From contig NC_057746.1 of the NCBI RefSeq assembly GCF_004010195.1, forward strand, positions 15,426,974 to 15,490,973: a stretch of 64,000 nucleotides of DNA, given 5' to 3'. This DNA comes from Chiloscyllium plagiosum. Taxonomy: Eukaryota. The notes below the pieces were generated by a model. That model did not search any database and was not told the origin of the DNA. It was given only the letters and a program-made list of their open reading frames with translations. Positions 1-64,000 of the stretch are shown piece after piece (position 1 is the stretch's first letter; each line of letters starts with the position of its first letter). The position numbers and the translations under genes are program-made.

Positions 1-220
1 ATGTTAGGGGTAGGTTCTTTACTCAGCAAGTCGTGAGTTCATGGAATGCCCTGCCAGGAGCAGTGGTGGACTCTCCCTCATTATGGGCATTTAAGCGGGC
101 ATTGGATAGGCATATGGAGGATAGTGGGCTAATGTAGGTTAGGTGTGCTTGGATCGGCGCAACATCCAGGGCCGAAGGGCCTGTACTGCGCTGTATTCTT
201 CTATGTTCTATGTTCTATGT
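1..220 (+). mobile_element. CR1 LINE 3' end (young subfamily) with (TTCTATG)n tail
   Basis: Encodes the ORF2 C-terminus (FFTQQVVSSWNALP) followed by 3'UTR and TTCTATG tail; same subfamily as 59158-60085 and 63940-64000. Confidence 0.9.
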
Positions 221-1017
221 CCTTGATCGGACCTACCCTCGTTCTCGTCATTCTCATGTTTCTCACATACGCATAAAATGCCTTTGGGTTATCCTTGATC
301 CTATCCGCCAAAGATTTTTCATGCCCTCTCTTAGCTCTCCTAATCCCTTTCTTCAGGTCCCCTCTGGCTATCCTGTACCCCTGTCTCTGTCTGAACCCTG
401 TTTCCTCAACCTTATGTAAGCCTCCTTCTTCCTCTTTACAAGACATTCAACCTCCCTCGTCAACCAAGGTTCCCTCACACGACCATTTCTTTCCTGTCTT
501 ACAGCATCGTAATTACCCTTCCCCCAATTGTAAAACCTACCTCTGTTGCACGCACCTATCTCTCTCCATAACCAAGGTGAAAGTCACAGAATTGTGGTCA
601 CCATCACCAAAATGTTCACCCACTAACAAGCCCATCACTTGTCCCGGTTCATTACCGAGTACCAAATCCAATATGGCCTCCCCTCTGGTCGGACAATCTA
701 CACACTGAGTTAGAAAAACTTCCTGGACACACTGCGCAAACACCGCCCCATCCAATCTACTTGATCTAAAGAGCTTCCAATCAATATTTGGGAAGTTGAA
801 ATCACCCATGACGACTACCCTGTGGCTTCTGCACCTTTCCAAAATCTGTTTCCCAATCTGTTTCTCCACATCTCTGCTGCTATTGGGGGGCCCATAGTAA
901 ACACCCAACAAGGTGACTGCACCTTTCCTATTTCTGACTTCAGCCCATACTACCTCCAGAGGCAGATCCCCCTCAAACGTCCTTTCTGCAGCCGTTATAC
1001 CATTTCTAATTAGCAAT
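221..1017 (-). mobile_element. CR1 ORF2 fragment (APE endonuclease and linker)
   Basis: ORFs 537-1016 and 201-446: GVYYGPPN, VVVMGDFNFPNIDW, LDLVLGN, GDGDHN, KDNPKAFYAY. Confidence 0.92.
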
Positions 1018-1297
1018 AGGGTGACAAGACATCTGGAAATGAATCTTCCAGCTCAGTGAGCAAACCAACAACCAGTACCTCAACCTGAGCTACAAATCTT
1101 CTCAAAACTCGTTAAACATTTATATCAAAAGGCATTTACTGAGAAAGAAAATAAATGCATTCTTGTGTGTTCTTACTTAAATGATGTCTTAACGAGGTAA
1201 TGGAGACCATCACACCTTCAAGCAGATGAGAAATGGGCAGAGATTCATCAAATTGTTTTGCCAGTAGGGTATAGAAAGGAGCTGCTGTGAGTGGCGC

Positions 1298-1670
1298 ATG
1301 TGGCTTCTGCACCTTTCCAAGATCTGTTTCCCAATCTGTTTCTCCATATCTCTGCTGCTATTGGGGGGCCTATAGTAAACACCCAACAAGGTGACTGCTC
1401 CTTTCCTATTTCTGACTTCAGCCCATACTACCTCCAAAGGCAGATCCCCCTCGAACTGCCTTTCTGCAGCCGTTATACCATTTCTAATTAGCAACCCCCC
1501 ACCCCCATCCTTTTTTACCACCCTCCCTAATCTTACTGAAACATCTGTAACCAGCAACCTCCAACAACCATTCCTGTCCCTCTTCTATCCACGTTTCCGT
1601 GATGGCCACAACATCGTCGTCCCCGTTACCAATCCACGCCTTAAGTTCACCCACCTTATTTCTGATACTG
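1298..1670 (-). mobile_element. CR1 ORF2 endonuclease N-terminal fragment, partly duplicating 820-1017
   Basis: VAITETW, GVYYRPPN motifs; ~198 bp nearly identical to 820-1017. Confidence 0.9.
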
Positions 1671-1706
1671 CAGCATAATGGGACAGCTGAATTAACACTG
1701 ACTAAT

Positions 1707-1770
1707 ATGGGCTTACTTCTCAGTGTCATGAAAATGTACAACATGACTCTTGCTATCATTGGAATCCCTG
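1707..1770 (+). pseudogene. Putative exon 1 of a GPR139/GPR142-like GPCR (MGLLLSVMKMYNMTLAIIGIP)
   Basis: ATG at 1707, 21 codons ending LAIIGIP, then G|GTAAGT phase-1 donor; joins in frame to the exon at 21092 giving IGIP-V-NL (TM1). Confidence 0.7.
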
Positions 1771-4700
1771 GTAAGTGACAAAGACTTGAAAGTCTCAGAA
1801 ATCTGCATATGAATTGCTGTCTGTTTTGAAAGTGCTCCTGTCACAGTTACTCACTGACTAGACAAAAGACCTGTGGAAAACATTGTACAGTCAAATGTCC
1901 TGAATTATCATTGTCAATATAATTCCATTCCGATAACTCAAACTAAGTCTTTTTGTAACTCAGAACTTTCGAAATCTATCAAGTCACTGCACTTAGTGGA
2001 ATAGTGTGTGAACCAATCATCAGCACATTGAGGGGGGTGAGGCGAAGAGGGCTTTCTGAGGTGCAATGCTAGTGTCCCTGCATTTGAGCGAGGAGAACTG
2101 GGTTTAAGTTCCATCCATTCCAGATGAGTACAACCGCATCAATGAACAGATTAATTAAGGACAAATGTATTCACTGAGGGAATTTCATACTGAGTGCATT
2201 TTATTTTGGAATTGTACCGAATGTGAATCAACATTTGGTTTCAAACCCATAACCACTGTGATTATGCAATACTGGCAATATCAGCCAGTGTGGGACGGCG
2301 CTGAATTTGGCTCACTAACTGGAATATAATTCTTTTTTTTTGTTTTATTACGCAAGGAAACTGATTTTTCCATTCACAGTTTTGTAACTATCTGAAAGTA
2401 ATTCAAAGCAAAGGAGCTTTTTTTTTCCTGCTGTTTGAAGAAATTTTTAAAAAGATCCTAACTATGAACCATATCAATCTTGCTCAACTTCCCAACTAAA
2501 ATGCACTAACAGAAACAAATTTTAACTATTTATAGACAGCTGCTGAAGGTAACTTTTTTTTAACATTTTCAAATCCTTTGGATAATGGATCATGCCTCCA
2601 CAAAGCAGATAGTTAATGTGAACACGATTGGTTTTACCACTAAATTAATCACAATGGAAGAGTAGTCATTTCTCTGTACTAATCATTCATAGGGCCAGGC
2701 AGCTTCCTCAGATGCTGCTTCAATTCTGAGGAAGATAGATGGTCGTGCTCTAGAATTAAAATTTCGTCTTGGTAACGGTGATTATGAAACGATAACTGAT
2801 TGTTCGAAAAGTCTCAATGATCCCTGCGGGGGTAATCAGGGACTGCTAAAAAACACGACCCCAGAAATCTACTCCACTAACATTATTCTCACAAACTGTT
2901 GCCCGGGATATGTTGGGATATATTAGTAAGATTGATTTTGTGGTTGTATATCTGTTTGAAGAACTATTTTCGGATATTTTTACAAACTTAGTCTTTAGAA
3001 CGGAGGAGTTAATCGTGTGCCAGCAGGAAGATTCACAGTTAGGATGTGAGGTATTGATCTTTATTTCCCAAGTGGTTGCGAAGCTACAGAAAATATTGGC
3101 TTTAAGCTTTTATATTTGTCTTTGCTACATATGCAAAATTTTAAACTCTTTGTCAACTTGAGAAAAATAGTCAGAAAGTTCATACACCGTGTCGATTATG
3201 CAGATATTTAATTTGGACGTAGTTTTTCCAGCTGATTGGATTAGTTAACTATATCTACCCATATTTAGAGGCAAAGCACATTACTTTCTTGGCCTCCTAT
3301 TAGAAACATTTTGTTCTCATTTTCCTTAACATCGATGTAAATAGTTTAAAAAGCTTCGTGTGGATGTTCACAATAGTTTGTATTGTTAAACTGGTCTCTT
3401 GAACTGCCGACCGTCTCTATAAATGATGTGTTCACAATGGAAGATAAAACTCGGGACTTCAATGAAATAAAAGATAGGCTTTTGCCTGAGCAAATGAGGA
3501 AGAGATGAGGGTGGCAACAGGTGACTCTTATCTTTTGCCAATGACCGGGACTATTCCAGGTTATTTGCTTACATGGATGACGTCAAAATCAGTGATATAT
3601 TCATCAGGACATTTCTCAGGAAATGACTTGAAGAAATTCTATTTGACTCATAATCCCTGGTTGAACGAACATTGTAGGTTATGCACAACTGAACTTCCCA
3701 TTATTATAAATTGCGAAATCATGACAAAAACATTCGAAGTAAGTGGTTTTCTACACCAAATGCAAAAGAAAATTACAATGACTTTTATATCCTTATGATC
3801 TGTCTATTCAAGAAATTGAATAGAGTGCTGCACTGTCGTTGGGAGTGCAGAAAGTCCTGAGCATTTGCTCTTTGAGCTCTCTGAGAAAGTGCTCATGAGT
3901 TCCTGCACTCCCAGAGTTTTAGTAATGAGGCAGTGCTGCACGGCCGGAGGTGCACTAATGAGACAGTGATACACTGTAGGAGAATATTTAACGAGCAATA
4001 ACTGCACTCTCAGTTGGTAGATACTGAGACAACACTGACTGTTCGAGGGTCAGTAATGAGGGAGCGCTGCATGATCAGAATGTCAGCACAAAGCGAGCAC
4101 TGTATGGTCAAATGTCAGTACCGATAGAGCACTACACTGTCAATGGTGAATATTAAGAAAGTGCCGATCTATGAGAGACTCAGTTCTGAGGGAGTGCTGC
4201 ATGGGCAGGTAGTTCATACAAAGAGAGTGAGTGAGGATCTCACTGCCAACTTATCATAACTTCGGGAGCACTGAACTGTCAGACCGTCACTGGTTACGAC
4301 GTGCTGCTCTGTAAATGAGTCAGACCTGAGGCATTGCTGCACTGTCAGACAGTCAGTACTGAGGGAGTGCTGCACTGCTAGAGCATCAGTTGTTGAAGAA
4401 GTGCATCCGCTGGCATGGGATGCCTCGAACGTCAGCACTGAGTGCTGCACCGTCAGATTTTCAGTACTGAGGGAGAGATGTACGGTCAGATTTTTAGTCC
4501 TGAGAGAATGAGATGATGTCTCACTGTCATACATCAGGACTGGGAGGGTGCCACACTGTCAGCAGGTCAATAGAGAGCTTTATTTTCAGAGTGTCAATAC
4601 TGAGGATGCACCACGCCCCCAGAGGGCAATGGGTCCGCAAAGAGTGTGTGCTGCATTGTCAGTATGTATGTAGTAACCGTAAACTACTATATCTGAGGGT

Positions 4701-6991
4701 CAGTACAGAGTACATGCTCAGATGATTCGGACTGAGAGTCAGAGGTTCTGAGCTAAGGATGTGTTGCACTGTTAGGTAGTCAGTACTGAGGGAGTGCCAC
4801 ATCTATCAGATGGTCAGCACTGAGGTCGCGCCAAAATGTCAGAGGGCCAGGACTGAAAGAGTTCTGCATTACCAGAGTATATGTAAGCAGGGTGCGCACT
4901 ATCTGAGTCTGAGTTCTGCGGGAATGCTCGAAAGCCAGAGGGATCGCTTCACTATCAAGGATCAGTACAGCATGAGTGATGCATTGTCAGAGGAAAAATA
5001 TTGCGTGATCGCCGCTCCATAAAAAGGATTAATACTAAAGGAGTGCCAAACTGTGTGAGGGTCAGGAGAGAGGTGGTGCACTATTTGTGAATCGGCACTG
5101 AGACAAAGGCATTTACATCCTCAGCACCTCGGAATGCTGAAATGTCAATGATTCAGGACTGAGAGGGCTGCATTGCCAGAGGGTTAGTAGAGAGTGCGTA
5201 CTGAATTAACAGAGTCTGTGCTGCAGAGTCAGAGGTTCATAACTGAGGGAGTACTGCACTATTAAAGGTCAGTGCTGTGTCAACTCTGCACTGTCAGAGG
5301 ATCAGAAGGGAGTGCGTGATGTACTTCAAATGGTCAGTACACAGCGTGTTCTGCACTATCAGTGTTTGTAATAAAAGTGCGCCAATCTATCTGAGGCTTG
5401 GTGCTGCGGGAGTGCTGCAGTGCCAGAGAGCAAACAATGAGGGAACACTGCACTGTCAGACAAGGAAAGATGAACTGTCAGAAGTAAAATATGATGTGAA
5501 CACTCGCTCTTTTAGACGATAGGTACTAATGGAGTGCCGAATTATCAGTGGGCCTCACCGTTTGTGAAACAACTCAAAGGCAGTTCTGCACTATCAAAGA
5601 TTCATAACTGAGTGAATGCTACACTGTCAAGTAGTCATTAATGTGGAAGTTTTGCACTGTCAGAGGGACAGTAGAGAGGGTTTGCTTCACTGTAATAGCT
5701 CAATGCTGAGGAAGAGCCGCAGTCTCAGACTGTCTCATGGTTACTGTTCTGAGGGACGTGACACACTATTAGAAGATCAGGAGAGAGACCCCCTGACTGT
5801 CAAAGGGCTATTAATAAGGATGGGCATACTGAAGAGTTTCAGTAGAGAGTATGAGTTGCATTTATAGTGTACGTAATCAGGGTTCACCACCGTACTAATT
5901 CTCTGTACTGTGGGAGTACTGCAGTGCCATAGAGCAAGTATTAAGGAAACACTGCACTATCTGAGAATCAGTGCCGTTAGGAGAATGTATGAATGCAGCG
6001 TCACTCTGTGGAACTATCTGTACAGAGGGAGTGCCGGTCTGCCAGAGAGACAGGAGGCAGGGAATGCACTTTGGTGTGTCAGCACTGAGGCAGTACTGCA
6101 TTTTCAGAGTGTCAGGACAGAGGGAGTACTGGCCTGCCAGAGAGACACTACAGTGTGAAGGCACTGTCATTAATCAGGAAGGGTCACAACTGACGGAATG
6201 CCACTCTGTCAGGAGGTCAGTCGAGAGGGAGTTTTGCATTGTCAAAGGGTCAGTACTGAAACAGTATGGTCTGTGAAAGAGACAGTAGAGAGCAAGCGGT
6301 ACATTATCAGAGTTTCATTAATGAGGAAGTCAGATTTTCAGAACTGCATCAGAGAATGTCTCATGGTTAGAGCAGCCATACTGGGGGAGGGCCGCACTAT
6401 CAGAGGTTTTGGAAACAGAGCTCCTGACTGTCAGAGGTTGAGTAATGAGGGAATGCCGCACTGTCAGAGGGTCAGTAGATAGTGTGAGTTGCCACAATGT
6501 GTGTGTTAAGGTGTGCCACTCTGTCTACTTTTCAGTACTGGGAGATTGGTGCAATGCCAGAGACCCAGTATGAAGGAAACACTGCATTAACGGAGTCAGT
6601 ACTGAGTGCTGCACTGTGGAAAGGACCAGTACTTTGGCGGTGCAAATTTCTGAAAGAGATAGGAGTGAGGGACTGATGCAATGTTGGTGAGTCCACACTA
6701 AAGCAGGCACTTTCCGAGTGGCAGGACAGAGGAAATTTTGCCTTGCCAGAAGGACAGTACAGTGTGAGGTCAAAATCATTACTCACAGGATGATATATTG
6801 TCAGAAAGTCAGCACGGAGGAGTGCTGCTGTGTCAGCAGGTCAGTAAGGAGGAAGTGCTGCACTGTCAGATGGTCAGTACTGAGGGATGCCTGCATTGTC
6901 AGAGGTCAGTATTGAGAGTGTCCCACATAATCAAAGGATCAGTACGGAGGGAGTGCTGCACATTTAGAAGGTCAGTAGAGAGTACTTATTT

Positions 6992-7251
6992 CATAGAACA
7001 TAGAACATAGAACATTACAGCGCAGTACCGGCCCTTCGACCCTCGATGTTGCGCCGCCCTGTCATACTAATCTGAAGCCCATTCCACCTACAATATGCCA
7101 TGTACGTCCATATGCCTGTCCAATGACGACTTAAATGCACTTAAACTTGACGAATCTACTACCGTTGCAGACACAGCATTCTATACCCTTACTACTCTCT
7201 GAGTAAAGAAACTACCTCTGACATCTGTCTTATACCTATCTCCCCTCACTT
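6992..7251 (-). mobile_element. CR1 3' end
   Basis: (CATAGAA)n tail and CR1 3'UTR/ORF2 end, reverse orientation. Confidence 0.85.
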
Positions 7252-7655
7252 CATCTTCCGCCCAGGAACCCTCCAACCACAAGGGATGAATGCAGATTTC
7301 TCCAGCTTCCTGATTTCCCCTCCCCCCACCTTATCTCAGTCTCAACTCTCGGACTCAGCACCGCCTTGTTGACCTGCAAGCTTCTTCCCGACCTCTCCGC
7401 CCCCACCCCCTCTCTGGCCTATCACCCTCACCTTAACCTCCTTCCACTTATCGCATTCACAACGCCCGTCCCCCAAGTCCTTCCTCCCTACCTTTTTTCT
7501 TAGCCTACTTGGCACACCTTCCTCATTCCTGAAGAAGGGCTTATGCCAGAAACGTTGATTCTCCTGCTCCTTGGATGCTGCCTGACCTGCTGCGCTTTTC
7601 TAGCAACACAGTTTTCAGCTCTGATCTCCAGCATCTGCAGTCCTCACTTTCTCCT
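7252..7655 (+). mobile_element. Penelope-like element 3' fragment/pLTR with hammerhead motif
   Basis: Homologous to 27138-27767, which encodes GIY-YIG; CTGAAGA-AGGGC TTAT GCCA-GAAACGTT at 7529-7556. Confidence 0.8.
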
Positions 7656-8992
7656 GTCACTGCATAAGCAGTGAAGCAGTGCTGAACTGGCAGAAGGTCA
7701 GGACTGAGGACAAACTGTGTTGCCAAACTGCATTTAATAAAGGAGTGCTAGTCTAACAGAAGATCAGTCGTGAGGGAGTACTGTACGGTCAGATGGTTAA
7801 CGCTAGAAATGGCAGGGGGTCTCACTGTTAGAAAGTCTGTTCAAAGGATCGCCGAACTTTAAGAGGATTAGACGAGAATGTGTGTTGCACTGTCAGAGTT
7901 TCAATAATGAAGAAATGCTGCACTTTCAGACGATCAGTAATGATGGAGCGCAGTGCTGTCAGATGGTAAGTATTGAGTGAATGCTGCATTGTGCAAGGGT
8001 CAGTTCTGAGCGAGTGCCGCACGATTGGACAATTGGTACTGAGTGAATACTGCAGTGTCAGAGTGTCAGTAGTGAGGAACTGCTACACGGTCAGGTGATT
8101 CGTAATAACAGGATGACATAGTATCCCATTCTCTGAGGGTCAGTACTAAGGTTGTCCCGCAGTGTCATAGGGACAGCTGAAACGGTGTGCTGCACAGCCT
8201 GAGGTTCAGTACTGAGGGATGTGTAAACTGCAGAGGATCACTGCGGACGGAGTAATCAGTCAGACGTTTAGCACACAGGGAGTGAGTGACGATATAACTG
8301 CAAGTATCCTCTGTTTTTTGTTTCTGATTTACAGCATCCCCAGTTCTTTCAATGTCTATGAAGGAATAATGCACTGTCAGAGGATCAGAGACTGTGATTT
8401 GCAGCGCGTACAATAGGGGTTTGCCACTCTATTTCATTCGCAGTACCGCTGCAATGCTCCCAGAGATCCTATACTAAAGGAGCGCTTTCAGAGGATCAAT
8501 ACTGAGCGCTGCACTGTCAGCTGGAAGTATTACAGCTGTGCTGCTCAGTCAGACGATCAGAACTGAGGATGGGCCACAATGTCAGAAGGTTAGTAGAGTC
8601 TCGACTGCACTGATGGAGAATAACCATGGAGGCAGTGTTGCACTGTCAGTACGAAGGGAATGCTCGCGGTCAAATGATTAGTACTTAGAGTGAGAGTGTG
8701 TTTCACTGTCAGAGGGTAAGTCGAAAGTTTCTGCCGCATTATCAGAGTTCAGCAATGGGTATCTGCTGCACTGTCAGAGTGAATGTAATATGGATGTGGG
8801 ATTCTATCTGAATCGCAGTACTGGGACAGTACTGAAAGCCAATACTGATAAAATGCTGCACTGTCAGATGGTCAGTACAGACGGAGTGCTGTAATGTCAG
8901 AGGGAAAGTATAAAATGATTGCCCCTTTTTCAGAATGATTAATACTGATGGAGTGCCCCAATCGAGAGGGTCAGGAGAGAGTACGTTTGTGT

Positions 8993-9248
8993 GCGGCACG
9001 GTGGCACAGTGGGCGGCACGGTGGCACAGTGGTTAGCACTGCTGCCTCACAGCGCCTGAGACCCGGGTTCAATTCCCGCCTCAGGCGACCCACTGTGTGG
9101 AGTTTGCACGTTCTCCCCGTGTCTGCGTGAGTTTCCTCCGGGTGCTCCGGTTTCCTCCCACAGTCCAAAGATGTGCAGGTCAGGTGAATTGGCCATGCTA
9201 AAATTGTCCGTAGTGTTAGGTAAGGGGTAAATGTAGGGGTATGGGTGG
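8993..9248 (+). mobile_element. tRNA-derived SINE (HE1/V-SINE type), 5' head duplicated, cut by gap
   Basis: A box TGGCACAGTGG, B box GGTTCAATTCC, core TTTGCACGTTCTCCCCGTGTCTGCG. Confidence 0.9.
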
Positions 9249-9673
9249 NNNNNNNNNNNNNNNNNNNNNNNNNNNNNNNNNNNNNNNNNNNNNNNNNNNN
9301 NNNNNNNNNNNNNNNNNNNNNNNNNNNNNNNNNNNNNNNNNNNNNNNNNNNNNNNNNNNNNNNNNNNNNNNNNNNNNNNNNNNNNNNNNNNNNNNNNNNN
9401 NNNNNNNNNNNNNNNNNNNNNNNNNNNNNNNNNNNNNNNNNNNNNNNNNNNNNNNNNNNNNNNNNNNNNNNNNNNNNNNNNNNNNNNNNNNNNNNNNNNN
9501 NNNNNNNNNNNNNNNNNNNNNNNNNNNNNNNNNNNNNNNNNNNNNNNNNNNNNNNNNNNNNNNNNNNNNNNNNNNNNNNNNNNNNNNNNNNNNNNNNNNN
9601 NNNNNNNNNNNNNNNNNNNNNNNNNNNNNNNNNNNNNNNNNNNNNNNNNNNNNNNNNNNNNNNNNNNNNNNNN
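9249..9673. other. Assembly gap
   Basis: Run of N. Confidence 1.
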
Positions 9674-10542
9674 CTGTACTGGTTCACTGGTAGAGGGAAT
9701 GTATGAAAGAAATGCCACTCTGTTGAATGATCAGTACTGAGGAAGTGCCGAACTGTCAGGTAGTCGGGAGACACGTAGTTTTGCACTGCTCGTGAGTCAG
9801 CACTGAGACGGTACTGCATTTTCAGAATGGCAGGTGACAGAAAATGCTGCCCTGATATAAGGTCAGGACAATGTGAGGGCACTGTCATTACTCAGGAAGG
9901 GTCATTATTCAGGGAGTGCTGCACTGTCAGAGGGTGAATAATGAGGGAGTGTTGCACTGTCAGAGTGTCAGCACTGACAGAATGCTACACTGTAAGATGA
10001 TTAGTACTAATATTGTCAGATTGTCTCACTGTTAGAGGGAATACTGCACTGTCAAAAGGTTTATACTGAGCGAGCATTGCACGGTCAGCGGCTCAGTCAG
10101 AGGGACTGGGCTTTGTCAGCGTTTCCAAGAACCATTACAAAGGGAACACTGTCAGAGGGTCAGGACAGTGGGAATGCTGCACTGTCAGAATGATAATACT
10201 GAGTGAATATTGCACTTTCAGTAGTGATGCAGAACAAATAGAAAGTTTTCAAAGCGTGCAACACTGCAAGTGAATTAGTAGTGAGGTAGTTGCTTCTGTC
10301 AAACTGCCAGTAGTGAGCAAGAGGTTCATTATCATAGCTTAATTTTTGAGGGAGTCCCTATTTTCAGGACTATGTCAAAGAGTGTCTCATGGTCAGATTG
10401 TCAGTTCTGAGGGAGGGGCGTTTTGTCAGAGAGTTGAGAGATAGAGCTCATGACTGTCAGAGTGTCAGTATTGACAGAGTGCTGCACTGTCAAACGGTCA
10501 ATAATGAGGAAGTGCCACACTTCAGAGTGTCAGTAGAGACCG

Positions 10543-10588
<46 letters not shown>

Positions 10589-13500
10589 GAGGTTGGTGCA
10601 ATGTCAGAGATCCAACGTATGGAAACCCGGCACTGTCAGACATCATCTGCTAAGCTTCTGATAGTGAGGCACACTTAAGCCTGTATAATTACGAGTGCAG
10701 CATTCCAGAAGTACTGATAATCTGGTAGTGCCTCCGTCTCATTGCTGACTCACGAACAATGCATTATGTCGTCTCTCCAGACCCTATTCCAGTACTCATC
10801 CTTCTCATACAGCAGCGATCACTTAATTATTTTCTTCTTACAGTGCCGCACTCTGCCAGTACTGACCATCTGATGTTGCACCGTTGCCTTAATACTGGCT
10901 TTCCGGCATTGCAGAAATCCCACAGTACTGTTTAAGATGGAGTGGCATCCTTTTCTTAGACACACTGTGACAATGTAGCACTCCCTCAGTTCTGGTATAC
11001 TGAGAGTGCTGCACTTCTTCACTGAACACTCTGTACCAGTGCAGCACGCATTCTCTATGAGCTTTCTGACAATGCGGGAACTCCCTCAGTACTGCCTTTT
11101 GGCCAGTGCAGCATACTGTTTAACTTCCTTAGTTAAAAATCTTTGACAGTGCAGTGCTGTTTTCGTGCTGATTGGGAAACAGTGCAGCATACTCTTTCTG
11201 CTATCCGTCTGACAATGTAACACTCTCATTCCTGAACGTTTGATGGTGGAGCATTCCGTCAGTTCTGACCATCTGTCAGAAACTCTGTCTCAGCGCTGAC
11301 TCACAACAGAATAGTATATACTTTCCCTTGACTTTCTCAAAGTCTGGCACAACCTCAAAATTAATCCTTATGATAGATTGGCGATCACTTAATACTTTCC
11401 CTCTGACATTGAGGAACCCTCTTTGTACTGACTGTCTGACAGCACAGAGATCTCTCAGTCCTGGCTTTCTCCCATTGCAGCACTGCCCCAGTACTGGCAC
11501 TGTCTAACTTATGGAGTGCTGCGATTTCAGAGGATCCGAACTGAGGGAGTTCTGAACTGTGAGAGAGTCAGTACTGGGAGAATGAGGCACTGTATGAGTG
11601 TCACTACTGAGTGATTGTTGCACCGCAGGAGGGTCAGTACTGAAGAATTGTTGCACTGCAGGAGGTACCTTCTTGAAATATCAAAGGAAGTTGCACTTCC
11701 TCTGATCAGGATAATATTAATGTTCTTATGACAGTACTTCGAGGAAGATAAGGTAACATTTCATTTTTGAAGTGGCACATATTTAGGTTTTCATCAGCAT
11801 AAGGTACATTCTGGCGTTTCTCTGAAATGGTTGGTCTTGCTCACTGAGGAAGTGTGCACATCTGCAGACTTCAGTGGAAATCACAGAACAGAATGCATCC
11901 TCATTCCTTGTGGAATGTAGGAGTGATGCACTGTTCCAAGGAAGAATGCCTAAAATGATAACAAAATACATATGAAGCACAAGCAAAAACGAAATAGGAT
12001 TATAACAGGAATAATGTTTAATATACAGGTTAAGATCACCATCATCACTCTGCTCTTACTATTCCTCTACAGATACTGACAGACGAATCTAACCCACCTT
12101 TCTACCTCTGTATTTGTAACAAAGTAAAATTGAAAGCTTCAAACAAGCTCAAAATTGGCCACAGAAGGTCTAAATCAGATTTTAAGAATTACCAATGTCA
12201 GACTACAAATAATCCGTTCTCGACATCAGTTTGCAACTGCAACTTCAGAGATAGCATTTTTTACATCGTACAATAACTTTAGTAGAGCAAAATTAAACAA
12301 CAAAATAATCGAATTGGCCTATGTTTTGAAGACAAAATCTTTATTTTCAGCGCTTTCACACAAAATGGCGTCATGAAAACACTGTTATTGGATAGTTAAA
12401 AGGAAATAACAAATCTGGTAAAATTACTCAAACGCTTTTGTAGATCTGTTGTTCTACAGACATAAAAGATGGCCTATTGGTTGCTTTTCTGAAGAAATCT
12501 ATCAAAGTCAAGACCAGTTATTTTACATAAAGGCAATAACACTTTTTACTTAGGTCTGCATTCTCTAAGCATCCAGGAAGGGATAAAGGATGTGAGGAAT
12601 GAAGCATTCACATTAACATTGCAAAAGCCATAGCCACACTGAACCTTTTTGGGAAAAAAAAGTTGTCCAAAATGTAATTCGAACTCTGACCACACCCTGC
12701 CAGACTGAACATCTGCCACAAGAGTTCTCGCATGTCCCTTAATATCTTCTACTTGATTGAACATACGGTTTCTTCCAGACTGGCTGTCACCAATTTCCAT
12801 GTACCAACATGATTAACAGTCAATTTATTTTATCTATTTAAACACAATGGTCTTGAAGAGTGGTGAACAGTCTGCAGAACATTTTGATCAATAAGAAACC
12901 TACAAACAATTTCCAGGCCTGGAGTCATGAATAAATAAAGGCATGTTTTCTATTCTTTTTCATAAAAATTATTACCCATAGTCCAAAGGTCATCTTCTGC
13001 TCACAATTTCAACTTCACAGCTCTGAAACAACAATGATTTTTTTTTAAAAAGTGAAAACAAAATCAATTGCAATCACAGAGGGCAGGCATGATAGAGACA
13101 TGATTGGAGCCGAGTTTTATGTGAGGCACTCTGTGACTCAAGTGTGGGGTGAAGGTGAGGAGTCAGGAAAATACAACTTGGCCAGCTCTAATGTCTCAAT
13201 AATCTAATTGTTTTAAATGTGAAATTAATTGGGTCTATTTTAAGTGCCATTATGTTCATTTGGCGTTTTGTGTTAAAAATATTTAGCTACTGGATTTATT
13301 TGCGAGGGAAAGGAAATCATTTCAGTCAAAAGAAATATCAATATTAACCTAATGTTTCTTTTTACAATAATTGTGTAAGCCTTCCTGCATTCAGAACAGT
13401 TATTAATCTTTTCCTCGGTTTCTACACATACTGAGAATTCAGTGACATAAATTTCACATAAAGTCCTCATATCTTTATGAAGCATTTTGAGCAAACCAGT

Positions 13501-14812
13501 GAACACAGCAAAGCAGTAAGTCTGTTGTCAATTAATCCTGCTCAGGAATGCACTCCCCAGTGGAGGCAAGCATCCTCAAAATTTGTTCATCAAAATTCAC
13601 CGATGATGCAGAGTTAATATCCAATTTTCACACTCGATTGAAAAGCAAAAGTAAAAGTCCTTATTTGTTTTCTGCTGGAAATATCACAGGACATGTGTAG
13701 CCATTGCCAGCAGGAGGTTGCATTTAAAAAGAAATGGCACAGATTTTGCAGCAGTAAAACCCGTTGAAACAGAGTTGATAGACAATATTTAACGAGTTAG
13801 GACAGGGTTTTTGATAGTATATAAATTTTATAGCCATTAACAGACACCTTCATAGCTTTCAAAGCACAATTTATTTATTCACAATTTCAAAAGATAGCAT
13901 TTTTGTTTTCATCGGTGCTTTAACATCTACCTTTCTGTGCATCTATAATTTATCTGTTTTCCATCGATAACTTAATTTAACTTCAAAGCACCAGCATTTA
14001 TTTCACTTTCTGGTTTGCTGCTGATGAGAATACCTCAACGTAATTGGCTCTCCATTACACTTAATAAAAGCACACAATCAACTTGGTGAAAAAGTTTGCT
14101 AACTTGAAGTGGGGAGATGGGAAATCCATGCCGACAGTGGACCACCGCACTCTTCTGAATTACTTTCTTCAATGACAATCTTTGGTGGACCTCCATCAGG
14201 ACATGATATTCCTTTACATCTGGGGTGGCAAGATGGGTTTGTCGAACTTCTTTGGGGAATTAGCATCCAGGAAAGGTTCTTAATCTTGCTGACTTGTCAG
14301 GAGTCAGCTTGTTCTTACCCTGTTGGATGTGAAACAGTGGGGATCTTTGCTTCACATCTGCCTTTGACTGAATCTTTTTGGGAATGGATGGTTCCTATTT
14401 TTCTGAGGGAAGGAGAACAATGGCACACGAGTTAATGTTCAACCCTTCCCTCATTTGTCTGTATGTTCAGTGTTAACATGAGTTTGTAGAACTAAAAGAA
14501 TGAAAGTCTTCTTCACTCATGACCACTTATACTGTAATCATTAACTAATTAAACTATTAATGATTAACTAATTACAGCTAATTGGTCTAAGAGATTGATG
14601 AGAGAATTTCTAATTTAAGCCGAATCCTTCTGGCAAAGATATTGAAGTTTGCAAGAGCAGTTGGATTTGAATTCGTTTGCTGTTGGAAGATCCATAAGTG
14701 GCCAGATGACTTTTAACTTCAACATGTCTGAAGCCGAGCTCCTAATCAATATTTCTTTTCTTTTTCTTTTATCTGGGCCTCGTCAGTGTTACCTGTCCAT
14801 CAGGGTGAACTC

Positions 14813-16216
14813 ATGAAAAAACCGACAGAAACGAATGAATCTCTCAGTTACCAGACAACGTCATTTGACCCTGAAAGACGGAGTTCTTACGCAATGGGCG
14901 AAGTAATTTGCATTGCCACTGTGACAGGATCTCTAAGTGTGGTAACCATCGTTGAGAACGTTCTCGTCATTATTTCCATCAAAATAAACAGGCATTTGCA
15001 AACTATTAACAACTACTTCATTTTCAGCTTAGCCTGCGCTGATATTACTGTTGGTGTAACCATGAATCTATTCACCATTTACAGTCTCATTGGCGACTGG
15101 CCTCTGGGGCCAGTGGTGTGTGATTTATGGCTTACTATCGATTACGTTGTCACCAATGCCTCTTCCATGAATCTCCTTATCATTAGCTTTGACCGCTACT
15201 TCTGTGTGACCAAACCCCTTAGCTACCCCGTAAGGAGGACGCCAAAGGTTGCAGGGATGATGATCGCAGCTGCTTGGGTGCTGTCATTTCTCTTGTGGGC
15301 TCCTGCCATTCTCTTCTGGCAGTTTATCGTAGGGCAGAGAACAGTAAGTGAAGGAGAATGTTATATACAGTTCTTCTCCAATCCTGCTGTCACTTTCGGC
15401 ACTTCAATAGCTGCCTTCTATCTCCCAGTCACTATCATGGTGACTTTGTACATTTCAATATCACGTGCTAGCAAAAGTCGAATGAAGATGGATAAAAAGA
15501 ATTGGTCTCAATCGAATAAGGAACCAGTTTCTCCCAGTCTGGAGGTGGGTAAGAGACAGATATCGAGTCAGAGGAACATATCAAATGCTTCTGATGGGCT
15601 GCCATAAGTGAAAACGCAAAATGGTATAATAAGTCATGGAATCATAATTGATCATTTTGGTGAAAGAGTGGAAGCGGTCTGGAGTGAGTCAACTTCTTCC
15701 AGCACAATTTCATTAAACAGAAACGTGGAAGCGTCTGTCCATGAGAATGGAAATGCCTGCCCTCCGATGGATAACTGCAAACTCTCTTATTTAAAGATGG
15801 CTAATACGTCACAAAACAGTAACGACAATGGAACCACACCAGGAATTAATTGCAGACATTAGTAGCAATAACGAGAAAGACAGAGAGATTACGGAAAGAC
15901 AAAAAATCGATAAAACAATTTATAAGACTGTTCAGAAGAGGAATGTAACTGTAACCAAAGGAAGAAAGTGACAAGGACCATTCTGGCTATTCTCCTGGCA
16001 TTCATTGTCACTTGGAGTCCATTCTATGTTATGGTGCTCATTCGCACGTTCTGTTCCTTTTGTTTTCCAGGGAAAATTTGGGATATCGGATATTGAATAT
16101 TTTACATCAACAGCACTGTCAATCCAGCCTGCTTTGCACTCTGTAATGCTACTTTCAAGAAAACTTTCAAACACCTTCTCTTGTGCCAGTACAAGGACGT
16201 TGGTGCTAAAAACTAA
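14813..16216 (+). pseudogene. CHRM2: Muscarinic acetylcholine receptor M2-like pseudogene (single coding exon)
   Basis: [95 protein letters not shown]. Lesions: TAA 15605-07, frameshifts near 15842 and 15960, TGA 16094-96. Acceptor AG at 14785-86. A paralogue, not necessarily the true orthologue. Confidence 0.93.
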
Positions 16217-19200
16217 AAAAAAGAACCACAAGAAAAATATTCTGAGTACTCCATGTAAAGTAATGATGGTGATTTTCAAATATACATATTTAAATCTATG
16301 GGGATGCGATGTGCTTTCTGCGTCAGAGAAGACTGAGTAGACCTTTTGAATTATCATTTTAGAAGCAACCTTTAATTTTATTCAATTAATTAGTAATACC
16401 TGTTATAACTGTTTTTACGATTTGTGACTAAACTAAGAGATGAAGATAATTGATCATTGTGGTGAATGAAAGGAGAAGGAGGTCATTATTTCCAATGTTA
16501 TCCAATAAAAGCAAGTTAATAATCAGCTGAATTCTCTTACATAGTGAGCAGCGTACTGTGGACAGCGGTTGTCACAGTTGGACAAGTCGTTTTTATATAG
16601 GGTTATAGCCAAATCCACTTGATTAGATCATCTCTTTTTTGGATCAAGCAGACTCGAGGTGAGTGTCCATGTAGTCCCAAGAATTTAGTCTCCCCGCTGA
16701 ATGAATAACAGCCAAAGAGCTGCATTTAGGGCAGAACCAAGTGTAAACTAATTGAATATATTTATTTAAATAAGGCAATGCCTAACGTTTTTCCAGCGCT
16801 CTCGCCTCTGTTAACATGTCTAACCTGGTCCGCTTCAGTTGATTGGATTCCAGCTTATTCATTGTTGTGAGAACAAACGTTTGCAGCCAGAAACCAATCC
16901 ATGGCTTGAAGCCACACATGTGTGACGTGCAAATCTACAAACTCACAGTCACATATTTCAGGCTGATACCAACGCAACAAACTCATTCATCTCATGTGTT
17001 TATGATCTGTGTCATCATTGAACGAAAATTAGTAAGAATATAGCCTTGACTTCAATGTTCACTGAACAAGTAAGCTCACTGCCTTTGTGGATTACAGGCA
17101 GATTCGATCTGATCACTTCGGTCTTTCAAATCCCACATCTTCTCGGTTGGAGAGCTTGCCTTCCTCAGCTTCCATGGCCCACTCACTTCGTGTGCATCTC
17201 GGCTCAATGCCATCCCTCAGACTTGCTTCATGTGAATCAAGTCAGAAGCTAATCTTTCAGGCTTTCCCAGGTACCCTTTCCTTTTTGGTTCATTTCTGCA
17301 AACTGAAAAGATCAAATTGAAACATTGCAGATTGAGCCCTGTACAATGCACTGTGTGGACGTTAATTTAAAAACGTCTTTCTGAGACACAATAGATATAT
17401 CATTCCTCGCACAATTGCACGATTGTCAGGTGTGGCCAGAACCACTAGGAACCAATAAACGCTCGGCCCCCAAATCAGTGATTTGGAGCCATGACCCTGA
17501 AATGATTCCAACGTTATTATATACAAATGGGATGAACTTTCGGAAGATATAATTTGCTGAATTTCCAAGTGGACGTGTTCACTTCTCGAATGACTCAATT
17601 TTCCAAATATTGGTGTGCATACTTCAAGCTAAGCTGATATGCAATCACCTCCGAACTCAGCCCCTGCTAAACCAGAAGACGCACTTTTCAGTATAAACAA
17701 AGAAGTCAATTTGTCTAATAATGTTGCTGACTCGCAATGATATTCCTCATTACCCCCTCGAGAGAAACTCAACAACATCTGTCTTATGTATTTAGTGTCG
17801 TTCTAAAGCACAAAGCAGGAACAATTACGAAAATATTGTTCAGCAACATTGGGTGACAGGAAAAATGCCATTGGTATAATAGACGGAGAAACGTTTTGTG
17901 AGATTGAGTGTGCAGTTGGAGGCACTTTATGCAATACTCTGCTATGGTTTGGAGGGGCGGGAAAATTGCCATGAACAAACAATCTGTGTAACCGATACAA
18001 GAAGTGCTCTTGTTTTCTTCCAAAGAACGCCAGCAGCAAAGGATTGAAAGGTCAACATTATCAGTGCATTCATATCTGACAAAAACTGAGTTAATATGTA
18101 AGTCTGCAAATGGGGTCTACAGCCACGTTGGAACACACCATAGCTAACTCTTCACAGCCTGGAAACAACCGAAGTAGGAAAACTAGTTAAAGGAGGCAGC
18201 GTTACGAGCAATTTTCAGAATAAACATTTAGGGACCAATGTTCGAAAAAAAAACATGGAAAAGGCGATATCAGACTTAACTATTATCCAACATTATGGAA
18301 TACAAGATGAGTTTTGACCAGTGCCATCCGTTCACATGTTTCAGAGATTATTCTTTCCATTCCTGGTTCTCTTCCTTGCTCTCATCAGGTGCATTAAAAA
18401 GGTCTTCCGCAGCTTTTTGTTTCACTAATAAAAGTTCAATAGCACCCATTTGTCTTCCTTATCTCAGACTTGGCCCTTTCAATCTAATTAAATTGGTTTG
18501 TCATTTTTCCCATCATTTGAAAGAGCCACTCCCTGTTCTGCTATACAAATAAACGAGATACAAAATCCTGAACTTTCATCTCCTTCCTTCCCACCACCAA
18601 AGGTCCCAAACAAATGAATGCAGTTGAATCACTGACTGTTTTTGTTTTATTTCTCCAAATGGTCAATTATATCTCCTGTTCACAATGTTATCTCCTTTCT
18701 ATTGAAGGTATCAAATGCAGATTGAAATATTATTCCTGTACACTACTGTTCAGTCCTCAGTCTTTGTCCTCAATCTTTTTCGTCAGCTTCCAGTTGCATT
18801 GACATTTTGCTTTCACTCTATGCAGTCTACCCTCAATCTCCGATGTTAGTATACCTTTAAGCTCAAATGAAGAATGCCATTTTATATTTGTTGAATATAT
18901 AACTTTAAATCTTGCAAGATATTGTTTATATATATCATGACGTAAGTACTGCTCCCATTCTCTTGGAAAGTACACACAGATATTGAAGGATGGTTATGCA
19001 CAGCCCCTGAAAGTGGAGGGGATGTGGTTATGTTCCTGGGGTGGGGATTGCCTCATGAGGTACCTGGCTATGAAAAGGTACACAGTCCTGGAATCCACTA
19101 TTGTCATAAATCTGGGAATAGCAGGATGTGATTTCTGAGGTGTTACCCAATGGGTGGTGTCAAATGTGAATAGCTAGACCTCAAGTATTGAAAGTTGAGT

Positions 19201-21091
19201 CACCCCAATAATCACAGCCAACTTACTTGAAGTAAGTACCGTTAACAGGATGGTTGTTTTACTCATGCAGAGAAATGCTAATAATATAGCTTGAATTCCT
19301 GGAGCTTACAATGAAGACTATTAAGACTCAAGTAATTGTTTTGGGTCTGGGTTCAAACGGAGGCCAGACCAGGTGAGGACAGCAGTCTCTTTTCTAAAGG
19401 AAAGCGAATGAACCAGATGTTTTTATTTCCAACAAATGACAACAGTTTCATGGTCACCATTAGATTTTTGATTTTTTTAATGTGATTGAATTCAAATTCA
19501 CCGTCTGCTATGGGAGGATTCAAACCCTGAGAACATTAATTTAATAAATGAATTCATCTTTTTTAAATTTGTATTTCTGTCATGATTTTTAAAATTAAAT
19601 TTTGAACAAGTCACTGCGTTATTTCTTGAAGTGTTTTAGCTCTTTCGTCCACTAAGATAGACATATATTATTGTATTGGTTCCTTGACTATTTCCTTGCA
19701 TGCCATTATAAATTTCCTGACTCTACTGAAATGGAACCACGTTGGTTTTTGCTAAACATTTCCATTATAAATATTTAGTGCAGAAGTTGCAGTACATTGT
19801 TACGTTTTTGCTTTTTTTTTCATTGTTTTACTCTGTTATTATTTGAGAAAATCACTGTTCATATACTCCTTAGGCAAACTTTGTTTGGTAACTTAGTATG
19901 ACACTTCTTTTGAACAGATACAATCCTCATTGGCAACAGTTAGAACACTTCCATTGTTGGGTTTCTGTTCATTGCGAAAATGTATTTTATTCTTAGTTAT
20001 GTATTAGTTCCTCAGATGTTAGACATTGTTCGTCGACAATTAGGTATTCTATTGCATTTTCCTCATCAACTATGGCCAATCTTCCCCTCTGATCTTCATA
20101 GCTTAATTTGTCTAGATTTAAGGCTGTGGTTTCTGATTTTACACTTAATATGACATTTCTCATGTTATGGTCACACTTTCTTAAATTATCATTTGCAACA
20201 AAATTATTAGCTGCCCATTTTATGTTGCATATATGATACAGTCTAAAATAGTCTTCTACCTAGATGACTTCCCAGTGGACAGCTCTAGAAAGATATTTCA
20301 AATACATTTGAAGGATAGCACAAATACACAAATAGCATTAGTATTAATTATGTTCAGCTGGTTCATATATCAATTGAAATCGTCCATAATTATTGTGTCT
20401 TCCTGTCAAAAGCCCCTCTAATTTCCAAAATACAATTTACTTTCTTGCTAATTTTTATACCCTTAAATTAACAGAGCTATCCCAACAAAATTTTCTAGCC
20501 TACCATCATTCCTTAATATCACTAAAACAGAGAGTCCAGTCTGAGCATTTTTGTTTTTGCCACCACTCTATTAGAACTACCATATTATGCTTATGAATTT
20601 ATATATAAGTTGATAATTCATGCCTGCATTGCAAATTCCTTAATTCAGTGTTGTTTTAACTGACTTTTCAGTTTTCATTTTTTGTATTTCCTGCTGTCCT
20701 CTGATCATTATTTTATTGTTACCTTGATTCATTACCGTTTCCTTTTCATTTAGCTTACTGAACAATGCACATATATGCTCCCTTGTCCCCCAAACATTTA
20801 AAAGTATTATATCCTACAATTTAAATTATTTACCCAGAACACAGAATCCAGCACTGTTTAGTAGAAGCCCAACACAGCAGTATAGCCCCATTTTTTCCAG
20901 TAATCATGTCAAGTCACCACAAAATAGAAATTCGCATTTGCAAAGCAGCCATTGAGCAGTTTGATGCTGATTTCTGTACCATGACAAGACTTGGAAAATG
21001 TTAACCTCCGATTAAACCCTAAAAATAGTCACAGGGAATATATAATCAGTAACTTCCAAGCATTTTTGTTTCACCATTCTGTCTCTTGCAG

Positions 21092-22054
21092 TGAATTTAG
21101 GGGCAATTGTCATCCTATATTCGAGGAAGTGTGGCCTCTCCACTTGCACCACGTCCTACCTATTGGCTGTGGCAACAGCAGATCTATTGGGCATCATCTC
21201 TTCTATCATATTGCATCAGCTCTTGTCTTATTACTTCCCAGTATCTTTTCTAGAGATCACTCCTGTGTGTAATATTATATTTATCCTTCTTTACGTAGGC
21301 ACTGAATGTTCTGTCTGGTTCGTTGTAATTTTCTCATTTGATCGATTTGTCGCCATTTGTTGCCAGAAGTTGAAAAGGAAGTCTTGCTCTGGCAAAACTG
21401 CAGTTGTAGTTCTATCAATCACATTCATTCTGATCTGTTTCAAAAATGTCCCAATTCTATTTCATACTTGAACCTCAAGAGATCATTGATGGTGCTCCTT
21501 GGTTTTGTAAGGAAAAGACAAGCTATTACACAAATCCTGCATGGGTGGCATTTGATTGGTTTGATAAGATTTTCATAACATTGATCCCATATGCTTTAAT
21601 TCTGATCATCAATGTCCTCACAATCAGACACATTTTTATGATGAGTTGTGTCCGCAAGTGACTCAGGCATCAGAGTACTGGAGGATACTACAGTGACACA
21701 GAGGTTGAGAGCAGAAGGAATTCTGCAGTTTTATTCTTCACAATATCAGACAGTTTCATTTTTCTTTGGCTTTTATTTGTTATATACTTCTGATGTTGTA
21801 CCTTTGCAGGAAATATTTCTGGAAATTACAATGATTCCTTAAACATCTTTGCAGACGTTGGTGTCATTTTGGCAGATTTAAATTGCTGCACATATGCATT
21901 TATTTATGTTGCCACTGAATCCAAGTTCAGGGAGCAGTTCAAGAGTGCTGTAAAATCTTCATGTGCATCAATGTTTCACTTTCTTAACAAGAGCTGGGAG
22001 CCCCATGTTTCCAGTAACATTCATCCTCCTATAACTACAAGGTTCCATAGGTAG
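21092..22054 (+). pseudogene. GPR139: GPR139/GPR142-like GPCR pseudogene, main exon
   Basis: Acceptor TCTCTTGCAG ending 21091; NLGAIVILYSRKCGLS, YLLAVATADLL, CSVWFVVIFSFDRFVAICCQKLK, FIYVATESKFREQF; frameshift ~21460, stops 21659-61 and 21791-93. Family-level call only. Confidence 0.85.
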
Positions 22055-23294
22055 AACACGATCAGTGGTAGTGGAGTCGGGACTGCAAGGGAGGATTCTG
22101 GTTAGGTATCCTGAGTAGTGGGGATTTTGGAAGGGAGAGTCTGAGCTCACATTGAAGCAGATGGTGTAAATGAGTCACTGCAGTCGTTCCTCCTTGCTTA
22201 TTATTTCTCTTCTCCTTGTCTCTCATTTCTGTTCCTTGGATTGGAAAACGTTTGTTTAAAAATAAATTTAAAAATGTATAAAATCACTTGCGTCAATAAT
22301 TTGTATTTCTTTCACATTAATTCATACGATAATTAATTGCATGGACGTCAATTTCATTCTTTCATTTGTATTTGGTAGCGCTGGTATGTTAAAGGCCTGA
22401 GCCCATAGGATTTGACCAAGTTGCATACTTCCCCCCTTTCTCCACTTTCTCTCTCGCCTCCCAAAACCCACCCCCACCCCCACCCCCTCTCTTTTACTCA
22501 CTTTCCATCTATCTATTTCTCTTTTCTTTCACTTTCTCACGTCTTGGGGAACCAGGAGCATTGTTAATACTTTATCGTCTTCAGCAGTGGCACTGCCAAT
22601 TGAGGACTCCTGGCTTCAGTAGGTTTGCAGCCTGGACTCGGGAATTCTGTGCCGTCGGCTATGGAGGAGCTTGATGCCGACAGCAGCGCTGTGGCAGTCC
22701 CACACCGGGGGTAGATAGGTCATCAGCTGTACTAGTGCTTGATGCTCAGTGAGTCATTGTCTACACTGATGGGGTTGTGTCCTTTAGGCAGTATATGCTT
22801 GAGTTCGGTGCGGACAACTTTAAACACATCTGATTGATGACTCCACTACCACTTTTTTTTCCTACAAAGCATCCTCGGAAGGCAAAAGTTCTCCCATCTC
22901 TTACCAAAAAGTCTAACATTTAGTGTTAAAGTTGGATTCTCTAATTCTGGAATCTCTCACAAGAGAACACATGCTTAGCACATTCTTATCAAAGCCATAG
23001 AATTCGCATGGTTTGACGAAGTCACCACTAACTCTTCTATACTCCAATGAAGTCAATTACATTCACTCTCAACTTTCCTTTCATAAAACATATTAGTCCC
23101 AGATATTAATCTACTAAATGACCTTTGAAGAGCCATCCAATGCTGTTAATTCCTTTGTTCGATAAAGTTGTGAAGTTGAAGGCATCTACTGTAACTTTAA
23201 GAGAGAGTGAATGCTATTTTACATTGAAAACTTACATCAACTGTTGTATGATTAGCTGACAGTCTCAGGGTATAGTCTAAATTTGAAAATATGT

Positions 23295-23500
23295 GCCTTT
23301 CCTCCGGGTATTCCGGTTTCTTCCCACAGTCCAAAGATGTGCAGGTTAGGTGAATTGGCCATGTAAATTGCCTGTACTGTTAGGTGGATTAGTCACGGGT
23401 AAATATAGTGGGGTGAGTTTCTCTTCAGAGGGTCGGTGTGGACTTGTTGGGCGGAAGGGCCTGTTTCCACGCTGTAGGTAATCTAGGTAATCTAGGTAAT
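23295..23500 (+). mobile_element. 5'-truncated tRNA-derived SINE inside the LTR
   Basis: TCCCACAGTCCAAAGATGTGCAGGTTAGG core and (GGTAATCTA)n tail. Confidence 0.85.
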
Positions 23501-24529
23501 AGTTGGCTGTGAAGTAGATACGTGAGTTGGTTGCTGTTTTGATAACAATTCGAATTTAACCAATCGTTTTAAATTAATCCCAATGACATTAAAACCCAAT
23601 CGAGGTTGAATTTATGGTTTATGCCAATCTCGAATCAATGAGACGTTTGGGGTAGAAATGGGCAGGCATTTTGAAAGTTTCAAAGAGTAACTGCCATCGA
23701 CAGCGTAACTGCCAACAAAACACTCTCTATCATAGGTACATTTGTTCATATGAAACATCTTTTCAGTGAAAGAAGAGGACCCAGGGAGATTGTCAGCCAG
23801 AAGCAGTTAGACACCGAAGAGGACAGCTGTTATGTGGTTTTGAAATACTGATGATGTAACTTTATTAACTGGTTTTATTGTTACAGTATATTGTTTTAAA
23901 TTTGGAGGCAGACAATAAGCAAATAAGAGAAAGGGGCTGAGAGTTGTAAATAAATGTTCACTTGAAGCGTTGAGGAATAAATTGATTTTCCTTTCTTTAA
24001 ATCGTGGAATTTGGGAGTTCTCTGTCACTCATATTTTCACAAATAACAGGCGAGGTGAGGTTTTCTGGGAGTCTGGTTTAATTAACCGAATGTTTACCGC
24101 CGTGTCATCACAATTTGCGGTCTGGAATCCAGGTTTGATCAATTTCCGATTAGTGCACTAGATGTTTAGATAAAATGTAGGTGAGACAATTTGTTTAATT
24201 TTGGTTATTTGTGGTTGGTTACATTAAAAGTGAGTGAAATGGCTCTTAATATTGTGAAAGAGGTTCTGGGTTTTGAAGGTAATTCCCAAATTTTCCAAGA
24301 AAGTTTAGAGAGACAGACGGAAGCCATACTTTTGCAACCAGCAAAGTGGTTATAACTGTCTCTAACCAGGGACAAAAAGTAAAGCAGTTACTGTAACGAG
24401 GTTATTAAAGCATTTAGGTTTGTCAGCGAAACAGATAAGTGCAGTACAGTTGGAAAAACCTAAATTACAATCGAGGAAAATGGTGTTAGAAGATGAAGAA
24501 CGGGGAAGAATAGCTACAAGAGAAGAAAA

Positions 24530-24837
24530 TTAGATTACTTACAGTGTCGAAAAAGGCCCTTCAGCCCAACAAGTCCACACCGCCGAAGCGTATACCACCC
24601 AGACCCATACTCCTACATTTACTTCTACACATAACACTACGGGCAATTTAGCATGGCCAATTCACCTAATCTGCACATTTTAGGATTGTGGGAGGAAACC
24701 GGAGCACCCGGAGGAAACCACGCAGACACGGGGAGAATGTGCAAACTCCACACAGTCAGTCGCCTCTGGCGGGAATTGAATCCGGGTCTCTTGGCGCTGT
24801 GAAGCTGCAATGCTAACCACTGTGCCACCTGCTGCCC
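24530..24837 (-). mobile_element. tRNA-derived SINE
   Basis: Reverse-strand copy of the 29719 SINE. Confidence 0.9.
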
Positions 24838-26250
24838 ACAACGGAGGGAGGGAGGGAGGGGGAGAGAGAGAGAGAGAGAAGAGAGAGAGAGTGAGAGAGA
24901 CGATCCTCCTTTATATGTCACAGCACGACGCAAAAACTCAGGAGAATGATGAAGGAATTGAGGTTCAGTTACTCGACACCCTGTTTAAAGTAATGGTACA
25001 GGAAAAACCTGAACAGGGTGAGGGTCAGGCAGAAGTGATTAGTCCTGAAAGGCCAATGGACTTCAAACAGAAAGACGAGACAATTGAAGATATATATTAA
25101 TGTATACTCAGAAAAGGTGTCAGAATGTTTTCCTGAGCGTTATTACATTAAAAATAGAATCCTAAGATGCAAATGGAGGCCATGACTGGTTAGCATAGAG
25201 GAGAAATGGGCAGAAGGGCACCAGATTACGTTGCCAGGAGCATCAGTAGAAGGTCACCTCGGTTTGAGGAAGACTCAGATTAATGTACAAATGCATTTGG
25301 CCGAGAATGACAAGGACTTGGTTAACTTTTCCAGTACATATCGTATATGCCAAGTGATAGCTAACGCAGAGGCAGTAATAAAATCAGCACCTTTGTTGCC
25401 AATTCCCACAAACGAAGAAACGTTCGTGTGGGTTATGTTTGACTGTGAATGTCCCCATCCTCACACTAAAATTTGGAACCAATGCTTCCCAACCAGCATG
25501 GATGTATCTACAGATTTGTGGAGGCAATTCCATTATATAGTATTAAGTGAAAAAGGTGGTAGTGGAGTTAGCAGCTTCTTCTTATTTCACGTGGTATGTG
25601 CTACCCAGACAGATTCAATCAGACCAGAGTCTAACTTCACTACTAGGCTATTTAAGGATGTGATGGATATCTTAGGCATGCAACACATTTAAATTAAATG
25701 AGTACCATTCTGAATCGCGTGGAGCTTTTGAATGATGGCATCAGACCAAGAAGAACATGTAAAGAGAGTACTGTCAGGGCTATCCGAATGATTGAGATAA
25801 AGGGTTCTCATTCGTATTGTTTGCCATTCGAGATTCCCGAAGCGAATCTACTTAGTTCAATCCCTTTGAGTTTAATATTCGGACATGAAGTGAGAGGTCC
25901 CTTAAAATTAATTGAAAGAAGTTGACAAGACTGAAGTCGGAGATCTCATACTTGAAATATGCATCTGAGGTGAGGGAGAGATTAAATCAGGTGGGTCAAT
26001 TATCTAAATAGCACCTGAATAGGGCACAGCATAGACACGCATTTGGCAGATAACAGTTCTGAAATTCGGACGTTTTCCCGTGGGGATGACGTATTAGTAT
26101 GATTCATAGAGGTCGGAGATGCCTTTACAGCCAGGTTTTGTAGTCCCTATCAAATTGAGAAAAAGTTAAGTCATGTTTGTATCTGGTAAAGATGTCAGAT
26201 AGGAAAAAAAAACCTGTGTTGGGTATGTCATGTGAATACGTTGAAATCTT

Positions 26251-26750
26251 NNNNNNNNNNNNNNNNNNNNNNNNNNNNNNNNNNNNNNNNNNNNNNNNNN
26301 NNNNNNNNNNNNNNNNNNNNNNNNNNNNNNNNNNNNNNNNNNNNNNNNNNNNNNNNNNNNNNNNNNNNNNNNNNNNNNNNNNNNNNNNNNNNNNNNNNNN
26401 NNNNNNNNNNNNNNNNNNNNNNNNNNNNNNNNNNNNNNNNNNNNNNNNNNNNNNNNNNNNNNNNNNNNNNNNNNNNNNNNNNNNNNNNNNNNNNNNNNNN
26501 NNNNNNNNNNNNNNNNNNNNNNNNNNNNNNNNNNNNNNNNNNNNNNNNNNNNNNNNNNNNNNNNNNNNNNNNNNNNNNNNNNNNNNNNNNNNNNNNNNNN
26601 NNNNNNNNNNNNNNNNNNNNNNNNNNNNNNNNNNNNNNNNNNNNNNNNNNNNNNNNNNNNNNNNNNNNNNNNNNNNNNNNNNNNNNNNNNNNNNNNNNNN
26701 NNNNNNNNNNNNNNNNNNNNNNNNNNNNNNNNNNNNNNNNNNNNNNNNNN
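26251..26750. other. Assembly gap
   Basis: Run of N. Confidence 1.
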
Positions 26751-27137
26751 TCACCATTACTGAAGCTAGCTGTATACTACAGATTTATTAATTAAATTTA
26801 AATTCCACCAGCGACCACTTTAGGCTTTGAACTCACATCACCAGAACATCAGCCTAGCTCCAGATTGGTAACCCAGTGACATCATTAATCTATCCTTTTT
26901 TTTGTTATTTATCTTATTATAAAGACGAAAACTGCATTTTTTCATTGTAATTTGCAATATCGTACATGCCTTCATTTTACTTTCCTAATTTCCTTTTTAA
27001 TTGCACACCAACACTTTTCTTTCAATTCTTCATGGGTTTTTTTTTGCAGTATTGAGTCCTCACTATCTCAGAAACTTTGTATTCTTCTCCATGCTGATGT
27101 TTAAACCTCTTGCCCTCTGGATATGCCTGGATTTAAT

Positions 27138-27767
27138 TTCCTGCCATTTATTGTTTCCATTGCTCCCGATGTGATCTCCTCTACATTGGGGAGACAGGAC
27201 GCCTGCTCACAGAGAGCTTCAGAGAACACCTTCGGGACACCCGGACCAATCGACCCCACCATCTCGTGGCTGAACACTTCAACTTCCCCTCCCACTCCAC
27301 TGAAGACATGCAGGTCCTGGGCCTCCTTCATCGTAACTCCCTAACGACCTGACGTCTGGAGGAAGAACACCTTATCTTGCACCTCATCTTCAACCCCATG
27401 GCATCAATATGGATTTCACCAGTTTCCTCATTTCCCCTCCCTCCACCTTACCCCAGTTCCAACCTTCCAGCTCTGCACCGCCCTCATGACCTGTCCATCT
27501 TCCACCTGTCTATCTTCCTTCCCACCTATCCACTCCACCCTACCCTCCAACCTATCACCATTATCCACATCTCCATCCATCTACCTTCCTCCTGGCCCCA
27601 CCCCCCTCCTATTTATCACTCCACCCCCGAGGCTCCCAGCCTGATTCCTGATGAAGGGCTTTTGCCCGAAACATCGATTTTCCCGCTCCTTTGATGCTGC
27701 CTGACATGCTGTGCTTTTCCAGTGCCACACTCTCGACTCTAATCTCTGCAGTCATCACTTTCACCTA
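27138..27767 (+). mobile_element. Penelope-like element 3' portion: GIY-YIG endonuclease remnant plus hammerhead pLTR
   Basis: IYCFHCSRCDLLYIGETGR from 27146; CTGATGA-AGGGC TTTT GCCC-GAAACATC at 27648-27675; imperfect TSD CTGGATTT(A/C)AT at 27127-37 and 27768-78. Confidence 0.85.
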
Positions 27768-27903
27768 CTGGATTTCATAGATCCACTTTTTCAGCTGGGC
27801 TTTGACTTTTTTTTCTCTAACATGAAATATGGATGTCATTGCCAATTCCATCATTTGATACCAAGTTCGGTGGATAGGTTAGCCATGGGAAGTATGCAGA
27901 GAC

Positions 27904-29392
27904 CATAGGACATAAGAGCAGAAATTAGACCATTCACTCATTGAGTCTGCTCTGCCATTCAATCATGGTTGATAAGTTTTCCAATCCCACTCTCTAGCTA
28001 AAGATGTTTCTCCTTAACTCCATTCTAAAGGGTCTTCCCTTTACTCTAAGACTGTGCCCTTTGGTCATTTTCTCTTCATTGAGTCTGCTCTGCCATTCAA
28101 TCATGGTTGATAAGTTTTCCAATCCCATTTTCCCATCTTCTCGCTGGAGCCAATGATCCCCTTGGCAATCAAGAATTTACCTCTCCCTGTTTTAAATACA
28201 CTCAATGACCTGGCCACCACAGCCTTCTGAAGCAATGAATTCCACAGATTCACCACTCTCTAGCTAAAGATGTTTCTCCTTATCTCCATTCTAAAGGGTC
28301 TTCCCTTTACTCTAAGACTGTGCCCTTTGGTCATTTTCTCTTCTACCAATGGAAATGACTTCCAAATGTCTACTTTGTCCCTGCTGTTCAGTATTCTGTA
28401 AGTTTCAAATAGATCCCCTCTCATCCTTCTAATCTCCATTGAGTATAGTCACAGAGTCTGCAAATGTTTCTCATATGTTAAGGCTTTCATTCCTCATGAA
28501 ACTCCTCTGAACCTGCTTCCATGTCCAATTCATCTTTCCTGAGGTATGGGCCCAAAGTTGTTCACAACACACAATATATGATCTTACCAGAGCCTTATTA
28601 AGCTTCAGAAGTCCATCCCTGTATTCATATTCCGCGATGAATGACAACATTGTATTTGCCTTCCTAACCACCAACTCAACCTGCAAGTTCACCTTAAGAG
28701 AAACCTGGACCAGAACTCCCAAGTCTCCTGGCACTTCAGATTTATGGATTTTCTCCCCATTTAGCAAATACTCTATGCCTCTTTTCTTCCTAACAAAGTG
28801 CATGACCTCACACTTACCCACATTGTATTTCATCTGCCAATTCTTTGCCCACTCTCTGAACCTAAGTCTTTCTGCAGCCTTCCCACCTCCTCAATACTAC
28901 TTACCCTCCATCTATCTTTACCCTCCATCTACCTTTGTATCATCTGCAAACCTAGCCAGAATTTCCTCAGTTCCTTTATCCAGATCATGAATGTATAAAG
29001 TGAAAAGTGTGGTCCCAACACTGACCCGTGTAGAACATCAAAAGTCACTGGTTGCATCCTGAGAAAGACACTTTTATCTCCATTCTCTGCCTTCTGCCTG
29101 ACAGCCAAGCTTCTATCCATGCTAGCATCTTACCTATAACATTATGGGCCCTTATCTTACTCAGTAACCTTTTGTGCAGCACCTTCTCAAAGGCCTTCTG
29201 GAAGCCCAGATAGACAACATACATTGGTCCTCCTTAGCCTAACCTGCTTGTTAGCTCCTCAAAGGATTCTAACAGATTTGTCAGGCATGACCTCCCCTTG
29301 ATGAAACCATGCTGACTTTGCCCTAGTTTGCCATACACTTCCAAGTATTCAGAGATCTCTTCCTTCACAAAGGACTCTAAAATCTTACCAAT
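27904..29392 (-). mobile_element. CR1 ORF2 RT and 3' end, decayed
   Basis: QSQHGFIKGRSCLTNL, GSVLGP, MKYNVGKCEVMHF, DLGVLV. Confidence 0.9.
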
Positions 29393-29718
29393 GAGTATAC
29401 TTAAGAGGAAAATCAGGAGGGCAAAAAGGGGCATGAGATAGCTTTGGCAAATCAAGTTAAGGAGAATCCAAAGAGTTTTTACAAATATATTAAGGACAAC
29501 AGGGTAACTAGGGAGAGAAAGGGCCCCTCAAAGATCAGCAATGCAGCCTTGATGTGCAGCTGCAGGGGATGGGGGAGAGGCTAAACAAGTATTTTGCATC
29601 AATGTTTACTCTGGAAAAGGATAGGGAAGACGTAGAATGTAGGGAAATAGATGATGACTACATTACAGAGGAGGAAGTGCTGGAACTCTTGAAGTGGATA
29701 AATCCCCACGACCTGGTG

Positions 29719-30046
29719 GGCGGCACGGTGGCACAGTGGTTAGCACTGCTGCCTCACAGCGCCTGAGACCCGGGTTCAATTCCCGCCTCAGGCGACTGAC
29801 TGTGTGGAGTTTGCACGTTCTCCCCGTGTCTGCGTGGGTTTCCTCCGGGTGCTCCGGTTTCCTCCCACAGTCCAAAAGATGTGCAGGGTCAGATGAATTG
29901 GCCATGCTAAATTGCCCGTAGTGTTAGGTAAGGGGTAAATGTAGGGGTATGGGTGGGTTTCGCTTCGGCGGGTCAGTGTGGACTTGTTGGGCCGAAGGGC
30001 CTGTTTCCACACTGTAATGTAATGTAATGTAATCTAATCTAATCTA
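29719..30046 (+). mobile_element. Full-length tRNA-derived SINE (young)
   Basis: GGCGGCACGGTGGCACAGTGG A box, GGTTCAATTCC B box, CR1-like 3' end, (TGTAA)n(TCTAA)n tail. Confidence 0.93.
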
Positions 30047-31457
30047 ATATCTTAGAATTCTGTGGGAAGCTAGGGACATGATTGCTGGGTCTCTTGGTGA
30101 GATACTTGTATCATTGATAGTCACAGGTGAGGTGCCAAAAGACTGGAGGTTGGCTAATGGGGTGTCATTATTTAAGAAAGGTGGTAAGGACGAGCCAATC
30201 TTACTGGTGAGCCTGATGTCAGTGGTGGGCAAGTTGTTGGAGGGAATCCTGAGGGACAGGATGTATATGTCTTTAGAAAGGCAAGGACTGATTAGAGACA
30301 GTCAACATGGTTTTGTGCATGGGAAATCATCTCTCACAAAGTTGATTGAGATTTTTGAAGAAGTAACAAAGAGGAGTGATGAGGGCAGAGTGGTGGACGT
30401 GATCTATTTGGATTTCCGTAAGGCATTCAAATGGTTCCCCATGGAAGACTGGTTAGCAAGGTTAGACCTCATGGAATACAGGGAGAATTTGCCAATTGGA
30501 TACAGAAATGGCTCAAAGGTAGAAGATAGTGGGTGGTGGTGGAGGATTGCTTTTCAGACTGGAGGCTTTTGACTAGTGGAGTGCCACAAGGATCATTGCT
30601 GGGCCCATGACTTTTCATTATTTATATAAATGATTTGAATGTGAGCATAAGAGGTATAGTTAGTAAGCTTGCAGACGACACCAAAATAGGAGGTGTAGTG
30701 GACAGTGAAGAAGGTTACCTGAGATTACAATGGGATCTTGATCACATTGGCAAATGGACTGAGAATGGACAGATAGAGTTCAATTTAGATAAATGTAAGG
30801 TGCTGTGTTTTGGGAAAGCAAATTTGATAGGACTTATACACTTAGTGGTAAAGTCCTGTTGAATGAACAAAGAGACCTTGGAGTCATTTTCATTGCTCCT
30901 TGAAAGTGGAGTCACATGTAGATAGGATAGTGAAGAAGGCATTTGGTATGCTTTCCTTTATTGGTCAGAGTATTGAATACAGGCGTTGGGAGGTCATGTT
31001 GCAGCTGTACAGGACAGTGGTTAGGGCACGTTTGGAATATTTTGGGCAATTCTGGTTTCCTTCCTATCGGAAGGATGTTGTGAAACTTGAAAGGGATTAG
31101 AAACGATTTACAAGGATATTGCCAGGGTCAGAGGATTTGAGCTATAGGGAAACATTGAATAGGCTGGGGTTGTTTTCCCTGGAGCGTCCGAGGCTGAGGG
31201 GTGACCTTGTAGAGGTTTATAAAATCATGAGGGGCATGGATGGGAAAAATACACAAAATCCCTTCCCTGGGTTGGGAGAGTCCAGAACTAGAGGGCATAG
31301 GTTTAGGGTGAGAGGGGAAAGATATAAAAAATACCTAAGGAGCAACTTTTTCACGCAGAGCGTGGTACATGTATGGAATGAGCTGCCAAAGAAAGTGGTG
31401 AGGCTAGTATGATTGCAACATTTAAAAGACATCTGGATGGGTATATGAATAGGAAGG

Positions 31458-31886
31458 CAAAAGTGATGACTGCAAATGCTGGAAACCAGAGTTTAGATTA
31501 GAGTAGTGCTAGGAAAACACAGCAGGTCAGGCAGCATCCGAGGAGCTGGAAAATTGATGTTTCAGGCAAAAGCCCATCATCAGGAATAGAGGCAGGGAGC
31601 ATCCAGGATGGAGAGATAAATGGGGGATGGGGGATGGGGAGGCTGGTGAGAAGGTAGCAAAGCATACAATAGGTGAATGGGGGTGGGGATGGAGGTGATA
31701 GGTCAGAGGGGACGGTGGAGCGGATAGATGGGAAGGGAGCTTGGCAGGTCGGACAGGTCATGAGGACAGTTCTGAGCTAGAAGGTTGGAACTGGGGTAAG
31801 GTTGGGGGAGGGGAAATGAGGAAATTGTTAAAGTTCACATTGATGCCCTGGGGTTGAAGTACACCGAGGCAGAAGATGAGGCGTTC
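31458..31886 (-). mobile_element. PLE 3' fragment with hammerhead motif and 15-bp TSD
   Basis: TSD ATATGAATAGGAAGG at 31443-57 and 31887-901; minus-strand CTGATGA-TGGGC TTTT GCCT-GAAACATC at 31556-31583. Confidence 0.87.
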
Positions 31887-32734
31887 ATATGAATAGGAAG
31901 GGTTTGGAGAGAAATGGGCTGGGTGCCGGGTGCTGACAGGTGGGACTAGATTGGCTTGGGATAAAATGGACCGACAGGTCTGTATCTGTGCTGTATATCT
32001 TTATGAATGTATGATTGAGGTCAGGCTAATTGGCCGGTAGTTTTACATCTTTTTCCTTATTCCCTTATTAAATGGGGGTGTTACAGAGAAGCTGTGAAGA
32101 GATGAATCAGTCAAGTAAGGAACAAGTTGTCAGATGGAGTATAATATTGTGAAATGTCAAGCTTTTCATTTTGGTGATAAGAATTTAAAATTAGGCAATT
32201 TTTAACATGTGAAATATGCCAATATCAATGCTGATAGAGATTAGTGTGTCAGAAGACAGAAAAATAGCATTCAATTGTGGCAAGCAATTAGGAAGCTGCA
32301 GTGGAAACTAAATCTTTTTTTTTCTGGAAAGTTTTGACAACAGGAGTTAGGTGACACCTTACAAGCTTGTATTTATGGCACTTTCAGCGCAAGTGAACTT
32401 TGTTGCCCCTTAGATACACATAACTGTTCACCAAAGTTCTCCCAATTGATGCCTCTACCTGCCCAGGCTTCATTTCCAGATCTCAGTCCGGAACGGTCCC
32501 TTTCCTGTTGGGATACCACGTGGTACATGAAATACATTTTTTGAGGGAATTTTGAGAGTCATATTTCTTTTGTTCCTTTCAAACTACTTCTGGCCCAGTT
32601 AATGTCAGACTGACAGTTATTTCCTACTATTTCTACACTGTTGTTTTCAAATTTCTCAGTGATTTCCCTCATAGATGCTCTTTGATCTCACCCGAAATGT
32701 TTGAGCCTTTATAATAAACTCCAAGTTATACAAG

Positions 32735-33352
32735 TGCATTCATCGGAAGGGATATTGAGTACAAGAGTTGGGAGGTCATGTTACAGTTGTACAGGACTTT
32801 GGTTCGGCCACATTTGGAATACTGTGTACCGTTCTGGTCACCACATTACCAAAAGATGTGAATGCTTTGGAGTGGATGCAGAGGAAGTTCAGTAGGATGT
32901 TGTCTAGTATGTAGGGTACTAGCTATGAAGTGAAGTTGAGTAGATTAGGATTATTTTCATTAGAAAGATATAGCTTGAGGGAGCACCTGAATGAGGTCTT
33001 CAAAATGATGAGAGATATAGGCAGGGTGAATAGCAAGCTTTGTCCTAGAGGCGGGGACTCAATTAATAGGAGTTGTGAGTTTAAAGTGAAAGGGGACAAG
33101 TTTAGAAGCGATATGGGAGGAAAGTTCTTTACGCAGAGGCTGGTGGGTTCCAGGAACACGCTGCCAGTGGGGGTAGTAAAGGCGGGCACGATAGTATCAT
33201 TTAAGTATCCAGATAGATACATGAATGGGCAGGGAGCAAAGGGATTCAGATCCTCAGAAAATAGATGACAGGCTTAGATAGAGGATCTGGATCAGCGCAG
33301 GCTTGGAGGGCCAAAGGGCCTATTCTTGAGCTGCAATTTTCTTTGATCTTTG
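32735..33352 (+). mobile_element. CR1 3' portion
   Basis: LSRLGLFSLE, GKFFTQRLVG, CR1 3'UTR. Confidence 0.85.
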
Positions 33353-33407
33353 CTTGTTTTTTAGTTCTTCAGTTCAAAACCTATGATCACATCGAAAGAT
33401 TCCTTCT

Positions 33408-33550
33408 CTGTGGCTAGTCTAAGTCTGGTCTTTCAGTGTCTTGTGGCAAGTCTAAGCCTGGTCTCTCGGCGGATTACGGCAGGTCTTAGCCTAATCTCGG
33501 TGGCTCGTGGTGGGTCTAAGCCTGGGCTCTTGGCAGCTCGTGGTTGCATC
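33408..33550 (+). repeat. Short degenerate tandem repeat (~4 units built on GTCTAAGCCTGG)
   Basis: GTCTAAGTCTGG, GTCTAAGCCTGG, GTCTTAGCCTAA, GTCTAAGCCTGG at roughly 31-33 bp spacing. Confidence 0.6.
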
Positions 33551-33775
33551 TTGGCTCAGTGTGCGAGTGGGTCCTGGCCAAGCATGTTCCTAAGACACCG
33601 AGTGAAATCAGAGAGGCGGCAGCTTCAGCAGCAGCAACGGCATCACAGCCCAATGTTGGAAGGCTGAGCGGTGAGGGGGTTCTGATCATATCTGTGTAGC
33701 GACATCAAGAACATGCAGCCGAGGTCTCCCGGAGAGTGAGATAAACAGGGGACTCATCAAAGAAGTTAAACTTGG

Positions 33776-34125
33776 GAGTGGTGTGGTCACTTAGTGGTTA
33801 GAACAGCTGCCTCATCATGCCAGGACCCAGGTTCAATTCCAGCCTCGGACGACTATCTGTGTGGATTTTGCATGTTCTCACCATGTCTGCATGGGTCTTC
33901 TCTAGGTGCGCCGGTTTGCTCCCACAATCCAAAGATGTGCAGGTTAGGTGAATTGCCCATGCTTAATTGCCCATAGTGTTCAGGGATGTGTGGGTTAGGT
34001 GCGTTAGTCAGGAGTAAATGTAGAGTACTTAGGTAGGGGACTGGGTCTGAATGGGATACTCTTCAGAAGGTTGGGGTGGGCTTGCTGTGCTGAAGAGTGT
34101 GTTTCCACACTATAGGGATTTTATG
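33776..34125 (+). mobile_element. tRNA-derived SINE, older copy
   Basis: B box GGTTCAATTCC and conserved SINE core. Confidence 0.85.
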
Positions 34126-35762
34126 AAACTTCATTTATTCTGTTATTTTCTGAGTTTAAATTAAGAAAGACTTTAATATTAACTATGACCTTATTTCTTT
34201 ATTTGTCTACTTATGTGATGAAGGTAATGTTTAACTTTTTAATGCTGCTTCTCTTACTATTTTGTTCCTAAATTTTTTGTGCCTAGCTACTTTAGTACCT
34301 AAGATGGTGCTGAGTGTGTGCATTTTCACTGTGCTCCTATACTTCTGTACATGAGTGCATGTGACAACAAAGTCTAAATCTAAACCGCTCACACTTTCCA
34401 TTAGTTTAAACAATGCTGCGACTCACATCCTCCCTTTTAAAAAATGCTCTCATCTGGAAATATCTGTAACAGGAAACGTGAACTGCATTCCAGACTTTCT
34501 TACGGGTTCTTTTGAGGAGATGCAACTGTTTGAGTGACTGCGCTCGAACGTCTTTGTTTCTGGGCTGTATTTGGCTGTGGGGCTGTCATTGTTTCAGGAG
34601 CCTTATCAGGTTCAAGTGGCGAAAAGACTTTTACTGGGATCTGAGAGCTTGCTGAAATATTGAGTTATCACCTTCAATGGAACATTGTTTAGAGATGAAT
34701 CAGAGCAGGCGACTCTCAAAGAGATGGTGTTACTGGGAGGAGTGGTCAAATTGTAGAATTGTGCTCAGTGTGAACGGGTAAACAGAGTGGAGCACCTGAA
34801 CCCACTGACTGTGCAGTTTTCAGACTAATTACATTGTGGAATTAGCTTAGGGGTGTAAGTGAAGGCCTGAATTGATTTTGAGACCTAAATACAAATTCCT
34901 TGCTTGAGTCATTTAACCAGACGGTCACAGTCACAGTCACAGGGAAGAGCCTTAAAAACAGGCTCCAGTGCAGCACCCTGTTCGGGCAATACAATTTGAA
35001 TATTAAATGGTATGCGAACATAGCAGAATGAATTGGCTACTGAAAGGAGAAGATATCTGGAGATGAGTCTGATCGTGTTTGAATGAACAACACCATTGCA
35101 TACATTTTCCAATTTTCGTTAATTAATCAAATCAAAGCTGCTCAGTCTTTAGGGATTTCTAATTTAATCTCAGCTCTAATTATATTCGATCACAACAGGG
35201 AATTAATGTTGCTACCATAATCTATTTGCACACATTTTAAAAGAAACTAAGTTGAGCGCTGGAGATTGAACAGGGGAAAAACTTAAAAGCGCTGTGAGTT
35301 CATGACCTCAGAGTTTAATTAGGAAGATTGCCTTCAGCGCAAAGGGACAGATGACTTCACACAGGAAAGAAGGGATATGTTTCCCTTCATCAGGACAACA
35401 TAATACATTATTCTTGCTGGCATTGATGCTCCAGGTAAGCAAGTAAGTCCATTGAAGTAGTGTAAACCTGTTTGAGAGCTAGTTATTAATCCATGGCTAA
35501 TTATATGAAAGCAAACCACTCTGCAGGCCGGCAATCCTTGACATTATTTTGTTAAGTGAAATGTCATGAACTGCCTTTGTAGTTTTCTTCCAGTGTTTCC
35601 ACTGAAGGTAAATCTGTTTGTAACTTGGAGTCTTGCTGAATTACAAAATAATTGTTTTTAGTGGGATACTGCGTACAGCTGAATCAGAGATTAGTATAAA
35701 AATTCTCAGAGGGAAGGTATTAGTCAGAGAATCTGTCATTGCTCAATCTGCAATGACAGCAG

Positions 35763-36078
35763 GGGGTGGCACGGTAGCTCAGTGGTTAGCACTGCTGCCT
35801 CACAATTCCAGGAACCCAGGTTTGATTCCAGCCTTGGAGGACTGTCTGCATGGATTTCCTACAGGTGCACTGGTTTTCTCCCAAAAGATGTCTACGTTAG
35901 GTGGATGGGCAATGCTAAATGGTCCTGTAGTGTCCAGGGATGTGCAGGCTAGGTGGATTAGCCATGAGGAATGTATAGTTACAGGGATAGGGTAGGAGGG
36001 TGGGATGCTGTTTGGAGGGTCAGTGTAAACTAGATGGACCAAATGGCCTGCTTCCATACAGTATTTATTCTATGATTC
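35763..36078 (+). mobile_element. tRNA-derived SINE, older copy
   Basis: TAGCTCAGTGG A box, SINE core, TTCTATGATTCT tail. Confidence 0.85.
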
Positions 36079-36084
36079 TGTCAT

Positions 36085-37020
36085 AACCTACCATTAAGGC
36101 AGGGAATCAACGCTGGTTCAAAGGAGAATGCAGGAGGGCATGCCTGGAGCAGCACCAGGTATACCTGAACATGAGATTTCAACTTGGTGAAGCAGTAAAA
36201 AATTGTGTGGCAAACAGGGTAAGCAGAAAATCACTGGCAGTGCCATGTGATTCCACAATCGGCAGTTCAAATCTAATACCATGAATGATGGTGGACTTTG
36301 AACAACTCACTGGTGGAGGAGGCTCCACAAATATCCTCGTCCTCAATGATGGGGTAGCCCAGCACATCAGTGCAAAGATAAGGCTGAGGCATTCGCAACA
36401 ATCTTCAGCTGTAAGTGTCAAGTGCGTGATCCATATCAAACTCCTCCAGAGATCCCCAACATCACGGTTACCAGCCTTCAGCCAATTCTATTCACTCCAT
36501 GTGATAGCAAGAAATGTCTGAAGGCACTGGATACTGCAAAGGCAGTTCAAATATGGACAAAAGAGCTGAACTGCGGAAGTGAGGTGAAAGTGACAGCCTT
36601 TGATATCAGGTGGCCTGGGAGTTGGGAGGATACTTTGCTGTTTGGAGTCAACCCTAGCACAAAGGAAGATCATCATCATTGCTTGAGGGCAACTGTCTTA
36701 CCCCAAGGTCACATGTGTAGAAGTTCCTCTGGGTGGTATCCTAGGCCCAATTATCTTCAAGCTGCCTTATCATTAACTTCCCTCCAACACCATTAGAGGT
36801 GGGGATACTCACTGCTCAATGTTCAGCACCATGCACTACTCCTCAGACTATGTCCATGCACAGCAACGACTCGGTAATATTCAGTCATGGGCTGCTTTGT
36901 GTCAAGTAATATGTGACACAATTGCAAAGTAGTGACTATCTCCAACAAGAGAGAATCTAATAACATTCCCTTAATATGAAATGCCATTGTAATCTCTGAC
37001 TTTCTGGAATTAACAGTACT
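36085..37020 (+). mobile_element. Decayed, internally deleted non-LTR retrotransposon fragments
   Basis: KKCLKALDTAKA, VKVTAFDI and RT-like remnants. Confidence 0.55.
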
Positions 37021-39036
37021 TGGCAGAAGGATCAAAACATAAATGAGTGAAATGTTCCAATCTGACTTTTGAGGGTTTCTGAAACGTACTACCTGAAAGG
37101 GGGCATTGGCAGCAAACATCATGGTATTTTCAATGTAGATTAGGGTGTGTGGGACACTTTGCCACCTGCAGAGATACAGACCAAGTGTTGGAAAGTGGGA
37201 TAAAGTTGTTTATTTTTTTTATCATAGAGATAGACACAAAGGCTTCTATTTGTGCTCTGATGTTCTCGGATTATATTATTCTCCCTGGCACGTGAACTCA
37301 GTGTTGGTTTCATTCAGAAACAGAAAGCATGTTTTGGAGTTGTTGTTCTTCACAATTGTCTCCCACAAAACGGTGTTATGTGAAGCAGTTAATATTTAAA
37401 TTGTGAAGTCTGTTGCTGTCATTGTTTGAGAGGTTTCTGTCAAATAGTCTGTGATGAGAAGCTTCAGAGAATACTGAAGGAGATCGTAAGACAAGTTCCA
37501 AATGTGAAACAGATGTGACTCAATGGATAATGCTCAGTTGTGATTCAATATGCAGTGGAGATTCTTAAGTGCAGAATTCAGGCTGACACTGCTACTACCA
37601 GTCCTGAGGGAGCACTGCACTGTCACTAGATAATACCGAGGGAGAGTTGCACTCTCTGAGGAACAGTATGGCAGATGTCTGATTGTAACAAGGTCAGCCA
37701 GCTGGAGCTCAGTTATTTGGTCCAATCAGGCTGACATGTAAAAATGGTTGACTATCAGAAATACGGATGCAATGGTACCCGACTCTGAATGAGGCAAAGC
37801 CATGGACTGTTCATGTGTAAACAAAGCTAGACTTGTTGATGAGATAACAGCCTCTGTGAAGTTATTTAGTGATGTCAAGAGTGGGATAACTCATAGAACA
37901 GTATCTGGAAGGATATCCAGGTGAGTTTGTACTCTTGAAAGTTCACCTATATCTGGTTTGGAACAAATAAATTGTTGAGTAATACCAAAATCAGAACCAA
38001 TCAAGATAAACATTTGTTAAACGATCATTCCATTTTAATGGAATTCGATACTGGCACAGCCATATCGGTGATCACAGAAACTGATTTTACCAAAATTCAC
38101 TCTGGACTCCAGCCCATAACTTTACATAAAACTTAAGCCTGGCTGAGAACATATACCAGGGAACATTTACAGATAAAGGATACAACTTCATTTCCAAACT
38201 CTTAAGAAAAATAGCTGATTCAGTTACCAGTGATTGTGATAAAGGCTTTAGCCCAAGTTTGATGAGACAAAATTGATTGAGAGAGATTCACCTAAATTGG
38301 CTTGACATTTTTCAATTGGAAAATGGCTTTCTGAGTGATGTGTTGATAAAATACCCAGAAGTCTTCCGGAAAGGTCTATCAGAGGAGCCTAGGCCACCTT
38401 ACATGTTGACTAGAAAACAATTCCATGATTATGTAAGGCCCTCCCAGTGCAATTTGCATTATGGGCAAAAGTAGAGGCATAAATCAGGAGGCCGAAAAGT
38501 GAAGGAATCTTCAAATCAACCCAACTCATGGAATGGACAGCGCCAGTCATGCCGATTTTGAAGCCTAATTTACTGGTCTTAGAAATGACCTAAGTTCGTG
38601 GATAGACATGGTTTGCCTTTGTGGAGATTTTAAACAAATGGCAAATAGGTTTTTGCTGCTAAATAAACACCCAAACCTTCAGATGGACGATTTATACACA
38701 AAGCTGACAGAGGGGATGCTCTCCTCCACAAAGCTGGACATCAGCCAGGCTTATTTGCAATTGCTTTCAGATCAGCATTCCAAGAAATATGCTGCAATTA
38801 ATACTCATAAGGGTTTGTACGAATAGACGAGACTACCATTTGCTGTATCATCAGCATGTTCAGGCGAACAATGGATAACATTTTGCCATTTACCAAAATG
38901 ATGCGCTAATAATAGGAAAATTTAATAATCAACACTCAGAGAACTTGAATGCAGTCTTAAGGCGCTTTTCCAAGGCAGCCGTACACCTAAGAAGGAAAAA
39001 AATGTGTGTTCCAGGTACCCCAAGTGACCTACTTGC

Positions 39037-39362
39037 AATGGTTAGCACTGCTGCCTCACAGTGTCAGGGACCCAGGTTCAATTCTAGCCTTGGGAAACTG
39101 TCTGGTGTAGTTCGTACATTCTCCCCATGTCACCATGGATTTGCTCCAGGTGCTCCGGTTTCCTCCCACATTCCAAAGATGTGAAGGTTAGGTAAATTGG
39201 CCATGCTAAATTGCCCATGGTGTTCTGTGATGTGTAGGTTAGGTGCAGGGGTAAATGTAGAGCAATAGGGTAGGGGAATGGTTTTGGGTGAGTTACTCTT
39301 CAGAGGGTCAGTGTGGACTTGTTGGGCTAAAGGGCCTGGTTCCACACTGTTGCAATTCTACG
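39037..39362 (+). mobile_element. tRNA-derived SINE inserted in the Gypsy RT
   Basis: GGTTAGCACTGCTGCCTCACAG head, B box and SINE core. Confidence 0.88.
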
Positions 39363-39862
39363 AAAATTAGGTTATTAAATCGACAAGACCTGGTTATACC
39401 TATTGGAAGATAGAATGAGGTCAATCAAAGGTGCCCCAGCACCCACGTCTGTCCAGGAGCTTGGGTCATTTTTTGGACTGGTAAATTATTACAGAAAGTT
39501 CATATATAGCCTGGTATCTATCCTTGCACCTTTGCCTCAACTCCAAAAAAAGGGCCAGCATTGGAGGTTGTCACAGAGACAAACCCTTGCTTTCAGTGAT
39601 TAAAGAAACAGCTATCATCCTCTAAAGTGTTGGCACCCTATGATCGCAAGCAAGATATAGTATTGATATGCAATGCCTCCCTGTGTAGCATCAGGGTAGT
39701 ATTATCTCATAGGTGATCCAATGGAGGGGAAACCCAATAGCATATGCATCCAAGACTTTGGCTAATGTGGAGTATAAATGCATCCAGATAGAAAATGAAG
39801 GACTAGTGGTCATATTTGGAGTCTGGAAGTTCCACTTTACATGTATGAACATTTGTATTAAT

Positions 39863-40075
39863 GCTGTGGTTCTGTTCGCTGAGCTGGAAGTTTTTGTTGC
39901 AAATGTTTCGTCCCCTGGCTAGGCGACATCATCAATGCTTGGGAGCCTCCTGCAGGAGGCTCCCAAGCACTGATGATGTCGCCTAGCCAGGGGACGAAAC
40001 GTTTGCAACAAAAACTTCCAGCTCAGCGAACAGAACCACAGCAACGAGCACCCGAGCTACAAATCTTCGCACAAA
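39863..40075. mobile_element. Palindromic PLE-type pLTR insertion with hammerhead motif and 12-bp TSD
   Basis: 91-bp inverted arms 39862-39952 and 39953-40043; TSD ATTTGTATTAAT at 39851-62 and 40076-87. Confidence 0.85.
39967..40006 (+). ncRNA. Minimal type I hammerhead ribozyme motif
   Basis: Stem I GCA/TGC, core CTGATGA, stem II GTC(G)CCT..AGG(G)GAC, GAAAC-GTT with palindromic AAACGTTT stem III region. Confidence 0.78.
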
Positions 40076-40509
40076 ATTTGTATTAATCACGGACCACAAA
40101 TCCCTACGTTGTCTGCATCTTAACTTCGGGCCACACTTAGCAGTGGGTTCTAATATGAAGTGCTTATAATTACAAGTTAGAACACTGTCCGGGAGACCAG
40201 GTAGTGAATGTGGATACATTGAGCCAACTCCCATTAAGACTTACGCGACCAGTGGTACCCTCAGTGGAAGAGTCTGTTATATTAAATTTTCTGAACACAC
40301 TCCCAGTCACAGGTAACAATATCAGACTTTGGATGTAGCTTCCAGTCCTTTTAAAACTGTAACAATTGGTTTTAATGGGGTAAACTAAAAGGTTATCACA
40401 GCTAGAATTCTCGCCTTTTGGACCCGTAGAGAACAAAATACATATTATTACAGGGAGCAAGAGTGATTGTCCCAAACAAAGGTCTCCACAAAATTCTGCC
40501 TGAATTCCA

Positions 40510-40614
40510 TGAGCAGGAGCCTGGAAGAACACGGCAAGTCAGGCAGCATCGGGAGATGGAGAAGTCGATGTTTTGGGTGTAATGCTGATTCAACGTCTAC
40601 AGCTTTTTTGGTCT
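40510..40614. mobile_element. Short rearranged PLE pLTR insertion in Gypsy pol with 10-bp TSD
   Basis: TSD CTGAATTCCA at 40500-09 and 40615-24; CTGGAAGAACACGGCAAGTCAGGCAGCATC resembles the reversed PLE tail. Confidence 0.7.
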
Positions 40615-43600
40615 CTGAATTCCACTAGCAGCATCCATGGGTCTCCAAAATGAAGATGCTGGTGACGAGCTACGTCTGCTGGCAGGCCTGAATGCAGACA
40701 TAGCTGCATGGGTAGAGCAGTGCCCAGAGTGCCAACAGGGACAAAAATTACCACCAGCAGCTCCCCCGCATCGTGAGAATGGCTGGGTAAATGTTGAACT
40801 CACATCGACAATGCAGGTCCTTTCATGGGTTAAATGTTCTTAGTCATTATATATGCTCACTTAAAGTGGTTGGACATGTGTAGAGTCCATTCGTCAAATA
40901 CGGGGATGACCATAGAAAGACTATGCACATCTGTTTCAACACACAGAGAAGTGAAAGGGTTGGTCTCAGATAACAGGGAATTTTGTTATTTCTTAAAGTC
41001 AAATGTGATCCAACATAGAAGGACAGCTTCATATTACCCATCATCCAATGGCCTGTCAGAAAGAGCAGTCCAAACTTTGAAGGATGTCTTGAGGAAACAG
41101 CCTACAACCTTGCTGGATACCAAGCTGTCATGATTCATGTTTGAATATAGGACCACCCCACATCCAACTACAGGGATTACACCAGCAGAGTTGCGAATGA
41201 AGAGAAGATTCTGTACCATGTTAAGCCTGATCTTTCTGGACCTGGGGGTGAGACTGAAACGGCATCAGGAACTCCAATGCTGGACCCAATACTCCACCAA
41301 TTAAGATGGACAGTTTGATACAGGGGATGAAGTTTGGGTAGGTGGGGATGGTTCTGAATAAACACGTGGAACATTTGAAAGCTGTGCATTTGCAAACGGT
41401 GCCCAAGCAAAACGTGCCCAGCTCCTCGAATCTATTAGAAATGTTGCAGGAATCCGTAGATTCACCCTCTTTGCTAAATGTTGTTGAGTCCTCTGAATCA
41501 GAGTTGGACTTGACGGATATAGCCACTTTGATGCCGGAAGAAGAGAGTGAAATTTTGCTGAGGTATTCCTGGCACAAGAAGCAAGTTTTCAGAACCCAAG
41601 TCAGAGGAACCTCGCCCAGTGCTCAATCACCTAGGGGGTTCTCTAAGAAAAAGGATTACCCTATGTCCTCAGACTCAGGGGGAGAGGGATGTAATGATTG
41701 CAACAAGGTCAACCAGATAGACCTCATAGAATGTGAGTTTCCTGATTGTTCCAGATTAGAAGCACCAATCAGCGAACCCCGGCTGACTTATAAATGGCTG
41801 ACTCTGAATGAGGCAGTACTAAAATCAAGAAATCTTCACTTGTAAATAAAGTGAGACTTGGTTACAGGATACTGGCCACTGTGGAGATTTCTTCAGCAGG
41901 GAACTGAACTTTGTAGTACTGAGGCAGTACTACACAATCCCTATGTCAGAATAGAGTAAGAGCTTGCATGTTGGGGGGTAGCAGCACTGAGAGAGTACTT
42001 CACAGTCAGAAGGGCAGTTCTGTGAGGTTTGCTGCACAATCCATGGGCTAGTATTGAGGGAGTCTTGTGTGATCAGAGGAGCAATATGTCGGAGGACAAC
42101 TGCACATTCAAAATGATGGTGCCGCCTCACTATTGAGAGGGTAGTACTGACAGAGTGCCGCATGGTTTGAATTTTATTTTGTTTATTGAAGGAATCATCA
42201 ATCTGAGCCTGCCCACGAGCTTACTTCCTCGTAAACTGGTGGAACAAAAATAACACGCAAGGAGAATAAAAAGTTAATGTTTCAAATGAATAAAGTTTTA
42301 TCAGAACTCTGTTTCTCCCTCAACAGACCCCCGCTGACCTCCTGTGGGTTTCCAACATTTCCTGGTTTGATTTCAGATTTCCAGAATCTGCGGTATCTTA
42401 CTTCAGTTTGAGAGAAGAGAAGTATCATGTCATAGATTCCCCTAAATGTAGAACGTATCCCCAGTGAACTGTCCTTTCAGTAAAATTACTTGGGAGATTG
42501 AAATGACAGGAAGATAATGACCATGAATCTGAGCTCAGTGATAGTACAGGCTTCAGTTTTAAATATGGAAGGTTGACTTCACAAGAGACCTTTATAGTTA
42601 AAGTCATCAGCATCAAGACCTTTAAAGGTCAAACACAGAAGCGGAGTGAAAATTAGTTCAGTAGCTGAACATTGAACTAACCTGAACTGGAAGAAACCAG
42701 CTTTGATTTGATCTCAGCTGGATACTATTGGAGATGACTAAGTAACTCATACATCAACAAAATCTTTAAAAATCTAGGAAGACTTCCCACTTGCTTAGCG
42801 GGACCAAATAAATTTCAGTTGGCACCAATTTACATATTCTTAGGTTGATGAAATCCAGTGCACCAATAAAAATGTCTTTTGGGCGTGCTGTCTTAGAGTG
42901 GCCGGAAGATGGGAGGATGGGTAGTTTGCTGGGTTGTGAGGAGGGTCCGTATTCTATGCACTTTTTAATGTAATTGGACTGTCTTATATGTATTTGTTAC
43001 AGTTTTATGATGATTGAAAGTGGGATTTGAGGTTTGTCCTCATTTCCTGAAAACTGGTTGAACAGTACAGTTTGGAACCTGGCGTTGCCACTCCCCTCCC
43101 TTGTAAAATTGATGTTTCTCTGTACATAACTGTTAATGTTAACTGTTTTGTAAACTGTTTATTGTTGAATAAAATTTTATTTTAAATGTCTTTCTTTCAC
43201 TGTGTCTCACACCTGCACACAGACAACACAGGTGCTGGGGAAAATAGAAACACAACTGCTGTTAGGTGGTAGTGTGGGGGAAAATAACAAAAATAGCCAG
43301 GAGATTTAGAATCTCCTCAGTTTAGGGCACTGACTCTGTGCTGGCTGGACCATGGTCAGTGTGTCTCAACTGCCCATCTCTGTTTTTTGGAGGAGAGGCT
43401 TTTTCTTTCCCCAACCGCCCCCTCCTTTTCCAGAGAAGATATTTGTTCCTTTTTGGTTTTCATTATTGTTCTGCATCCAGAAGTCAATATCATGAATAGT
43501 TGTGCTGACACTGATCACCATGGGTTGAACTCTAAAGCGACTGTGCACATTATTGTGCAGCTTAGAAGGAATGTTGATACAGAGCCAACCTCGCAAATTT

Positions 43601-43996
43601 TCGACAATACAATTCATATGTTGTTGGGAGGTATTCTAATTAATGGATCATTGTAATCTGAGAAAACTGTACTTACCAAAAGGCGTTCTAAACATTGTCA
43701 GTTCCTGGGAGTCTGGAAAAAGATCGATGGCCCAATATATATTCCCGACGTAAATCTGGAAAAAGGCTTTGCACCTGCAAATTTGTGATTAAGCACTTAC
43801 AAGGCAGGAATATTTTGTGGATATCCTTTTTGGTGCAATATTCAGTTGTCTTGGACTTAAACCTGGATTTAGAATGCTCCTTTAATGCATTTTGTATTAT
43901 TCTGTAAACTAAAGGTCCATAAAGAGGTTACACCAATCAGCATGACATGCAATGTTGCAATTATGTTGTCTGTTAATCACCATGAACCCATTATTG

Positions 43997-44178
43997 GAAA
44001 TTCCGGCTCACTAATGTCCTTTAGGAAAGGAAACTGCCATCCTTACCTGGTCTGGCCTACTTGTAACTCCAGACCCACAGCAATGTGGCTGACTCTTAAC
44101 TTCCCTTTGGGCAATTAGGGATGGGCAATAAATAACCTAGCCAGTGACATCCTCACCCAATGAATGAATTAAAAAAAA
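43997..44178 (+). mobile_element. Non-LTR/SINE-type 3' end with A tail
   Basis: GGGCAATTAGGGATGGGCAATAAAT...TGAATGAAT-A tail; related piece at ~52390-52545. Confidence 0.55.
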
Positions 44179-44694
44179 GACATTGGTTCTATCAATGGGT
44201 AACATGAGATAGTGCCTCTCCTTAATAGCACATTGTTTCAATTTAATTGCCCTCCTGGATGCTTTGATTGAACCATACTGCACTACACTGTGAATCCCAG
44301 ACCCGAAGCACTCACTGGATGACAATGCTTTTTATTTCCTCAATTTAAACTTAGTTTATTTGAAAATCACTTCAAATCTGTGACCTCTCTTTCTTGAGCT
44401 TTTTATGAGCAGGGACAGTTTCTTCCTGTTTACCATTTATAATTATTAAAAAAAAAACTTTCAATCAAATGTGTTCTGATGTCTGGAAATGTAAGGTTTT
44501 TTAACGCAGAAAACCATTTGTTTTATGAGGGCATTCTGTATTCTCTTCTAGAAACACTTTAGTAACTTGGAGGTATCCTTCAGGACCTGCTAAACTGTTG
44601 TTCTCTGTAAAGCAAAAGAACTGTGACATCATTTATTTTTGTAAGGGTGAGAGTCACAAATATTTCTGGCTTCAATTCAGTTGCAGCCTTCACT

Positions 44695-45570
44695 CATAAA
44701 GTCATGGAGCTCGACAGCATGGAGACAGGCCCCTTTGGCCCAAACTAGTCCATGTCAATCAAAATGTCCATCCGCGCTAACCCCATTTCCCTGCACTTGG
44801 TCCATATCCTTCTGAACCTTTCCTATCCATGTATTTGCCAAATGCCTTTTAAATGTTGCTATTATACTCACCTCAACCATTTCTGCTGGCAGCTCATTCC
44901 ATATGCATACGACCCTCTGTGTAAATAAGTTGCCCCTCAGGTTCCCAGTCATTCTTTTCCCTCTAAGCTTAAACGGATGCTCTCTCGTCCTTGATTCCCC
45001 AACCCTGGGAAAAGACTGAGTGCATTCATTCTATCCATGCCTGTCATGATTTTACACACTTCAATAAGATTCCCACTCAGTCTCCTACGCTCTAAAGACA
45101 AAAATGTCCGAGCTTCCACCATCCAATCTCTCTCTATAACTCAGTCCTTTGAGTCCTGGCAACATCTTTGTAATTTTCTTCTGCACTCTTTCCAGTTTAA
45201 TAGCATTCTTCCTATAGCAAGGTGACCAAAACTGAACACAATACTCCAAGTGCTGCCTCACCAATGTCCTGGACTACTACAACATAACTTCCCAACTTCT
45301 GTATTCAGTGCCCTGACTAATGAAAGCCAGTGTACCAAAAGCCTTCTTCACTGTCCTGTCTACCTGTGACTACAGAGAACATTGCACCGCAACTCCAAAT
45401 TTCCTCTGTTCCACTACATTTCTTAAGGGCCCACTATGCCACTCATACCTTGAAGGACTTTCCAAAATGCAAGAACTCACACTTATCCGTATTAAACTCC
45501 ATTTACCATTTCTTGGCCCATTTCTCCAGCTGATCAAGATTCTGCTGATATTGTTGATAACCTTCCTCAC
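44695..45570 (-). mobile_element. CR1 3' portion
   Basis: GNLFTQRVVCIWNELP and CR1 3'UTR reversed. Confidence 0.88.
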
Positions 45571-47539
45571 TCCATTCTTGATTGTCACTTTTTGTATTTG
45601 ATTTGTAACCTCAGCTCTGAACTCAGACATATGATAGGTGACTGGTAGGAAAAGAACATTTCACAAATACCACCTCAGTACGGATTTGTTATCACTTTCT
45701 TCTGGTACCCGCTTGCAGCCACGTTGCCATCATAATGTTTGACATGGCTTTCTAAACCAGGCAGCAACTGAACTGGCAGCAGTGTGATATGCCCAGATTG
45801 GGGACTACAGGCATTGGCGAGATGGCAGCTTCATTTGAGCCAAGGTCTCCTGGTTCTTCTCAGCCTGGTTCGAGGATTTCAGGCATCACCGAGGTGGCAA
45901 TGGCAGTAGAAATAGGGACTCTGGTTGCGATAAGCCCTTAGTAAGGAATCCTGGCTATCGGTGTGACACTGGTGATGGCAGCTCCTGATGGTGGTAGGCC
46001 GAGAGCTAGGGTCTCCTAGTTGTCAGAGATTTGGTGGTGGCAGTGGCAGCGGCAGCAGACTCAGGGGCTCCTGGTGGCAGGGCGAGTGTGTATCCAGCAT
46101 AGGAAACAGCTTTGGCAGTCTGTCAGAGAGGTGGGCCCAGTGATGAAAATATAGAGCCTGAAGAGTAGCAACTCTAATGTTGGTAGGTCCAGCTCAGGTA
46201 GCATTGGTTGGCCGGCTCGGAGCTCAGGACTCATGGTGGAGATAGCAGTGTGAAAATGGGCTTTCTTTCAGATTTGTCTTATTTTCTTTTCACTATTAAA
46301 ATGTTCAAATGATGCTGAATTGTGTCAAAAGTTGAAGCTTTTCATTGTTTTTTACCATGTTGTTCATGGTCGCAGACAAGTGACAATAAATAATCACTAA
46401 TTCAAAGTGCAAAACACAAAAAGAATCGGGTTCATATTGAGTCAGATATCTGGGAGCTTATTAACTAACTAATTATGTAATTATTTACATAACTATTTAT
46501 GATCAGTGCAGAAAATCTCAGATTTAAATGCACAGTCTAGGTTTTGTGGTTACTTAGATTATAGTTATCTTATCCACAGAAGTGACTGACTGACCAAATG
46601 ATGTTAAAGTTTACTGAACACTGACTGAAAGAACGTTGAGCAAGATAAGGACCTTTAACAAAACTGTGCCACAGGTAGTGATACCTTCTTAGCTGTCTTA
46701 AAGATATAGTTTTTTTTTCTGAGATCTGTGTAGTCATACAACATTACTTGTCTCCTCAACTGCAGCACCTCCAATTTTCAGCAGATCTCTTGTCTCCAAA
46801 TGCAGTAACTTCCTGCTCAAATAAATTGCATCAACAGCCCTTCTCCCCAACTGCATCAACTCCCACTCTCCCAGCTGCATTTAAGAACACCTTGCAGTTA
46901 ACTGGCAATGAAATCCATGAAATCTCCTCAATCATTTGAAGGCCATCCACTTATTAATCAGCACTGTCCTTTCGTAAAGTATAAATTTGTTTTCTGTTTA
47001 CGTTGCTATTTTGTGTGAATTGTCCCAATGAGTGTAAGACAAAATACTTACACAAAATTCATTTTTTTCAGCAAATACAAGTTGTTGCTACAAATCAATG
47101 AATTGAATATTTGTTTATTTAATGCAAATTACCTGTGCTTCTGTCAGCGCTAATGCAATGTTCCTTTTATTGGAATAAAGTGATAGACTTTCTTTGGTGT
47201 GAACATGTTCTTTGCCAACCACTGATTCAAATATAGCATTTATTTTACTTTTACCTCCAGTTGCAGTCAGAGGACTGTGCCAGACTCTCAATGTGCAGTA
47301 AGCCAGGATATCCCTCTGTAATATTCATCAAAATTATGAAGGAAATTGCATACATGGAACAGTGTATGATTGGGAGAATATTGATCCTCTATAAAATTTA
47401 CCCAGATTTTACTCAAATTTTACTTGTATTGTTTTGTTGAGACTCAGCTCAGCAGTGTTGATAGCATCCCAAATTACATGCATTTACTTTCCATTTCCAT
47501 GTAAAGATTTAAGTAGCCTTTGGCACCATGACTGGCTCT

Positions 47540-48053
47540 GCTGTAAAGCAGGTTATGGCAAAGTCCAAGTGAGTAATTGTGATAGGGACTGTCTAGTCCA
47601 GGGCACAGACAGGCATTTCTGCAGCTGGAAGCAAGACTCTAGGATAGCGTATTGTCTCCTTGCTGCCAGGGTCAAGGATATCTCCGAGCAATTGCAACAA
47701 ATTCTCAAAGCGGGTCATGAGGAACCAGAGGCTGTTGTACACACTGGTACCAATGACATAGGTAGAAAAAGGGATGAGGTCCTGCAAAGCGAACAGATGG
47801 AATGAAGCAGGAGTGGGACTTCAAGGGTAGTCATCTCAGACTTACTTAAAAGTTAGACAGCATAGGTTTAACGTGAGAAGGGGAGGATTTGAAAGGAACC
47901 TGAGGGGCAACTTTTTCACATAGATGGTGTGCAGGTATGGAACATGCAGCCAGAAGAAGTAGTAGAGGCAATTAAAGTTACCTCATTGAAAAAAAACATT
48001 TGGATAGGTACATGGACAGGTAAGGTTTAAAGCGCTATGGGTCAAATGCAGGC
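47540..48053 (+). mobile_element. Internally deleted CR1: ORF1 SGNH-esterase remnant fused to ORF2 3' end (3'UTR resumes at 51908-51980)
   Basis: DCLVQGTDRHFC...VVHTGTNDIGRKRDEVL, then GGGGCAACTTTTTCAC ORF2 end. Confidence 0.8.
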
Positions 48054-51000
48054 ACATAGAGTCACAGAGATATACAGCACAGAAACAGGCCCTTCGGTCC
48101 AACTAGTTGATGCTGAAGAGATATCCCAACCTAATCTAGTCCCACTTGCCAGCACCTGGCCCATATTCCTCCAAACCCTTCCTATTCATATACCCATCCT
48201 GATGCCTTTTAGTGTTGCAATTGCCTCCACCACTTCCTCTGGCATTTCATTCCATACACGCACCACCCTCTCCATGAAAAGGTTGCCCCTTATGTCCCTT
48301 TTATACCTTTCCACAATCACCCTAAGCCCATGCCCTCTAGTTCTACACTCCCCAATCACGGGGATAGGACTTTGTCTATTTATTCTATCAATGCCTTTCA
48401 TGATTTTAAAAACCTCTATATGGTCACCCCTCAGCCTTCGATGCTGCAGGGAAAACAGTCCCAGCCTATTCAACCTCTCCCTATCACTCAAATCCTCTAA
48501 CCCTGCCAACATCTTGTAAATCCTTTCTGAACCCTTTCAAGTTTTACAACAACCTTCCGATAGGAAGCAGACCAGAATTGCATGTAATATTCCAAAAGTG
48601 ACCTAACCAACGTCATGTACAGCCTCAACATGACCTCCCAACTCGTGTATTCAATACTCTGACCAATAAAGGAAAAGACACCAAATACTTTCTTCACTAT
48701 CCTATCTATCTGCCACTCTAATTTCAAGGAATTATGTACCTGCACTCCGAGGTTTCTTTGTTCAGCAACACTCCCCAGGACCTTACAACAAATTGTATGA
48801 ATCGTGTTCTGATCTGCTTTTCCAAAGTGCAGCTCCTCGTATTTATCTAAATTAAACTCTACCTACCACTCCACAGCCCATTGGCCCATCTGATCAAGAT
48901 CCCATTGTTCTCTGAGGTAACCATCTTTGCTGTCCACAACACTTTCCATTTTGGTGTCACCTGGAAACTTACTAACTGTAACTCCTATGTTCACATCCAA
49001 ATCATTTATATAAATGACAAAAAGTAGTGAACCCAGCATCGATCTTTGTGACACTCCACTGATCATAGGCCTCCACTCTGAAAAACGATCCTCCACCACC
49101 ACCCTCTGTTTTCTACCTTTGAGCCAGTTCCACATCCAAATGGCTAGTTCTCCCTGTATTCCACAAGATCTAACCTCGGTAACCAATCTCCCGTGGGGAA
49201 CCTTGTTGAACACCTTACTGAAGTCCATATAACTCACATCTACCACTCTGCCTCATCAATCCTCTTTGTTACTTCTTCAAAAAACATCAAGTTTGTGAGA
49301 CATGATTTCCCACACACAAAGTCATGTTGACTATCCCAAATCAATCCTTGCCTTTCCAAATATGTGTAAATTTGTCCCTCACGATTCCCTTCAACAACTT
49401 GCCCATCATTGACATCAGGCTCACTGGTCTATAGTTCACTGGCTGGTTCTTACCAACTTTCTTAAATCGATGTACCACGTTAGCCTATCATCAATTTTCC
49501 AGCACCTCACCTGTGATGATCAATGATACAAATATCTCAGCAAGGGGGCCAGCAGTCATTTTCCCAGCTTCCCACAGAGTCCGAGGGTACACTTGATCAG
49601 GTCCTGGGGATTTATCCACTTTTATGTGTTTCAAGACATCTACCACTTCCTCCTCTGTAATATGGACATTTTTCAAGATGTTACCATCTATTTCCCTATA
49701 TTCTATATCTTCCATGTCCTTCTCCACAGTAAAGGCTGATGCAAAATACTTGGTTAGGATCTCCTGTGGCTCCACACAAAGGCCGCCTTGCTCATCTTTG
49801 AGGGGCCACATTCTCTCCCTAGTTATCCTTTTGTCCTTAATGTATCTGTAAAAACCCTTTGGATTCTCCTAAACTCCACTTGCCAAAGTTATCTAATGTC
49901 CCCTTTTTGCCCTCCTGATTTCTCTCTTAAGTATACTCCTACTGCCTTTATACTCTTCTAAGGATTCACTCGATCTATCCTGTCTATACCTGACATATGC
50001 TTCTTTCTTTTTCTTAACCAAACCTTCAATTTCTCTAGCCATCCAGCATTCCCTACACCTACCAGCCATTCCTTTCACCCTAACAGGAAAATGCTGTCTC
50101 TCGAATCTCATTAGGAGAAAGTGATGACTACAGATGCTGGAGATCAAAGCTGAAAAATGTGTTGCTGGAAAAGCACAGCAGGTCAGGCAGCATCCAAGGA
50201 GCAGGAGAATCGACGTTTCGGACGTAAGTCCTTCTTCATTCCTGAAGAAAGGCTTATGCCCGAAACGTCGATTCTCCTGCTCCCTGGATGCTGCCTGACC
50301 TGCTGCGCTTTTCCAGCAACACATTTTTCAGCTATCAACTCTCATTATCTCATTTCTGAAGGCTTCCCATTTTTGAGCCGTCTCTTTACCTGTGAACATC
50401 TGCCTCTAATCAGGTTTTGAAAGCTCTTTCCTAATACCACCAAAACTAGCCTTCCTCCAATTTATAACTTCAGCTTTTAGATCTGGTCTATCCTTTTCCA
50501 TCACTATTTTAAAACTAATAGAATTATGGTAGATAGCCCCAAAGTGTTCCCCCACCTCAGTCACCTGCACTGCCTTATTTCCCAAGAGTCGGTCAAGTTT
50601 TGCACCTTCTCTAGTAGGTACATCCACATACTGAATCGGAACATTGTCTTGTACACATTTAACAAATTCTTCTCCATCAAAACCCTTAACACTATGGCAG
50701 TCCCAGTCTGTGTTTGGAAAGTTAAAATCCCCAACCCCCATATCTGCCTTATTATTCTTACAGATAACTGAAATCTCCTCACAAATTTGTTTCTCAATTT
50801 CCCACTGACTGTTAGGGGGTCTATAAATATAATCTCCCCCAATAAGGTGATCATCCCTTTCTTATCTCTCAGTTCCACCTAAATAACTTCCCTGGATGTA
50901 TTTTCGAGAATATCCTGCCTCAGTACAGTTGTAACATGATCACTTATCAGAACGTCACTCCCCCTCCTCTCTTGCCTCCCATTCTATGCTTCCTGTAGCA

Positions 51001-51907
51001 TTTATATCCTGGAACATTAAGCTGCCATCCCTGAGCCATGTTTCTGTAATTGCTATGATATCCCAGTCTCATGTTCCTAACCATGCCGAGTTCATCTGCC
51101 TTCCCTGTTAGGCCTCTTGCATTGAAGTAAATGCAGTTTATCAGTCCTACCTTGTTCTCTGCTTTGTCCCTGCCTGCCCTGACTGACTCACTTTTCTCAA
51201 CTGTACCAGTCTCAGACTGATCTCTTTCCTCACTATCTCCCTGGGTCCCACCCCTCACCTTACTAGTTTAAATCCTCCTGAGCAACTCTAGCAAATCTCC
51301 TGCTAGGCTCCTTCCAATTCAGCTACAATCCCTCCTTCTTGTATAGGTCTCTTCTACCCCAGAAGAGATTCCAATGATCCAAAAAATGTGAACCCTTTTC
51401 CCATACACCAGCTCCTCAGCCACATATTCATCTGCTCTACCCTTCTATTCCTACCCTCACCAGCTCTTAGCACCAACAATAATCCAGATAGTCCTACCCT
51501 CGAGGACCTCCTTTTTAAATTCCTGCCTAATTTTCGATATTTTCCATCCCTTGGTCAAGTTCCAATGTGTACAATAACCTCTGCTGGTCCCTTTCTCCTT
51601 TGAGGACATTCTGCACTCTCTCTGAGACATCCTTGATCCTGGCACTAGGGTGGCAACACACCATTCTGATTTTTTGCTACTGGCTAGATAGTTCCCTAAC
51701 ACCATCAATCACTTGGAACCTGATGTATCCCTCATTACATTACAGCCTGCCTTGATACCAGAAATTTGGCTGTTTGTGCTACATTCCCCTGAGAATCCAT
51801 CACCATCTTTATTTTCCAAAACAGCACACTTGTTTGAAATTGGGATGGCCACAGAAGACTCCTGCAGTATCTGCCTACCACTCTTACCTTACTTGGAGTT
51901 AACCCAT
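48054..51907 (-). mobile_element. Near full-length decayed CR1 (ORF1 esterase part, APE endonuclease, RT, 3'UTR)
   Basis: CIYFNARGLTGKADEL, GDFNFPNTDW, KSPGPDQVYPRTL, YMDFSKVFNKVPH, FVIYINDL, LGLFSL. Confidence 0.93.
50113..50333. mobile_element. Palindromic PLE pLTR insertion with two divergent hammerhead motifs
   Basis: 91-bp inverted arms 50148-50238 and 50243-50333 around a TTCC spacer; TCTCATTA repeated at 50106-13 and 50340-47. Confidence 0.85.
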
Positions 51908-52069
51908 GGTCAGTGTGGATGAGTTGGGCTGAAAGGTCTGTTTTCATGCTGTAGGACTCTCTAACTCTATGATTCTATTCCAACTTTTGGTCTGAGTTTT
52001 TCACCTGGATATATAGAGATGTAACTGAAAAGTCTTCTGAACTGCACTTTAACCCAGAGCCAGCATTTG

Positions 52070-52260
52070 ACAGATACACAGACATGCACACATAGAAACA
52101 CTCACAAGTACACACACATGCACACACCCCCTGCAAAAACACACACACAAGACTCCCTCAAATACACACATCCATATACAAAAGGATCCACAAACACACA
52201 TTCAGACACGTACATAGACACCTACAAATATACAGATAGGTGCACACACAGACACACAAA
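52070..52260. repeat. Degenerate (CA)n microsatellite
   Basis: Interrupted CA runs. Confidence 0.85.
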
Positions 52261-53054
52261 TTCACCAAAGCTCCTTTGATAATGTGTACCAAACCCGCGA
52301 CCATGTCTAACATGAAGGAAAAGGGCCTTAAGGTTCACCTCAAAGCTCCACACATCATCCTACCTTGGAAATACTGTATATCTTCACTCCTTCAGTATCC
52401 TGAGTCAAAATGCTGAAACTCCCTCCCTAATGGCAGTATGTGTCTATCTATATCAAATGGACTGCCCCAGTGATTCAAAACGTCAGCTCACCACCACCTT
52501 CCCAAGGGAAATTGGGGATGGGCAATGAATGATTTACAAAAAAAAACTTCCAAGTCTACAACATGGAGGTGTATCAGCAATAAATGCAGCACGTAATTGG
52601 AAATATAGGTACAGTGGGACAGATTGAAAGAATAACCAGATTGGACTAGTACTACTCATGATATCACCAGCTTTCCTTGCTCTCCTCAATGGACTACCAT
52701 TTCAGAATTCGACTTCAATTACCACTTCAGGACTCGGTCAGATGGTAGCAGTTTTACTATCCATTTTCCCCCAGGAGGATGGTGTTTTATGTTATAACAA
52801 ATTGATATGGTTTCTTTCAAGTAGGTGATCTGCATAAGGAGTCACATTATGATTATTGGCTCTTATTTCACATCCCATGACTCGGTTGAGGTGAAACTGT
52901 TCGGTTGTACAAAGCTTCCCAAGCTGTGGGTCTGGATCTGCATCTTGCTGCATCTGAATTAAGCTGGTACAGACAATTTTTACTTTCATTTGCGAACTAT
53001 GTGGGTGTGGATTACTCATGACTACTAGCATTTTGTCAGCATCACTCCAGGGCT

Positions 53055-53230
53055 GTGCAGTTTAGGTGGATTGGCCATGCTAACTTTCCCCATAATATCC
53101 AGGAATGTGCGTGCTAGGTGGAATGGCCATGCAAAATATAGAGTTACAGGGTTAGGGTGTGGATGTTCTTTGGAGATTAGACGTGATGGGCCAATTGGCC
53201 TCTTTCTACATTATAGAGATTCTATGATTC
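53055..53230 (+). mobile_element. SINE 3' half
   Basis: GGTGGATTGGCCATGCTAA core and TTCTATGATTCT tail. Confidence 0.75.
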
Positions 53231-54304
53231 TGTCAGAGGAGGTCCAAGAGCAAACCATGCATTCCCAATTGACAATCTAGAGGGATCAGCCATTTGTAAC
53301 TCTAATTTAAAATGCATAACTCAATACTTCAGCCGCCTCAAAACACGTCCACCCTTACCTCCGGGCGCTGTTAACACTTTGAGGAAACTGCATCAGGTGG
53401 GCTTGTCCACTGGCCTTAAATGGAGGTCCATTCGAGAGCTGCCATTCAGCAGAAGCAGCCTCCATCCTCGTCACCTGCTGTGGACTTGGGAGACATCTCC
53501 ACGCCCCGCCCCATAACAGCCACCACCATTTCTCCCCAACCAGATCCCATTTGCTATCTGCTCACAATCTCAGCAAGCAGCTCCTTCAATAACATATCTC
53601 CTGGAAGGGACTGGAGCCAAAAAAAGTCAATTAAGACCCCTGACCCCACCCCAAAACGCACACACACAAAAGCTGAGGTTCCAGTACAACTCAGTGTGGA
53701 GTGTCTTAGTTGAAAGCGAAGTTTTTTTTCCATATCAGGGAACAAGCAAATGTTAAAACTGTGCATAAATCTTTAAAATAATCTCTTAGACAAGCGTAGA
53801 GTGTAAAGCTGTGATAACGATACCCTGCGGAGACATTTGAAACCTGCTGAACAATTTTCCAACATTTAATCATCTGAAGTATCAGACAAAGGAACGAAGA
53901 CAATTCCTTGAAACCAAGGAATATACGACAGCAGTTCAGAAGCGATAGTTTTAAAACCGTACAGGTTTGAAAAAAAATTCTCCCAAACCAGGGAGAGAGA
54001 GAAAAAACTCAATGGTGATTAATGCCCCTGTCTGGGAAACGATCGGTTGAAACATTTTTCAAGCGAGAATATCTCTTCTGTTTTATTGCAGTTAAAAGCT
54101 TTGAACCCTCTGTGAAAATATGACCTCTTTGAATGTTAATGTTGATCTCTCTCTGCACCTTCTCGGCAGCTGTGACATTGTATCTTGCATTCTGTTCTGT
54201 TACCCTGATGCACTTGTATAGCGCAATCTGTCTATAGAGTTAATAACACAACACTGTTCACGCTACCTGGGTACACGTGACAGTACTAAATCAAATCAAA
54301 TAAA

Positions 54305-54535
54305 CTCAGGAAGAGTTTTCACGCAGAGGGTGGTACATGTGTGGAATGAGCTGCCAGAGGATGTGGTGGAGGCTGGTAAAATTGCAGCATTTAAGAGGCA
54401 TTTGAATGGGTATATGAATAGGAAGGGTTTGGAGGGATATGGGCCGGGTACTGGCAGGTGGGACTAGTTTGGGTTGGCATGGATGGGTTGGACCGAACGG
54501 TCTGTTTCCATGCTGCACATTTCTATGACTATGAC
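54305..54535 (+). mobile_element. CR1 3' end
   Basis: TTTTCACGCAGAGGGTGGTACATGTGTGGAATGAGCTGCC and CTATGACTATGA tail. Confidence 0.88.
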
Positions 54536-55474
54536 ACGAAGTGATCTCCTTGCATGGAATGGGGTGTCACAGCAATAACTCACAAATACCTCACAAGTGT
54601 ACTTTGTGCAAAGTAGCCGATGCGTCAGTGCACAGCAAACATCAAGGTTGGCCCCTGCATATTTTATTTTTTCATCTTGTGCCACATGGTCGGAAGGAGC
54701 AGTGGAGCTTATTTTGTACCCCCCTCGTCAACAACTACACTGCGGAAGAGCGATCTCCGTTCCACTGATTCCCGGAATCTGTAAACCGGCTGGAAAAGAT
54801 CCGGTGGGAAAAATGCCGCCAACTGCTGGAGACACCCCACTTACCTTCTGGCGAACTCCTTCACTTGTACACAAAGAGAAAGGGAGTGAGGGAAAGAGAA
54901 ACAGTGAGGGGAGGGATGGCAGATTCATGAAGGGAAGGAGCAGGGAATATGTGTGGCAACAATTAAGGTGGTCTTTTCAGATGAAACACTAAACCGACAA
55001 TTTGCTTCATCGTAAAAGATTCCAATTACGCATCTATTATGAAGAAGAACGTTTCAGTCTTGCGCCCTGATCAGTACTCATCCCTCAGTCATAAATCTGG
55101 TCATTTGCCCATTGTCACATTGCGCTTTGTTGGGGAAAAAAAGTTCCTCCAAAGCGCTTCAGAGTGTCCTGAGGTGAGGAAAGATTCTGTCCCAAATTTT
55201 GACGGGCCGAGCGGCTGAAAATTGAGAGGATGAGTTATGAGGAGCTGCTTGAGTCCCGTGAAGAGACACAGAGTCCAGTTTCCCCACTGACTGTCCATTC
55301 CCTCTTGAAATCCAGTCGGCCTGGGTGACTGGGCGGGCTCAGACCTCAGCTGCAGTTTTCCTTTCCGGGGGGATGGGGGGAGAGGGAAGGTTGGAGCGTG
55401 TTTGAACGGCGCCGCAGTAAACGCTGCATCTGTCCTGCCGCTCTCCTCAGCTTTCCGGTGGCGCTGGAAGCGGC

Positions 55475-55704
55475 TCAGAGCAGCGGGCGGCCGTGGGCGG
55501 CGGTGAGCAGCGCGGTCAGCGAGAGCAGCGCCCGGTGCAAGGAGGGCTCCCGGGCCGATTGTGAGACGCAGCCTTCCGCTCCCTTCCTGCACTGGACTTT
55601 CTCACACAGGAGCCCGGTGTAGGGAGCGGGGCACCGGCACCTCCCGTTCTCCTCACACACACCTCCGTTCTCACACCGTGTTAGCAAGTTATCGCACACT
55701 CCTC
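55475..55704 (-). CDS. NTNG1: Terminal coding exon of a netrin-G family gene (EGF domain plus GPI-anchor signal)
   Basis: Acceptor TTTTGTTTTCTCCCTCGCAG; GVCDNLLTRCENGGVCEENGRCRCPAPYTGLLCEKVQC...ALLSLTALLTAAHGRPLL* aligns to the netrin-G1 C-terminus (VCDN..CQNGG.C...RC.CP..YTG.LCEK); GC-rich. Paralogue identity uncertain. Confidence 0.85.
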
Positions 55705-56142
55705 CTGCGAGGGAGAAAACAAAACAAAATACACAATAAGGTCAGGCCGTTGAAAATTTGCCCACAACACAGACTGTCGCCACTCTTCATTTTTTTTACA
55801 ACAAACTTTCACATGTGCAGCCCCTAAACCAACACAATACTATTCAGAGTGGTTAAAAAAAAAACTTGACGCAGAGACACTTGAGAGTTAAGGTGGGCAA
55901 AGTGGAATGTTTTTAAGGAGCTCCTTAATGAAAGGGGGAAGGGTTGGAGAGGTTTGGGAGAGGGAACTTCAGGGTTTAGGACTGGGACAGCTGAAGGCAG
56001 GGCCAACAATGGGAAGATTAAAATCAAAGAAGATCCAGAGGTCAGAATTCGAGGCTTGCAGAGATTTTTGAGGGCTGCTGGGGATACCTCAGGGTTGATA
56101 AGTGATTGGGTGGATGGTGAGGCCAACAGAGGGATTTGAATG

Positions 56143-56243
56143 CAAAAGAGAAATTGCTGGAAAATCGCAGCAGGTCTGGCAGCATCTGTAAGGAGAGAAA
56201 AGAGAGCTGACATTTCGAATCTAACGGACCCTTTGTCAAAGCT
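56143..56243 (-). mobile_element. Solo PLE pLTR with decayed hammerhead and 12-bp TSD
   Basis: TSD GGGATTTGAATG at 56131-42 and 56244-55; minus strand GCT-TTGACAA-AGGGTC CGTTA GATTC-GAAATGTC-AGC. Confidence 0.78.
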
Positions 56244-56452
56244 GGGATTTGAATGTATGGATTAGATATTTCAATTCAATGCAATTGTCGGCTAAGAGCT
56301 TTCATATTAGGGTGCAAGAGTCGGAAAGAGTTAATGCTGAGGAGTGCATCCAGCACTGTACTGCCTAACTTGGGTAGAGGTTTGGATTTTGCAAACGCCA
56401 AGTTTTAATATTGAAGTCTCCCTCTCAGTGTAACATGTCTAAAGTAAAGGTT

Positions 56453-56546
56453 CTCCTGTACCTTGGATGCTGCCTGACCTGCTGCGCTTTTCCAGCAACA
56501 CATTATCAGCTCTGATCTCCAGCATCTGCAGTCCTCACTTTCTCCT
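56453..56546 (+). mobile_element. 94-bp PLE pLTR tail with 13-bp TSD
   Basis: TSD TAAAGTAAAGGTT at 56440-52 and 56547-59; matches 7561-7655. Confidence 0.85.
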
Positions 56547-57039
56547 TAAAGTAAAGGTTAAGTCACCATTGTCTAACAAAACCAGAGAGAAAAGACACAA
56601 CTGGCGATGGTATAACCTGAGGGTCATCACATCTAAGATGAGGGGAAAGATTGGGAAGGGGAACCCTTCATGGTCCCCCCCAGCTAGTGCAGGAATTGAA
56701 CTTGTGCTGTTGGCATTGTTTTTTGTTGTCCAGCCAGCTGAGCTAAACCAACCCCCCCCCAGCCCATCATCACACTATAACTTGATCTAATTGTCATTGT
56801 TCAATAAACTACATGTTTCATCAGACAAGGAGCTCATCATTAGACTACCAAGTAGTTTTCCCCTGTCTCAGTGGACCAAGTAGCCCTGTTGGTCCCTGTC
56901 AGTAAAGAGGATGTTAGCAATAATTCCAAGATGAACATTTACACCAAGATGAGCTGAGGATTCATCATATAGCATGTTGGCAGCGACGGAAAAATTTCAC
57001 CTTGCAATTAGATAGCAATCAATGGAGCGCTGTGACCCT

Positions 57040-57660
57040 ATCAATGGCACAAGACTGATTAATAAAGTTAGATCACATGGGATTCAGGGAGAGCTTGGCA
57101 AGTGGATGCAAAATTAGCTTGATGATAGATTACAGAAGGTGGTGTACAATTGCCATTTTTCAGACTGGAGACCTGTGACCAGTGGTGTTCTGCAGGAATT
57201 GGTGTGAGGCCCAGTGTTGTTTGTCATTCATTTAAACTATTTGGATGAGAATTTTGGAGGACAGTTCATAAGTTTGCAGATAACACTGAAACTGCTGGTA
57301 TAGTCAACATTGAAGAAAGTTTTCTAAGATTACATAGGGATCTTGATCACTTGGACCAATTGGAGCAGCAGATGAAGTTTAATTTGGATTAATGTGAGGT
57401 ATTGCATTTTGGTAAAGTGAACAAGGGCATGACTTATACAGTTATTGGTAGATCTCTGGGTAGTGCTATCAAACAGAGAGACTGAGGGGTTCAGGTACAT
57501 CATTCTTGGAAAGTTGCATCACAGGTAGACAGGGTGGTTAAGAAGGCATTTAGCAGCCTGTCTTCACTGCTCAGATCATTGACTGTCGAAGTTGAGGTTG
57601 TACAGGATGTTGGTAAGGCCACTTTTGGAGTACTGTATACAGTTCTGGTTGAGCTGTAGA
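57040..57660 (+). mobile_element. Decayed CR1 RT fragment
   Basis: Homologous to ~30430-31060. Confidence 0.8.
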
Positions 57661-59016
57661 ACTGGTGCCAAGTCAGAAACAGAGAAAACAGGAGCTGAAG
57701 TTGGCCATTCAGCTCTTCAAGCCTGCTCTATAATTCAGGATGATCATGGCTGATCATGCAAACTATTTCCTGTTTTCTTCCATACTCTCTGATCCTTTAG
57801 CCTGAAGAACTATACCTAACTCCTTCTTGAAAATGATCGAAACTTTAAACATAGAAGCAGGATAATAGAATAGGCCATTGCGTGAAGCTCAACTGGAGAG
57901 TGATCAGATGATGAAGACTCAGTGGATGAACTTGTGGAATGGGAGAAAGCATTAAAAACAAAAAGGTATAGTTCACAGGCTGGAAAGGGTAAATGAAAAC
58001 AAATGACTTACAGGCTTACAGCTCACATTGAACACTGCTATCTTAGTGAGTGGGCACAAAGTGACACAGGGACAGTATAGGAAATCAAAATCAAAAAAGT
58101 TTTCTTTAAAATTTCAACAAATCTGGGGACATTGTAACACCAGAATTGAAGAGATAAAGGAGCAGTGTAGAAGCCCATTCAACAAAGTCTGGTGTATTAA
58201 TGCACAGATCTTGTAAAGCTACTGTACCTGTGAAACAGCTCAATGACATCTAGTGATAATCTAGCACGAAAAGTCTCCACATTTCTCTCAGTTAGTCACT
58301 TATGTATATTATGCAATAGTAACATAACCAAGCATAGAACATATCTAAGTCTAAAATATCATAATCACATCATTAGTGTTGTTGATAAACTTCAAGATAT
58401 CTTTCTCAACAAGAACTTCTTGCATGTGTTACATGGGCTAACATATAGAGAAGCACGTACGGCAATATAATTCTGGCAGTGTTTTTCTACCCAAAGTAAA
58501 CCACGTCAAAGTCTAATGGAATAAGACAGATCGAAGACTACTGAAGCTTTAGGAAAGGTGAGAGATCCATTATTTAACACCATAGCAAAGGCAGGGAGAA
58601 TTTATTAAACCATAGGCATTGGGACTATCCAGGAATAAAAAAAACATTAACAGGAATTATGAGCTGAACTATAGACAGGGCTAATCATCTTGGAAAATCC
58701 ATTTAAGAAACAGGATTAATATTGCAGAGCACAAAGAGGGGGATTATTTTGGTTCAACCATTAAGAGCAATGGGGTTGTTTATTAAAGCCACAGGCAGTG
58801 GAAACAATAAGCTTCAGCTTTTAACGAAACAGGAATCATTTATAAAAGCAATGATTCATGGGACTCATATAGAAAAGTCATGTAATAGGCAGCTACATCC
58901 ATTTTACTTTCAGAAACTTTGACCACAGAAAGATGGGATAAGCTTCCAGCATACAAGCAGCCTGCCGAATTAACAGCTTTTAAAGCAAGGAAAATAAGTA
59001 ATAATAGGAGGAAGAC

Positions 59017-60835
59017 ATAGAGTCATAGAGATGTACTACACGGAAACAGGCCCTTTGGCCCAACTCGTCCATGACCAGATATCCCAAACCGATCTAGTCC
59101 CACCTGCCGGCATCCAGCCCATATCCCTCCAAACCTTCCTATTCATATACCCATCCATAGAAACATAGAAAAAATACAGCTCAGTACAGGCCCTTTGGCC
59201 CTCGATGTTACACCGATCCAAGCCCACCTAACCTACACTAGCCCACTATCCTCCATATGCCTATCCAATGCCCGTTTAAATGCCCATAAAGAGGGAGAGT
59301 CCACCATTGCTACTGGCAGGGCATTCCATGAACTCATGACTCGCTCAGTAAAGAATGTACCCCTAACATCTGTCCTATACCTACCACCCCTTAATTTAAA
59401 GCTATGCCTCCTTGTAATAGCTGACTCCATATGTGGAAAAAGGTTCTCGTGGTCAACTCTATCTAAACCCCTAATCATCTTGTACACCTCTACCAAGTCA
59501 CCCCTAAACCTTCTTTTCTCCAATGAAAACAGCCCCAAGTGCCTCAGCCTTTCCTCATACGATCTTCCTGCCATACCATGCGACATCCTGGTAAACCTCC
59601 TCCGCACCAGTTCCAGTGCCTCCACATCCTTCCTATAGTATGGCGACCAAAACTGCACACAATATTCCAGATGCGGCTGCACCAGAGTCTTATACAACTG
59701 CAACATGACCTCAGGACTCCGGAACTCAATTCCTCTACCAATAAAAGCCAGTACGCCATATTCCTTCTTCACAGCACTATTTACCTGGGTGGCAACTTTC
59801 AGAGATCTGTGTACATGGACACCAAGATCCCTCTGCTCATCCACACTACCAAGTATCCGACCATTAGCCCAGTATCCCATCTTTTTATTACTCTTACCAA
59901 AGTGAATCACCTCACACTTACCTACATTGAACTCCATTTGCCACCTTTCTGCCCAGCTCTGCTTATCTATATCCCGCTGTAACCTGACACATCCTTCCTC
60001 ACTGTCAACAATTCCACCGACTTTCGTATCATCCGCAAACTTGCTCACCCAACCTTCTAGCCCCTCCTCCAGGTCATTTATAAAAATCCAGATGCCTTTT
60101 AAATGTTGCAATTGTACCAGTCTCCACCACATCCTCTGGCAGCCCATTCCACACATGCACCACTCTTTGCATTAAAATGTTGTCCCTTAGGTCTCTTTTA
60201 TATCTTCCCCTCTCACGCTATACCTATGCCCTCTAATTCTAAACTCCCCACCCCAGGGAAAAGACCTTGTCTATTTACCTTATCCATGCCCCTCATAATT
60301 TTGTAAACCTCTACAAGGTCACCCCTCAGCCTCCAACGCTCCAGGGAAAACAGCCCCAGCCTATTCAACCTCTCCTTATAGCTCAAATCCTCCAACCCTG
60401 GCAACATCCTGTAAATCTTTTCTGAACCTTTTCAAGTTTCACAACATCTTTCCGATAGGAAGTAGACCAGAATTGCATGCAATATTCCAAAAGTGGCCTA
60501 ACCAACATCCTGTACAGCCACAACATAACTTCCCAATTCCTATACTCAATACTCTGACCAATAAAAGAAAGCATACCAAATACCTTCTTCACTATTCTAT
60601 CGATCTGTGACTCTACTTTCAAGGAGCTATGTACCTGCATTCCAAGGTCTCTTTTTCTCAGCAATGCTCCCCAGCACCTTACCATTAAGTTTATAAGATT
60701 AGTGAAGATTTACTTTCCCAAAATGCAGCACCTTGCATTTATCTAAATTAAACTCCATCCACCACTCCTCAGTCCATTAGCTCATCTAATCAAGATCCCC
60801 TTGTGATCCGAGGTGACCTTCTTTGCTGTCCACTG
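59017..60835 (-). mobile_element. CR1 3' portion with a younger CR1 nested at 59158-60085
   Basis: Two successive 3' tails; inner copy has an open RT C-terminus (FINDL, KFADDTK, DLGVHV, LEYCVQFWSP); ATCCA at both junctions. Confidence 0.92.
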
Positions 60836-63371
60836 GTAATGCGTTGGATTTTCTGAGCACTGGCAGTCTGCCACTCTGCCCCTCTTTGTTCAAAAGGTGG
60901 GAGATCTGCAATGCTGGCAGGAAATTCCAGTCAATGCTCCCTCAGAAATACAGAGCTGTGCTTCTCCATTCTCGTCCCTTGGTTATGCAGATCAGTCAAG
61001 GAACTGGGGAGAGGGGTGGTTTCATATTACATTCACTCCTGATGACAATCTACCTTCACATTCTGAACCGTGAAGATCAAGAACAACAGACAGCCCCTTT
61101 GAGGAGCTGCCGTGAAACAGTCAAATACCTCAGGTGTGTGTGAGGTTCAAGTGCCAAGACCATAGTGTGCCATTGGGTTAGAAGCCAGAGAGCCACATGG
61201 ATAGAGTGCCAACTGGATGGAAGAGAATTGACAGGTGCAAGGGTGGGGAAGATTGAACAGCGGAAGGCAGTGGGATGGAATTTGGGTTGGTTACAAGATG
61301 AGGATGATACTGGGGTTGACCAAAACAGAGAATGGATCCGAAGCAGGACAAAATGTTTCAGCTCACAAGCATTGAAGTGTCAGTTCTGAAAGCAGATGAA
61401 CGGTAGTAGGGAGGGGAATCCTGAGTGTAGTAGTGGGAAAGAGGGGTCATTTTTTAGTGGTGGGGGAGTGGAATTGTGTCCAAATCTGATCAAGGGGGGT
61501 CCAAAGGAGAGAAGGGGGTGTCAGGTCAGTTGCTGTAGGAGTGTAAGTGGTCTAGGATAGTTGCAGATTGGAGCTCTGGAAGCAATTATAGAGTCAACTG
61601 AATCGTTACTCAGATGCTCAAAAAATGTATTTAACAGAGAAGCTTTTCCTGATAATCATTTGCTTAATTTTGATCAGAACCCTGACTTCTTTGTAAGCTT
61701 ATTTTGCACTCAAATAAGTGTTGTCAGCCCAGAGATGCCCTATATGGTGGCTGACATTTACCCCTGACATGGCAGCAAGGTGTAAATTTGGGGCTTGTTT
61801 TTTGTGAGCAGGCACCTGGAGGTTCTGAGGAACAGGACAATGCAGAGGAGGGCCATCCTCTTCGCCCAAGCCCCGCAATAGAGGCTGTGGCACTGTAATC
61901 TACCAGCCTGGTCAAGGTTTCCACCCAGGCCAGTTTGTCATGAGTCATCTGGAGTGTGGGAAGAAAGTCAATGTCCTTCTCCTCTCTGTTAAGGTGACAG
62001 CTCTTTCTTTCCTATCTCACATTCACTCCATCACTGCTATTGCTCACAGCTCCCACCAAGGCTGAAGTTCTACCATTCTTACTATTGCAAGCAAGATATG
62101 TCCGCGTTTGTCCTCATCCACCTCAATATCCAATATCACTAACCCTGCATGCCCAATACGCCAGCCTATTTACTCACTTGGGGCAGCTTGCCTATTTCCT
62201 CCAGCCTGTTCCATCAACAATATTTGTGCAGCCATTTTCATCTCACTCAATCACCATTCTCAGCAGACAGGAGAAAATAGCCCACAAGAGAACAGAAAAA
62301 ACCCGGATCGGTGGTGGCTGCCAGAGATTCGACTGCTCACTCCCAATCAAGATAGAATCCTGACCAAGTGGTTGACTGAACATGTCCAAGCTCCTGGACT
62401 GGTATCAAAAGCTGCTGTTGACTTATTATGCTGGAAGGCTCCTGATTGAAGGTCATCTCCCATGCTGTATCTGTGCCATGCGGAAAACCAGCTTCCTGCC
62501 TTTGTATCTGCACTGAACAGCAAGGCAAGATAGAACTACTGTGCCTGACAGCTTTGCCTGAGGGGGCAAACTTCAAAAAGCCAAGGCAAGGCAGTGATGC
62601 TTTTGAGAATCAAGGTGCGTTCAAAGCAAGTAAGCAAGATGAGAGTGAGAGAACAGCCTTGAGGTGCAACCTGGTCCAGTCCGTGATCAGAGTGCTTGTC
62701 TGTGTGAGGCTGCCTGCCCCTCTGCAGAAACTGTCCTTGCAGTAGCATTTCAATGCTAATTGCCTGTGAATCCCAGCCCCTGAGTTTCAGCATTGAAGTT
62801 CAGAGATGTGCCATCAGAATACAGAGAATCTGGCAAGCTGTTGGGTGCAAATGTCCATAGACAAAGTTGTTTATGTGGCTAGTGCCCTGGAGGACATTCT
62901 GCAATATCATTGCAAGGTGTTCAAGATGATAGCCCACGGCACCATGCAGAGAGCAGGAATCTCCAGTTTACCACTGTGATACTGGTGTCTGGAATTGTCA
63001 AATTTGAGTTTCCTCGTGGCAAGTGGTAGGTTAGGAAACAGAATAGCAATGAGGCAATATTCAGTGTTAGTTAGGCTGTTAACAGGCAATAATTCCCATT
63101 CATAGGCCGCTCACAAACATGAAGGTCATCTTGATGCCTGGAACTCAGAAAAAGCAGATGTCGTGATAGGTCTGGCTGGATTTCACATGTGCCTCTCCCA
63201 AATTTCTCACCATAGTCCACATCATTCATGCCCCTCTAAGATTCCACCTAAGAGCTAGTGCCAAGATAGCAAGGAGGCCTCACAGCAACAAGCCGTGCCC
63301 AGCGCTTAAAAGTGTGCTCAGTCCCATGGGGTCAGCACATCCCATTTCTTGGACACAAGAGTGGGCATGGA

Positions 63372-63422
63372 TTAAAGTGATGCTGGAAAAGCACAGCAAG
63401 TCAGTCAGCATCCAAGGAGCAA
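63372..63422 (-). mobile_element. Short PLE tail fragment
   Basis: GCTGGAAAAGCACAGCAAGTCAGTCAGCATCCAAGGAGCA matches 50164-50203. Confidence 0.7.
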
Positions 63423-63939
63423 GCATGTCTTTTGGAGGCAGACTCATCCATGTGTTGGAGAGCCAAGGTGCACATATTATCATTGAAAGGTTGGCCTAAA
63501 GGGTATAAAGTGTCTGGTCAATGAATAGAAGGGAGTAGAAGGCATATGGAATACACAAGTCTATGGAAGCAGGGCTGAGGTGATGGAGGATTCATTCGAG
63601 ATGAGTTGGCATGAATGGGGCATGAGGTGTATGTAAGAGTGAGAAGAAGTGAAAAGGTTTTGAGTTGTGAAAGCTAGAGGAACACTTCATTATTTATTAG
63701 GACACAATGCTAGATGCCTGAGATTGTTTTCTTGCCCAGCCCACCTCAGAAACCAGCAGAACCATGATTCCCAATCGAGCTCGCTTCCCAAGATCAAAAA
63801 TGGGAAACACAGGTCATAATTTTTTGAATTTGAGTTTGTCAAAGTTGGGTATTCTCCCACCTCTGTGCCCTGACCCCAAGTCGGTCGAGGTGACTTTCAG
63901 AAAATGTACCAGAGTACAGCCCAGTCACAGAACCACAAG

Positions 63940-64000
63940 AACATAGAACATAGAACATAGAAGAATACAGCGCAGTACAGGCCCTTCGGCCCTCGATGTT
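63940..64000 (-). mobile_element. CR1 3' end running off the window
   Basis: (ACATAGA)n tail; reverse complement of ~160-220. Confidence 0.88.

Follow-up and report, generated by a model that had tools for sequence, protein, structure and literature searches.

PLE insertions typically carry an inverted 5'-truncated copy of the element and a 30-40-bp tail on one side only (PMC8557442; PMC8969392). PLE copies in Adineta were described as having an inverted pLTR shorter than the direct one, together with a tail of 31 bp and TSDs of 8-10 bp, and the PLE junction was proposed to arise by self-priming (PMC3846280). The origin of PLE inverted ends is stated as unresolved in PMC8557442. For the Poseidon type, the ORF starts at hammerhead stem II. 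The protein of Poseidon from Anolis carolinensis (PAc) nicks and extends both strands with a preference for ATT, reverse transcription starts at two sites with the tail being the span between them, uncleaved RNA is the main substrate, and insertion in vitro needed the first 172 nt of the ORF (PMC11167929). The minimal hammerheads of metazoan PLEs have a bulge between positions 9 and 10.1, a G10.1-C11.1 pair, a long helix II and a palindromic 15.2/16.2, and in Schistosoma dual minimal hammerheads were described on opposite strands about 100-700 bp apart (PMC4209133). Short pLTR units can move, as pLTRs alone mobilised host DNA in trans in Adineta (PMC3846280) and animal retrozymes are described as non-autonomous PLE derivatives (bioRxiv 10.64898/2026.07.22.740005). 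The literature searched yielded neither work on PLE hammerheads of sharks nor a description of a non-autonomous unit that is palindromic; the family may be described in Repbase.

Here we analyzed a palindrome in a 64-kb window of a shark genome (the whole stretch of DNA studied). The first-pass annotation had described a near-perfect palindrome, and this was borne out. A repeat finder and a script agreed on two arms of 91 nt each (39862-39952 and 39953-40043) that abut with no spacer and are complementary at 89/91 positions, compared to 10-14 for the best zero-spacer arm match with up to 2 mismatches in 5 base-shuffled windows. The mismatches are at 39935/39970 (core C3) and 39904/40001 (position 16.2), and in both cases it is the core of the minus-strand copy that is off-consensus. 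Both differences are transitions, one of them at a CpG, and the age of the insert is ~1.1% per arm. The insert proper spans 39863-40075. Its two parts are the 3' end of the pLTR, 123 nt long including the tail, and a tail-less copy of 90-91 nt that is inverted head to head against it. The inverted 5' copy of the truncated pLTR lies on the minus strand at 39863-39952, reaching 91 nt when T39862, which doubles as the last base of the TSD and the last base of the arm, is included. The direct 5'-truncated pLTR arm lies on the plus strand at 39953-40043 and extends past the repeat by a 32-nt PLE tail (40044-40075) found on this arm only, with the same 3' end as an older relic at ~1014-1112. The first-pass annotation had also noted the 12-bp TSD and the 32 nt of extra tail on the plus arm. 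The TSD is exact (39851-39862 = 40076-40087) and AT-rich, starts with ATT on either strand, and has a score that was reached by 1/148 random boundary pairs in a scan using the same rule. No tandem repeats were found at the insert locus, the arms being inverted, and the two TSD edges do not bear symmetric terminal inverted repeats as the 32-nt tail lies outside the repeat.

MITEs and foldback DNA transposons are short, palindromic and TSD-bounded. A long inverted repeat with a TSD would suit such an element, and five sub-threshold matches to Rfam microRNA families (E<0.001) would suit a conserved microRNA or hairpin RNA gene. Either identity is extremely unlikely given that the right end is not a terminal repeat, that the arm encodes the ends of PLE ORFs, as described below, and that the microRNA scores of 32-36 bits compare to gathering scores of 51-95 and reflect the hairpin alone. 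The Rfam microRNA and snoRNA rows were rejected as hairpin or box noise below the gathering score.

The insert lies in a decayed Gypsy-type pol on the plus strand (39600-41130, limits approximate). Domain scanning of 40 window pieces, 8 of which had any match, gave RT_RNaseH-like matches in the upstream flank, with E-values from 5e-5 to 5e-4, while the downstream flank matched an integrase core weakly (E 0.001); all were below the curated cut-off. The earlier proposal of one insertion event with a TSD into a Gypsy relic was borne out. It had also been proposed that removal of the insert restores the RNase H motif FVLITDHK. The insert does split this stretch, but the host frame is broken by many further stops and frameshifts elsewhere. 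In other parts of the window, two rhodopsin-family GPCR frames at 14732-15607 and 21046-21471 (+) matched 7tm_1 (E 1e-45 and 5e-10) and were the only host-gene-like matches among the 40 scanned pieces. A dispersed repeat family, which we take to resemble a tRNA-derived shark SINE, was present at 23298-23485 and 24531-24717 (an inverted pair ~1 kb apart), 8989-9248, 29716-30028, 33793-34139 and 39036-39376.

As PLE inverted structures trouble assemblies (PMC8557442) and the window is a gapped scaffold, we considered an artefact of assembly or amplification in the form of a fold-back chimera. This is hardly credible for an insert whose arms differ at two positions, both by transitions and one at a CpG, whose exact TSD closes both ends, and over which the flanking Gypsy reading continues.

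Guided by the Poseidon ORF start at stem II (PMC11167929), the ORF search began from the ATGs in the hammerhead core, and translation from these gave a frame that was open through to the end of the element. A 40-codon frame of the plus arm was identical at 34/40 residues to residues 12-51 of P0003 (one protein of two candidates), a 656-aa protein from Chiloscyllium punctatum with an RVT_1 match (E 3.9e-11) and a DKG motif recognized by eye. The match to this protein makes a carpet shark the probable host. Met19 of P0003 aligned with the ATG at 39976, so that codons 1-33 of the parent RT-endonuclease ORF occupy 39976-40074 (+) and the start is at the foot of stem II, as in the Anolis Poseidon layout. 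P0003 ends before the nuclease and the evidence for EN comes from its relatives. There were 601 of these at E<=1e-10, and the best 120 of the 601 were taken (P0003-P0122), including further shark copies. One relative, P0015, is 88% identical to P0003 over 37% of P0003, and its C-terminus matched the peptide from a second frame of the plus arm (8/10 residues by eye), so that the parent ORF finishes at 39954-39986 (+), its stop codon being within stem II. A GIY-YIG-type segment with two inner cysteines was recognized by eye in P0015, P0004, P0005 and P0120, and the extra Zn-finger linker between RT and nuclease was absent by eye from the same four proteins. Pfam GIY-YIG was matched weakly in 3/8 relatives scanned (E 2e-4 to 0.024, all below cut-off), and P0015 was not one of them. 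The GIY-YIG-type segment, inner cysteines and missing linker of P0015 point to placement of the parent family in the Penelope/Poseidon clade. Because one frame of the plus arm matches the N-terminal part of P0003 and another the C-terminus of P0015, we read this arm as the pLTR of a Penelope/Poseidon retrotransposon, with one ORF terminating within stem II and the following one starting there. As in EN+ PLEs, this pLTR overlaps an ORF end and an ORF start and bears a minimal hammerhead. The PLE pLTR origin suggested in the first-pass annotation was confirmed by these protein matches; its description of the insert as non-coding was not, as the plus arm carries coding sequence from both ends of the parent ORF.

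No ORF body of this family was found in the 64-kb window. When 5 parent-family proteins were compared to the window by tblastn, both arms were recovered, and so was a GIY-YIG relic at 27143-27298 that belongs to another family; three further rows were weak and were set aside. A PDB sequence search with P0003 was uninformative, giving 6 weak rows, one of them a group II intron maturase (E 0.31). The sole phmmer match of a 34-aa peptide among 1.84 billion representatives, P0002, was rejected because its score sums weak 8/20 matches of a 68-aa repeat. The tandem units of 68 aa that make up this 1112-aa record bear a weak likeness to the stem II peptide, and the record could represent the translation of a 204-nt satellite that is possibly like a retrozyme. 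Among the best 120 of 601 relatives of the shark PLE protein, the best non-shark proteins were from the parasitic flatworms Dicrocoelium (50% over 94%), Spirometra and Schistosoma, together with unnamed records, an affinity that might reflect horizontal transfer or database bias.

The palindrome centre was then compared to the parent. The sequences of P0003 and P0015 extend beyond the centre on its 5' side and jointly fix the parental bases there, and at six consecutive positions immediately 5' of the centre the parent, deduced from these two other copies that are perhaps from other species, differs from the insert. On this evidence the parent is not palindromic here, and the centre (39952-39953, 17 nt 5' of core C3) is a truncation/inversion junction. 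The deduced parent does hold a 10-bp palindrome with its centre 6 nt 5' of the junction, which the insert did not use. Several differences from both P0003 and P0015 are common to the two arms, which derive from one template or one young subfamily, and both arms span H17, indicating that the template RNA was uncut. No second copy with the insert's centre was found in the 64-kb window. Two peptide queries, which are weak evidence, returned no further carriers of the junction; one of them, the 64-codon frame across the centre, gave no candidate among proteins of 35-112 aa and speaks neither for nor against a recurring junction. From the one copy in the window we infer a one-off insert.

The plus copy of the hammerhead (39967-40006) has a stem I of 3 bp, the core at 39970-39976, a bulged U at 39977, stem II at 39978-39995, GAAA at 39996-39999, a loop-less helix III and H17 at U40003 with a GUU site. 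It contains all elements of a minimal type I motif, namely C3-A9, G12-A14, A15.1-U16.1, H17, stems I and II and a palindromic 15.2/16.2. A strict descriptor, which required an exact core, a minimum of 3 bp in each of stems I and II and complementarity of 15.2 and 16.2, gave 1 match in the window compared to 2 in 200 shuffled windows, and a relaxed scan put the strict match at 39970 (+), in agreement with the intact minimal hammerhead of the first-pass annotation. The Rfam model search that had been recommended as a check returned no hammerhead family at the gathering score in the window and none at E<=10 on the insert or the plus arm alone, and the hammerhead call rests on the descriptor and published min-HHR features. 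The damaged minus copy (39899-39938, minus strand) carries C3U and a 16.2 G>A change that removes the 15.2-16.2 pair and disrupts the self-complementarity of helix III. As the minus arm reads His compared to Arg in P0003, it is this arm that holds the derived state at 16.2. The chance of both mismatches falling in one arm's core is ~0.009 unweighted and 0.025 with a tenfold CpG weight, a post hoc estimate, and is left without explanation if the palindrome formed as a PLE insertion. Natural U3 variants are slower and presumably still active (PMC7151607), and C3U is therefore not enough by itself to show that the minus copy is inactive.

RNA folding was used to assess cleavage. In read-through RNA the hammerhead-compatible ensemble (stems I and II) was predicted to be less stable than the hairpin by 70.5 kcal/mol on the plus strand and by 70.0 kcal/mol on the minus strand; the cost was 62.7 kcal/mol in nascent RNA ending just beyond the cut. 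On either strand, read-through synthesizes the antisense arm first. In single arms the cost of the hammerhead-compatible ensemble was 3.0 and 2.6 kcal/mol and fold stability was ordinary (z -0.06 to -1.82). The helix III self-duplex of the minus copy was -0.5 kcal/mol compared to -7.7 kcal/mol for the intact version; the latter is an 8-bp duplex that pairs A13 and A14 too because the site is GUU, and this pairing may itself impede catalysis. GUU may cleave more slowly than GUC; no source ranking the two rates was found in the literature searched, and GUU is among the usable cleavage sites (PMC3138052). Published min-HHRs show no activity as monomers and only weak activity as dimers (PMC4209133), and the PAc ribozyme needs the element's protein (PMC11167929). 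No dimer can form in cis between the two motifs of the insert, one of which lies on each strand. Folding would be possible only in a transcript initiating near the centre, and even then a second molecule would be required for helix III. Self-cleavage from either strand, as the first-pass annotation had proposed, is unlikely in this model since RNA crossing the centre folds as a 91-bp hairpin that takes up the sense hammerhead and the minus copy is without a dimer helix. If transcribed, the locus would likelier yield dsRNA, a 91-bp hairpin that could be a substrate for editing or Dicer, than an active ribozyme, given that inverted repeats of Penelope are a source to which siRNAs map in Drosophila (PMC3681739). 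A scan for sigma-70 promoters and terminators, a method ill-suited to an animal genome, found none. The insert is most likely without activity today.

The palindrome could alternatively be a non-autonomous unit whose own transcript, once processed by the hammerhead, is inserted again by a PLE protein acting in trans. A clean TSD round the whole insert, its young age and the disabling of one ribozyme by both mismatches (p about 0.01-0.025) fit such a unit, and both pLTR-only mobilisation (PMC3846280) and PLE-derived retrozymes (bioRxiv 10.64898/2026.07.22.740005) have been published. We consider it very unlikely because the parent is not palindromic, the ends are asymmetric as in ordinary PLE insertions, no second copy with the same centre was found in the 64 kb, and the hairpin opposes the ribozyme fold by ~70 kcal/mol. 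In addition, the insert falls short of the 172 nt of ORF required by PAc (PMC11167929), and retrozymes are head-to-tail tandem arrays (bioRxiv 10.64898/2026.07.22.740005). The MITE-like unit of the first-pass annotation was not sustained for the first three of these reasons. Similarly improbable is a self-standing PLE derivative, transcribed from its centre or by read-through and re-inserted whole by the Poseidon protein, that would have inherited one working and one silenced hammerhead and would recur at many loci with the same centre and the same two changes in the inverted arm. Recurrence of the centre, the check put forward in the first-pass annotation, would not by itself demonstrate that the palindrome spreads as a unit, as junctions can recur at native hairpins, an example of which is a second palindrome in the window.

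This second palindrome (50114-50332) belongs to another PLE family, lies inside a LINE relic and has a 35-nt tail on its long arm only. Its TSD is weak, with 8 exact bases, a score matched by 12/148 random pairs, or alternatively 13-16 bp with 2-3 mismatches. Its junction falls on a hairpin that is also present in an un-inverted copy at 7515-7540 (9-bp stem, -5.6 kcal/mol as DNA); two other copies are without that hairpin. Its arms differ at 6 positions, 4 of them within 13 nt of stem II and including a compensatory pair (p 0.0035, post hoc). This is a hint that two different RNA templates may have been used in one insertion, though a local template-switch mutation could also produce the stem II differences.

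The TSD scan covered 12 rows, comprising 11 PLE-like loci and one non-PLE palindrome, and 2/11 PLE-like loci have an adjacent inverted copy. The PLE profiles used were built from copies found by blast and by eye, and only 42334-42394 was new, making this a list and not an independent test. Strong TSDs were found at 5 PLE loci (12, 15, 17 with 2 mismatches, 12 and 13 bp) and none at five. Besides the insert, the strong TSDs bound pLTR pieces without an inverted copy at 31458-31886 (minus strand, 15 bp), 40517-40614 (minus strand, 17 bp with 2 mismatches, in the same Gypsy relic as the insert), 56143-56243 (minus strand, 12 bp) and 56453-56546 (plus strand, 13 bp). The piece at 40517-40614 includes ~25 nt (40590-40614) without assignment. 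PLE 3' ends without a clear TSD were found at 7222-7655, 27143-27766, of which 27143-27298 encodes the GIY-YIG relic noted above, 63370-63439 and 42334-42394. The relic at ~1014-1112 is related to the family of the insert (74% over 66 nt); the 3' half of its hammerhead is decayed and it adjoins a 196-bp direct duplication (821-1016 and 1299-1494). A palindrome at 3840-3913 is imperfect (74 nt, 78%), lies at the edge of decayed 32-33-bp repeats at ~4000-11700, gave no match to the PLE profiles and was kept outside the PLE census.

We also considered a simple truncated PLE insertion to which the inverted arm was added later by a template switch in replication or repair. The zero-spacer centre and near-identical arms suit a DNA-level fold-back of this type. 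It is nonetheless very unlikely, since the inverted arm abuts the intact TSD while ending 32 nt short of its partner (35 nt short in the second palindrome), an inverted copy recurs at 2/11 PLE-like loci in the window, and such a copy is a published hallmark of PLE insertion (PMC8557442, PMC3846280).

The reading we prefer, and hold to be highly probable, is a dead-on-arrival, extremely 5'-truncated insertion of the Penelope/Poseidon clade in which the palindrome formed during integration. PLE origin, a junction foreign to the parent, the one-sided tail, the TSD and an uncleaved RNA template can all be read from the sequence, and the 5' truncation, inverted 5' copy, one-sided tail in the 30-40-nt range and TSD of variable length seen here are those of EN+ PLEs. 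In the proposed series of events, by analogy with Anolis Poseidon, a GIY-YIG nuclease would nick both strands of the AT-rich site 12 nt apart. Reverse transcription would start at two internal sites 32 nt apart, giving one tailed and one tail-less end, synthesis would halt 17 nt beyond the hammerhead core, and the products would be joined head to head with no further mobility after insertion. Taken jointly, the staggered nicks, two internal starts, early stop, head-to-head join and loss of mobility are very probable. The tail asymmetry and the second palindrome favour two cDNAs, and the zero-spacer centre favours fold-back or end-to-end joining, as two cDNAs truncated independently of each other would not be expected to give a junction without spacer. 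The pLTR-only mobilisation in Adineta and the PLE-derived retrozymes would count against the loss of mobility; the 172 nt of ORF needed by PAc compared to the 100 nt in the insert would count for it.

Together these data suggest that the insert is the product of an EN+ PLE of Poseidon type and an ordinary dead insertion. A single locus of this kind is the expected footprint of a PLE, and its value is as a probe of the inversion step. Three features could be counted genome-wide, namely two ends one tail length apart, as two reverse transcription starts predict, and, as in the second palindrome, a join on a pre-existing hairpin and covarying stem II arms. One shark genome should hold enough palindromes to decide between fold-back and two-template priming. 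The locus is also a caution for ribozyme screens, since hammerheads found back to back in an animal genome will usually be remnants of PLEs. A mobile unit, if true, would be a palindromic single-unit counterpart to retrozymes.

When compared to known systems, the insert is unlike MITEs and foldback transposons in that it is without a symmetric terminal repeat, its arms are made of retroelement ORF and pLTR, and its TSD is of the variable-length kind. It resembles the non-LTR retrozymes in being short and pLTR-derived with a type I hammerhead and no full ORF, but these are described as head-to-tail tandems with at least 2 motifs on one strand (bioRxiv 10.64898/2026.07.22.740005), whereas the insert has a single head-to-head pair. 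Its plus copy shares with the metazoan PLE minimal hammerheads of PMC4209133 the 9/10.1 bulge, G10.1-C11.1, a long helix II, the palindromic 15.2/16.2 and the absence of loop 3, and differs from those motifs in a helix I of just 3 bp and the GUU site. The U3 of the minus copy is not accompanied by the A8 covariation reported there, and the core spacing is ~35 nt compared to about 100-700 bp for the Schistosoma dual motifs (PMC4209133). As in Adineta Pen2/Pen2a (PMC3846280) and the scheme of PMC8557442, the insert has a shorter head-to-head inverted 5' copy, a one-sided tail of 31-32 nt and an enclosing TSD. Unlike both, it is without an ORF body or second direct pLTR and its junction lies off any native palindrome centre, and the TSD is 12 bp compared to 8-10 bp in Pen2/Pen2a. 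Compared to PAc (PMC11167929), the insert consists of terminal fragments only, holds 100 nt of the ORF rather than the 172 nt that PAc needed, and comes from another family and host. Counted from the ATG, the cut falls after nt 28 compared to 26 in PAc and the long end is at nt 100 compared to 111-118 in PAc; the short end is at nt 68, and the region is 74% A+C. The insert and PAc (PMC11167929) are alike, in layout only, in the ORF start at stem II, a cut site ~26-28 nt downstream of it, the AC-rich region of the reverse transcription starts ~100-118 nt into the ORF, the tail between two ends and the AT-rich ATT target.
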